Source: a virus. Taken from it: a stretch of 23,277 bases of DNA. How positions within the stretch are numbered: the first letter of the stretch is position 1; each line of letters starts with the position of its first letter. Of this stretch, positions 1 to 23,277 are shown one piece after another. The stretch lies in UHGV virus genome UHGV-0070450; one strand, given 5' to 3'. The notes beneath the pieces are model-generated. The model saw only the letters and a list, made by a program, of their open reading frames with translations. It was not told where the DNA came from and did not search any database. A program made the position numbers and the translations under genes.

Positions 1-405
1 ATGGATCAGGTCGTTGTTTTTCAAAAGATGTTTGAGCAAGTGAGAAAAGAGCAAAACTTCTCCTGGTTTTATTCAGAATTAAAACATAACCGTATTGCAC
101 ATTACATTTATTATCTGGCTACGGATAACATCAGAATTATTACTCACGATGACACGGTTTTGTTATTAAGAGGAACCAGGAGCCTGTTAAAAGTTAGTAC
201 GATCAAGAACCCAACTAAAATAAAAGAGGCCGCATTGCTTCATATTCGCGGAAAATCTACATTTCGGGAATACTGTTCAACACTGGCAGGCGCTGGCGTT
301 TTCCGGTGGGTTACTGATGTTAATCATAACAAACGCAGTTACTACGCCATTGATAATACGCTTTTATATATTGAAGATGTAGAAAATAATAAACCATTAA
401 TCTAG
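1..405 (+). CDS. DUF1398-family protein (YcgX/YbcV/YdfO-like); host-side flank outside the prophage junction
   Basis: 134-aa ORF from the track; motif run YIYYLATDNIRIITHDDTVLLLRGTR...NTLLYIEDVENNKP recalled as DUF1398 family. Lies on the far side of the icd-fragment junction. Confidence 0.6.
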   Translation: MDQVVVFQKMFEQVRKEQNFSWFYSELKHNRIAHYIYYLATDNIRIITHDDTVLLLRGTRSLLKVSTIKNPTKIKEAALLHIRGKSTFREYCSTLAGAGVFRWVTDVNHNKRSYYAIDNTLLYIEDVENNKPLI

Positions 406-620
406 CTAAAGTCTGGAGCTTAAGAAATGCTTCATAATTCAGTAAGGCATTAGCATAATGGAAATGAAAGTGCAGAGACTATCCCTATGGATGATTAATA
501 CTGTCTTTTTATTGCCCCCCATAATTAATCACCAGACCAATACGATCAAATTGATATTTGAAATGTGTTCACTTGACTTTTGATACGTTATTTTATAACG
601 GTTAACATATTTATAAAAAC

Positions 621-643
621 AACGGGCGTGTTATACGCCCGTT
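621..643. terminator. Stem-loop, probable intrinsic terminator downstream of the icd 3' fragment (possibly bidirectional)
   Basis: Perfect 9-bp inverted repeat AACGGGCGT / ACGCCCGTT with 5-nt loop; followed on the minus strand by a T-run (GTTTTTAT), 24 nt after the icd-fragment stop. Confidence 0.45.
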
Positions 644-666
644 TCAATATTTAACACATATAGAGA

Positions 667-831
667 TTACATATTCTTGATGATCGCGTCACCAAATTCT
701 GAACATTTCAGCAGTTTAGCGCCCTCCATCAGACGTTCGAAGTCATAGGTTACGGTCTTGGCGTTGATTGCGCCTTCCATACCTTTAACAATCAGGTCAG
801 CCGCTTCAGTCCAGCCCATATGGCGCAGCAT
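667..831 (-). pseudogene. icd: 3'-terminal fragment of isocitrate dehydrogenase gene (icdC-like); prophage attachment-site remnant
   Basis: Minus-strand translation [54 protein letters not shown] matches the C-terminus of Icd. Similarity stops abruptly at about 831, where non-icd AT-rich DNA begins. Confidence 0.8.
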
Positions 832-972
832 TAGATTTAGAAAATTATTATATCCAATTGAATTAAAACAATTTTATACTTAACGAACATCTAAACTTGT
901 TTTTTTACCTTCACCATAACTCGCTGATTTTGTATAGTTTACGTAGCGTTTTGATAACCACTTTATGGCAAA

Positions 973-1302
973 ATGGAGGTTCGCTTGAAAACTTCTGTTC
1001 TTATCCAGAAATTAATGGAAATTGACAAAACTGTACTATTCGATGCGGACGTAGTGACCGGTGAGGAATGGTGGCCAACCCCGATTTCTCGTGTTTATCA
1101 CAATCCGCCACATACTTATGTAGAATTTTAAACAGGTGAACAATCTCAAAATGAATCTGACGAGCTAAGTGTTTATAGCGAATTACAAATTTGTGCACAT
1201 CGAATGATGCAAATTAGAGATTTTGTGCAATCTAACGAGGGACTGAAACCTGAAAAAATTGTTTCGGAAATAAACATTCAAATTGAACGTATTAAAAAGT
1301 GA
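973..1302 (+). pseudogene. Unassigned ORF interrupted by an in-frame TAA (1129-1131); possible decayed cargo gene
   Basis: ATG at 973 gives MEVRLKTSVLIQKLMEIDKTVLFDADVVTGEEWWPTPISRVYHNPPHTYVEF, then TAA, then the same frame continues for 56 more codons (TGEQSQNESDELSVYSELQICAHRMMQIRDFVQSNEGLKPEKIVSEINIQIERIKK*). No obvious Shine-Dalgarno; function unknown. Confidence 0.2.
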
Positions 1303-1367
1303 TGGCTGAAGCAATTCTGAAACACTAATTCATATTCTATGTTATTCATACCAATGTGGATTTAACT

Positions 1368-1401
1368 CCCACCAACCCACCAACCCACCAACCCACCAAC
1401 C
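1368..1401. repeat. Tandem octamer repeat (CCCACCAA) x 4.25
   Basis: Direct read: cccaccaa cccaccaa cccaccaa cccaccaa cc, immediately upstream of the ATG at 1402 and 257 bp upstream of the restriction gene start. Confidence 0.9.
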
Positions 1402-1657
1402 ATGATTGGGCGGCGCAAGAAATTAATATCAATTAAAACAGCAAGTTATCAGTCTAAACAGAACACCAACGGGATGGAGGAGAGACAAAAAATATCCAAT
1501 GAAACCGTAGCGCGTCAGCATTCAAAAGCGGGGTTTCTTATTTTTACTTCACCAGTAACAAATACACTGTATCATAACTACATAAAAATGATTGTTCTGA
1601 CTCAGATGAATTTCTTACTCTTGTGGAATGTCACTTAATGTTATTTATAGGTAAACA

Positions 1658-3547
1658 ATGAAATCCGAAACGCTAACCATCCAGCAAATTTTCCAAAATC
1701 AACGACAATATCGTGTTCCATTCTATCAACGTGCCTACGTATGGACGCAACGAAACCAATGGTCAGCTTTGTTGGAGGATATCTTCGAAAAAGCACAGAG
1801 CCGACTTTCGGGAACAAAACCAACCCCTCATTTCCTCGGCGCGGTGGTGCTGGAACCTCAACTCAAAAACAGCTTGTTAGGTGTAGATACCATACATATT
1901 ATTGACGGCCAGCAACGTTTAACCACTCTTCAATATATTCTGGCATCCATTCGATTATCATTGCGTGCTACAGGCCTTTCTGAACTGGAAGGGTTAGTAT
2001 TGACTTGCTTGAAAAATACAAACGAAGCAACGATGAGAAATAAAAAGGTAGAATGCTTCAAACTGTGGCCAACTTTTCGAGATCAAACTCATTTTATTCA
2101 AAGTCTTAATGTTGATAATATTGACGATCTCCGTAATGTATTTTCTGATAGCTTCACGCAACATGGTACGTTACGTAAACATTTCAACCACCCGCCGTCA
2201 CTAGAGGCATTATGGTTTTTTACTGAAGCCTTTATAAAATGGATTAAAATAGAAAACCACTCACCACAAGAAAATGCTGTAGCACTAATTGAGGCTGTCT
2301 TGACGGATCTGAAACTGGTAAGCATATTTCTCGAAGCTGAAGATGATGCCCAAATAATTTTTGAAACATTAAATGGGCGAGGAGCGGAACTTCATGCAAC
2401 GGATCTTATTCGCAACTATATCTTTATGTGCGCTGAGCATGAAAATATTAATGCTATTGAATTATATGAAAATGAGTGGAAGATCTTTGAAGATAAATAC
2501 TGGTCGGAAAAGCAACGCCGTGGACGTATTAATAAACCACGCATGGAGTGGCTTGTACATGCGACATTGCAATCAGAAAGGCAGCGTGAAATTGATCTGT
2601 CTCGCCTTTACAATGAGTATCGTGATTATGTAAGTAAGGACTTGCCTTCACAACGAGCAGATCTGCAAGTAAAGCGCCTCAAACAATATGCATCACAATA
2701 TAAAGAATTGGTTGGTGGTTTTGGCACAACCCCCATCTCACACTTTGGACATCGCATCGCAGCCTATGATGTGACGACACTCTATCCGCTTGCTTTGTTC
2801 ATTTCGATAGCTAACATCGCCGATGATGAGAAAGCAGCCATGTATAATGATCTTGTCTCCTACGTAGTACGAAGATCCGTATGTGGCCTGACGCCAAAGA
2901 ATTACAACAATGTATTTATGAATGTATTGCGACACTTGTCTAAAACGGAAATTTCCAGTGTTGAGTTACGTAATATCCTCAATAGCTTAAATGGCGAAGC
3001 CTCACGTTGGCCTGGGGACTCAGAATTTCTCAACGCTTGCATCAATGCTCCACTTTATCCTGGCAGGCTCGACGCACCGAAAATGCGCTCAATGTTAACG
3101 GAACTTGAAAGAGAACTTTGTCGCCAAGTGAAGACAGAAAAGCCTGATGTTCCAAATCTTTCTAATCTCGATATCGATCATCTTATGCCTCAAAGTTGGT
3201 ATTCCTGTTGGCCTCTCGAAAATGGTCATATGGTGACAAATTCAGATGCTACGGTAATGAACCAAATTGTTCTGTCTGGAACCGATCTTACCCCTGAACA
3301 GCTACTGGTAAGGAAACGGCAACAAGCGATAGCTACGTTGGGAAATCTAACTTTGCTTAACCTTAGCGTAAACCGTTCCGTTCAGAATGCTGTATTTCTG
3401 AAAAAACGTGATGCTCTCATCGTCCACACCAATCTACGACTGAACATACCACTTATACTTAAGGATAAATGGGATGAGAGTGAAATACAGGAGCGAGGTA
3501 AAAAGTTGGGGGAAATTGCATTGAAAGTATGGCCAAAATACGATTAA
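1658..3547 (+). CDS. GmrSD-like type IV (modification-dependent) restriction endonuclease; DUF262 (ParB-like NTPase) fused to DUF1524 (His-Me finger nuclease)
   Basis: 629-aa ORF. N-terminal part has RVPFYQRAYVW and IIDGQQRLTTL (DGQQR motif typical of DUF262); C-terminal part has DIDHLMPQSW ... NLTLLNLSVNRSVQN ... KKRD (H/N/N pattern typical of DUF1524). Sits where e14 carries mcrA. Confidence 0.75.
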   Translation: MKSETLTIQQIFQNQRQYRVPFYQRAYVWTQRNQWSALLEDIFEKAQSRLSGTKPTPHFLGAVVLEPQLKNSLLGVDTIHIIDGQQRLTTLQYILASIRLSLRATGLSELEGLVLTCLKNTNEATMRNKKVECFKLWPTFRDQTHFIQSLNVDNIDDLRNVFSDSFTQHGTLRKHFNHPPSLEALWFFTEAFIKWIKIENHSPQENAVALIEAVLTDLKLVSIFLEAEDDAQIIFETLNGRGAELHATDLIRNYIFMCAEHENINAIELYENEWKIFEDKYWSEKQRRGRINKPRMEWLVHATLQSERQREIDLSRLYNEYRDYVSKDLPSQRADLQVKRLKQYASQYKELVGGFGTTPISHFGHRIAAYDVTTLYPLALFISIANIADDEKAAMYNDLVSYVVRRSVCGLTPKNYNNVFMNVLRHLSKTEISSVELRNILNSLNGEASRWPGDSEFLNACINAPLYPGRLDAPKMRSMLTELERELCRQVKTEKPDVPNLSNLDIDHLMPQSWYSCWPLENGHMVTNSDATVMNQIVLSGTDLTPEQLLVRKRQQAIATLGNLTLLNLSVNRSVQNAVFLKKRDALIVHTNLRLNIPLILKDKWDESEIQERGKKLGEIALKVWPKYD

Positions 3548-3569
3548 TGCAATTAATAAAATGATTATA

Positions 3570-3593
3570 GCGGCCTTACATTAGTAAGGCCGC
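3570..3593. terminator. Stem-loop between convergent genes (restriction gene and pin remnant)
   Basis: Perfect 10-bp inverted repeat GCGGCCTTAC / GTAAGGCCGC with 4-nt loop; AT-rich flanks; the pin-remnant stop codon lies in the loop. Confidence 0.4.
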
Positions 3594-3772
3594 AACTCAC
3601 TATTAAATCCTTTAATTTGCATCAAGAACAGCACTGTCAGCCCTAGGCTCTCGGACTTTGTACCGCTTATCTTGTCTTCAAAAATCAGCTCGCATCCTGC
3701 ACAGTTCAACGCATTACGTTGTAGATCGATTTTCTGGTCATTTGTTGATACGCAAACATAGCCAATAAGCAT
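3581..3772 (-). pseudogene. pin: Pin/Gin/Hin-family serine DNA invertase, truncated after about 41 conserved residues
   Basis: From the ATG at 3770-3772 (GAGGGAG Shine-Dalgarno upstream): MLIGYVCVSTNDQKIDLQRNALNCAGCELIFEDKISGTKSE matches the invertase N-terminus, then diverges (SLGLTVLFLMQIKGFNSELRPY*). The conserved YVRVS motif reads YVCVS here. Confidence 0.75.
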
Positions 3773-3798
3773 GGTAGCTCCCTCTGACAAAAGCAGGA

Positions 3799-4188
3799 AT
3801 GATGCCATTTTCTCGTTATTTCTGCATTTTCATAAACGTTGGTTTGGGAGAATTATCTCTGGCTGGCACTGCATCGGGTGTCATTGGTCTGAATGGGTAT
3901 GTAACGATTCCGTTAATTATTTCAGGTTCCCGGAGAACACTGATTATTCAGTGGGGGCAGGCGAGATTTGGTGGGTCTGGTGGTGAAGATGCCGGATATC
4001 TTAATGATTTTCCTTTTGCCTTTCCGTCAGCATGTTATGGAATGATAGTTAGTCATGTGGGGCATACACCTTCAGGCGCAGGAATCCTGTCGGCTTCTGC
4101 AATTACATCAAATCAGTTCCGCGGTTTTTCAAGCATAGCGACTGCTGCAAATGCTGTATTAGGTCGTTATATCGCTATAGGGGGTTAA
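3799..4188 (+). CDS. Alternate tail-fibre C-terminal domain (promoterless copy inside the invertible segment)
   Basis: Contains TLIIQWGQARFGG, sharing the LIIQWG motif and a 17-bp identity (CTGATTATTCAGTGGGG) with the minus-strand fibre ORF. The track start at 3799 is probably not a true start because the ORF runs through the crossover site. Confidence 0.5.
   Translation: MMPFSRYFCIFINVGLGELSLAGTASGVIGLNGYVTIPLIISGSRRTLIIQWGQARFGGSGGEDAGYLNDFPFAFPSACYGMIVSHVGHTPSGAGILSASAITSNQFRGFSSIATAANAVLGRYIAIGG
3827..3852. other. Candidate invertase crossover site (hix/gix-like 26-mer), pin-proximal
   Basis: ttttcataaacgttggtttgggagaa; its reverse complement TTCTCCCAAACC... resembles the hix half-site TTCTTGAAAACC, and it pairs as an inverted partial repeat with 5267-5292. 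Confidence 0.4.
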
Positions 4189-4189
4189 T

Positions 4190-4627
4190 ATGTTTTATAG
4201 TCCATCATTAAACATTTTTGTGAATCCTGCGCTTAAGGATGATTACATTAATGCAAATTCATGGCCAGATGATGCTCTGGCTGTCAGTGATGATGTTTAT
4301 AATGAATTTGCAATCAATACGCCCCCATATGACAAAATTCGTGTTGCAGGAAAAAATGGATTACCCACATGGGCACTAATACCTCCACCATCGCATGAAG
4401 AACTTATTCAACAGGCAGAATCAGAAAGGCAATTATTGCTTAATCAGGCCAACGAATACATGAACAGTAAACAATGGCCCGGTAAAGCCGCTATTGGTCG
4501 TCTGAAAGACGAGGAACTGGCACTATATAATTTGTGGCTGGATTACCTGGACGCACTGGAACTGGTGGATACCTCCAGTGCTCCAGATATTGAATGGCCT
4601 ACACCTCCGGTAACTCAGGCCAGCTAA
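4190..4627 (+). CDS. Tail fibre assembly protein (Tfa family)
   Basis: 145-aa ORF immediately after the fibre segment, ending ...TSSAPDIEWPTPP, which parallels the ...TSTAPEISWPELP end of the convergent copy. Confidence 0.7.
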   Translation: MFYSPSLNIFVNPALKDDYINANSWPDDALAVSDDVYNEFAINTPPYDKIRVAGKNGLPTWALIPPPSHEELIQQAESERQLLLNQANEYMNSKQWPGKAAIGRLKDEELALYNLWLDYLDALELVDTSSAPDIEWPTPPVTQAS

Positions 4628-5024
4628 TCTCAGGAGCCGTCGAAGTGTCGACGGCTTTTACTTCTTTTTTGTAGTCCATCCAGGCGGATAGTTTTTCTTT
4701 ATCTGTACTGCTGATATCACCAAGCATTAATTCCACTCGCCAGTCAGCTGTGACATTATCGGCATGAGCAAGTAACTGCATTCGCTGATTTTCAGCACGT
4801 GCGACATAATCAATCGCCGGAGATTTCAGTACCGGTAAACCATTTTCATCTGACGTGATTAATTTACCCCCTTCCTGCTGTCCGGCAATTAATTCATTGT
4901 ATAAGTCTGTACTTATCTCAACAATGTCAGCAGGCATGTCGCTGTTTATACCATCAAAGAAAAAACCATTAGTCGATTTTGAGAAATAAATCATAGATAT
5001 ACCTATACACCGATTGCTACCCAA
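4599..5024 (-). CDS. Tail fibre assembly protein (Tfa family)
   Basis: 141-aa ORF; its 3' end overlaps the convergent tfa by about 29 bp, as in invertible G/P segments. Confidence 0.7.
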   Translation of the reverse strand: MGSNRCIGISMIYFSKSTNGFFFDGINSDMPADIVEISTDLYNELIAGQQEGGKLITSDENGLPVLKSPAIDYVARAENQRMQLLAHADNVTADWRVELMLGDISSTDKEKLSAWMDYKKEVKAVDTSTAPEISWPELPEV

Positions 5025-5524
5025 AAACAGGACCTTTCATATTTGACAATTTCTCCCTGAGATATACCGCCAACAATTATATAGAACTGTGATTTGGTGA
5101 TATCAGAACAGTTCGCAATGCCCATTGCAGATATACCCGCCACCGACGTTGTATGTGGTACAGCCAACAGCGCAAGTGAACGACTTGGGAATGTTACCGG
5201 GTAAGTCACCGTATAGTTTGATGCTCCACTGACTATACCCCACTGAATAATCAGACCTGAAGGGAGTTTTTGAAAACCCGTTGATGAAAGTGAACTGGCA
5301 AACGCCGCCATATCCGGAATTTGGTTTTGCTCGTTACCCACATTTCGTTTTGCCGCTTCTCCCAAACCAAGGTTTTGAAGAGCCGTTTTCACCGTGCCGT
5401 CCGGTTTGTCGCGGTTCGGGTATTCGTGCGTTTCCACACGACGACCGGTTCCCGCACTTTCTTCTTCAACCTTAAACGGCACACCGCGAAATGACGCGTC
5501 CTGAAGTCTGTCTTTCCACGTCAT
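5003..5524 (-). CDS. Chimeric tail protein: Mu gp43/N-like DNA-circulation N-terminus fused to a tail-fibre C-terminal domain
   Basis: Likely start MTWKDRLQDASFRGVPFKVEEESAGTGRRVETHEYPNRD (GGAG Shine-Dalgarno 5 nt upstream) resembles the DNA-circulation N-terminal signature; C-terminal half (GLIIQWGIVSGASNYTVTYPVTF...) is fibre-like. The track ORF extends to 5566. Confidence 0.55.
   Translation of the reverse strand: MTWKDRLQDASFRGVPFKVEEESAGTGRRVETHEYPNRDKPDGTVKTALQNLGLGEAAKRNVGNEQNQIPDMAAFASSLSSTGFQKLPSGLIIQWGIVSGASNYTVTYPVTFPSRSLALLAVPHTTSVAGISAMGIANCSDITKSQFYIIVGGISQGEIVKYERSCFWVAIGV
5267..5292. other. Candidate invertase crossover site (hix/gix-like 26-mer), distal
   Basis: tttttgaaaacccgttgatgaaagtg; left half TTTTTGAAAACC matches the recalled hix half-site TTCTTGAAAACC at 11 of 12 positions; lies inside the tail-fibre coding sequence. 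Confidence 0.4.
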
Positions 5525-5539
5525 ATAAACTCCGTACAT

Positions 5540-5561
5540 AAAAAATCCCACCGGAGTGGGA
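5540..5561 (-). terminator. Stem-loop with T-run just after the tape measure stop (minus strand)
   Basis: Minus strand reads TCCCAC-TCCG-GTGGGA followed by TTTTTT, between the tape measure stop (5585) and the next start (5524). Confidence 0.4.
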
Positions 5562-5584
5562 CTCATTAACAGATTAATTTTTCA

Positions 5585-7420
5585 TTACCTGCCAAAGCGC
5601 GTATAGCCAACATCATGGCTGACATCAAAACCGCTGGATCGCGTTTCCATAACCCGCATACCCGGAGGCGAATTCACAAAAGAGACCTTGATCTCACCAT
5701 CAACTTTTGGCGCAGAAGCTTTGTTAATCATGAAGGGATTCGGGCCTGTGGCACCGGAGGCGTTGTTTGACTGAGCCGGATCTACCGCCTGATAAGGCGT
5801 GTATCCCCGTGCCGGTATTCCCGTCCCATAAGCATCATAAGCACCCGCGCCCCACTGCGCAGAGTTAATGGCATCGACCGTGTCACCGGAACTGTCGGTA
5901 AACCACTCAATAATTGGCTTCAGTTTGTCCCACATATCCTGAAACCACTTAACAACCGGTCCCCAGTTATTGATTACCATCCCCAGCGGCGACCAGGCAA
6001 AAACCTTCTTCAGAAGTTCCCAGCCAGCCTCAAAATAAGGACCAATGGTTTCCCAGAGCTTCTTGAAATAAGGTCCGACAACATCCCAGTTAGTGATAAT
6101 TAATCCCGCAGCCAGGGCTATCGCCGTCGCAATCATGCCAATCGGCGTCATCGACATGATCCTGCTGACAATACTGATGGCACCGCCAACGCCCATCAAT
6201 CCCAGTTTCAGAATCGCAAGACCGGCAGCAAGCCCGACGACGCCGCGAATAACCCGGGGATTTTCATCCGCAAACTTCGTGAATTTTTCCCCTAACTCCC
6301 CCAGCCATTGCGTGATATTTTTGGCGTCACCAGAAAATGCGCCGCCAATAGCCGCAAGGCCGTTAGTTGCGGTCCCCGTCATTGCCTCCCACAGGTTGGA
6401 CAGCGTACCAAGCTGGGCCTGAACACGTTTATTCAGGCTGGCCTGTTTATTCATCTTCTGCTGGATCTGATCGTAGCCATCCTTTCCTTTATCGATTAGT
6501 GCATTGACCACCTGAAGGGTTTCGGCATCATCACCAAATATTGCCTTAAGTACACCTGTTCGCTTAACGTCGGTCAGTTTTCGCAGCTTTGCCAGTTGCC
6601 TGAACATGTTATCAAGACCGCCAAAACTTCCTTTGCCGTCAGTAAAATCGAGCTGTACCCCGAGTTTCTGGCGGGCCATGATTTTATTGACGTCCCTGAT
6701 TTTCTTAACGCTTAATCCGGACTGGATAACTTTTCGCAGGGCGTTACCTGCCGACTCCCCGTTCATCCCCATCTGATCCATCATGACGCTGATGGGGGCA
6801 AGGCTCTGTGCAGCCTGAAGACCGTCCTTGTTCACCATCTTCAGAACAGAGCTGGTTTTAGTGAAGAAGGACAACATGTTGGTATCGTCAACACCCAGAT
6901 AAAACGCCTTCTGGATAGTGTCGAACAGCCCCATCATGTCTTCTGACGCCGTTCCGGTAGCATCCTGCATCTTTGCAGCAAACTCAGCAGCCGCTTCCGG
7001 TGTTTTTTTCAGTTGTACCGCAAGATAAGCTGTCGCTTTACCCACACCGCCAAGAATGTTTTCTGCCGGGATCCCCTGACGCACCAGCATCTGCATCATG
7101 TTCTGGAAATCAGCCGTTGTACCGGGTAGCTGGTTACCCAGGCCAATAGCCAGTTTATTGATGTCCTGAAAGCTCTTTCCGACCTCGCCGTTCGCATCCA
7201 TCATGGCGACTTTCAGCCCGGTGGCGGCGTTTTCCTGATCGGCATAAGATTTCAGGGAAAGCGTCAGACCCGCTGCCAGTCCGCCACCAAGCGCCAGCCC
7301 ACCCTGTGACGCTTCTTCCGCCTGGCGTTTAAATCCCCGGATTTTCTTTTGCATTTTCGACAGCGCCGGAGAAAGCCTGTCGACACCGGTGATCAACGCC
7401 TTAAGCTCAAATTCAGCCAT
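5585..7420 (-). CDS. Tail tape measure protein
   Basis: 611-aa ORF with Ala/Gly-rich, helix-prone N-terminal two thirds, a hydrophobic segment (AAGLAILKLGLMGVGGAISIV...) and Trp-rich repeats. Follows the chaperone frameshift pair. Confidence 0.85.
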   Translation of the reverse strand: MAEFELKALITGVDRLSPALSKMQKKIRGFKRQAEEASQGGLALGGGLAAGLTLSLKSYADQENAATGLKVAMMDANGEVGKSFQDINKLAIGLGNQLPGTTADFQNMMQMLVRQGIPAENILGGVGKATAYLAVQLKKTPEAAAEFAAKMQDATGTASEDMMGLFDTIQKAFYLGVDDTNMLSFFTKTSSVLKMVNKDGLQAAQSLAPISVMMDQMGMNGESAGNALRKVIQSGLSVKKIRDVNKIMARQKLGVQLDFTDGKGSFGGLDNMFRQLAKLRKLTDVKRTGVLKAIFGDDAETLQVVNALIDKGKDGYDQIQQKMNKQASLNKRVQAQLGTLSNLWEAMTGTATNGLAAIGGAFSGDAKNITQWLGELGEKFTKFADENPRVIRGVVGLAAGLAILKLGLMGVGGAISIVSRIMSMTPIGMIATAIALAAGLIITNWDVVGPYFKKLWETIGPYFEAGWELLKKVFAWSPLGMVINNWGPVVKWFQDMWDKLKPIIEWFTDSSGDTVDAINSAQWGAGAYDAYGTGIPARGYTPYQAVDPAQSNNASGATGPNPFMINKASAPKVDGEIKVSFVNSPPGMRVMETRSSGFDVSHDVGYTRFGR

Positions 7421-7831
7421 GTGTGCGTTTCTCCTGCTCTATCCTGTTTGCCTGACTGACCAGCAAGGGAATTTCACTGATCGGCATATTCAGCAATTCG
7501 AAGGGATTAATGCGCCAGTAACTGGCGCAGTCAAAGAAGCGATCAGTGAGGTATTCAGCCGTCAGGCCTGGAGGAAAAAACCGGCCACAAGCCACGCCGC
7601 TGCATTCAGGTCTGCCGGAGACATCTGGTCGACAGAGCTTTGCGGCACTTTCGCCAGCCGCACGATGTATTTCGATACCACATGCGCCAGAAGTCTGACG
7701 GACTCATCCTGATTCATCTGGTAGGGATATCCCAGCTCGCGGACATCTTTCCCGGTGGGCTCATCAAACTCCAGTACGGAGAGTGTCTCGCCATGAGCGG
7801 TAATCGGTTTCTTTAACTCAAGCTCTTTCAT
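7413..7831 (-). CDS. Frameshift-extended tail assembly chaperone (P2 E+E' / lambda GT analogue) produced by a -1 slip
   Basis: A -1 shift at GGT TTT TTC gives the reading ...FFPPGLTAEYLTDRFFDCASYWRINPF..., which is the 60-aa overlapping ORF 7413-7595; it ends 8 nt inside the tape measure start. Confidence 0.5.
7562..7831 (-). CDS. Tail assembly chaperone (P2 gpE / lambda G analogue)
   Basis: 89-aa ORF between tube and tape measure genes, ending at a slippery heptamer. Confidence 0.6.
   Translation of the reverse strand: MKELELKKPITAHGETLSVLEFDEPTGKDVRELGYPYQMNQDESVRLLAHVVSKYIVRLAKVPQSSVDQMSPADLNAAAWLVAGFFLQA
7574..7580 (-). promoter_or_regulatory. Slippery heptamer T TTT TTC (programmed -1 ribosomal frameshift site)
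   Basis: Minus strand reads GCC GGT TTT TTC CTC CAG GCC TGA; X XXY YYZ pattern in the zero frame, 4 codons before the chaperone stop. Confidence 0.5.
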
Positions 7832-8187
7832 TACTGGTAATCCCCTTCTTCACCGTGGAACTCAAGATCAACCGTGCCTTCTTCGGCATTATGGTTCGCT
7901 TCGCCGTGCAGCCAGGCAGACGACAGTACATAGACCTGACCGTTCGCCAGCTCGGCAGTGATTGTCATCTCATCAGACGAGGTGATTTTGTTCACCGGAA
8001 AATTCTTCGGCACCTTGAAGGTCCCTTTGACATAAGGCGCACGGTGAGTTTCCTTGCGGTCCACTGAGCCGTCCAGGCCGATGATGTCATCATTGACCGT
8101 CCTGTTCATGGGCACCTCAATGCCGCCGGTCAGCGATAGCTGCTGACCGTCAATTTTGAAATAACAGGTTCCCCCGATACGGGCCAT
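7831..8187 (-). CDS. Tail tube protein (Mu M / P2 FII-like)
   Basis: 118-aa ORF directly after the sheath gene (ATGA-type overlap at 8187), the conserved sheath-tube-chaperone-tape measure order. Confidence 0.7.
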   Translation of the reverse strand: MARIGGTCYFKIDGQQLSLTGGIEVPMNRTVNDDIIGLDGSVDRKETHRAPYVKGTFKVPKNFPVNKITSSDEMTITAELANGQVYVLSSAWLHGEANHNAEEGTVDLEFHGEEGDYQ

Positions 8188-9683
8188 TATGCAGACTCCT
8201 CTGAATACTGAAGACGGAACTGGTTAACCACGGCAAAGACACGCAACTGGTTAACATAGTCAGGCGGGAACAGCGTGTTCAGGCGGTTCGGATCGCTGGC
8301 ATCACGCTCCACAACCAGGTACTGCTTGAACAGTTCGTAGTTTTCCACGATCCCCGCACGCTCGAGCTGACGGTAGGTTGCCAGCAGTTCCCCTTTGATC
8401 ACCGCCGGGGTGACAATCGCCTGACCGGGACCAAAGCGGGTACCGTCACTGGCAAGCTTGTGACGCCCGTACTTACTGGTAATGACGGATTTCAGTTTGC
8501 GCAGTACATACGCGCTGGTATGCAGCGTCTCGCTGTCGAGGTAGCTGTTATCCGCAACCCCGTAAGCGTTTTTCCTGTACGTGGTGACATCACGCTGAAT
8601 GCGCAGTACCCCGCTTTCGACATACGCCGTTGCCACGCCATGAGACAGCAGGGTCTGTTGTTCGGTCATCGTGAACCGTTTCCCCTTCGGCGCAGGCTGC
8701 ATACCCACCAGCTCACCGGTCTGCGTGGGACGTGCCGGATCGTTGCGGATAAACACCGCTGCGCGGGCGGTACGGCTTGCCGCCAGCTCGTCGGCAGGTG
8801 TCTGGGTTTCTTTTTCGTACCCCGCCAGGGTAATGTGCTGCTGGTTAAACTGGTCACCTGCGGTCACCAGTTCTGACAGCGTACCGGTCTTTGCCGTATA
8901 CACATGACCATACAGCTGACGAGCATAGCTCCAGCGACCGCTGGTATCGTTCATCTCGGTCACCAGCGTGTTAACGGAGGCCGTGTCGTTGAACGGCAGA
9001 CCGATATAATCAAACGGCTCATCCGCCATTGCAGCCACCGCACCGGTGAGAACAGGAGCGCCCGTTCCGGCGGTACCCGTCGCCACAGCAATCTGTACAC
9101 CCGCTGGCAGCACTTCGCCCCCACCAAAGCCGTAGTAATTGAGGCTGACAGGAATTTCATTCCCGCAAAGCCCCTTATGACGCGCGGTCAGTGTGACCAC
9201 GCCTGCCGAAGATGAAGCCGTAAACGGCAGGGCCGGAACGGCATTGATGGCATCTTTGATACTGCTGGCAATCGTCGCGACGTTATCGCCGTTGGTCACC
9301 GGTGCCTGCACGCGGGTACGTCCCACATAAACATTCACCGTGCCGGTTTCGGTTGCTGCCCCGGTCACCGTCAGCGTAACCGTTGCCGCCGCGCCTGTGG
9401 CTTCCGGAACGGCAATCACATACAGCTCGCCAAACGGGTCAGTCTGGCGATAAGCCTCGACCATACGCGCCAGCTGACTTCCCGCACCACAAATCTGGCG
9501 TGCATAGTCTGCCGACGGCATCAGTACCAGACTGTTGGTAACAATCTCTGCACCGTTATTGGCATGACCAATCAGCAACGATGCCCCGCTGTCCTGTGCA
9601 GTATTCGCCGCCTGGTTATCCATTTCCGCATAAAACAACGGAACCAGCGTATTCGACGGAATGGTGTTAAAGCTTATCGTCAT
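8187..9683 (-). CDS. Contractile tail sheath protein (Mu L / P2 FI-like)
   Basis: 498-aa ORF; N-terminus MTISFNTIPSNTLVPLFYAE is typical of myovirus sheath proteins; position before tube gene. Confidence 0.8.
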   Translation of the reverse strand: MTISFNTIPSNTLVPLFYAEMDNQAANTAQDSGASLLIGHANNGAEIVTNSLVLMPSADYARQICGAGSQLARMVEAYRQTDPFGELYVIAVPEATGAAATVTLTVTGAATETGTVNVYVGRTRVQAPVTNGDNVATIASSIKDAINAVPALPFTASSSAGVVTLTARHKGLCGNEIPVSLNYYGFGGGEVLPAGVQIAVATGTAGTGAPVLTGAVAAMADEPFDYIGLPFNDTASVNTLVTEMNDTSGRWSYARQLYGHVYTAKTGTLSELVTAGDQFNQQHITLAGYEKETQTPADELAASRTARAAVFIRNDPARPTQTGELVGMQPAPKGKRFTMTEQQTLLSHGVATAYVESGVLRIQRDVTTYRKNAYGVADNSYLDSETLHTSAYVLRKLKSVITSKYGRHKLASDGTRFGPGQAIVTPAVIKGELLATYRQLERAGIVENYELFKQYLVVERDASDPNRLNTLFPPDYVNQLRVFAVVNQFRLQYSEESA

Positions 9684-9702
9684 CGGTATTCACCTTTTTA
9701 TT

Positions 9703-9837
9703 CACGCGCCGGATATCACCCGCTGCTTCACGGCGCAGCCAGTAGTTGTTCTCGTCAACATTTCGCCCTTCGGCGGGCAAAAGGTCGCCGCGGGCAGGAT
9801 CAGGAACTGACCGCCCTTTAACAGGTTTGACAAACAT
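9703..9837 (-). CDS. Small ORF between the gp37-like gene and the sheath gene (about 44 aa)
   Basis: ATG at 9835-9837: MFVKPVKGRSVPDPARGDLLPAEGRNVDENNYWLRREAAGDIRA*. Below the ORF-track size cutoff; coordinates approximate. Confidence 0.3.
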
Positions 9838-9845
9838 GAGGATCC

Positions 9846-10406
9846 TCAGGAAGGAAGGGTTATTTCGGTGTGATGTTCGATATCGCCGTCAGGCCCGTTA
9901 CCGGGCTCGAGATAATCAACATCAATCGCCAGCGTTTGCAGTTCATCCAGACTGTTCAGATCATCCTGCTGGCGGGTATCGTCTTCGGTCAGCTCGCTGA
10001 TGACCGAAAAATCGAACTGATAAATCAGCTCATGACGATTCAGATCCAGCAGCGTGCCGCCGTCATAGGTAATCGGGTTACCGCACGCCTCCGGGTTCCA
10101 GCCCAGCAGGGCCTTAAAGAGCATCTGCCGGACATCGTCCACCACATCATACGAGGCAAACTGACCGCGCTCATCACGCCCGTTACTCAGTATGACAACC
10201 ACGGAGAAACCCTCTTTCAGCTCCTGCCAGTAGTCGGTCTGGCTTTTGTTTTCTCCCGGAGAATCATCACCCGGTACAACATATGCCGCCGGGAGTTTCA
10301 GCTTTCCGACCTCCGGCAGATTTTTGAACTGGGCCGCGCCTGCAACCCGGTTTTCAAAATACGGACAGCGGGCACGCAGTGCAGCAATAACAGGCGTCAG
10401 TTTCAT
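9846..10406 (-). CDS. Phage virion protein (Mu gp37-like; tail completion/terminator candidate)
   Basis: 186-aa acidic ORF between head-completion genes and sheath; family assignment by position and composition only. Confidence 0.45.
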   Translation of the reverse strand: MKLTPVIAALRARCPYFENRVAGAAQFKNLPEVGKLKLPAAYVVPGDDSPGENKSQTDYWQELKEGFSVVVILSNGRDERGQFASYDVVDDVRQMLFKALLGWNPEACGNPITYDGGTLLDLNRHELIYQFDFSVISELTEDDTRQQDDLNSLDELQTLAIDVDYLEPGNGPDGDIEHHTEITLPS

Positions 10407-10909
10407 CTGTGTCGTCGCTCCGGCTTCAGTGATTTACGCAATTCCCGCGCCAGAAAATAGCGTGTCCAGCTGCGGTTCTTTTCAAGCGTTTCCACCATGA
10501 AGTTATTACGTGGAGCCAGTCGCCAGCCGCTGCCACCGGATGCACCACGATGATGGCTGCGACGACGCTTTGCCCCTCGCCTCACACCATAGAACAAAAA
10601 AGCCGGATAAAAATCACCGCTGATACGGCGGTTTCCCTCTCCATTACGCTGGTTAGGGGCTATACGTGCCATAAAACCAGGGCGATGTTTACTGGCTCTG
10701 GGTACCATGTAACCAATCGAACGAGCCAGGCGTCCGGTCTGATAACCGGGGTTTTCACCCGGTGCCGACCGCGCACGGCGCATCACCAGCCGACGGGCAT
10801 CACGCATATGACGCTGACCAATCGTGACAAACGCCCGCCGGACACGGGCGCGGTTAAAGCGCATCTCCGCGGGCTGCTGAAAATCAACGTGCAAAAAGGA
10901 AGTCGTCAT
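10403..10909 (-). CDS. Basic phage virion morphogenesis / head-tail completion protein
   Basis: 168-aa, Arg-rich ORF overlapping neighbours by 4 and 26 nt; position between head closure and tail genes. Confidence 0.45.
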   Translation of the reverse strand: MTTSFLHVDFQQPAEMRFNRARVRRAFVTIGQRHMRDARRLVMRRARSAPGENPGYQTGRLARSIGYMVPRASKHRPGFMARIAPNQRNGEGNRRISGDFYPAFLFYGVRRGAKRRRSHHRGASGGSGWRLAPRNNFMVETLEKNRSWTRYFLARELRKSLKPERRHR

Positions 10910-11294
10910 TGTTGCCTCCGTGACTCTGCCTACATTCGCCCAGCTCCGTACACTCCAGCAGCAGAAAGCGCCGCGCCCCGTTCAGATCGCGCTGACGTTT
11001 CACCCGGTACACACTGTCACCGCAGACCACCTCATAATCAGCGGTGATCCCCCGGCGATAACGAATGGTGATGTAATGGGTGATGGCGTCCCCTGTCTGC
11101 GCGGTTTCCTGCCAGGTGGTGGCACTGGTCTGGATAACCTTCGCCCATGTCCGGAACGTAACCGGGTATTGAGGCTCCACGCCAAAGTTATCCGCGGGCA
11201 TATCCACCCGCAGGCGGATCAGGACGCGTTTATTCAGTTCACCGGGGTCCGGCAGAATGTAGGTTGCGCTGGTCTGCGCCTGACGAATTTTCAT
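10884..11294 (-). CDS. Head closure / head-tail adaptor protein
   Basis: 136-aa ORF immediately after the gp6-like connector gene (ATGA overlap at 11291-11294). Confidence 0.5.
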   Translation of the reverse strand: MKIRQAQTSATYILPDPGELNKRVLIRLRVDMPADNFGVEPQYPVTFRTWAKVIQTSATTWQETAQTGDAITHYITIRYRRGITADYEVVCGDSVYRVKRQRDLNGARRFLLLECTELGECRQSHGGNNDDFLFAR

Positions 11295-11614
11295 TGCGGA
11301 AAGTACCTGTACGGGCCGACAAGCCAGCCAAAACTCTGCGGCATGTCGAGTTTCTCCACTTCCGTAACCGACGAGCGGTTTTCGTAAAAATGGCTGATAA
11401 GCATCAGCATCCCCAGACGAATATCATCCGGCAGGTGCAGCCCGTCCGGATCGCTGTCCGGAATGGTTTCATCCGGTGCATAGAGCTTCCGGTTCAGATA
11501 CGTTTCCGTCCGCTTTTGTGCCGCACAGGCCAGCAGTTGCAGATGGCGGTCATCAGCATCGAAATCCTCATCCAGCCGGAGTTGGGCTTTAATCTCTTCC
11601 ATTGTCAGAAGCAT
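11291..11614 (-). CDS. gp6-like head-tail connector protein
   Basis: 107-aa ORF; N-terminus MLLTMEEIKAQLRLDEDFDADDRHLQLL resembles the recalled gp6-like family start. Confidence 0.6.
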   Translation of the reverse strand: MLLTMEEIKAQLRLDEDFDADDRHLQLLACAAQKRTETYLNRKLYAPDETIPDSDPDGLHLPDDIRLGMLMLISHFYENRSSVTEVEKLDMPQSFGWLVGPYRYFPQ

Positions 11615-11616
11615 AC

Positions 11617-11817
11617 TCAGCCCTCTTTACTGGTCGTGGCTTTTTTCTCTTTTGCCGCTTTACTGCTTTTTGCACTGGTTCCGCGCTCTGCTAACCCGGC
11701 CTGAAGTGCAATCTCCTGCACCCGGGCAGGAAGCGCCCCGTCGTCATACTCACCGGCCCGAATGACCTCAACACGCATACCGTCCGGTGACCATTTCAGA
11801 TCTTGTTTCAGGATCAT
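11617..11817 (-). CDS. Small head-module protein, unknown function
   Basis: 66-aa ORF between capsid and connector genes; Lys/Ala/Ser-rich C-terminal tail. Confidence 0.4.
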   Translation of the reverse strand: MILKQDLKWSPDGMRVEVIRAGEYDDGALPARVQEIALQAGLAERGTSAKSSKAAKEKKATTSKEG

Positions 11818-11839
11818 GATTCTTCACCCGCCAGAACAG

Positions 11840-11859
11840 GGGGCGCGGTTCCGCGCCCC
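11840..11859 (-). promoter_or_regulatory. GC-rich stem-loop 7 nt after the major capsid stop
   Basis: GGGGCGCGG tt CCGCGCCCC, 9-bp perfect stem; no T-run after it on the minus strand, so more likely an RNA stability or attenuator element than a full terminator. Confidence 0.4.
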
Positions 11860-11866
11860 TGAGTGA

Positions 11867-13072
11867 TTACGCCGCTGCAATCTTCAGCAGTTTGATGGCC
11901 TGCGAATCGACCAGCATCCCGCCGGTGCGCTTGGTGGTATAAAAACCGACAAACGGTTTATTGGTGTACGGGTCACGCAGAATGCGGGTGCCGATACGGT
12001 CAACGATGGTGTAACCCCGTTTGAAGTTACCAAATGCAATGGCTTTCGCATCAGCGGCGATATCCGGCATCTGTTCGTTTTCAGCGATACCGTAACCCGC
12101 CAGAGAGGACGGCTGCCCCAGTTCCAGCCCCGGACGCCACAGATAGTTACCCTCGGTGTCTTTCAGCAGACGGATGGCAAACAGGCTGTTGTTGTTCATC
12201 ATGAACTTCGCGCCGGTGCGGTGTGCCTTACGCAGCGTGTAAATCAGTTTGATAATGGCGTCTGCGGTCACCGCAGTCGCGTCGCCGGATACAATATGCT
12301 GAAGTTTGCCGAACGCCCGGACCTTATCGGTTTCATCCGTGGATTCATACGCCAGGAACCCTTTCGGCTTCTTGGTACCATCGCCGGTGGTAAAGGCAAT
12401 TTCTTCCTGTTCGGCAAATTCGGTTGCCAGCTCGCTGTTGATCCATGCTTCCACGTTGAAAAAGGCATCATCCAGCATTTTCTGGGTGGCCTGCGGGTTA
12501 CCGTAGATTTCCCCCATGAAAGGTTCAATCAGGCCCAGTTTTGAGGTGGCAGTCTGGGAGCGCGCGTCAGTCTCGCCAACCCATCCGGAAGCCGTGCCGC
12601 CCAGATTCACCAGTTTTTTGTAGTCGGAACCACCAACGGTGATCACCGTGGCTTCCTGGCGCATCACCACTTCATCTTTCAGCAGGGTCAGAATGTTGCG
12701 ATCCAGCGCTTCCGGCACGGCATAGCCGCCGTCTTCATCGGTGCCCACCTGTAATGCCTTGCGCTCCAGATCGCGCAGACCATCTTCACGGCCTTTACGC
12801 AGGAAGCCCACAAACGCTTCTTTATGCTCGGTGGTCAGTTTATTTTGCGCACCACCTGCCGGACGTTTCAGCTCAAGCAGCTCTTTTTCAAGATCGCTTT
12901 TGAGGTTTTCCAGCTCGCTGAGTTTTCCGTTCAGGGTTTCCACCTGCCCGGCAAGCTTGCCTTTTTCCTGCTCAATCGCATCCACGCGCTTGTCGTTCTT
13001 TGCTTTGAAGTCGTCAAACTTCTGCTGCAGCTCCTGCGCGACCTGTTCGACATCTTTAATATCAACCGCCAT
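11867..13072 (-). CDS. Major capsid protein, HK97 fold, with N-terminal coiled-coil (scaffold/delta-like) region
   Basis: 401-aa ORF; first ~70 residues heptad-like (KLAGQVETLNGKLSELENLKSDLEKELLELK), remainder typical of HK97-type capsid proteins; follows the protease gene. Confidence 0.9.
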   Translation of the reverse strand: MAVDIKDVEQVAQELQQKFDDFKAKNDKRVDAIEQEKGKLAGQVETLNGKLSELENLKSDLEKELLELKRPAGGAQNKLTTEHKEAFVGFLRKGREDGLRDLERKALQVGTDEDGGYAVPEALDRNILTLLKDEVVMRQEATVITVGGSDYKKLVNLGGTASGWVGETDARSQTATSKLGLIEPFMGEIYGNPQATQKMLDDAFFNVEAWINSELATEFAEQEEIAFTTGDGTKKPKGFLAYESTDETDKVRAFGKLQHIVSGDATAVTADAIIKLIYTLRKAHRTGAKFMMNNNSLFAIRLLKDTEGNYLWRPGLELGQPSSLAGYGIAENEQMPDIAADAKAIAFGNFKRGYTIVDRIGTRILRDPYTNKPFVGFYTTKRTGGMLVDSQAIKLLKIAAA

Positions 13073-13086
13073 CGTATTTCTCCTGA

Positions 13087-13773
13087 TTAGAAGTTCAGAT
13101 TTTTCAGTGCATTCAGTGCAGAGCCCACATCCTCAGCGTCGCGCAGGGACAGTGCGCCATAGCCCCCGGCCATGAATGCTTTGGCCTGGGTACGGGAGAG
13201 TCCGACATCACGCAGGACTCTTTCGATTTTTTTCTGTTCGGGGATTTCCCCGCGGGCCAGTGCGTTCTTGACGTCGCTGATCCGCGCCTCGTCGTTAGAC
13301 GGGAACGTCACCAGGCTGACTTCCCAGAGGTCGATTTCTTTCAGCAGAAAGGCTTCTTTGCTCCGGTCGTATTCCCAGTCTTTCAGGACGTACCCAATAG
13401 AAAGGCCGGTTAACGAACCGGCCTTCATGTGTGCATGTGCGCGTTTTGCGAGGGGATCATCATCAATAAGCAACCGTCCCCTGACGTAAAGCCCGACATC
13501 GTCTTCCTTCATTTCGGTGTAAACACCGATGGGTTCATCCATGCGGTGCTGCCAGAGCAGCGCAGGTAACGCTTTTCTGTCACTCCACGCCCGCAGGGAA
13601 GCAGCAAATGCCCCGGACATCACCACATCATCGTGGCTGTCCTTTACACCAAAGACGGAGCCATACCCTTCAAACTCACCGGAGTCACTGACAGATTTCA
13701 GACTCAGCGGTACATCAAGACGTTGTTTCGTCTGCATTGGCGTTATCCTTCTGCTTACCGGCTTTACTGCCAT
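13087..13773 (-). CDS. Prohead protease (HK97 family)
   Basis: 228-aa ORF with EGYGSVFGVKDSHDDVVMSGAF motif region, between portal and capsid genes. True start may be an internal Met because the track start overlaps the portal 3' end. Confidence 0.85.
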   Translation of the reverse strand: MAVKPVSRRITPMQTKQRLDVPLSLKSVSDSGEFEGYGSVFGVKDSHDDVVMSGAFAASLRAWSDRKALPALLWQHRMDEPIGVYTEMKEDDVGLYVRGRLLIDDDPLAKRAHAHMKAGSLTGLSIGYVLKDWEYDRSKEAFLLKEIDLWEVSLVTFPSNDEARISDVKNALARGEIPEQKKIERVLRDVGLSRTQAKAFMAGGYGALSLRDAEDVGSALNALKNLNF

Positions 13774-14956
13774 CGGAGGGTTTCGTGGTCATGTTCATCG
13801 GTGTGAGATAGACATCCCCACCGGGACGCGGATTCATATCTTCCAGGTCGCGGCAGTCATTGGGAGAGTAAATTCCCCAGTTAATCCCGGTGGCGTAGGC
13901 TTCAAAACGGGACTTCATATCCCCGCGCAGTAACGCCCCGGCGTTAAATTTGGCGTAATAAACGCCCTGCTTACTTTTTCGTACCAGTCCGGTGTTGATC
14001 CGCTGTTCGATGCGGGTCAGATACGGCACCAGTGAATAGTTGATAAATCCCAGCCCCAGCTCTTCGATATTGTTGAAGGTGGCGCGATCGGTGTTCTGCA
14101 CCATGTGCAACGGCACCCGGAACAGACGACAGATTTCTTCAAGCTGAAACTTGCGGGTTTCCAGGAACTGGCTGTCCTCGGCGTTCAGCGCCATCGACTT
14201 CCAGTCCAGCCCCATCTCAAGGATCATCGGGCGGTGAGCATTGCCAAGCCCGGTGTGACGCTCCTCAAAATCTTTCTTCAGGCGCTCATAAGCCTGATCT
14301 GACAGCGTCTGCTCTGTACGCAACACACCCGACGTCACCGCGCCATTGCTGAACAGTCTGGCCCCGTGCTCTTCGGTCGCTGCCGCCAGCGATATTGCCT
14401 CGCGGGCATAGGCGATGGGATTCAGCCCCACCAGTCCGTCCAGCGTCAGCGTGCGCACATGCCAGATATCCTCCTGGCTCAGTACATCCGTGGAGCCATC
14501 CGGGAATGTGACCTGATAGACCGGCTCCCAGCTACTGTTAAGCTTCGGTACCACACAGCCGGGATCGACGGGCAGCAGTTCAGCCACTTCGCCAAATGCT
14601 TTCACTTTGTAGGCGTAAAAGTTTCCCCGCAGGCACAGACAGGTGACCACCAGCTCCCAGAACTCCTGCGGCGTCATATAGCCATTGGGATGCGTGGAGA
14701 TCAGCTTATGCAGACGTTCGCCAGTGGCTCTCTGCTTCAGGCTGCCGTTCAGGTGATACAGGTTGCAGGGCAACATCCCGACCGACTCCGCCAGCACCCT
14801 GACACAGGAAAAAACCGCCGTCAGTCGCATGGCCCGCTGGCTGCTGATCTGCTTTCCGGTATAGGTGTCGTAGGACAACCCGATAGCATCCGCCAGCTCT
14901 GCTGGCGTGGTCACCGGTGCGTCACTTTTTTGTTGAAATAATCCCGAAAAGAACAC
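13715..14956 (-). CDS. Portal protein (HK97 family)
   Basis: 413-aa ORF downstream of the terminase large subunit; size and order typical. Confidence 0.85.
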   Translation of the reverse strand: MFFSGLFQQKSDAPVTTPAELADAIGLSYDTYTGKQISSQRAMRLTAVFSCVRVLAESVGMLPCNLYHLNGSLKQRATGERLHKLISTHPNGYMTPQEFWELVVTCLCLRGNFYAYKVKAFGEVAELLPVDPGCVVPKLNSSWEPVYQVTFPDGSTDVLSQEDIWHVRTLTLDGLVGLNPIAYAREAISLAAATEEHGARLFSNGAVTSGVLRTEQTLSDQAYERLKKDFEERHTGLGNAHRPMILEMGLDWKSMALNAEDSQFLETRKFQLEEICRLFRVPLHMVQNTDRATFNNIEELGLGFINYSLVPYLTRIEQRINTGLVRKSKQGVYYAKFNAGALLRGDMKSRFEAYATGINWGIYSPNDCRDLEDMNPRPGGDVYLTPMNMTTKPSDGSKAGKQKDNANADETTS

Positions 14957-15138
14957 TATTTACCTCCGCCGACAGACGACTGTGTACGGTCGAGATATCG
15001 CGCCACCAGCCACGACCAGAACAGGCACAACGCCCCGGCAACAACAAACCCCGCCGGGGGATAAATCAGCCAGGCACCATACGCCAGCAAAAGCGCCCCC
15101 AGCACGCCCACCAGAGGCGCGAGAATCAGCATGATCAT
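14956..15138 (-). CDS. Small predicted membrane protein (two hydrophobic helices) between the terminase and portal genes
   Basis: 60-aa [52 protein letters not shown]...; GAGGT Shine-Dalgarno about 5 nt upstream; fills the gap exactly (12 nt after the terminase stop, 1 nt overlap with the portal start). Confidence 0.4.
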
Positions 15139-15149
15139 AATTACCTCAG

Positions 15150-16883
15150 TTAAAGCGAGCGGATCCCATAGGACTCAATGTGGTCAGACAGCGTGTCTTC
15201 TTTCTCGTACAGCATGGCTCTGCCAACCGCCATAATCAGCGCAACTGCACCATCGATTTTGTTTTCCGCCTGCTCTTTGACGGGCTTCACCACATCATCG
15301 TTACCCGGAATGGTTTTGCCGACCACGTTGCCGATACACCAGGTCATGATGGGATTGCCATCATGATGAAAGCGCCCCGATTCAATTGCCGCTTCCAGCT
15401 CTTTCATCGGGTCGGACATGTTGGTGTAGTTCTGAATGATAGTGATGGGGTTCAGGTCTTCATCAGCAAGGTCATGTGACAACCCGGTCGCCCCGAAGGG
15501 GTCGATGGGTGACTCACTGACCGGGCTGATTTTGTTCGCCGCTTTGGCCTCCTCGAGGATGTAGCGATAATCCACCTCCGCACCATCGGTAACGGTCAGA
15601 ACGCCCATTTCCACCCATTTCTGAAAGCGTTCGGCTGTCCGTCGATCTTCATTTTTCTCGACGCTGTACACCGTGTCATACGGTACCCAGAAACGCGGGG
15701 CCACACTGTAGTAATGCGTTTTACCGTCAATCTCGCGGGTATAAAGTCGCGCCATGCTGTTCATATCCAGCTTACGCGCCAGGTCAAAGGCCAGAATGCA
15801 CGGCTGCCCCTCGAACTGCTCAAGGGTCAGTGATTTATCCTCGCAGCTCTGCCAGCTCACCAGGTTGAAATACGCCGAACGCGCCGACACCCAGATATTG
15901 AGGTGTTTTGTTTTAAAGACGTTTGCCAGACGGGCGTTATTTTTCGCACGCTGCTGCTGACTTAACAAAAATTCGCGATAAACCGACACGCCAATATTCG
16001 GGTTAGCTTTTTCCAGCACCTGCGGGTCAGTCCAGTCATCGCCTTCGTCAACGGTATAGATGATCCCGAACAGTTCATCGTTGGGTACCGACCCGTTGAG
16101 CATCTCGATAACTTCCCGTCGCTTGTCGTAGCACGGCCCCTCAATGTTGTACCCGGCAGTAGTAATGGCCCACATCAGTGGCTGACGTCGCGCCCCCATC
16201 CCGGTAAGCATCGTGGTGTAAAGCGCATCGGTGGCGTGCTCGTGATATTCATCCACCACCGCACAGTGGGGTGATGAACCATCACCGGGGTTACCGATCA
16301 GCGGTTCAAACCGCGCGCCATCCTCCGGACGATTCATGTTTGAGGCGTTAACCTCAATCCCGAACGCTTCCGTCAGCATGGGTGTGCGTTTACACATCAG
16401 TCTTGCCGGACGAAAGACTTCCCATGCCTGTTTCTCCGTCGTGGCACCGGAATACACTTCCGCGCCGAACTCGTTATCACAGGCAAAACAATACAGGGCG
16501 ACACCGGCAGAGATTGCTGATTTGCCGTTCTTACGGGGGATTTCGGTATACACCTCCCGGAAGCGGCGCAGCCGGGAGCCTTTATTGACCCAGCCAAACG
16601 CGCAGCAGATCACAAAGAGCTGCCACGGCTCCAGCGTGATGGGCATCCTCTTGAATGCCCACTCACCCTTGGTGTGCGGCAACAGCTGAATAAATTTGGC
16701 GGCCCGTTCAGCCAGGTCCTTGTCGAAGCGGTAACGAAACGACTTACTTTTTTCCGCCATCAGGTCATCAAGATGGCGCTGGCAGGCCTGAATCACAAAC
16801 TGGCAGGCCACAATCTTTCCGCGCACGACATCCCGGGCATACTGATTGGCAGCATTTACGTTGGGGTAAGATTTCCGGCTCAT
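15150..16883 (-). CDS. Terminase large subunit
   Basis: 577-aa ORF overlapping the small-subunit gene by 4 nt; ATPase-like N-terminal half and nuclease-like C-terminal half by size and layout. Confidence 0.9.
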
Positions 16884-17383
16884 GATTCGATGATTTTCAG
16901 AAACGGGTTAGTGGCTTTCTTCTGCCCCGCCAGGCCAATCAGACGCTGGCGGCTGCTGGGGTCGAGTCCGAGCATTGCCCCCGTGCTGCTCATCTCGGAC
17001 TCCTGTTCTTTTTTGGCTGTCAGCTCCGGATTTTTGACCCTGCCGCCCATTGCGCCGGTGATGGTGTTGCCCTGTATGGCAATATTTTTCACAGCACGTC
17101 GCCAGAACTCATAGGCCACGCACCACCGCTCAAGCACCGCGAGGTCAGTCACGCACAGCAGGCCCTGACCGCAGAGTTCTTTGGTTGTCAGTTGCCACAT
17201 GATCGTGGCGAGAGGGAGATCTTCTTCAGCGAACCACTCCGGTGGCTCAACACCTTTGATGGGCGTAAAAACAGGTTCATCTTTGTTCAGGGCTCGCTTG
17301 CCGGGATTTCCGGCCAGCGCCTTGCGCGCCGTTGGCTTGGGGCGACGCCCGGAACGCCCCGCCGTTCCAGCCATATGCGGCAC
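16880..17383 (-). CDS. Terminase small subunit (P27-like)
   Basis: 167-aa ORF immediately upstream of and overlapping the large subunit gene; basic N-terminus. Confidence 0.75.
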
Positions 17384-17499
17384 TCCTGGTTAAATTTCAT
17401 TTTTCGCGGGTATAAAAAAACGATGGGGCGGGCAGTCCGGAAGACGTCAGGCCGCAGGGATTTGACCCGCCCCTCCCCTCAGGCAGTTGAGAATCATTA
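17384..17499. other. Intergenic region between HNH and terminase small-subunit genes with a GC-rich inverted repeat; candidate cos/packaging-site region
   Basis: GGGGCGGG (17425-17432) and CCCGCCCC (17466-17473) flank a 33-nt spacer. Confidence 0.3.
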
Positions 17500-17850
17500 T
17501 CACTTCAACCGTTCACGGGCCGTCTTCGCCTTATGACACGGCCAGCACAGACTCTGCAGATTACAGTCGGCATCAGTGCCGCCATGCGATTTAGGGATGA
17601 TGTGGTCAACGGTCTTCGCCTCACGCACCACACCAGCACGCAGACATAACTGACACAGGCCTTTGTCACGCTTCAGGACACGCGCGCGGATACTGTCCCA
17701 CTTCGAACCGTAGCCGCGCTGATGACGGGATTGTCCAGGTTTGTATTGCTTCCAGCCTTCGCTTTTGTGGCTTTCGCAGTAGCCTGAAGGGTCCGTGGTT
17801 GTAGAGCGGCAGCCGCGAACACGGCAGGCTTTTGGGGTTCGTGGGGGCAT
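17500..17850 (-). CDS. HNH endonuclease (terminase-associated)
   Basis: 116-aa ORF with Cys pairs (CRVRGC, CQLC, CWPC) and DHIIPKSHGGTDADCNLQSLCWPCH, an HNH His-Me finger motif; directly upstream of the terminase small subunit. Confidence 0.85.
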   Translation of the reverse strand: MPPRTPKACRVRGCRSTTTDPSGYCESHKSEGWKQYKPGQSRHQRGYGSKWDSIRARVLKRDKGLCQLCLRAGVVREAKTVDHIIPKSHGGTDADCNLQSLCWPCHKAKTARERLK

Positions 17851-18374
17851 ATGTACTCCAATGAAGAAACCAGCGAAATAGCTGCCTTCATTCGTAGTAA
17901 ACCTTTTTCATCAACGCAGTAATGGATTCTTTGAAGAGTCGCAATCAATACAACTCACTAATGGAGAGACTTGTCTCACGCATGAGACAAATTTCCCGTT
18001 TGAATTAATGGACACTATAGAGGGACAGAATGCCTTCCTCACTCGAATCACATCAATTAAGGAAGTTCAACATGTTTCATTCCACAAGTCATCAGGCTGT
18101 AATTATGGCAGCATCAGTTTGTGCCACAGACCTTTTCCGCTTCACTTTGAGCCTGATTCATTTCTACCTGACCGGCTCGCTTCTATCTTTTTAATCCCCG
18201 CTTTATCCAAATTGCATTGCCAGAATGCCGACAACAGACTGACATTCAAATCCTGACTACCTCCAATAGTCTGACCGTACACCTATATAGTTTTAATTTT
18301 CATCAATCCATTTAACTATCGTTTAATTGTTGTCACATAGGATTCTGCCGTTTTTAACAATGCAGGATAATAAG

Positions 18375-18665
18375 ATGAAAAAAATGTTGTTTTCTGCCGC
18401 TCTGGCAATGCTTATTACAGGATGTGCTCAACAGACGTTTACTGTTGGAAACAAACCGACAGCAGTAACACCAAAGGAAACCATCACCCATCATTTCTTC
18501 GTTTCGGGAATTGGACAGCAGAAAACTGTTGATGCAGCCAAAATTTGTGGCGGCGCAGAAAATGTTGTTAAAACAGAAACCCAGCAAACATTCGTAAATG
18601 GATTGCTCGGTTTTATTACTTTAGGCATTTATACTCCGCTGGAAGCGCGGGTGTATTGCTCATAA
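18375..18665 (+). CDS. bor: Bor lipoprotein (lambda bor-like serum-resistance outer-membrane lipoprotein)
   Basis: MKKMLFSAALAMLITGCAQQTFTV... with lipobox LITGC; strongly matches recalled lambda Bor. The track ORF starts further upstream at 18327; 18375 has the AGGA Shine-Dalgarno. Confidence 0.85.
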   Translation: MKKMLFSAALAMLITGCAQQTFTVGNKPTAVTPKETITHHFFVSGIGQQKTVDAAKICGGAENVVKTETQQTFVNGLLGFITLGIYTPLEARVYCS

Positions 18666-18678
18666 TAATTGCATGAGT

Positions 18679-18696
18679 TGCCCATCGATATGGGCA
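18679..18696. terminator. Palindromic stem-loop between the convergent bor and Rz genes
   Basis: TGCCCAT-CGAT-ATGGGCA, 4 nt after the Rz stop and 14 nt after the bor stop. Confidence 0.4.
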
Positions 18697-18699
18697 GCT

Positions 18700-19161
18700 C
18701 TATCTGCACTGCTCATTAATATACTTCTGGGTTCCTTCCAGTTGTTTTTGCATAGTGATCAGCCTCTCTCTGAGAGTGAAATAATCCCGTTCAGCGGTGT
18801 CTGCCAGTCGGGGGGAGGCTGCATTATCCATGCCGGAGGCGGTGGTGGCTTCACGCACTGACTGACAGACTGCTTTGATGTGCAACCGACGACGACCAGC
18901 GGCAACATCATCACACAGAGCATCATTTTCAGCTTTCGCATCAGCTAACTCCTTCGTGTATTTTGCATCGAGCGCAGCGACATCACGTTGGCGCACCTGC
19001 ATGTCAGTAATTGTCGAGTTCGCCAGCTTCAGTTCTCTGGCATTTTTGTCGCGCTGGGCTTTGTAGGTAATGGCGTTATCACGGTAATGATTAACCGCCC
19101 ATGACAGACAGACGATGATGCAGATAACCAGAGCGGAGATAATCGCGGTTAATCTGTTCAT
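18700..19161 (-). CDS. rz: Rz i-spanin
   Basis: 153-aa ORF with N-terminal membrane helix ([20 protein letters not shown]) and coiled-coil periplasmic domain; follows the endolysin gene with a 4-nt overlap. Confidence 0.85.
18759..18941 (-). CDS. rz1: Rz1 o-spanin, embedded in the +1 frame of Rz
   Basis: [49 protein letters not shown]... with lipobox VVGC and a proline-rich stretch; near-identical to recalled lambda Rz1. Confidence 0.8.
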
Positions 19162-19634
19162 ACCTCAATCTCTCTGACCATTCCGCCCGCTTCTTTGAAT
19201 TTTGCAATCAGGCTGTCAGCCTTATGCTCGAACTGACCATAACCAGCGCCCGGCAGTGAAGCCCAGATATTGCTGCAACGGTCGATAGCCTGACGAATAT
19301 CACCGCGATCAATCATCGGTAAAGCGCCACGCTCTTTAATCTGTTGCAGTGCCACAGCGTCCTGGCTTTTCGGAGAGAAGTCTTTCAGGCCAAGCTGCTT
19401 GCGGTAAGCATCCCACCAGCGTGAAAGAAGTTGATAACGGCCTGCAGCTGTTGATTTGAGTTTCGGGTTTAGCGTGACAAGTTTGCGAGGGTGATCGGAG
19501 TAATCAGTGAAGAGTTCTCCACCGACAATAACGTCATAACCGTGGTTACGTGTCGGTTGTCGCCCGTTATCCGTTCCCTCTGACCATGCCACCATATCCA
19601 GGAAAGCTTTACGCTGGGAATTTAGTACCTGCAT
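19158..19634 (-). CDS. R: Endolysin, lambda R-type lytic transglycosylase
   Basis: 158-aa ORF ...[80 protein letters not shown]... closely matches recalled lambda R. Confidence 0.9.
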
Positions 19635-19637
19635 AAA

Positions 19638-19964
19638 TTACTCCTTAGAGCCACCAAACTTGTTACCGATTACTCTCATTGCAGCCCCACGAATAGCATC
19701 AACACCGATCAGCCCCACCCCACCACCAATGGCAACAGATAGTGATTTAGGCCATCCGACATACTCAAGAGCGGATGCAAAAGTCAGCGTCAGAGCGCCA
19801 CAGAGTAGAATTTCGAGTGTTTTTCGCTTCCAGCCGCCACCACCGCCAAAATAGGCAATACGTAAACCAGCCATAACAATCGACATAATCACTGCGCCCA
19901 GCGGTGTGTCTCCACGCCACCAGCTCTGGACCAACTCCAGCCATGTATTTGGGTTATGAGGCAT
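19638..19964 (-). CDS. Holin (lambda S-family-like)
   Basis: 108-aa ORF directly upstream of the endolysin gene with hydrophobic segments (GAVIMSIVMAGLRIAYFGG..., ILLCGALTLTFASAL..., VAIGGGVGLIGV...). Confidence 0.75.
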   Translation of the reverse strand: MPHNPNTWLELVQSWWRGDTPLGAVIMSIVMAGLRIAYFGGGGGWKRKTLEILLCGALTLTFASALEYVGWPKSLSVAIGGGVGLIGVDAIRGAAMRVIGNKFGGSKE

Positions 19965-20110
19965 TTGTAGTTATCTCTCACCTCGCTGATACAGCAGGTG
20001 CAAATTGAGGAAACATCATGTACCGCAAATCAGAAGCGGAAACGTCAAAGAAGCCGAGTCAATGGATAACTGCGGGATAGGCTAGGACCAAGGAATCCCC
20101 AGACCCAGAA

Positions 20111-20138
20111 ACGACAAAACCCGCTCGATGGCGGGTTT
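20111..20138 (-). terminator. Intrinsic terminator on the minus strand upstream of the holin gene (tR'-like position)
   Basis: Perfect 8-bp stem AAACCCGC / GCGGGTTT with 6-nt loop; on the minus strand it is followed by TTTTGTCGTTTCT. Confidence 0.45.
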
Positions 20139-20255
20139 AAGCTGTGTGGCGAAGTGAGCACACTTAACAGATTACGATATTTTTTGCGTACGCGTTAGTG
20201 TTTTGATAGAATTTTCAGCCACATAAAAATTCATTCTTATAATTCGGGATATATA

Positions 20256-21431
20256 ATGGATATAACTTGTTTAGAATGTGGCAATGTTCTTGACGACCCA
20301 ACTGTAGCTTGCGATAAATGCGGTGCCACGCCTCATGTTGTAGTGCTGGGCAAACAATCGTACTTTCCTATTGGTGCTGTAACAGCAAATCTTGAAAAAA
20401 ATGATTCAAGAGCATTTGATTATCGATTAGGTGAAGTTTGGGATCTAAAAAATGAAGTCACATCTGAATTCATAACCAGAATTGAGAAAAAATTTAGCCG
20501 AAAAAACAAATTTCATAACTTCCTAGACTCAGATCACAACCCTTCATCCATTCCTACGATCCTAAAAAAATACATTAATAAAAATAATGAATTCATTGAT
20601 TTATCTAGAGCTATAATAGAGAAGCTTAAACATAATGCTAATAACGAATCGAGAGTTGCCCAACTTCAGGGGGGGAGCGTTGTTTTCATCCACTATAAGT
20701 CTACCGAACCAGAGGATTTGGGGAAACTTCTAATCGTAATGGTTGATAAACAAAGCGCCTATGACTTTGATTCGGATAAGTTGACCCCAACAAGATTAAA
20801 TCCAATTAATACCGATGCCTTACGGCAGGCTGCGATGTTCGATTTAACTTTATTCGAAGCCAGTTATCCAGAAAACAAGGGTGACTCATATGTACATTTC
20901 TTGCAAGGTAAATCTAAAAGCGATTTTTTCAAAGACTCATTAGGTTGCCGACATGATTCGGACAATAAAAGAAGCATTCAGCAATTATTCAGTGCTATAG
21001 ATATTTTTGCTAGTAAAAACTCACTCGGTCGTGTACTGCGTGATACTATTGACAATGAAGTTAAATCCTTACTGGAAAAAAAATCAAAAGATAAACACGG
21101 AAATAAGTCCGTTAAGATAGAGGATATTTCAAAAATAATTGACTCATGCCTGACTGATTCACACAAATGTAAGGGAACGTTTGTCGATTTTGTTAATCTT
21201 AATGGTTTCCAGATTGACCCTCAATTTGAACCAACTCCTAAAGCAGCTGAAAGCGCGCTTACAATTGAAGTGGCAGATAACGACAATAATTTTAAGTTGA
21301 AAATAATGCGTGGAGCTATTGGAGACGAAAAGTCAAATAAGCCTGTAATTCTCACTGACAACAAATGCGAAATTGTGATAAAATTGAGTCAGGCAAATTA
21401 TGATGAACTCAAAAGATATAGAGACAGCTAA
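20256..21431 (+). CDS. Cargo protein: N-terminal zinc ribbon fused to an NdpA/YejK-like (NA37 nucleoid-associated) domain
   Basis: 391-aa ORF. N-terminus has CLECG...CDKCG (two CxxC pairs). The central region (GGSVVFIHYKS..., AMFDLTLFEASYPENKGDSYVHFLQGKSKSDFFKDSLG...) aligns by eye to E. coli YejK (GGFVLFCHYRY..., [38 protein letters not shown]...). AT-rich, opposite strand to the phage genes. Confidence 0.65.
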   Translation: MDITCLECGNVLDDPTVACDKCGATPHVVVLGKQSYFPIGAVTANLEKNDSRAFDYRLGEVWDLKNEVTSEFITRIEKKFSRKNKFHNFLDSDHNPSSIPTILKKYINKNNEFIDLSRAIIEKLKHNANNESRVAQLQGGSVVFIHYKSTEPEDLGKLLIVMVDKQSAYDFDSDKLTPTRLNPINTDALRQAAMFDLTLFEASYPENKGDSYVHFLQGKSKSDFFKDSLGCRHDSDNKRSIQQLFSAIDIFASKNSLGRVLRDTIDNEVKSLLEKKSKDKHGNKSVKIEDISKIIDSCLTDSHKCKGTFVDFVNLNGFQIDPQFEPTPKAAESALTIEVADNDNNFKLKIMRGAIGDEKSNKPVILTDNKCEIVIKLSQANYDELKRYRDS

Positions 21432-21433
21432 TA

Positions 21434-22648
21434 ATGACAATTGCTGATGACTTATCAAGATTAGCGCAGATTATTAACGGAGCCTCAAGCAGAGTTGAGG
21501 GCTACTACACTGTCATAAGTCTTGAAGAAAGCATTGTTATTGTAAATAGTTCTGAAATAATTAGACTGTTACAATCTATAGGTTATAAAAAGGCAACAAC
21601 CTGCATCGAAAATAATGAAATTTGGCTAGATCGCCAAGCTTCATCTTGGGATGATGCTATAATTTATGAGAATGTTGAGTCTTTTTGGTCTAGAGTAAAC
21701 ACCCAAAACGCTCTTCCGAAAAATTATATCATCGGAACGCCGTTAATACTCCCTACTTCTAAGAATGAAAGCATCGAAAAAATCCATATTTTCTTTATGT
21801 GGAAAGATATCCTTTCATTAATTTCTGATCATCATAACAGTGACTGCTCTGTCTTATTTTTCACCAATGAAGACAAAAGTTATACAGTCGAACTCACGCA
21901 TTTTTTACAATATAGCGAGATTAATCGCTTATCGAACTCGTCTCTTAAATATGAAATTATAAAGGAGCTTCTCGACACAATAAAAATCAATGATTTACAC
22001 AAAAGCGAGCGCAAGCTCGTTATACGCTCAGCCATAAACGAAGTATTTAAAGCAAATGGTACGTTCAATTTCTTTGACTTGCTTAACTCTACTGAACTCG
22101 TCAGGAAAAAATATGATGAACTATATGAGATTTACACAAAGAGGTTTTCTGTAAATAAAATTCTTAACGAACTCGATGAGAAAAATCTTGAGTTCACGAG
22201 TAAAATTAACGAATTCATATCATCTAATCAGACAAAAGCATTGACTATTCCCGGTGCATTAATAGCAGCTGGTGGCTTAGTGAAGGCTAATGAAACAACC
22301 GAAGCAATATTGATTATCGCAGGACTTTGGATGATAAAAAAAGTCAATTACATTTCTATTGAGATATTCAATGAAACATTCGACAACTTACGTTCTCGAG
22401 TGGAGTCCGCTTTCGATAAGTATTTAAAGTTTGAAGAAAATAAAGAAATCAAAGATAATGCAGATAGTATTAAGAGTAGCATTACAGGTTTGATTGATAA
22501 AGCTAAAAAAAGGATGAGAACTGTTAAATATCTCGCATCAGCCATGTTTTATGGAGGCCTTATTTACGTTGGATATAAACAGTTCCCAGTCTTTTTTGAA
22601 AAATCGGCAGTAAATCTATTTTATTTTTTATGCCATACTATAAGCTAA
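21434..22648 (+). CDS. Cargo protein of unknown function with two predicted C-terminal transmembrane helices (candidate membrane effector)
   Basis: 404-aa ORF starting 2 nt after the upstream stop (translationally coupled); hydrophobic stretches LTIPGALIAAGGLV / AILIIAGLWMI and YLASAMFYGGLIYVGY; no recognisable catalytic motif; AT-rich. Confidence 0.65.
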   Translation: MTIADDLSRLAQIINGASSRVEGYYTVISLEESIVIVNSSEIIRLLQSIGYKKATTCIENNEIWLDRQASSWDDAIIYENVESFWSRVNTQNALPKNYIIGTPLILPTSKNESIEKIHIFFMWKDILSLISDHHNSDCSVLFFTNEDKSYTVELTHFLQYSEINRLSNSSLKYEIIKELLDTIKINDLHKSERKLVIRSAINEVFKANGTFNFFDLLNSTELVRKKYDELYEIYTKRFSVNKILNELDEKNLEFTSKINEFISSNQTKALTIPGALIAAGGLVKANETTEAILIIAGLWMIKKVNYISIEIFNETFDNLRSRVESAFDKYLKFEENKEIKDNADSIKSSITGLIDKAKKRMRTVKYLASAMFYGGLIYVGYKQFPVFFEKSAVNLFYFLCHTIS

Positions 22649-22984
22649 CATTGCTAAACAGCCATCAACAAACCCCATTGCAGTTTGCAGTTCCTTCCTA
22701 ATTGTGCCATCAGAGCATTTTCTCTTCTTCGCAATAGTGCGTAATGAGATACCGATAACAAAGTGGGCGATGATGAGCTCATATTCCTCTGGTTTATACC
22801 TTCTCAACCGAGCCACACAACTGTCTATCATGATGCCTTCGTCATCATCACACTGAATCCGTGACTTTTTGCCATGAGGTAAAAGTCCCTTGAAACCAGC
22901 CGCTATCGGCTGCCAGTCCACTCCGCTATTGTCTGAAGCAGCCCAAGCTCCCCAACGATCCATTACTTCATACATATCACGCAT
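22628..22984 (-). CDS. Late-gene antiterminator Q (Phage_antitermQ-like)
   Basis: MRDMYEVMDRWGAWAA...WQPIAAGFKGL... matches the RWGAWA / IAAGFKGL signature recalled for one Q family. Start taken at the ATG with GGAG Shine-Dalgarno (track start 22999 is a TTG). Confidence 0.7.
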   Translation of the reverse strand: MRDMYEVMDRWGAWAASDNSGVDWQPIAAGFKGLLPHGKKSRIQCDDDEGIMIDSCVARLRRYKPEEYELIIAHFVIGISLRTIAKKRKCSDGTIRKELQTAMGFVDGCLAMLAYSMA

Positions 22985-23002
22985 CAACTTTCTCCACAAA
23001 AT

Positions 23003-23277
23003 CAGGCCAACACACCAATTGCCAGCGCACGATCGATAAAACGAAATATCAACTCCAGCTGGGAGCCATACTTCTCTTCAAATGCCACGGTATCCGCATG
23101 CAGCTCGTCGTGATGCTTTCTGCACAAAGGCAGCACAAAGAGATCATGCTCTTTTGTACCCATTCCCCCCTGACCGTGGCCTATCAGATGGTGGGGATCA
23201 TCAGCAGGCTTTCCACAACATGCACACGGCTGCGTCTTAACCCAGCGCGTGTACTTTTCATTAACCCAGCGGCGACG
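23003..23277 (-). CDS. 3' part of a prophage nin-region gene; Cys/His-rich putative zinc-binding nuclease-like protein (start lies beyond the window)
   Basis: Minus-strand reading ...TQPCACCGKPADDPHHLIGHGQGGMGTKEHDLFVLPLCRKHHDELHADTVAFEEKYGSQLELIF...* ends 1-2 nt before the Q region; family not assigned with confidence. Confidence 0.45.

What the first reader, a model, noticed from the sequence alone, without database searches (positions are those of the whole stretch)
832..3772. Type IV restriction cargo at the prophage right end: a GmrSD-like enzyme occupies the e14 mcrA position, with the breakpoint inside pin
In E. coli K-12 e14 the right end reads stf/tfa - pin - mcrA - icd fragment (established knowledge from the K-12 gene order). 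Here the same position holds a DUF262/DUF1524 fusion instead, and the pin gene is cut after about 41 codons, so the swap appears to have happened by recombination within pin. This suggests the prophage end next to attR is a hotspot for exchanging modification-dependent restriction genes. The region is also AT-rich relative to the phage structural genes.
Basis: partly seen in the sequence, partly recalled or inferred. Interest (0 to 1): 0.6.

Follow-up and report, generated by a model that had tools for sequence, protein, structure and literature searches.

The report
Prototype GmrSD restriction gene in prophage
The gene is not merely GmrSD-like: it is letter-for-letter the well-studied E. coli GmrSD enzyme that cuts sugar-modified T4-type phage DNA, carried at the tail-fibre end of an e14-type prophage, so the enzyme is known and only its genomic history adds a modest new detail.

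Summary
Window 1658-3547(+) encodes a 629-aa GmrSD_N (DUF262) + GmrSD_C (DUF1524) protein. It lies between the displaced icd 3' fragment (667-831) and a pin invertase stump (about 3637-3772), the slot that mcrA fills in K-12 e14. The region is 39% GC, against 55% for the structural genes.

The protein is 100% identical to the published single-chain EcoCT596GmrSD and 627/629 identical to Eco94GmrSD. Both were shown experimentally to cut glc-5hmC/5hmC DNA and restrict T4 lacking IPI*. The neighbouring invertase and tail-fibre assembly ORFs were also reported for CT596. The enzyme is therefore already known.

What is added here:
- **Old junction.** The pin'-gmrSD junction is base-for-base the same in prophages at other chromosomal sites (ssrA, near paoD). 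It predates the about 7% divergence of gmrSD alleles and did not arise at this icd locus.
- **Fossil att site.** The outer border of the cassette is a fossil ssrA-type att core plus trailer.
- **Variable slot.** In other icd prophages the same slot holds mcrA (330 genomes), an McrBC-family pair (289), a Type II R-M plus PD-T4-3 (3), or sitABCD.

The hotspot idea is supported. A direct mcrA-to-gmrSD swap at this locus is not. Interest is low to moderate.

The parts
667..831 (-). icdC: the displaced 3' end of icd (54 codons), marking attR of the icd-integrated prophage. Homology to K-12 ends at about 835.
   Evidence: Pfam Iso_dh positions 301-348 of 348; alignment to K-12 icdC; RefSeq pseudogene in A42.
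836..1355 (.). attR-proximal arm found in a subset of icd prophages. It holds a decayed small ORF: 113 aa and intact in strain GPEC206-621, but broken here by a TAA at about 1129-1131 and a 2-bp indel.
   Evidence: 59 genomes carry the arm. It is 90% identical to L006/L007, where different cargo follows.
1356..1401 (+). Fossil ssrA-type att core: a diverged copy of the last ~26 nt of tmRNA, expanded into (CCCACCAA) x 4.2 at 1368-1401.
   Evidence: Sequence comparison with UTI89 ssrA and with L006 and L016; TRF.
1402..1657 (+). gmrSD upstream leader. 1402-1492 is a diverged copy (73.6%) of the trailer that follows ssrA in UTI89. From 1393/1437 onward the sequence is shared with every gmrSD module examined. 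A promoter-like site lies at 1548-1575, but it is not above chance.
1658..3547 (+). gmrSD: single-chain Type IV modification-dependent endonuclease, 629 aa, identical to EcoCT596GmrSD. DGQQR motif at residues 83-87; His-Me finger residues D507, H508, N522.
3570..3593 (+). 10-bp GC-rich hairpin directly after the gmrSD stop codon. It is conserved in all gmrSD modules and is a likely transcript end or stabiliser.
   Evidence: The 81-nt stretch 3545-3625 that contains it folds at -24.2 kcal/mol, z = -5.7; conserved in alignment A3.
3637..3772 (-). pin': the 5' stump of the Pin-family serine invertase gene, about 45 codons, with R7C in the catalytic YxRVST motif. By inference it retains the region where Hin/Gin/Cin carry their Fis-dependent enhancer.
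   Evidence: RefSeq pseudogene.
3834..3852 (.). Left crossover (cix/pix-like) inverted repeat of the invertible tail-fibre P segment. It is the right-hand limit of the conserved gmrSD module.
   Evidence: Inverted repeat I1. Homology to L003 and L004 ends at 3852. The same sequence was reported as the e14 inversion site in PMC12529663.
3853..5356 (.). Invertible P segment: two alternative fibre C-termini (3799-4188 +, and the 3' part of 5003-5566 -) and two tail-fibre assembly genes (4190-4627 +, 4599-5024 -).
   Evidence: Pfam Gp53-like_C and Caudo_TAP. Found in the opposite orientation in FT130 and ARS-C101.
5357..5375 (.). Right crossover inverted repeat of the P segment.

Best explanation
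Window 1658-3547 is the gmrSD gene itself. It encodes a single-chain Type IV restriction endonuclease.

**How the enzyme works (published for this exact sequence and for a 2-residue variant)**
- The N-terminal DUF262 domain (DGQQR motif) mediates stimulation by NTPs.
- The C-terminal DUF1524 His-Me finger (D507-H508-N522) cuts DNA carrying glucosyl-5hmC or 5hmC.
- The lysogen therefore destroys incoming T-even phage DNA, unless the phage injects an inhibitor such as T4 IPI*.

**Where it sits**
- It is carried as AT-rich cargo in the 'b-region-like' slot between the tail-fibre invertase gene and the attachment site of an e14/SfII-type prophage integrated in icd.

**How it got there (inferred)**
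1. gmrSD entered this slot once, in a relative that integrated at ssrA. That event removed the 3' two-thirds of pin and left gmrSD next to that phage's attP.
2. The block [fossil att(ssrA) trailer - gmrSD - hairpin - pin' - cix] has since moved between related prophages. Movement is by homologous recombination in conserved flanks: tail-fibre/pin' on one side, att-proximal sequence on the other. Integration modules were also swapped.
3. This brought it to the icd phage, where it occupies the position mcrA has in K-12.

In this window the prophage is also crippled by a 5.1-kb baseplate deletion, so gmrSD now acts as a fixed host defence gene.
For: **Shown here**
- Domain architecture and motifs.
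- 629/629 identity to CT596GmrSD and 627/629 to Eco94GmrSD, using sequences taken from Suppl. Fig. S1 of PMC4437046. The UniRef name is Q8KTH0_ECOLX.
- Flanks are homologous to K-12 e14 on both sides of the slot.
- The pin'-gmrSD junction and hairpin are identical in four contexts, with gmrSD alleles at >=99%, ~97% and ~93% identity in 304 of 5426 genomes.
- The shared module runs from 1393/1437 to 3852.
- Fossil ssrA core and trailer.
- Alternative cargo in the same slot of icd prophages: mcrA+icdC in 330 genomes; McrC-like plus AAA_5 ATPase+icdC in 289, whose boundary lies 12 nt past the pin stop; Type II REase, C5-methyltransferase and PD-T4-3 behind the same arm in 3 genomes.
- The near-identical A42 prophage runs on to xisE/intE. 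The window has a 5130-bp deletion relative to it.

**From the literature**
- Enzymology and phage restriction (PMC4437046; review PMC12707154).
- An invertase ORF and tail-fibre assembly ORFs were already noted next to gmrS/gmrD in CT596 (PMC4619093).
Against: - Expression of the gene in this particular strain was not shown. No promoter stands out above chance, and the AT-rich context could be silenced.
- The order of historical events (ssrA phage first, icd phage later) is inferred from a diverged att relic and from the distribution of alleles, not from a dated phylogeny.
- Contexts were inspected directly for only a few genomes per allele group.
- The window core is only 73.6% identical to the ssrA trailer over 110 nt (E 2e-11).
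Confidence: 0.85

Rival explanations
1. Local swap: in an e14 prophage already sitting at icd, gmrSD directly replaced mcrA plus the 3' part of pin.
For: gmrSD and mcrA occupy the same interval between pin and icdC, and the inner breakpoint is inside pin.
Against: - The identical junction is present in prophages at ssrA and near paoD, with gmrSD alleles 3-7% diverged.
- No trace of mcrA or its spacers flanks gmrSD.
- The outer flank is a fossil ssrA-type att site plus an arm that K-12 e14 lacks.
Confidence: 0.08
2. The gene is present but non-functional or silent here: a decaying passenger in a defective prophage, or an allele with altered specificity like the UTI89 enzyme, which does not restrict T4.
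For: - The prophage is defective: pin is truncated, it has a 5.1-kb baseplate deletion, and the small arm ORF is decayed.
- The region is AT-rich.
- The UTI89 homologue was inactive in vitro.
Against: - The ORF is intact and identical to the CT596 enzyme, which is active in its native lysogen and when cloned at single copy.
- The identical or near-identical ORF is kept intact across 56 genomes at >=99% identity.
Confidence: 0.1
3. The 'fossil ssrA att site' is not a relic of integration. It is a functional element: a landing site for a small cargo-carrying integrative element, or a cis signal or small gene (ORF 1402-1638) serving each cassette.
For: - Core-plus-trailer copies sit at the outer edge of two different cargo sets in three chromosomal contexts.
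- Homology begins within 2-3 nt of the same base in each.
- An ORF starting MIGR... is roughly preserved in frame.
Against: - No integrase accompanies the cassettes.
- In the window the core is degenerate, and the trailer's terminator stem is lost.
- No Rfam family matches.
- RefSeq does not call the ORF.
Confidence: 0.1

Closest known systems
EcoCT596GmrSD (prototype GmrS/GmrD, resequenced as a single chain; GenBank AF493796) and Eco94GmrSD (WP_000834395)
   Same: 629/629 and 627/629 residues identical. Same domains and the same D507-H508-N522 site. Same neighbours (invertase fragment, tail-fibre assembly genes) and prophage-borne.
   Different: Nothing at the protein level relative to CT596. 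Relative to Eco94 there are two substitutions, R316H and Q611L. The published descriptions do not mention the icd/e14 slot or the pin truncation.
EcoUTI89GmrSD (UTI89_C2960)
   Same: 585/629 residues identical. Same pin'-gmrSD junction and hairpin, next to the tail-fibre P segment of a related prophage.
   Different: Its prophage is integrated at ssrA. Extra cargo (PD-T4-3, an Aga-like protein, dinI') lies between it and ssrA. It is reported as insensitive to IPI*, as not restricting T4, and as inactive in vitro.
McrA of cryptic prophage e14 (E. coli K-12)
   Same: Also a Type IV modification-dependent HNH-type nuclease carried as cargo between pin and the icdC/attR end of an icd-integrated prophage.
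   Different: Unrelated protein with a different target (5mC/5hmC in C5mCGG-type contexts). pinE is intact, and the cassette border lies just after the pin stop.
McrBC-family pair in icd prophages (for example strains EC27, ETEC1720, N1241)
   Same: Same slot, bounded by icdC and the 3' end of pin. Predicted modification-dependent system: Pfam McrBC plus an AAA_5 ATPase.
   Different: Two-gene, GTPase-type system. Its specificity is untested, and pin is damaged at its 5' end by IS elements rather than at its 3' end.
BrxU and SspE (other DUF262/DUF1524 nucleases)
   Same: Same two-domain logic: a ParB-like NTPase domain plus a His-Me finger.
   Different: Only distant sequence similarity. PADLOC SspE hits fall in the N-terminal domain only. 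No BrxU or SspE chain was recovered in the PDB sequence search. The genomic settings differ: a BREX island and a phosphorothioate system.
Lambda b region / moron slots and the P2-P4 defence hotspots
   Same: A non-essential, AT-rich, highly variable cargo region between the tail-fibre genes and attP, filled with anti-phage genes that are exchanged between related prophages (general knowledge; searches show the variability here).
   Different: A different phage lineage (e14/SfII-type with Mu-like tail genes). Here the slot is bounded by a Pin-family invertase gene, and several occupants are Type IV enzymes.

Membership tests
GmrSD family Type IV restriction endonucleases | N-terminal DUF262 / GmrSD_N domain with the DGQQR motif | tested here: met
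   PF03235, residues 8-256, E 1.7e-33; IIDGQQRL at residues 81-88.
GmrSD family Type IV restriction endonucleases | C-terminal DUF1524 / GmrSD_C His-Me finger with DHxxP...N | tested here: met
   PF07510, residues 451-619, E 4.9e-20. D507, H508 and N522 are present; these are the residues shown to be essential by mutagenesis in Eco94GmrSD.
GmrSD family Type IV restriction endonucleases | Sequence identity to an experimentally characterised member | tested here: met
   629/629 to CT596GmrSD and 627/629 to Eco94GmrSD; PADLOC mREase_IV at 1524 bits over the full length.
GmrSD family Type IV restriction endonucleases | NTP-stimulated cleavage of glc-5hmC/5hmC DNA but not unmodified DNA; in vivo restriction of T-even phage; inhibition by T4 IPI* | not testable with these tools
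   Published for the identical CT596 sequence and the 2-residue variant Eco94 (PMC4437046). Not measured for this strain.
e14-type prophage integrated in icd | Duplicated icd 3' fragment (icdC) at the prophage end, adjacent to ycgX/ymgL | tested here: met
e14-type prophage integrated in icd | Pin invertase gene plus an invertible tail-fibre P segment flanked by inverted repeats | tested here: inconclusive
   The P segment and repeats are present, but pin is a ~45-codon stump. Inversion would need an invertase supplied in trans.
e14-type prophage integrated in icd | intE/xisE integration module at the other end, next to icd | not tested
   This lies outside the window. It is present in the 99.4%-identical A42 prophage.
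Prophage cargo / defence hotspot | Unrelated gene sets between the same conserved flanks in related elements | tested here: met
   mcrA, an McrBC-family pair, gmrSD, or Type II R-M plus PD-T4-3 all lie between icdC and the pin/tail-fibre genes. sitABCD occupies it in another phage type.

The most novel reading that the evidence does not exclude
The interval between the Pin-family invertase gene and attP in e14/SfII-type prophages may be a dedicated exchange slot that preferentially collects anti-T-even, modification-dependent nucleases (McrA, McrBC-type, GmrSD, PD-T4-3). Cassettes would be shuffled between phages of different integration specificity through conserved flanks, leaving fossil att sites as footprints. 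The retained pin' stump would then be more than debris: it would keep the cis-acting enhancer, so tail-fibre switching can still be driven in trans by other resident Pin proteins.
Probability: 0.35. Interest if true: 0.45.

Novelty: already known. Interest (0 to 1): 0.25.

Why it matters
The enzyme and its role in the T4-host arms race (glucosylation, then GmrSD, then IPI*) are textbook material for restriction biologists, so the gene itself adds nothing new.

The comparative picture is of modest use:
- It places the founding GmrSD gene precisely in the e14 mcrA slot.
- It shows that three unrelated Type IV families alternate there.
- It shows that the gmrSD cassette, with its pin stump, is one old block that has hopped between prophages with different integration sites.

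This could help annotate 'DUF262 domain-containing protein' genes in about 5% of E. coli genomes as gmrSD. It also points to one more prophage hotspot to mine for defence genes.

Tried and rejected
- **NCBIfam:** no model hit for GmrSD or for pin'.
- **PDB sequence search:** only a weak N-terminal match to an unnamed DUF262 protein, 9jfl. No structure was predicted, because the protein is identical to a characterised enzyme.
- **Rfam on 600-4000:** nothing meaningful, and in particular no tmRNA hit for the short relic. ARAGORN found no tRNA or tmRNA gene in the window.
- **Promoter and terminator scan of 800-3900:** counts no higher than in shuffled sequence, so no promoter is claimed.
- **Phage collection (INPHARED):** no sequenced phage carries gmrSD; only the pin 5' end matches.
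- **Baseplate deletion by invertase recombination at a pseudo-cix site:** rejected. The junctions lie about 20-30 nt outside the crossover site and show only 4-5-nt microhomology.
- **ORF 1402-1638 (78 aa) as a real gene:** not annotated in RefSeq, and it overlaps the att trailer. Left as unlikely.
- **First literature search (GmrSD / e14 / icd):** swamped by medical 'ICD' papers. Later searches found no paper describing the icd/e14 slot for gmrSD.
Full report
**1. What is in the sequence**

The window opens with chromosomal ycgX (1-405, DUF1398). The last 54 codons of icd follow on the minus strand (667-831). Next come:
- an 826-bp stretch with no intact gene;
- a 629-aa ORF on the plus strand (1658-3547);
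- a strong hairpin at 3570-3593;
- the first ~45 codons of a serine invertase on the minus strand, with its ATG at 3772.

Beyond these lies a tail-fibre segment bounded by 19-nt inverted repeats at 3834-3852 and 5357-5375. GC content is 39.4% over 832-3772, against 55.2% over the structural genes at 5585-17850.

**2. Comparison with K-12 e14**

The K-12 record gives the order stfE - pinE - mcrA - icdC - iraM.
- Window and K-12 align through icdC up to the att core (...GCGCAGCATTAG) and diverge at window ~835.
- They align again from 3637 through the pin start codon to the crossover repeat at 3852, at 90% identity.
- The Pin residues match K-12 PinE at 38 of the first 41 positions, then only patchily to about residue 48.

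The ORF therefore fills the interval that mcrA fills in e14, and the inner breakpoint is inside pin. The nearly identical prophage of strain A42 (99.4% over the whole window) continues to xisE/intE, so this is an e14-type prophage of about 38 kb.

**3. Identity of the protein**

- Pfam finds GmrSD_N (E 1.7e-33) and GmrSD_C (E 4.9e-20).
- The PADLOC model mREase_IV matches end to end at 1524 bits.
- The exact sequence is widespread and carries the UniRef name Q8KTH0_ECOLX.

He et al. 2015 (PMC4437046) print the sequences of the CT596, Eco94 and UTI89 enzymes in their Supplementary Fig. S1. A direct comparison gives:

| Enzyme | Identical residues |
|---|---|
| Resequenced single-chain EcoCT596GmrSD | 629/629 |
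| Eco94GmrSD (differs at R316H, Q611L) | 627/629 |
| UTI89 enzyme | 585/629 |

DGQQR and D507-H508-N522 are present.

The published work shows the following (review):
- NTP-stimulated, Mg/Mn-dependent cleavage of glc-5hmC and 5hmC DNA;
- cutting between two modified cytosines 17-23 bp apart;
- loss of activity in D507/H508/N522 mutants;
- roughly million-fold restriction of T4 lacking IPI*.

An invertase-like ORF and tail-fibre assembly ORFs beside gmrS/gmrD in CT596 were already noted, as quoted in PMC4619093. Eco94GmrSD was described as lying just downstream of the tail-fibre genes of an SfII-like prophage. The enzyme, its function and its general prophage setting are therefore already known.

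**4. The break in pin is old and not specific to this locus**

gmrSD occurs in 304 of 5426 complete E. coli genomes, in three allele groups: 56 at >=99% identity, 29 at about 97%, and 218 at about 93%. I inspected one or two genomes per group:
- UTI89: the prophage abuts ssrA.
- ARS-C101: the prophage lies next to paoD and a LysR fragment, with a Type IIG/ISP R-M enzyme beside gmrSD.
- Strain 1283: only a remnant survives.

In all of them homology with the window runs from 1393/1437 through gmrSD. In UTI89 and ARS-C101 it continues through the pin stump to 3852; in strain 1283 it stops at 3718, inside the stump. The alignment shows the same junction, the same hairpin and the same stump in each.

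One insertion that removed the 3' two-thirds of pin therefore predates the about 7% divergence of the alleles, and the block has since travelled between prophages with different integration sites. No mcrA-flank sequence is present next to gmrSD. A direct mcrA-to-gmrSD swap in e14 is not supported.

**5. The outer border is a fossil att site**

- Window 836-1355 is an arm found in 59 genomes.
- In three of these genomes the arm is 90% identical, and different cargo follows it: a Type II endonuclease, a C5-methyltransferase and a GIY-YIG protein that matches PD-T4-3.
- The arm's 113-aa ORF is intact there but broken in the window.

Immediately after the arm, those genomes carry a near-perfect copy of the last ~26 nt of ssrA plus the ~150-nt trailer that follows ssrA in UTI89 (95% over 178 nt). 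The window has a diverged version (73.6% over 110 nt, E 2e-11), with the core expanded into (CCCACCAA) x 4.2.

The same core and trailer precede the R-M/PD-T4-3 cargo in a prophage next to paoD. There the left flank is different, and homology begins within 2-3 nt of the same base.

My reading, which is inference: these cassettes once lay directly beside the attP of an ssrA-integrating phage. Integration modules were later exchanged, leaving the old att site as a footprint at the cassette border.

**6. The slot is variable**

Interval between icdC and the pin/tail-fibre genes in icd prophages:

| Cargo | Genomes (of 5426) |
|---|---|
| mcrA | 330 (many K-12 derivatives) |
| McrC-like protein (Pfam McrBC) + AAA_5 ATPase; cassette starts 12 nt after the pin stop | 289 |
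| gmrSD | 54-59 |
| Type II R-M + PD-T4-3 | 3 |
| sitABCD, in a different, common phage type | 6 of the 10 sampled icdC contexts |

This fits the long-known behaviour of the lambda b region and other prophage cargo slots, so it is an instance of a known pattern.

**7. The pin stump and tail-fibre switching**

- The stump carries R7C in the catalytic motif and cannot encode an invertase.
- Even so, FT130 (flanks 99.3% identical to the window) and ARS-C101 have the P segment in the opposite orientation.
- Only 12 of the 30 listed matches continue past 3852 in the window's orientation. The other 18 stop exactly at the crossover repeat.
- PinQ and PinR from other cryptic prophages invert the e14 P segment in trans (PMC12529663).
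- In Hin, Gin and Cin the Fis-dependent enhancer lies in the 5' part of the invertase gene. This comes from my own knowledge and was not checked here. The stump would retain the equivalent region (about 3683-3752).

Continued inversion in trans is thus plausible but untested.

**8. State of this prophage**

Relative to A42 the window lacks 5130 bp: ymfQ, baseplate J, gp46, V, a baseplate protein and most of the DNA-circularisation protein. The junction is at 5403-5408 and creates the fusion ORF 5003-5566. The element cannot build a baseplate, so gmrSD is effectively a fixed host gene here.

**9. Verdict**

- It understates the match (identical to the prototype, so the proposed test is already published) and misplaces the event (an old junction inherited across integration sites, not a swap at e14).
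- Novelty: already known for the enzyme. The history of the slot is a small comparative addition.
- Interest: 0.25.

Noticed in passing
window 5403-5408 (junction); fusion ORF 5003-5566(-): The prophage lacks 5130 bp that strain A42 has (L008 15909-21038: ymfQ, baseplate J, gp46, V, a baseplate protein and most of the DNA-circularisation protein). This fuses the first ~53 codons of the DNA-circularisation gene to a tail-fibre C-terminus. Strain FT130 has an independent deletion whose right end lies only 8 nt away.
   Followed up: partly
window 1356-1492; L006 5523-5700; L016 ~2505-2690; L003 1191-1368: A fossil ssrA-type att core plus trailer sits at the outer edge of cargo cassettes in prophages integrated at icd, near paoD and at ssrA. 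In the window the core is degenerate and expanded into a (CCCACCAA) x 4.2 repeat (1368-1401), and the matches of other strains stop at different points around it, which suggests the repeat differs between strains.
   Followed up: partly
window 973-1131 and onward to ~1327: A small ORF in the attR-proximal arm is intact (113 aa, no Pfam or PADLOC hit) in GPEC206-621. In the gmrSD lineage it is broken by a stop codon and a 2-bp indel.
   Followed up: partly
window 616-661: iraM and ymgK (818 bp in K-12) are absent between ymgL and icdC. In K-12 that block is bracketed by a 46-bp direct repeat of the icd-downstream terminator region. This suggests iraM itself came or went by recombination at this site. 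Some gmrSD-bearing genomes do have iraM.
   Followed up: no
window 20256-21431(+) and 21434-22648(+): A second AT-rich insert (35.6% GC) lies between the holin gene and the Q antiterminator. It encodes an NA37 nucleoid-associated-family protein (Pfam E 1.2e-23) and a 404-aa protein with no Pfam or PADLOC match. It may be further prophage cargo of unknown role.
   Followed up: partly
window 18327-18665(+): A Bor/Iss-type serum-resistance lipoprotein gene (Lambda_Bor, E 2.4e-30) lies next to the lysis genes.
   Followed up: no
window 3853-5356; L009 7802-9118; L004 7172-8107: The invertible tail-fibre segment is found in both orientations among prophages that share the same dead pin stump. This implies inversion by invertases supplied in trans, or segment replacement.
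   Followed up: partly
L003 1796-3949; L004 1105-4281: gmrSD prophages at other sites stack more defence genes outward of gmrSD. UTI89 has PD-T4-3 (GIY-YIG) and a protein with an Aga-like REase domain. ARS-C101 has a Type IIG/ISP restriction-modification enzyme.
   Followed up: partly

Follow-up and report, generated by a model that had tools for sequence, protein, structure and literature searches.

A truncated e14-type pin pseudogene beside an orphan fibre switch that has inverted in at least one Escherichia coli clone

The inversion systems Gin/G of phage Mu, Cin/C of phage P1 and Hin/H of Salmonella each carry a 26-bp inverted crossover site, located about 67 bp before the start of the invertase gene, and an enhancer within the first ~90 nt of the gene, and each encodes its own active enzyme. 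Work by Kutsukake et al. in 2006 reportedly found that Fin of Fels-2 acts in trans on hix in Salmonella. The Hin enhancer is 65 bp long with a Fis site at each end, and lies about 100 bp from hixL in the N-terminal coding region (PMC3798978, PMC2724282). For the P segment of the E. coli K-12 prophage e14, the invertase of which is PinE, PinQ of prophage Qin was found to invert the segment in trans when overproduced, and a pinE deletion mutant was reported locked although pinQ and pinR were present (PMC12529663).

The DNA analyzed here was a stretch of 23,277 nt from the virus genome UHGV-0070450 (hereafter 'the window'). It resembles the PinE/P segment of e14 in its place (icd/icdC, beside ycgX), in its crossover-site sequence (TTCTCCCAAACCAA…) and in the way its two fibre C-termini and two chaperones are arranged, and its pin 5′ end and upstream region were 90% identical in DNA to K-12 e14. 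Unlike in e14, pin is no longer Pin from codon 42-49 and carries R7C, a GmrSD-type gene stands where mcrA stood, and the prophage far exceeds K-12 e14 in size, with genes for head, tail and lysis, but has no baseplate genes. The inverted site lies where it does in the Mu, P1 and Salmonella systems, and a candidate enhancer can be placed within the 5′ end of pin by collinearity; those three systems encode an active enzyme, whereas this system has the cis elements only. The locus is a degenerate member of the Pin/Gin/Cin/Hin family of Fis-dependent fibre switches, consisting of cis elements and cassettes without the enzyme.

The window begins in ycgX, passes a C-terminal duplicate of icd (icdC, the prophage end, attR; 667-831, minus strand) and then enters an e14-like prophage, and the locus is the icd-proximal end of that prophage. 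In K-12 the order at this end is pinE, mcrA, icdC. Two genes found between ymgL and icdC in K-12 and in most strains, iraM and ymgK, are absent here (616-661), and the 46 bp at that place match both sides of the iraM/ymgK stretch in K-12, which suggests loss by recombination between short repeats.

The program-made reading frame at this locus (3581-3808) begins at an in-frame ATG further upstream; pin itself starts at the ATG at 3772. Translated from there on the minus strand, the product opens MLIGYVCVS and reads in full MLIGYVCVSTNDQKIDLQRNALNCAGCELIFEDKISGTKSE directly followed by SLGLTVLFLMQIKGFNSELRPY, then a stop. Over residues 1-41 it differs from K-12 PinE (NC_000913.3) only by R7C, N14K and T15I, and this part is 80-98% identical to Gin and Pin. 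Similarity to PinE continues weakly to residue 49 (tblastn: 3772 to 3626, 84% identity, E = 8e-23), and the last window position with DNA homology to K-12 pinE is 3637. Identity in blocks along the gene fell from 0.95 (nt 86-123) to 0.69 (nt 124-136) and 0.50 (nt 137-152). The best match among solved structures was Gin (4m6f, E = 2e-16, residues 1-46), and the Pfam Resolvase profile was matched at 30.1 bits (cut-off 23.3), with only positions 2-54 of its 145 covered. The match to Pin/Gin is far above chance. The pin remnant was delimited as 3626-3772 on the minus strand, Pin-identical over codons 1-41 bar the three substitutions and fading to codon 49, with a non-Pin tail (…FLMQIKGFNSELRPY) and a TAA stop (3581-3583) at 3581-3625, in DNA of the incoming cassette. 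A preliminary description of this DNA, made from its letters, had called the gene a decayed pin with a truncation and a YVCVS motif, and translation, alignment to PinE and Gin, Pfam and tblastn all bore this out. It had also placed the end of Pin similarity after about residue 41, which is right for the strong match, but the end is not sharp and the breakpoint is blurred over residues 41-49.

The nucleophile is present, Ser9 being encoded by TCA at 3746-3748 (minus strand) and aligned to Ser9 of Gin. The catalytic Arg two residues ahead of it, which is Arg in PinE, Gin and gamma-delta resolvase, is replaced by Cys: codon 7 is TGC (3752-3754, minus strand) where K-12 pinE has CGC. In Pin/Gin numbering this residue is 7, and it corresponds to Arg8 of gamma-delta resolvase and Hin. 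A complete catalytic domain (about 100-140 residues, with the E helix) is missing from the remnant, and the helix-turn-helix C-terminal domain is absent, PinE residues 50-184 giving no significant tblastn match anywhere in the window. The leftover PinE matches spanned 11-25 residues at E ≥ 1.1, and by the same search no second invertase is encoded within the window. Because the catalytic Arg is replaced and most of the catalytic domain and all of the DNA-binding domain are gone, the predicted product cannot be an invertase, and the feature is a pseudogene of an e14-type Pin serine invertase. A functional small protein was considered as a reading of the remnant and rejected, as nothing spoke in its support.

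The frame ends in a perfect 10-bp hairpin with a 4-nt loop (gcggccttac/gtaaggccgc, 3570-3593), 23 nt downstream of the GmrSD-like gene, and the TAA, the complement of 3581-3583, sits inside the 4-nt loop, as had been noticed before. The fold was strong (-20.6 kcal/mol, z = -4.9). The hairpin was also considered as an intrinsic terminator and rejected: despite the strong fold it failed a consensus scan, and no T-run follows it.

The DNA at 842-3636 has no counterpart in K-12 e14 and occupies the place of the 3′ part of pin and of mcrA. It carries a single gene, which lies on the plus strand at 1658-3547 and converges on pin, and the product of which matched PF03235 (GmrSD_N, 116.8 bits) and PF07510 (GmrSD_C, 72.3 bits) and, over positions 1-629 of 629, the PADLOC model mREase_IV (PDLC03655, 1524 bits). 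With both GmrSD domains present and the mREase_IV model matched end to end, as expected of the GmrSD / BrxU family, the product is predicted to be a GmrSD-family (DUF262 + DUF1524) type IV modification-dependent restriction enzyme, which would cleave modified (hmC or glucosyl-hmC) DNA. The gene fills the slot of McrA in K-12 e14 and is unrelated to McrA in sequence. In this arrangement a different type IV restriction cassette has taken over the mcrA slot together with the 3′ three-quarters of pin. A sub-module of the locus (1447-3852) is common to prophages at other integration sites.

The distribution of the junction was examined with a query (3450-3852) that runs from the end of the cassette through hairpin and remnant to the proximal site. 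It was covered to at least 80% in 288 of 5,426 complete E. coli genomes, at 95.8-100% identity among the 60 matches listed, and the junction was present in a further 16 IMG/VR contigs; it was not found in GTDB species representatives, and the module of GmrSD-type gene and remnant was found in no isolated phage of the phage collection searched. RefSeq labels the remnant as 'recombinase family protein, incomplete, missing C-terminus' (pseudogene). Since all 23 of the 23 readable remnants shared an identical junction and tail, a single origin of the truncation followed by spread is indicated by the alignments. That the source strain has an intact pin, broken only by an assembly or sequencing error, a prospect raised in the preliminary description, has a negligible probability: the one point in its favor is the window's deletion junction at 5403-5408 (see below), absent from every other genome searched, against which the pin junction recurs base for base in the 16 IMG/VR contigs and in the 288 independent complete genomes, which many laboratories produced on many platforms.

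At a second site, in strain 14EC001, the module (1447-3852) adjoins paoCD. In 14EC001, AH65 and PT62 it was seen at prophage sites other than icd, beside quite different fibre cassettes. In the AHM8C strains, DAM and PCN061 the module was decaying further: insertions of IS3 and IS1 have cost such modules half the segment as well as the N-terminal end of the GmrSD-type gene, and elsewhere the latter gene had an internal stop in DAM and a frameshift in PCN061.

A comparable case is phage vB_EcoM-606R2 (ON470579.1), in which an e14-type pin is likewise cut short by a cargo gene at the prophage end. Its invertase gene (2311-2625, minus strand, 104 aa) is Pin-like to about residue 88 and has Arg7 intact, and it directly abuts a 281-aa gene without a Pfam or PADLOC match. 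To judge from these differences the truncation there is an independent event, and the clipping of pin by cargo turnover is not unique to the window's lineage.

Codon 7 varied behind the identical junction. Several lineages have Arg there (CGC or CGT). The window-type remnant has Cys as TGC, 14EC001 has Cys as TGT, which was separately derived from a CGT allele, and Phe (TTC) was read in AH65, PT62 and two IMG/VR contigs, all of which carry the Lys14/Ile15 of the window type. Because remnants with the same junction and Arg exist, the alleles place the truncation first and the change of Arg to Cys afterwards; the latter arose at least twice, with a further step from Cys to Phe. The substitution had earlier been given as a sign of decay alongside the truncation. 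It is seen at residue 7, but it is secondary.

Three independent changes in codon 7 (CGC to TGC, CGT to TGT, TGC to TTC) were counted among roughly nine amino-acid changes, which exceeds the expectation from chance at a rough probability, from a sample of few alleles, of about 0.01-0.05. All five differences between the window allele and an Arg-type remnant fall within 9 nt of a 15-bp block (nt 22-36) that was unchanged in most alleles, with one change each in the E4-type and Z1322HEC0006 remnants. In E. coli, neutral mutation is biased from GC to AT. The three changes in codon 7, the five differences flanking the conserved block, and the survival of the entire stretch equivalent to the enhancer, which ends some 50 bp short of the breakpoint, might all be expected if selection kept the remnant as a cis element and the DNA around the proximal Fis site had been re-tuned. 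This explanation was nevertheless judged unlikely, as a neutral GC-to-AT bias or a small gene-conversion patch gives the same pattern, and few alleles were sampled.

The cis elements of the switch are preserved. The pin-proximal 26-bp crossover site (3827-3852; minus strand TTCTCCCAAACC AA CGTTTATGAAAA, core 3839-3840) and the distal 26-bp site (5357-5382; TTCTCCCAAACC AA GGTTTTGAAGAG, core 5369-5370) are inverted relative to each other, with a 19-nt arm that is 95% complementary, and both are intact. They enclose an invertible segment (3853-5356) with two alternative fibre C-termini and two fibre assembly chaperones: a fibre C-terminus with Gp53-like_C (3799-4188, plus strand) followed by a chaperone with Caudo_TAP (4190-4627, plus strand), and an alternative fibre C-terminus, again Gp53-like_C, in the 3′ part of 5003-5566 (minus strand) with its own Caudo_TAP chaperone (4599-5024, minus strand). 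The Pfam content of the segment, Gp53-like_C twice and Caudo_TAP twice, is thus arranged in opposed orientations. An adjacent active invertase gene is absent, and only the remnant stands in its place.

The candidate enhancer (3688-3751, pin nt 22-85) is collinear with the 65-bp Fis-dependent enhancer of hin/gin and was placed from two papers on Hin (PMC3798978, PMC2724282) and by collinearity from the site centre (3839/3840) and the pin start (3772). Its end blocks were 100% (nt 22-36) and 87% (nt 71-85) identical to Mu gin, and between the end blocks pinE and gin were only 71% identical. Fis sites within 3688-3751 are presumed from the hin sequence together with collinearity. The whole of 3688-3751 is retained and ends about 50 bp before the breakpoint, and the retained 5′ DNA of pin would, on this collinearity, work as an enhancer. 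A full pinE deletion removes the stretch collinear with the Fis enhancer, a point undiscussed in PMC12529663, and the natural truncation keeps it.

Whether the segment still inverts was addressed by comparing genomes with the same remnant. Strains 22-245 and 22-250 (chicken meat, Gifu) are one clone, with genomes of 5,073,334 and 5,073,329 bp and the same locus coordinates, and the remnant in each is exactly of the window type. The flanks of the locus were 100% identical over 4,553 + 2,496 bp, and the 1,552 bp exactly between the sites were reverse-complemented from one to the other, with no other change. A natural inversion has occurred in a clone that carries the remnant. The preliminary description had concluded that the adjacent segment should be frozen in its present orientation, and as a general statement this is not supported, given the inversion between 22-245 and 22-250. 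The alternate orientation was also sought among relatives, where both orientations were found and were common among junctions 99.5-100% identical: twelve such genomes were in the window orientation, and seven had the alternate junction with the displaced cassette elsewhere in the record, the orientation in each being judged from compared counts of match places. The alternate junction was present in DAM and ANT too, but there the prophage is degraded by IS1. An identical remnant allele was found in both orientations. Within three other clonal pairs (PT62/LP5-1, AHB3/AHB4 and AHM8C212RI/AHM8C160RI) no difference in orientation was seen. PCN061 and DAM were tried as a further clonal pair and rejected, being unrelated on comparison although their genomes are similar in size.

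Invertase-like loci were counted per chromosome with chimeric queries that joined the cassette anchor to the 3′ parts of pinE/gin, with or without pinQ. Strains 22-245 and 22-250 each had two further Pin/Gin-type loci and one PinQ-type locus, counts that do not imply intactness. Every alternate-orientation genome with a listed Pin/Gin count had at least one Pin/Gin-type locus (L65 was outside this set). Among the genomes with junctions 99.5-100% identical to the window's, five had no Pin/Gin-type 3′ region (EC28, A8, A42, S87 and CFSAN061769), and 5/5 were in the window orientation; among genomes with a Pin/Gin-type gene, 7 were in the window orientation and 6-9 in the alternate one. The association of orientation with Pin/Gin presence was borderline (one-sided Fisher P = 0.04-0.09), with small numbers and shared ancestry uncorrected. 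The pattern fits switching where a compatible enzyme is present and locking where there is none, and the inversion was likely catalyzed in trans by the invertase of another element. An invertase elsewhere in the genome had been allowed for from the outset as the exception to freezing, and with further invertase-like loci in both 22-245 and 22-250 it becomes the likely explanation. As with PinQ/PinR on the e14 P segment (PMC12529663), the segment would be flipped by the enzyme of another prophage. The loss here is natural and found in 288 genomes, and the case for trans action is comparative only. In the PinQ/PinR and Fin cases, by contrast, the resident invertase was intact or had been removed experimentally.

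It could be held instead that the loss of pin locks the segment everywhere, the two orientations being old polymorphisms fixed before or at the truncation. The remnant is certainly inactive, the five genomes without a Pin/Gin-type gene are all in one orientation, the three clonal pairs show no difference, and the K-12 pinE deletion mutant was reported locked; each of these agrees with freezing. The locked mutant counts in addition against the trans reading and fits a low native activity in trans, though it could also fit the loss of an enhancer with the deleted coding region. Set against a clean inversion between the sites in one clone, and against the same remnant allele in both orientations, freezing everywhere was considered improbable. 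That the orientations came to differ without a site-specific invertase, through RecA-dependent recombination at the inverted repeats or because the segment was replaced horizontally, was considered more improbable still. Segment replacement does occur, as quite different fibre cassettes are found beside the same remnant across lineages; in the clonal pair, however, the same DNA is flipped, with breakpoints inside the crossover sites and nothing else changed. The inverted repeats are moreover just 19-26 bp, which makes them poor substrates for homologous recombination, and the alternate orientation, where an invertase count was listed, was always accompanied by other invertase-like loci.

The account preferred here, of an orphan switch worked in trans, starts from a single ancestral event in which pin from about codon 42-49 on, and the DNA up to the prophage end (in K-12 the mcrA stretch), was replaced. 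The incoming cassette brought the GmrSD-family type IV restriction gene and its hairpin, so that the pin reading frame now enters cassette DNA for 14-22 codons and ends in the hairpin loop. The catalytic Arg was lost later (CGC to TGC) as neutral decay. What was left is a remnant unable to recombine DNA, with the cis elements kept: both crossover sites, proximal and distal, and the opening ~136 nt of pin, a part of the gene that holds the Fis-bound enhancer in hin/gin. Such an orphan switch would be static in a cell without a compatible invertase, and would still invert where a Pin/Gin-type, possibly a PinQ-type, invertase of another prophage is made. Taken as a whole, with the pseudogene, one swap event, the later loss of Arg and the orphan switch worked in trans, this account was considered probable.

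In the window itself the prophage has decayed beyond the switch. By the structure of the left flank (iraM and ymgK missing) its nearest relatives were S87, EC28, A42, MS1657 and VTB96929v. Compared with S87 it has a 5,130-bp deletion, the junction of which lies at a 6-bp microhomology (GGTTTG, 5403-5408), 21 bp outside the distal crossover site, so that the site survives. The deletion takes out the fibre 5′ end, ymfQ and the baseplate genes, and fuses the first 56 codons of a DNA-circularisation gene in frame to the fibre C-terminus (ORF 5003-5566, minus strand). This junction was found in 0 of 5,426 complete E. coli genomes and in none of the GTDB species representatives. The prophage therefore cannot build a tail, and the switch, live or not, has ceased to serve a phage because the 5.1-kb deletion removed the fibre N-terminus and the baseplate genes. 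The segment may well be frozen in the window's own strain, which is plausible because three of the five nearest relatives, S87, EC28 and A42, have no Pin/Gin-type gene and are all in the window orientation.

Two further features of this prophage were recorded. Two genes (20256-22648, plus strand) that separate the lysis cassette from the Q antiterminator gene lie opposite in strand to the phage late genes; the first encodes a 391-aa NA37-like nucleoid-associated protein (PF04245) and the second a 404-aa protein without a family match. Neither gene matched PADLOC, and together they may form a moron pair. Beside the Rz, endolysin and holin genes lies a homologue of the Bor lipoprotein (PF06291; 18327-18665, plus strand).

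The remnant is real and ordinary, and as it is already flagged by RefSeq in hundreds of genomes, its description adds modest value by itself. A bolder reading takes the 5′ fragment of pin as a retained control element of an orphan switch for a fibre, or for an anti-phage Stf, that is run by the invertases of co-resident prophages; this was judged unlikely. If it were true, repeated cargo swaps would clip pin, lineages would survive where the crossover site and the Fis enhancer had been spared, and the flanks of the enhancer, codon 7 included, would be free for re-tuning. Cargo genes appear to turn over at this prophage end, with possible damage to a neighboring gene: pin was lost when one type IV restriction gene took the place of another.

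An e14-type fibre switch that has lost its own invertase is present in about 5% of complete E. coli genomes, and in at least one clone it still flips. Since an invertase-less switch can still flip, the presence or absence of an adjacent invertase gene is a poor predictor of a live switch. Inversion of the P segment in K-12 has been reported to block adsorption of T2. If that report is true, such orphan switches may have a bearing on resistance to phages.

Follow-up and report, generated by a model that had tools for sequence, protein, structure and literature searches.

A DNA-circularization/tail-fibre fusion ORF and the loss of the baseplate genes in a probably defective e14/SfV-like prophage

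Introduction

Next to the tail tape-measure gene of a prophage contained in a 23,277-nucleotide stretch of viral DNA (UHGV-0070450, here called the window), a short ORF is found which appears to begin as one tail gene and to end as another. This raises the question of whether the ORF is a gene kept for some function, an artefact of assembly or the scar of a deletion, and of what the loss of the intervening genes would mean for the prophage. The original prediction, made from the sequence alone, regarded the ORF as a chimera of a DNA-circulation protein and a tail fibre, which a single deletion of the baseplate genes would explain, and suspected the prophage to be defective. The features discussed below are listed in Table 1.

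Table 1. Features of the fused ORF, its neighbours and the invertible fibre segment, with positions given in the window
Feature	Position	Strand	Remarks
Pin invertase stub (resolvase family)	3626..3772	minus	49 of 184 codons, R7C; same truncation in undeleted EC28
Alternate, unexpressed fibre C-terminal cassette	3802..4188	plus	Promoterless, gp53-like; inside the invertible segment
Left pix repeat	3834..3852		Inverted partner of 5357-5375; 18/19 complementary
Chaperone of alternate fibre cassette	4190..4627	plus	Inside the invertible segment; convergent with the first chaperone
Tail-fibre assembly chaperone, expressed orientation	4599..4994	minus	Intact, 131 aa, 100% identical to EC28
Fused ORF	5003..5524	minus	173 aa + stop; start MTWKD; ATG at 5524
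Short gp53-like tail-fibre 3′ part	5003..5402	minus	Residues 86-218 + stop; full Gp53-like_C
Right pix repeat	5357..5375		In the fibre reading frame; 28 nt downstream of the junction on the coding strand
Deletion junction	5403..5408	minus	Imperfect 5/6 microhomology, CAAACC versus CAAATC
DNA-circularization/tube-initiator remnant (Mu gp43/N homologue)	5404..5524	minus	Codons 1-41
Terminator-like hairpin	5543..5564	minus	9 pairs, then a T run; in the spacer from the tape-measure gene to the fused ORF
Tail tape-measure gene	5585..7420	minus	Intact, 611 aa, 98.5% identical to EC28

Results and discussion

The prophage and its relatives

The minus strand of the window contains a phage late operon with genes for the large terminase, portal, HK97-type protease and capsid, connectors, sheath (498 aa), tube, tail chaperone and tape measure. 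At the beginning of the window lie ycgX (1-405) and a C-terminal fragment of icd (667-831), in the same layout as in strains EC28 and K-12, the element being located next to the duplicated icd 3′ fragment, between icd and ycgX. The HK97-type head genes and the Mu-like contractile tail genes are highly similar to those of phages SfV and SfI. The window ends at the Q gene, with the early region of this strain lying outside it.

The best intact relatives are the prophages found at icd in EC28 (NZ_CP049101.1) and A42 (NZ_CP028734.1), which are 98.8-98.9% identical over window positions 1-12000. The annotation was read for EC28, and contains the same flanking genes, GmrSD gene, pin stub and fibre cassettes. 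Both prophages differ from the window in the presence of a 5136-bp block, with which they have a full DNA-circularization gene, five baseplate genes and the 5′ end of the fibre gene. In the window, every protein from the tape measure to the HNH endonuclease (sheath, connectors, capsid, protease, portal and terminase subunits among them) is full length, with 98-100% identity to EC28, and the Rz protein is also full length and 95% identical. The picture that these comparisons suggest is of a recent single lesion in an otherwise intact element.

It should also be noted that identity to EC28 is unevenly distributed. The segment from the tape measure to the tail terminator (window 5403 to about 10400) is about 98% identical, except for a 56-aa ORF at 100%, whereas at the fibre/GmrSD end and throughout the head genes the protein identity is 100%. 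Such a patch of about 98% in the tail genes between flanks at 100% is a mosaic, indicating past homologous exchange among related prophages.

The Shigella flexneri phages SfV, SfI, SfII and SfIV share with the window the sheath, tube, chaperone, tape measure and start of the gp43 homologue at 97-98% identity (DNA), in the same gene order and with the same hairpin after the tape-measure gene. They differ in having a complete baseplate module, a non-invertible fibre, integration at tRNA-thrW and gtr O-antigen genes. SfI is a viable contractile-tailed phage, and the morphogenesis genes of the Shigella Sf-phages are shared with e14-type prophages (PMC3636060).

The cryptic prophage e14 of K-12 shares the attachment site of the element here, icd with its duplicated 3′ fragment, and also the structure of the end, an invertible fibre segment with stf/tfa cassettes being followed by pin and then by a type IV restriction gene, which is mcrA in e14 and GmrSD here. 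Its internal deletions have also left fusion scars, namely YmfN ('chimeric replication protein/phage terminase') and the adjacent beeE/jayE remnants. However, e14 has lost nearly all of its head and tail genes while keeping ymfQ, a full stfP fibre and an intact pinE, whereas the element here has kept every head, sheath, tube and tape-measure gene, has lost the baseplate block alone and has only a stub of pin. K-12 e14 represents a member of the same family further along the same decay path.

Composition and start of the fused ORF

In its maximal form the ORF runs from 5566 to 5003 and would encode 187 aa. The profile search that had been proposed for the DNA-circulation N-terminal domain gave a match to DNA_circ_N (PF07157) at residues 21-56 of this form, covering profile positions 2-37 of 88 (E = 2e-10), while Gp53-like_C (PF21882) was found to be complete at residues 100-186 (profile positions 1-83 of 84, E = 2e-14). 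The chimera as such was therefore correctly recognised in the original prediction, but the start that it had been given at 5566 is not the real one. The hairpin contains that ATG, the public protein collection has the 173-aa form alone and no 187-aa form, and intact homologues begin at the ATG of MTWKD. This ATG, at 5524, has a GGAG 5 nt upstream and is the annotated start of the intact homologues, which leaves a protein of 173 aa.

The fused ORF is composed of gp43-like residues 1-41 followed in frame by fibre residues 86-218. Residues 1-41 are 100% identical to the gp43 homologue of EC28 (442 aa), which together with the truncated DNA_circ_N match upholds the assignment of the beginning of the ORF to the Mu gp43/N-type DNA-circulation proteins. 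Residues 42-173 correspond to EC28 fibre residues 87-218 with one substitution, and over EC28 fibre residues 86-218 the identity is 132/133. With 173 aa, the fused ORF falls far short of the approximately 440 aa of intact gp43 homologues (442 aa in EC28 and 447 aa in SfV). The DNA_circ_N domain, at 88 profile positions, is incomplete, less than half of the tube-like domain is kept, and in intact gp43 a C-terminal helix-rich domain touches the wedges (PMC11915804). On the fibre side, the C-terminal gp53-like domain is present and residues 1-85 are missing, which from the docking role known in Mu (PMC11915804) would be the N-terminal anchoring part.

The C-terminus had been described as a fibre variable domain. 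The variable domain is indeed kept, but the ORF has also retained the pix crossover site and some 30 nt of constant sequence. The LIIQWG motif said to be common to this ORF and the alternate fibre copy was traced to a perfect 17-nt inverted repeat (3940-3956 and 5238-5254).

A terminator-like hairpin had also been reported between the tape-measure gene and the ORF, at 5540-5561, where it was simply listed. The hairpin is present, slightly displaced from that position (Table 1), with a folding energy of -18.7 kcal/mol for the 60-nt intergenic region (z = -3.5). However, it gives no support for a defect, as the spacer containing it is identical at 76/76 positions in the viable phage SfII and in intact prophages, and at 72/76 in SfV; the SfII record labels it a putative rho-independent terminator. 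Because of this conservation in SfII, SfV and intact prophages, the hairpin is regarded as a normal feature of this operon, inherited from intact phages. In lambdoid late operons, Q-modified RNA polymerase is expected to read through such terminators.

The missing block and its content

In alignment with the EC28 locus (L002), positions 7410-12809 correspond to window 1-5408 (99.6%) and positions 17940-24809 to window 5403-12272 (98.3%). A single block of 5136 bp between the circularization and fibre genes is thus absent from the window when compared with intact relatives, this figure being corrected for an 8-bp difference in repeat number upstream between the window and EC28. In A42, 17136 bp are spanned by the 12000-bp query, giving the same excess of 5136 bp. 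The extra block was present in 18/18 complete genomes covering at least 80% of window 1-12000, and all 12 of the 12 phage records among the matches listed for the tail genes break at window 5403, SfI, SfII, SfV and SfIV among them.

Lost with the block are 91% of the DNA-circularization gene at its 3′ end, all five baseplate genes and 39% of the fibre gene at its 5′ end. In EC28 the block is annotated as encoding the remainder of a DNA circularization protein, a baseplate assembly (hub) protein, baseplate protein V, GP46, J/gp47, YmfQ and a gp53-like fibre, and it ends within the latter, taking in the first 85 codons of this 218-aa protein. The annotation of SfV equates the genes of the block with N/gp43, P/gp44 and gp45-gp48 of Mu, and the gene order agrees. 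The gp43 protein of Mu forms the hexameric tube initiator, with gp44 as hub, gp45 as spike and gp46-48 as wedges, and the N-terminus of the fibre docks on a loop of gp48 (PMC11915804). The Mu tail module (gp42-gp52 and the G segment) is comparable in its succession of tape measure, gp43/N, gp44-48 baseplate and fibre with constant and variable parts, and in having chaperones in an invertible segment with short flanking inverted repeats (PMC11915804). The kinship with Mu is at the level of protein families only, and the element here differs in that gp43 is cut to 41 residues and the equivalents of gp44-48 are absent.

The absence of the baseplate genes, a further claim made from the sequence, was confirmed by tblastn with the five baseplate proteins of EC28, which gave no match anywhere in the 23-kb window; the complete baseplate module (gp44-gp48 equivalents) of an e14/SfV-like phage is therefore lacking within the window. 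Relocation of these genes within the element was also considered and was rejected from the evidence of the window, in which none lie, and of six related prophages which share the late region, in which none were found in the early regions, these being ordinary e14-type early regions without tail genes.

The deletion junction

Alignment to intact tail modules, which had been suggested as a check, allowed the junction to be placed at a hexamer with imperfect microhomology (Table 1). Within it, base 5403 is common to both parents, 5404 agrees with the circularization side only and 5402 with the fibre side only. On the coding strand the window reads GAC AAA CCG GAC GGC, the gp43-like gene GAC AAA CCC TAT and the fibre gene ATC AAA TCG GAC GGC. 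CAAATC was found at this site in all four of the intact fibre genes examined (EC28, 7784, SfV and K-12 stfP), and for this reason the parent fibre gene very probably read CAAATC too. A longer perfect microhomology in the parent was rejected on the same ground, leaving a 5/6 match with one unambiguous shared base. In all of the intact relatives and phages compared, the two flanks continue without a break to one and the same base, and there is no filler DNA.

The single deletion that had been predicted to join the two genes agrees well with these results, with flanks collinear with those of intact relatives, one 5136-bp block missing and the fusion in frame. It is considered very likely that the ORF is the scar of one illegitimate-recombination deletion of 5136 bp, which took place within the late genes of a temperate e14/SfV-like myovirus prophage at icd. 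Codon 41 of the gp43/N-type gene was joined in frame to codon 86 of the gp53-like fibre gene, with loss of the remaining part of the tube initiator, of the genes for hub (gp44-like), spike (gp45-like) and wedges (gp46-, gp47- and gp48/YmfQ-like), and of the docking N-terminus of the fibre. The minimal microhomology points to a route such as replication slippage or end joining. Since EC28, though closely related, is not the parent itself (its tail genes being about 98% identical), the exact parental junction sequence and the occurrence of one event as opposed to several are proposed on grounds of parsimony.

Fibre cassettes, pix sites and pin

A 19-nt inverted repeat brackets both fibre C-terminal cassettes and their chaperones, as in an invertible segment. 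The pix core AAACCTTGGTTT (5375 to 5364) is intact, starts 28 nt downstream of the junction and is the same as at the fibre cassettes of K-12 e14 and 7784. The adjacent serine invertase gene is not functional, with 49/184 codons left. The fibre segment is frozen unless another Gin/Pin/Hin-type invertase acts in trans, since pin is a stub, though both pix repeats are intact. Additionally, one base differs from EC28 at window 5362 in the right pix half-site, giving Gly instead of Arg in the fibre, and with this difference the pix repeats of the window resemble each other more closely than those of EC28 do.

Frequency and origin of the deletion allele

Window 4600-6000 was used as query against 5426 complete RefSeq E. 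coli genomes. Matches were obtained in 1488 of these, ending or beginning at query positions 804-809 (window 5403-5408), and a match spanning the junction was found in 0/5426. A protein identical to the 173-aa product is nonetheless available as HAJ5472221.1, under the name 'phage tail protein', with sources in NCBI, JGI/IMG, ENA, Logan and GEM. It is encoded on 7 contigs of a public assembly collection, five of them of 0.2-1 Mb, and window 1-15524 recurs at 100% identity on one of these, a metagenome contig of 221 kb. As identical protein and DNA are found on other public contigs, the deletion allele is real and not an artefact. It is also rare, as seen from its presence on 7 contigs and in none of the complete genomes.

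The lack of the junction among complete genomes is what could be said for an assembly artefact, in which two regions were collapsed or misjoined, yet such an origin has practically nothing to recommend it when the exact 173-aa product comes from several public sources and from long contigs, one of them identical to the window over 15.5 kb, and when the two sides share just 1-6 nt, too little for collapse by an assembler. A second thought is that a Pin-family invertase made the deletion, acting on pix and a pseudo-site in the gp43-like gene, as the right pix repeat lies near the junction, whose hexamer CAAACC occurs also in the pix core. With serine invertases, strand exchange takes place in the middle of the crossover site. 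The junction, however, is 28 nt outside the pix core, with pix and about 30 nt of the upstream fibre constant region kept intact, the circularization-side sequence bears no other resemblance to pix, and pin is a 49-codon stub both here and in undeleted EC28. An invertase is thus a highly improbable agent, and the distance to pix, the minimal microhomology and the pin stub together argue for illegitimate recombination. The arrangement may also have come about in several steps, by two successive deletions or by recombination between two prophages. The tail block (about 5403-10400), at about 98% against 100% protein identity at the fibre/GmrSD end and in the head genes, does speak of past recombination, but both flanks reach the same base in every intact relative and phage without filler DNA, and one event is the most economical account; a multi-step history is accordingly regarded as improbable, if less so than the two preceding explanations. 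The baseplate would be lost all the same, whether the origin was in a single step or in several.

Consequences for the prophage

With the native ribosome-binding site and late-operon context kept, the fused ORF would probably still be translated on induction. In its 173-aa product, an intact receptor-binding domain would follow a 41-residue stub without function, and the protein would have no baseplate to attach to. Because the tube initiator, hub and wedges have been lost, it is expected that the prophage cannot nucleate tails. Induction would then result in lysis and at most tail-less, DNA-filled heads, unless a co-resident related prophage supplies baseplates; a second SfV-like tail module elsewhere in the host genome could complement the defect in this way. 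An essential set of virion-assembly genes, for the tube initiator, hub, spike and wedges, has been deleted, and the prophage is probably defective, as was originally suspected.

It may be asked whether the in-frame fusion was kept for a function. Its product might block superinfection by acting as a soluble receptor-binding protein, or the element might live as a helper-dependent parasite that borrows the baseplates of a co-resident SfV-like prophage. The reading frame, the native ribosome-binding site, the intact receptor-binding domain and the intact chaperone gene downstream are all in keeping with this, as are the undamaged state of the other morphogenetic genes and the presence in many E. 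coli genomes of several related tail modules, in up to 6 places per genome. However, an in-frame outcome is a one-in-three event by chance, intact flanking genes are what a recent deletion predicts, the allele is rare (0/5426 complete genomes, 7 contigs), and the 100% identity of a sampled carrier with the window across 15.5 kb is in keeping with a neutral event that took place recently in a single clone. Retention for function is therefore held to be very unlikely. The same slight chance is given to the element being mobilised with the baseplates of a co-resident SfV-like prophage, which is conceivable because all genes compared for head, sheath, tube, tape measure, fibre tip and lysis are still intact, or to the fusion being kept to interfere with the adsorption of related phages.

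The locus is thus a case of ordinary prophage decay and not a new kind of gene, and the element adds a new deletion derivative to a well-known prophage family. For annotation, the public 'phage tail protein' is a fusion pseudogene, and a prophage that is near-complete by gene count should here be scored as defective. The locus provides a base-resolved case of early decay in the e14/SfV family, in which one microhomology-associated deletion would disable the tail while the cargo genes (GmrSD restriction enzyme and Bor/Iss) and all else compared are intact, and it complements the more eroded e14 of K-12. This is useful for annotation; it will not surprise a specialist and raises no new biological question.

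Cargo and insert genes

At the attR end, a full-length gene for a GmrSD-type type IV restriction enzyme is located on the plus strand (1658-3547). It was identified by PADLOC as mREase_IV (1524 bits, 629/629 positions) and contains the Pfam domains GmrSD_N and GmrSD_C. The same slot holds mcrA in K-12 e14 and a LEM-3-like GIY-YIG gene in strain 7784, and looks like a swap site for defence genes.

A two-gene insert is found on the plus strand (20256-22648) between the holin gene and the Q antiterminator gene, which are on the opposite strand; EC28 has ompC at this location. One of its genes encodes a 391-aa NA37/YejK-like protein of the nucleoid-associated family with an N-terminal CxxC...CxxC motif. 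The other encodes a 404-aa protein which is very widespread (2540 index blocks) and lies beside the NA37-like gene in 6/6 relatives examined. No Pfam match was obtained for the 404-aa protein, and PADLOC gave no match for either of the two ORFs. The insert may represent an uncharacterised lysogenic-conversion or defence pair.

Adjoining the lysis cassette, a gene for a Bor/Iss-family lipoprotein, a homologue of serum-survival proteins, is present on the plus strand (18327-18665) and is 99% identical to iss of EC28. Finally, an octamer tandem repeat, (CCCACCAA)n, lies at about 1366-1400 in the DNA that separates the icd fragment from the GmrSD gene, with one unit more than in EC28.

Follow-up and report, generated by a model that had tools for sequence, protein, structure and literature searches.

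The late control module of a phage with a short Q21-family antiterminator very probably lies beside the holin, across a cargo slot from Q

Layout of the locus

We find that a single module of about 90 bp (~20109-20207, minus strand), placed directly upstream of the holin leader, very probably combines late promoter, Q-loading site and late terminator. Its start (20198) lies 2.43 kb from the Q stop (22628) and not immediately downstream of it. The window, that is, the whole stretch of DNA that was analysed (virus genome UHGV-0070450, 23,277 nucleotides), has 2,664 bp between the Q stop and the holin start, and this interval holds two antisense genes of low GC content (32-40% in the cargo against ~50% in the phage flanks). 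An earlier note on this DNA had described the same separation as 2.6 kb of antisense cargo; its convergent 3' overlap of ORF B and Q, given there as ~21 bp, measures 21 bp (22628-22648), and the minus-strand terminator that it saw ~150 bp upstream of the holin has its stem at 20117-20138, ~147 bp before the holin ATG. The coordinates of all features are collected in Table 1. Of 5,426 complete genomes of E. coli, 99 contain the full arrangement at a coverage of at least 80%, and the copy in APEC O2-211 is 100% identical.

The reading frame of Q is open from a TTG at 22999 (22628-22999, minus strand). The protein belongs to the Q21 family, as it matches Pfam PF06530 with E = 3e-47 (160 bits, cut-off 26), and it shares 45% identity with QuuD of DLP12. 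A profile search of the PDB with 10 Q relatives gave the phage 21 Q chains as the sole match (E = 8e-10).

Table 1. Features of the locus, ordered by position in the window
Feature	Position	Strand	Remarks
Rz	18700-19161	-	
Endolysin	19158-19634	-	
Holin, lambda family, first late gene	19638-19964	-	Pfam PF05106, E = 6e-25
Leader, tR' to holin start codon	19965-20108	-	kept only in loci with the same holin
Intrinsic terminator tR'	~20109-20138	-	stem AAACCCGC/GCGGGTTT, loop CATCGA, T-rich tail to ~20107
AAGTGT, candidate sigma-dependent pause element	20160-20165	-	-10-like, overlaps start (-3 to +3)
Late transcription start, predicted	20161-20163	-	within 1-2 nt, projected from the DLP12 start
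Late promoter -10 hexamer TAATCT	20169-20174	-	
Conserved module start and proposed Q-binding element	~20180-20198	-	CTAAC, palindrome GCGTACGC (20186-20193), second A-tract
Upstream A-tract ATCAAAA	20201-20207	-	~-45 to -39 from the predicted start
Candidate cargo promoter TTGATA-16-AAAAAT	20203-20230	+	consensus scan only
ORF A, cargo gene 1, DS-1 first protein	20256-21431	+	zinc ribbon and YejK/NA37 nucleoid-associated domain, PF04245, E = 1e-23
ORF B, cargo gene 2, DS-1 second protein	21434-22648	+	C-terminal membrane helices
Cassette-specific Q 3' tail, right-hand cargo junction	22628-22660	-	last ~10 codons
Q antiterminator, QuuD-like short subfamily of the Q21 family	22628-22984	-	118 aa from ATG (RefSeq start)

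Parts of the late control module

A consensus sigma-70 scan returned no minus-strand promoter between 20139 and 20255, in line with the earlier note, whose author had seen no convincing -35/-10 pair by eye, and over the region the promoter-like matches were as frequent as expected by chance (12 against 11.5). The promoter became visible by comparison. Among 50 unique module variants drawn from 205 loci, module positions 25-30 read xAxxxT in every variant and TAxxxT in 96%, with the inner bases free; conservation of the transcribed stretch, on the other hand, is partly there by construction, since a portion of it was fixed in the pattern used to collect the loci. No conserved sigma-70 -35 hexamer was found among the module variants. 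The place where this hexamer would be expected is filled by the proposed Q-binding element, with its palindrome at about -31 to -24, and this element occurs once in the 23-kb window. Further upstream, the positions of the A-tract hold an A in 59-85% of 41 non-homologous upstream contexts. It sits where the proximal UP-element subsite would be and may act as such; the -35 of the candidate cargo promoter overlaps it.

At the DLP12 start position, an A there, the window has a T, and the flanking G residues are therefore the likelier starts. We found no clear -10-like pause element at +2 to +15, and AAGWGT, overlapping the start, is the sole candidate. Most relatives have it in the form AAGAGT, which is kept in DLP12, SfII, phiP27, Stx2a_1447 and a Klebsiella phage. 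The terminator stem (20138-20117) forms a hairpin in the minimum-energy fold (-17.8 kcal/mol, z = -2.4); lying at about +25 to +50, it would end a leader RNA of ~50 nt. A search of the whole window against Rfam gave nothing at gathering thresholds, and the matches around the module did not exceed chance level.

Comparison with related loci

Next, we compared the window with relatives that carry different cargos. The only DNA conserved between Q and the holin starts with CTAACGCG and continues through the terminator, and its left edge (20198 in the window) is sharp in all relatives. Across 180 related loci there are 46 different inserts of cargo, and the module adjoins each of them. Ahead of different lysis cassettes, too, the first ~95 nt of the conserved block are retained, from which it follows that the block travels with Q rather than with the holin. 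Where the lysis cassette is of another kind, homology ends just past the terminator, so that the leader accompanies the holin type, not Q. A terminator stands at the place of tR' in all but 5 of 69 downstream variants, and several non-homologous hairpins are found there.

The earlier note had proposed a comparison with relatives that lack the cassette. There are seven such loci, with several distinct Q sequences, and all of them place the module at the end of Q or overlapping it: in six it starts 6-12 bp past the Q stop, and in the remaining one, L163, the two overlap by the final 27 bp of Q.

The palindrome varies together with Q. Among 66 unique Q proteins, six classes of recognition helix correspond one-to-one to six classes of palindrome, and one Q with a divergent scaffold keeps both the EKxIRIE helix and the GCGGTCCGC site. 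We propose, on the strength of these sequences, that the palindrome is the site bound by Q. The phage 434, SfII and K-12 records examined annotate no DNA site for this Q subfamily, and the six pairs of helix and site amount to a testable specificity code for it.

The same order as in the window is found in DLP12 of E. coli K-12 (quuD, the antisense porin gene nmpC, the module, essD and the lysis genes), and phages 434 and PA-2 share this order, with an antisense porin (nmpC/lc) as cargo; the gene order Q-cargo-module is thus already known from these three. The transcribed part of the module and the terminator are nearly identical in sequence between DLP12 and the window. On the other hand, the DLP12 palindrome is ACGTACGT, a partial -35 (TTTACG, 16-bp spacer) is present in DLP12 but absent from the window, the DLP12 cargo is a porin and not a defence system, and the lysis cassettes are of different types. 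The Cappable-seq listing for E. coli MG1655 contains a plus-strand start within the DLP12 module, an A at U00096.2 576452, which we take to be 577229 in U00096.3, assuming a version offset of 777 bp. It lies 6-7 nt downstream of the hexamer TATGCT and is the only start listed within the module; its signal is weak (relative read score 1.7) and the module belongs to a different Q class from that of the window. The Term-seq supplement of PMC7815308 has no DLP12 entries (searched for essD, nmpC and coordinates beginning 5772), and a full-text literature search for essD start sites gave nothing useful.

The module also resembles the pR' cassette of phage 21, whose record (OL657228) places a -35, a 16-bp QBE, a -10, the start, a pause element and a terminator within 85 bp. 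Size (~85-90 bp) and order agree, as does a terminator ending a leader of ~50 nt, and in both phages an element specific for the protein, in our case a proposed one, lies between the -35 position and the -10. Q21 (PDB 6P18/6JNX) is of the PF06530 family like the Q of the window, with 162 aa against 118 aa; the profile alignment to Q21 stops at its residue 100, so that the recognition-helix regions fall outside this comparison. However, phage 21 has a TTGACA -35, which the window lacks, and a pause element at +2 to +8, of which the window shows no clear counterpart, and the phage 21 QBE consists of two direct 8-bp repeats whereas the proposed site of the window is a short palindrome of 8-10 bp flanked by A-tracts. 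Furthermore, the phage 21 module follows Q after 7 bp and that of the window only after ~2.5 kb. The pR'-qut-tR' region of lambda (6S RNA) is built on the same logic: its promoter has a Q site ahead of the -10 and is followed by a promoter-proximal pause and, before the holin, by a terminator; lambda Q is of an unrelated protein family, and the lambda leader has 194 nt instead of ~50 nt. Alignment to the late regions of lambda and phage 21 gave no significant similarity, apart from a 13-nt identity in the Klebsiella copy only.

Proposed mechanism and alternative readings

In the mechanism that we propose, Q would be expressed from the early rightward operon at a distance of 2.5 kb and would act in trans as a diffusible protein. 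Transcription from the start in the module would stop at tR' after ~50 nt unless Q has modified the RNA polymerase. As Q would act in trans on the module beside the holin, late transcription would never cross the cargo, and the DS-1 pair would be driven by its own divergent promoter. How the polymerase is held for the loading of Q, and the exact start in the window phage, we infer. The first of two alternatives in the earlier note, a late promoter within 20139-20255 and back to back with the cargo promoter, is favoured by the comparative evidence, by the phage 21 layout and by the mapped start in DLP12.

It is conceivable, if somewhat unlikely, that a Q of the short QuuD-like subfamily binds RNA polymerase at the promoter itself, where it would replace sigma region 4, stimulate a promoter without a -35 and then leave as antiterminator. 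This idea arises because the palindrome fills the -35 place and is spaced from the -10 as the phage 21 QBE is from the pause element. If Q does act in this way, the six helix-palindrome pairs would amount to naturally occurring orthogonal switches.

The same module could also be read with the geometry of phage 21. On this reading TAnnnT (20169-20174) would serve as the sigma-dependent pause element, and the actual -10 would have to be sought 10-14 bp further upstream, in the A-tract or at TATCGT (20174-20179), with a start at ~20167-20172. The spacing fits, as 11 bp separate the palindrome from TAnnnT and 12 bp the QBEd from the pause element in phage 21, and the class of the window has an additional good -10-like hexamer (TATCGT/TATTGT) 5 bp upstream. 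However, the upstream hexamers read xAxxxT in only 60-72% of the variants and break down in the classes of DLP12 and phiP27, and the sole start in the DLP12 module has the distance from TAnnnT that is expected for a promoter -10, with no start listed 10 nt further upstream. We regard this geometry as unlikely and rank the A-tract and TATYGT second as -10 assignments, because they fail in these two classes and have no start-site support.

Very improbable, in our view, is a block that consists of a terminator and a leader insulating the lysis genes, with the late genes read from the early operon or from a promoter on the cargo side and Q inactive at this place. DLP12 does have a much stronger plus-strand start, located in the intergenic region toward its nmpC end and directed at the module, and its lysis operon is said, in a passage of PMC7918800 that cites other work, to respond to RpoE besides Q. 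Such an insulator would nevertheless leave unexplained why TAnnnT is conserved, why a start follows it by 6-7 nt, why palindrome and helix match, and why the block lies so close to the end of Q, or overlaps it, in the cargo-free loci.

The least credible reading is the second alternative of the earlier note, a late promoter immediately behind Q, within the 3' end of ORF B, from which Q-modified polymerase reads antisense through the 2.5-kb cassette: pR' has this position in the textbook cases of lambda and phage 21, and the AT-rich cargo holds promoter-like hexamers (e.g. 22331-22358, minus strand), but these are at chance level, the palindrome specific for the Q class lies away from Q, the cargo-free relatives have the module and no other sequence right after Q, and no DNA after Q is conserved among relatives. 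Homology to Q genes bearing other cargos ends at ~22660, ~30 bp short of where Q itself ends, and a promoter after Q would therefore have to be reinvented in each of 46 unrelated cargos; the last ~10 codons vary with the cargo, and the cargo-adjacent Q proteins have variable C-termini without the conserved ...LEMD tail. The premise that pR' and qut lie directly after Q was too strong, given that cargo stands between Q and the module in 173 of the 180 loci of this Q subfamily and is also annotated there in DLP12 and 434.

The cargo slot

ORF A scores 451 bits against the NCBIfam model NF053868 (DS1_1_antiphage, cut-off 330) and ORF B 375 bits against NF053869 (DS1_2_antiphage, cut-off 315); both scores thus exceed the equivalog cut-offs, and the two genes lie on the same strand with 2 bp between them. 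By these family models the cargo is assigned to the DS-1 anti-phage system, with a putative protective role of the allele in the window. PADLOC gave no match for the cargo, and its 2023 library predates DS-1. In the DefensePredictor study (PMC13092281), a system with a YejK domain is among 42 validated transcription units, and DS-1 as given there combines, like the window cargo, a YejK-like nucleoid-associated protein with a protein carrying C-terminal membrane helices. In architecture the cargo also fits type II PANGU (Pag2A/Pag2B; bioRxiv 10.64898/2026.04.06.716658), of which it may be a member. ORF A has in addition an N-terminal zinc ribbon, a possible difference from both DS-1 and type II PANGU.

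The 46 distinct cargo intervals of the 180 loci are antisense in 43 cases. Defence-linked models are matched by 11 of 20 representative cargo proteins, and roughly half of the representatives tested are unmatched in the defence libraries. The 11 comprise matches to named models (KwaB, NsnA), to candidate models (PDC-S20, PDC-S33, PDC-S42, PDC-S60, PDC-M53A twice, PDC-M68A) and, at scores under the cut-offs, to models of the validated systems DS-1 and DS-8. The same slot also carries a porin and lipoproteins.

In summary of these counts, many unrelated cassettes with a share of known defence genes are found at one position between conserved flanks, as in a hotspot. The cargo occupies a recombination slot that extends from the body of the Q gene to the module. 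The cassettes in this slot differ between phages and are nearly always antisense, and the insertion of DS-1 between Q and the module is a common arrangement, neither broken nor exotic. The defence hotspots of P2 and P4 (Rousset 2022, PMC9122126; Vassallo 2022, PMC9519451) are likewise fixed slots for interchangeable anti-phage cassettes, mostly of two genes and of low GC content. Unlike these, the slot described here separates an antiterminator gene from the promoter targeted by its product, in lambdoid or e14-like prophages, and one of its junctions is inside the coding end of Q. We found no description of a slot between Q and its module in the literature that could be examined.

Implications

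None of these findings overturns the established mechanism of Q. When e14-like, SfII-like and DLP12/434-like prophages and some Stx prophages are annotated, the place to look for the late promoter is beside the first late gene and not beside Q; the stretch between Q and the module is a slot for cargo in which defence systems and uncharacterised two-gene cassettes abound. Phages of the Stx2a_1447/WGPS2 type and phiP27 have the same module upstream of stx2, so that an influence of the Q class and its palindrome on toxin expression is to be expected.

Location of the late control module

The late promoter and the proposed Q-utilisation site sit in the short interval adjoining the cargo promoter, in a conserved module ahead of the holin gene. 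The earlier note had left undecided whether the promoter lies there or directly after Q, the antiterminator gene. The conserved module, its constant -10 element and the start site in DLP12 argue for the former location; antisense readthrough of the whole cassette, the other option in that note, is not required.

In relatives that share the same Q and bear other cargos, homology on the Q side ends about 30 bp ahead of the Q stop codon and on the holin side begins sharply at CTAACGCG (window 20198). In 80 IMG/VR loci retrieved with the Q protein, the distance from Q to holin is 1.3 to 4.0 kb, and the first ~95 nt of the block, terminator included, persist even ahead of a different lysis cassette, so that it is Q, rather than the holin, that the block accompanies. 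When loci were sought by a pattern in the transcribed part of the block, the set grew to 205. Q lies upstream of the block in 180 of them, with cargo in between in 173 and none in 7. The block starts 6-12 bp past the Q stop codon in six of the cargo-free loci and overlaps the final 27 bp of Q in the seventh. This is the textbook place of a late control unit. In the curated record of phage 21, the -35, the 16-bp QBE, the -10, the start, the pause element and the terminator all fall within 85 bp, and the size and order of these parts match our block.

The phage genes of the window are on the minus strand (see table). As the earlier note had described, antisense cargo (two plus-strand ORFs) parts Q from the lysis genes, the 3' ends of ORF B and Q overlap (by exactly the 21 bp estimated), and a terminator stem of the right polarity stands upstream of the holin. 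The GC content of the cargo is 32-40%, versus ~50% in the flanks. The window is 100% identical to the APEC O2-211 prophage at the icd (e14) site, whose early region is lambdoid and whose tail is contractile. The bor/iss gene, annotated there as iss, is a second antisense cargo gene within the late region.

Features of the late region in the window
Feature	Position	Strand	Remark
Q, open frame	22628-22999	-	PF06530 match, E=3e-47
Q from the ATG used by RefSeq	22628-22984	-	
Cargo junction within Q	22628-22660	-	
ORF B	21434-22648	+	downstream of Q in phage sense
ORF A	20256-21431	+	downstream of Q in phage sense
Region of the candidate cargo -35 (TTGATA, plus strand) and the upstream A-tract	20201-20208	+	
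Putative -10 (TAATCT)	20174-20169	-	module positions 25-30
Predicted late start	20161-20163	-	projected from DLP12 start
Hairpin of predicted late RNA	20144-20163	-	first ~20 nt
Terminator stem	20138-20117	-	
Lambda-type holin	19638-19964	-	beyond cargo; then endolysin, Rz
bor/iss gene	18327-18665	+	serum-survival lipoprotein; antisense just after Rz/Rz1

Promoter, start and terminator

Module positions 25-30 read xAxxxT in 50 of 50 unique variants and TAxxxT in 96%, and the three inner bases are free to vary. At the level of sequence, such fixed outer and free inner bases are what marks a -10 element. E. coli K-12 has the same module in DLP12, between nmpC and essD, and the Cappable-seq table of MG1655 gives a plus-strand start at U00096.2 576452. 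With the offset between U00096.2 and U00096.3, which we take to be 777 bp, this start becomes U00096.3 577229, an A exactly 7 nt past the TATGCT of the DLP12 module (still 6 nt were the offset wrong by 1). The offset fits a second start in the same table, which then lies 7 nt after a TATTAT hexamer. Note that a stronger start (score 90 vs 1.7) at U00096.2 576081 (+; DLP12 locus L086, ~3859) lies just outside the nmpC start codon and points to the module and essD; the '-121 to +650' DLP12 regulatory fragment of PMC7918800 may be numbered from it.

No conserved -35 hexamer was found in the class of the window, and partial ones are present in the DLP12 and phiP27 classes. Upstream of the block, cargos share no sequence except for an A-tract: each of the positions -9 to -3 is A in 59-85% of 41 independent contexts. 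At about -45 to -39 from the start, this tract would have the position of a proximal UP subsite. The terminator, at about +25 to +50, was found in all but five of 69 downstream variants. Several unrelated hairpins fill this role in different variants, so its function is retained while its sequence is replaced.

The small hairpin predicted at the 5' end of the late RNA is GUGGU...GCCAC in most relatives and has three substitutions in the window, with folding retained, in a locus set with a bias towards this stretch. The TGGTCACTTCGAC of the Klebsiella phage module (L091 3544-3556) equals 13 nt of the lambda 6S leader (L093 860-872, ~+73 to +85), and the similar GGTTAATTCGC comes after the lambda pause element; the identity may be chance or a common motif.

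The proposed Q site

A palindrome of 8-10 bp stands between the -10 and the upstream A-tract, and a second A-tract or a T-tract follows it. Among 66 unique Q proteins, the palindrome class matches the putative recognition helix of Q one-to-one (see table). One Q of very different scaffold (best match 38%, to the phiP27 Q) has the EKxIRIE helix together with the GCGGTCCGC site. A protein and its operator would be expected to pair in this way, and we therefore propose the palindrome as the Q-binding element. The 23-kb window has a single copy of it; phage 21, in contrast, has two direct 8-bp repeats as its Q site. The PDB alignments to Q21 end at residue 99-100 and cover the part upstream of the proposed helix.

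Putative recognition helices of Q and the palindromes found with them
Helix	Palindrome
SDGTIRK (window)	GCGTACGC
SDGYIGK (QuuD)	ACGTACGT
SDCWVGR	ACAATCGT
(D/S)EKxIRIE	GCGGTCCGC
SLNQVVIR	TGTTATAACA
SHTQxLKR	GGAATTCC

Within the first 15 transcribed bases, no sequence was a convincing sigma-dependent pause element. The sole -10-like hexamer near the start, AAGWGT followed by GG, overlaps the start and loosely resembles the AACGAT-GGG of lambda. The palindrome and the TAnnnT hexamer are 11 bp apart, close to the 12 bp that part QBEd from the pause element of phage 21, and three readings follow. TAnnnT could be a pause element whose promoter lies a few bp further upstream, though the K-12 start site speaks against this; the overlapping AAGWGT may catch sigma at about +9/+10; or Q could engage the polymerase at the promoter itself. 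The module assignment is independent of these readings.

The cargo slot

Across the 180 loci we count 46 different cargo intervals, of which 43 run antisense to late transcription, 2 run in the sense direction and 1 is mixed. Among the cargos we see Kiwa KwaB, PDC-S20 (KAP/PifA-like), PDC-S33 (RelA/SpoT-like), PDC-M53A, PDC-M68A, PDC-S42, PDC-S60 (which also matches the DS-8 model, below cut-off), an NsnA/PD-T4-2-like protein adjoining a candidate DNA methyltransferase (called by eye from motifs), a second YejK pair, the nmpC porin and lipoproteins. For about half of the representative cargo proteins, the defence libraries gave no match. Outside the window (L005 34495-37664), genes for a DarT-like ADP-ribosyltransferase and a macro-domain protein lie between the prophage integrase and icd and look like a further defence-type toxin-antitoxin pair at the prophage edge.

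One cargo junction falls within Q, the last ~10 codons of which are cassette-derived. These tails vary, and cargo-adjoining Q proteins have cassette-specific last residues, without the ...L(E/D)MD tail of other classes. The Q C-terminus seems to be dispensable, or else each cargo brings a workable substitute. The natural reading is that cassettes are exchanged when the body of Q and the module serve as sites of recombination.

In the window, ORF A has a zinc ribbon and a YejK/NA37 domain, and both ORFs clear the NCBIfam equivalog models of the two DS-1 proteins. The DefensePredictor study, which named the DS series that includes DS-1, has the YejK nucleoid-associated domain in its list of validated systems. 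Type II PANGU has the same layout, a nucleoid-associated protein and a partner with C-terminal membrane helices. The candidate -35 of the cargo promoter shares bases with the A-tract ahead of the late promoter, and these back-to-back divergent promoters may compete or share upstream contacts. No plus-strand terminator is predicted after ORF B. DS-1 transcripts of the lysogen, from 20256 onwards, probably continue into Q, antisense to it. Such RNA could damp leaky Q expression, like the paQ antisense promoter of lambda and phage 21.

Relatives

The order Q, cargo, module, lysis genes is common and already documented: it is annotated in DLP12 and phage 434, SfII has it with a different cargo, and the PA-2 lc-porin record also matches the module. 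The parts that appear to be new are inferential: a palindromic Q site that falls into specificity classes, an A-tract promoter without a -35 and the scale of the cargo slot.

In both Stx2a_1447 (L090 3501-3588) and phiP27 (L092 3503-3555) the methylase, tRNA and stx2 genes follow the module. In Stx2a_1447 a cargo of two antisense genes stands between it and Q. In phiP27 the transcribed part of the module, under an upstream element of its own and of a different class, stands ahead of stx2e, and a sense-strand gene separates it from Q. Since the module is upstream of stx2 in both phages, Q class and cargo may influence Shiga toxin expression.

Follow-up and report, generated by a model that had tools for sequence, protein, structure and literature searches.

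An AT-rich cargo cassette of a lambdoid prophage matches the anti-phage system DS-1 and probably acts by a type II PANGU-like abortive mechanism

Main finding

The two-gene cassette at positions 20256-22648 of the window (the whole 23,277-nt stretch of DNA analysed, UHGV virus genome UHGV-0070450) is, as judged from its protein sequences and gene arrangement, DS-1 (working id D390) of DefensePredictor (DeWeirdt, Mahoney & Laub, Science, Apr 2026, PMC13092281; bioRxiv, Jan 2025, 10.1101/2025.01.08.631726). It is AT-rich prophage cargo, and we consider it likely that it defends by an abortive mechanism like that of type II PANGU. The gene pair is already known, having been validated, named and included in NCBI annotation models, with a mechanism proposed for its class, and as a discovery the cassette adds little. 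Newly added here are the constant co-occurrence of the two genes (21/21 contexts), the optional zinc ribbon of the first protein, the lack of a known fold for the N-terminal domain of the second, and the busy cargo slot next to Q. The reading of the raw sequence did pick out a true defence system for which PADLOC v2 (2023) has no model.

Identity with DS-1 and published activity

The cassette consists of the following two genes:

20256-21431, plus strand: ORF A = DS-1A, WP_000355468.1, 391 aa, predicted nucleoid-associated-protein-like sensor (identity, NF053868, NA37)
21434-22648, plus strand: ORF B = DS-1B, WP_000150293.1 in the window, 404 aa, predicted membrane effector (near-identity, NF053869, PHROG 5023)

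DS-1 (D390) is given as WP_000355468.1 plus WP_000150292.1 in a 2393-bp interval (PMC13092281, Table S6/S8), which is the length of the interval in the window, with the same gene order and spacing. ORF A is identical to the tested WP_000355468.1 (391/391 residues, 100%), and ORF B matches the tested WP_000150292.1 at 398 positions out of the 399 that Table S8 prints, position 131 being a serine in the window protein and an alanine in the tested one; the host strain of the tested system is other than the window's. Both proteins score above the cutoffs of the NCBIfam models built from and dedicated to DS-1: ORF A against NF053868 (DS1_1_antiphage; 451.4 bits, cutoff 330, E 2.1e-135, profile positions 3-369 of 369) and ORF B against NF053869 (DS1_2_antiphage; 375.3 bits, cutoff 315, E 2.7e-112). 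Recent RefSeq annotation already names the pair "anti-phage protein". The initial annotation, which had proposed a candidate undescribed anti-phage or exclusion module, was therefore mistaken as to "undescribed", since the pair was named in 2025-2026. PADLOC, which it had recommended, returned no match for either protein in v2 (2023), although the pair is the known DS-1; this version alone would have suggested novelty because it lacks DS-1.

The anti-phage function that had been proposed is backed by published plaque assays of the near-identical pair. With DS-1 alone, on a low-copy plasmid and under its native promoter, Bas1, Bas3, Bas26, T5, T3 and T7 plate less efficiently or form smaller plaques (PMC13092281), with -log10 EOP values of 7.6 for Bas1, 2.7 for Bas26, 1.7 for Bas3, 1.7 for T3, 1.0 for T5 and 0.9 for T7, and with small plaques for several phages (PMC13092281, Table S7). 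Note that these data were obtained with the A131 clone, which is near-identical to the S131 variant of the window. The taxonomy of the BASEL paper places the phages that DS-1 restricts among the T1-like (Drexlerviridae), T5-like and T7-like groups.

A cargo slot flanked by Q and a conserved non-coding module

The surroundings of the cassette comprise:

18700-19161, minus strand: Rz
19158-19634, minus strand: lysozyme
19638-19964, minus strand: holin, lambda-family, the first lysis gene downstream of the Q-linked module
20107-20212, minus strand: conserved Q-linked non-coding module, left border of the cargo slot, common to five phages with differing cargos
20203-20243, plus strand: candidate promoter of the cassette (consensus scan and sequence reading; alone not above chance)
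22628-22984, minus strand: antiterminator Q gene, converging on ORF B

The TAA stop codon of ORF A (21429-21431) and the ATG of ORF B (21434) are separated by a 2-nt gap, all neighbours (Rz, lysozyme, holin and Q) lie on the opposite strand, and the GC content of the cassette is 0.33-0.40 versus 0.50-0.58 in the lysis and structural genes. Coupling, antisense orientation and AT-richness had all been read correctly from the sequence. The host element is an e14-like lambdoid prophage of E. coli, which in the window has lost its baseplate genes; its Q is 73-92% identical to those of SfII, mEp460, vB_EcoS-569R4 and Stx2a_1447, and the 3' end of Q overlaps the last 21 bp of ORF B in convergent orientation. 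Rfam and tRNA scans of the window gave no matches.

The cassette had been placed in the Q-to-holin gap, and this position stands, but the exact slot is narrower: it runs from the Q stop codon to the conserved non-coding module with its terminator. The module displays the motif CTAACGCGTACGCAAAAA ... GTTAAG.GTG ... CTTCGCCACACAGCTT, followed by an intrinsic terminator at 20138-20117 (terminator scan and fold), and probably holds the late promoter, the qut site and tR'. Its 18-mer is present in at least 119 viral contigs, with Q upstream in 90 of them. We considered late transcripts reading antisense through the cassette, which is probably wrong because, relative to the cargo, the conserved module is on the side of the holin. 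The candidate promoter allows two readings, either TTGATA (20203-20208), a 16-bp spacer and AAAAAT (20225-20230), or a perfect TATAAT (20238-20243) with a weak -35; the published DS-1 clone is active with its native upstream region (DeWeirdt, Mahoney & Laub, PMC13092281).

At least 37 interchangeable cargos, antisense and AT-rich, occupy this slot, and several match defence families. Another cargo type pairs a small-alarmone-synthetase-like gene with one for a 372-aa protein; it was considered as type I PANGU and set aside, this partner not being detectably NA37. One IMG/VR contig carries an empty slot, in which Q is followed by 134 bp, the motif and then the terminator; in 5426 E. coli genomes, a left-plus-right junction query returned no site that was precisely empty. 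The window Q allele occurs at ≥99% identity in 98 E. coli records, and ORF B adjoins Q in all 30 of those listed. The slot offers a compact site in which to seek more small defence systems, in prophages of both E. coli and Shigella and among them Stx phages.

DS-1A carries a YejK-like domain and an optional zinc ribbon

Two parts are distinguished in ORF A:

20268-20321, plus strand: N-terminal zinc ribbon (C5, C8, C19 and C22 read in the sequence)
20445-21383, plus strand: NA37/YejK-like domain, residues 64-376 (Pfam and PDB 9be2)

Both parts had been recognised by eye in the initial annotation, and both are borne out. The cysteines form a C5-x2-C8 and C19-x2-C22 pattern, and a NinF-type zinc beta-ribbon is reported at DS-1A residues 3-26 in the HHpred table of the original study (PMC13092281). 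The profile search that had been advised matches ORF A to Pfam NA37 (PF04245) above the gathering score (E 1.2e-23, residues 64-376), the ORF A family profile matches the YejK structure PDB 9be2 (E 3e-19), and the blocks GGSVVFIHY, DLTLFE, YVHFLQG and DFFKDSLG align with this solved YejK. That ORF A would be a YejK orthologue is ruled out by its score of 81.4 bits against the YejK equivalog model NF001557, whose cutoff is 341.

The zinc ribbon is present in 23 of the 42 members of the ORF A family and lacking in the other 19; in Pseudomonas and other relatives an acidic, Cys-free tail replaces it. Pairing with a B homologue persists in relatives that lack the ribbon, as seen in P. aeruginosa. 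In the mechanism proposed below, the zinc ribbon would be an optional accessory outside the core.

DS-1B joins an acidic N-terminal domain to conserved hydrophobic segments

ORF B is divided as follows:

21434-22078, plus strand: N-terminal alpha/beta domain, residues 1-215, acidic, candidate docking ("DMK"-like) domain
22109-22348, plus strand: most conserved core, residues 226-305 (invariant columns, hydrophobicity profile, AF2)
22520-22588, plus strand: C-terminal hydrophobic helix, residues 363-385 (conserved hydrophobic segment)

The N-terminal domain has a net charge of -8 and a pI of 5.2 and is acidic in 34/34 homologues, while the C-terminal part is basic and hydrophobic. AF2 models the N-terminal domain confidently, and no known relative of its fold was found. 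In the core, an amphipathic helix (RFSVNK..L.E....SKINE..SS.Q.KA) leads into a Gly/Ala-rich hydrophobic helical hairpin (LTIPGALIAAGGL / AILIIAGLWMI), and residues 227-278 contain 16 of the 20 columns that are invariant in the family alignment. AF2 places helices at residues 220-268, 271-284 and 288-331, and its model is helical across the hydrophobic segments (residues 267-385). The C-terminal hydrophobic segments noted in the initial annotation are confirmed, but not their number: three are conserved rather than two, at about 267-283 and about 289-305, which form the hairpin, and at 363-385. The C-terminus of ORF B is suggested to lie outside the cytoplasm because a bacterial SH3_3 domain follows the last hydrophobic helix in one homologue (P0088).

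The absence of a recognisable motif in ORF B, as had been stated, is matched by a Pfam search of ORF B and its 34 homologues, which gave no family for ORF B, no SLATT match and no detectable enzymatic domain in DS-1B. Curated models of known membrane effectors (SLATT and others in Pfam or PADLOC) match neither ORF B nor its homologues, and a PDB sequence search with the ORF B profile returned nothing.

The two genes travel together on unrelated elements

The gene-neighbourhood survey that had been proposed as a check found A directly upstream of B in 21/21 homologous contexts examined, always in the same order and with defence genes alongside in some. These contexts span Enterobacterales, Pseudomonas, Alteromonadales and unassigned metagenome contigs, and mobile elements of several kinds, among them a Pf filamentous prophage, integrase islands and an IS-flanked contig; the pair is also found in defence islands outside prophages, and its neighbours in some contexts include AbiE, BstA and AAA_21 genes. 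The B family numbers 783 representatives, and an NA37 gene lies directly upstream in the 4/4 remote ones sampled. At the Q-proximal slot, all three NA37-containing cargo types pair NA37 with a B-family protein. In some genomes the pair is interrupted by IS1 or IS5 and the prophage retained. A search for the cassette in deposited phage genomes found none.

Proposed mechanism and alternatives

Type II PANGU consists of a YejK-like nucleoid-associated protein and a partner that is acidic in its N-terminal domain and transmembrane in its C-terminal one; both genes are required, neither is toxic alone, growth curves look abortive, and growth is arrested at high MOI (Li et al., bioRxiv 10.64898/2026.04.06.716658). 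Its nucleoid protein Pag2A binds the acidic domain with a KD of 19 nM, and Pag2A-GFP leaves the nucleoid upon T4 infection, so that in the proposed scheme the nucleoid protein quits the degraded host chromosome, binds the acidic N-domain of its membrane partner, and the infection aborts (bioRxiv 10.64898/2026.04.06.716658). DS-1 displays features of this type, NA37 in A and a C-terminal hydrophobic region in the operon partner B, and the layout surmised in the initial annotation, a DNA-binding sensor with a membrane effector, agrees with a class for which an abortive mechanism has been reported.

From this common architecture we infer the following course for DS-1. In the uninfected cell, DS-1A would be held on long chromosomal DNA, from which degradation of the host chromosome by a phage would release it. 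Free DS-1A would then bind the acidic N-domain of DS-1B instead of DNA, and this binding would switch on the membrane part of DS-1B, i.e. the amphipathic helix, the hydrophobic hairpin and the C-terminal transmembrane helix. The likely route is that DS-1B would oligomerise into a pore or channel and collapse the membrane potential, and the infected cell would cease to support phage growth, which amounts to abortive infection.

It is unlikely, in our estimate, that DS-1 responds to some other trigger, with DS-1A sensing phage DNA, a phage protein or a replication intermediate, perhaps via its zinc ribbon, and signalling to DS-1B. Such a trigger would fit the DS-1 spectrum, which is unlike that of PANGU-Ecu in having no T4 entry and in affecting T5 and T1-like phages; in addition, the Enterobacterales clade has a zinc ribbon on which the PANGU text is silent, and no mechanism is published for DS-1 itself. 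However, the 19 of 42 family members that lack the ribbon still pair with B, homologues of B retain the acidic docking-type domain, and what unites the restricted phages, drawn from three unrelated families, is that they degrade host DNA. T7 and T3 degrade host DNA via gp3/gp6. T1 and T5 degrade it as well (bioRxiv 10.64898/2026.04.06.716658).

Superinfection exclusion, in which DS-1B would block entry of phage DNA or DS-1A would coat and silence the incoming DNA and the cell would survive, appears very improbable. The pair is prophage-encoded, includes a membrane protein and sits in a lambdoid cargo slot, and the 7.6-log drop of Bas1 without plaques would fit an entry block too, but the affected phages come from different families that most likely differ in receptor and entry route, systems that abort infection or act late typically give small plaques, the type II PANGU representative arrests growth at high MOI and needs both genes, and the pair is also found in defence islands outside prophages.

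We give almost no credence to prophage housekeeping or addiction (a nucleoid protein organising or silencing prophage DNA, or a toxin-antitoxin-like stabiliser, with incidental anti-phage activity): NA37 proteins are chromosome-associated, and linkage of the cassette to one Q allele is tight, with no empty site found there, but ORF A falls far below the YejK equivalog cutoff, the slot exchanges its many cargos, several of them matching defence families, the pair moves among unrelated elements and has in some genomes been interrupted by IS1 or IS5 while the prophage persisted, and neither gene is toxic alone in the related PANGU system.

Within the type II PANGU-like reading that we prefer, a further proposition is possible but rather doubtful: that DS-1 would form a distinct branch, in which the DNA-free nucleoid protein gates an oligomeric channel whose N-domain has a new fold, with a trigger range covering T1-, T5- and T7-like phages, not T4, and a zinc ribbon that tunes sensing, and that the slot would be a new defence hotspot of the lambdoid lineage.

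Comparison with known systems

RexA/RexB of lambda are, like DS-1, two lambdoid-prophage genes for a cytoplasmic sensor and an inner-membrane effector that abort infection by other phages. Their locations differ, RexAB being part of the immunity region and DS-1 being inserted between Q and the late regulatory module, and we know of no sequence or domain relationship between the two. With the chromosomal 37-kDa nucleoid-associated protein YejK/NdpA, ORF A shares the domain and the GG.V.F.HY, DLT, Y..F..G and DFF...LG blocks; it differs by its extra acidic or zinc-ribbon N-terminus, its carriage on mobile AT-rich cargo and its constant pairing with B.

Type I PANGU (Pag1A with the GRel toxSAS Pag1B) rests on the same sensor principle, an NA37 protein on long DNA that is freed by genome degradation and binds an acidic DNA-mimic domain on the effector, with two Pag1A per DMK domain in the cryo-EM structure; its effector is a soluble alarmone synthetase, whereas DS-1B is a membrane protein. 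Type II PANGU differs from DS-1 in that PANGU-Ecu is reported to block T4, in an EndoII-dependent way, and to leave T1 and T5 unblocked, whereas DS-1 acts on T1-like, T5-like and T7-like phages. The type II PANGU preprint mentions no zinc ribbon ("zinc", 0 occurrences) and does not cite DS-1 (bioRxiv 10.64898/2026.04.06.716658), whereas DS-1A here has such a ribbon. Compared by architecture, type II PANGU and DS-1 share the YejK-like nucleoid protein, the bicistronic operon, a partner N-domain that is acidic (in DS-1B by net charge) and a C-terminal transmembrane region (predicted in DS-1B), and both are found in E. coli, linked to defence genes and mobile elements.

The cassette between Q and the lysis genes is the anti-phage system DS-1

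Two ORFs separated by two bases make up the cassette:

20256-21431, + strand: ORF A, 391 aa
21434-22648, + strand: ORF B, 404 aa

Both are antisense to their neighbours, Rz, lysozyme and holin on the left and the antiterminator gene Q on the right, and, as the initial annotation had described, the pair is AT-rich, its GC content being 0.33-0.40 where lysis and structural genes have 0.50-0.58. ORF B and Q are convergent and their 3' ends share 21 bp (22628-22648), an overlap found identically in the RefSeq annotation, so that neither gene has space for a terminator of its own; transcripts that make Q would read antisense into ORF B. The N-terminus of ORF A carries the proposed zinc ribbon (C5-x2-C8 ... 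C19-x2-C22), followed by a match to the NdpA-like Pfam family NA37 (E 1.2e-23), and the blocks that had been aligned by eye to YejK are those that align with the solved YejK structure (PDB 9be2).

The cassette is already known. ORF A scores 451 bits (cutoff 330) against NCBIfam NF053868 ('DS1_1_antiphage, nucleoid-associated anti-phage protein') and ORF B 375 bits (cutoff 315) against NF053869 ('DS1_2_antiphage'); B is also labelled 'anti-phage protein' in recent PGAP annotation, and a PADLOC v2 (2023) search of both proteins gave no match. DS-1, a two-gene anti-phage system of DefensePredictor (DeWeirdt, Mahoney and Laub; bioRxiv January 2025, Science April 2026; PMC13092281), has the working id D390. 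Its 2393 bp lie in NZ_RRVY01000002.1 and code for WP_000355468.1 (391 aa, zinc finger and YejK) and WP_000150292.1 (404 aa) (PMC13092281). The interval 20256-22648 has the same length, 2393 bp; ORF A is identical to the former protein, and ORF B differs from the latter by a single residue over the 399 printed (S131 here, A131 there), the variant in the window being WP_000150293.1. The module is thus not undescribed, as had been supposed, and the guess of an anti-phage function was correct, with published EOP drops for DS-1.

Published activity of DS-1 (D390, Table S7, PMC13092281): phage, -log10 EOP, plaques
Bas1, 7.6, -
Bas26, 2.7, small
Bas3, 1.7, small
T3, 1.7, small
T5, 1.0, -
T7, 0.9, small
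SECphi27, about 0, small

By our own count, that file names 'D390' 26 times, in these seven phage rows and in plate file names, so no effect on T4, RB69 or lambda is recorded in that table (PMC13092281). The restricted phages are T1-like (Drexlerviridae), T5-like and T7-like (PMC13092281; BASEL paper). According to the DefensePredictor paper, a defence role of the YejK domain is newly validated; neither mutants nor a mechanism are given for DS-1 (PMC13092281).

The cassette occupies a recurrent cargo slot

The window and four phages have a non-coding stretch of some 100 bp in common, separated from Q by the cargo:

20107-20212, - strand: conserved module CTAACGCGTACGCAAAAA..GTTAAG.GTG..CTTCGCCACACAGCTT, with an intrinsic terminator at 20138-20117

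This stretch, which closes with an intrinsic terminator in all five (the window, SfII, mEp460, vB_EcoS-569R4 and Stx2a_1447), probably comprises the late promoter, qut site and tR' region. The Shigella phage SfII and the window share the holin together with some 240 bp upstream; ahead of its Q (73% identical), SfII carries another antisense two-gene cargo, which matches the PADLOC candidate PDC-M53; in mEp460, vB_EcoS-569R4 and Stx2a_1447 (Q 88-92% identical), different antisense pairs lie in the same place.

The 18-mer CTAACGCGTACGCAAAAA is present in at least 119 viral contigs (IMG/VR), 90 of which have a Q homologue upstream, 134 to 2938 bp away. The slot DNA of these 90, taken from the Q stop codon to the module (20213-22627 in the window; other loci L033-L151), forms 37 clusters of 0.6-2.9 kb with a GC content of 0.27-0.43, and in every occupied cluster the main ORFs run opposite to Q. 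One slot (L126) is empty: Q is followed by 134 bp, the motif and then the terminator. DS-1 occupies seven slots, and two strongly diverged pairs of the A+B family, whose NA37 proteins lack the zinc ribbon, occupy three: L086 and L149 (cluster 12) and L074 (cluster 30), with hmmsearch E-values of 1.5e-25 and 1.8e-16 for B and 3e-25 and 8.5e-15 for A. Other cargos match PADLOC families PDC-S33, PDC-M25A, PDC-M53A or AbiL/AriA/Gabija (GajA)/Old-type ATPases, and many have no match. The stretch from Q to the module is a hotspot for cargo; the cassette sits in this recurrent slot and probably outside the late transcript.

One cargo (L093 and relatives, cluster 9) combines a small-alarmone-synthetase-like protein (PDB YwaC/YjbM, E about 1e-6) with a 372-aa protein; it was considered as a type I system of PANGU, a defence class based on nucleoid-associated proteins (NAPs), and rejected, the partner being not detectably NA37 (hhalign probability 0.7%).

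The A+B pair is a mobile module of Gammaproteobacteria

The cassette is found at ≥99% identity in 106 of 5426 complete E. coli genomes, and in all records among the matches listed the annotation of the matched stretch consists of Q, B, A and holin; none of the deposited phage genomes searched carries it. IS1 or IS5 interrupts it in some genomes, which points to occasional inactivation. In E. coli AF5, ORF A is split by IS1 (L002 3357-5306); other matches are hit by an IS5-family element.

A word-indexed search for B returned 69 clusters only, and a profile search of 1.84 billion representatives returned 783 at E ≤ 1e-3, of which 383 reach E ≤ 1e-10; almost all have a length of 380-450 aa and match end to end. 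An NA37 gene lies directly upstream of B on the same strand in every context examined: five by gene look-up (P. aeruginosa, Pseudoalteromonas, Pseudoteredinibacter, Serratia and E. coli), 12/12 species-representative genomes and 4/4 remote B representatives. The P. aeruginosa partner, missed by the first search, is a homologue by hhalign (probability 100, E 1.5e-55); this pair (L003-L006, 6001-8422), without zinc ribbon, is at the edge of a Pf-type filamentous prophage (Zot, DUF2523), and the module is therefore also carried by inoviruses. The ribbon is present in 23 of 42 ORF A homologues, those without it (Pseudomonas included) having an acidic cysteine-free tail or none and keeping the pairing with B. 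Further copies adjoin integrases, AbiE, an AAA_21 ATPase or BstA. Overall, A and B form a two-gene mobile unit of Gammaproteobacteria. BstA-C-domain proteins lie near the pair in E. coli AF5 (L002 8545-9474) and Serratia marcescens (L009 7423-8334).

The host prophage carries other cargo

The prophage is e14-like, integrated at icd in APEC O2-211, and is defective in the window, where the baseplate genes of the intact APEC O2-211 prophage are deleted. Two further cargo genes were found:

1658-3547, + strand: GmrSD-family (DUF262 + DUF1524) type IV restriction enzyme, 629 aa, GC about 0.36-0.43
18327-18665, + strand: Bor-type lipoprotein gene, on the opposite strand to the lysis genes

The former, a second defence cargo within the window, adjoins the tail-fibre segment at the prophage end, the position of mcrA in K-12 e14. 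The latter is a moron of the classic lambdoid kind; identical E. coli genomes carry it under the name iss (increased serum survival). The region 3799-5566 holds gp53-like tail-fibre C-termini and tail-fibre assembly genes in two sets inverted to each other, an arrangement typical of an invertible segment, with an ORF (5003-5566) fusing a DNA-circularisation-protein N-terminus to a tail-fibre C-terminus. Further defence genes accompany the same prophage in APEC O2-211 (L029 34195-37364), where DarT and a macro-domain protein lie beside intE.

ORF B anatomy and comparison with PANGU

ORF B matches no Pfam family, in keeping with the absence of a recognisable motif noted initially; the two membrane helices then predicted are replaced by three conserved hydrophobic segments. 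In the AlphaFold2 model (34 homologues in the input, mean pLDDT 84.8), residues 1-210 are predicted to form an alpha/beta domain, followed by long helices at 220-268, 271-284, 288-331, 337-383 and 385-403. Conservation is highest over residues 226-305, an amphipathic helix leading into a Gly/Ala-rich hydrophobic hairpin, after which come a 55-residue helix and the last hydrophobic helix. The Pseudoteredinibacter homologue P0088 (L008 6001-7584) has ~130 additional C-terminal residues with a bacterial SH3_3 domain past the last hydrophobic helix, a placement that, in this one homologue, hints at a C-terminus outside the cytoplasm. From the anatomy of ORF B alone, the effector step would be the formation of a pore or channel.

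T7 and T3 degrade host DNA. T1 and T5 do so as well (Li et al., April 2026, bioRxiv 10.64898/2026.04.06.716658), and this preprint describes PANGU as defence operons based on YejK-like proteins. In type I, the NAP, a dimer with a central pore that binds DNA of at least 400 bp, is paired with a toxSAS enzyme; it leaves the nucleoid once T4 degrades the chromosome, and the freed NAP binds the acidic 'DNA-mimicking' domain of the effector, which is thereby activated, and a pair with a DNA-binding-dead NAP is toxic without phage (Li et al.). In type II, the partner combines an acidic domain at its N-terminus with a transmembrane region at its C-terminus; in the E. coli example, both genes are required, neither is toxic alone, growth curves look abortive, and the NAP, which binds the acidic domain at 19 nM, relocalises upon infection (Li et al.).

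DS-1 differs from type II PANGU in its spectrum, since IPTG-induced PANGU-Ecu blocks T4 but not T1 or T5 (Li et al.) whereas DS-1 restricts T1-, T5- and T7-like phages. Neither DS-1 nor any zinc ribbon is mentioned in the preprint. Compared by PANGU's description, DS-1 has every architectural feature tested; its architecture matches the type II class, of which it is a putative member. Because this architecture fits and the restricted phages degrade host DNA, we take NAP release as the best explanation for DS-1, in which the sensor step would be, by analogy with PANGU, release of the NAP from the nucleoid.
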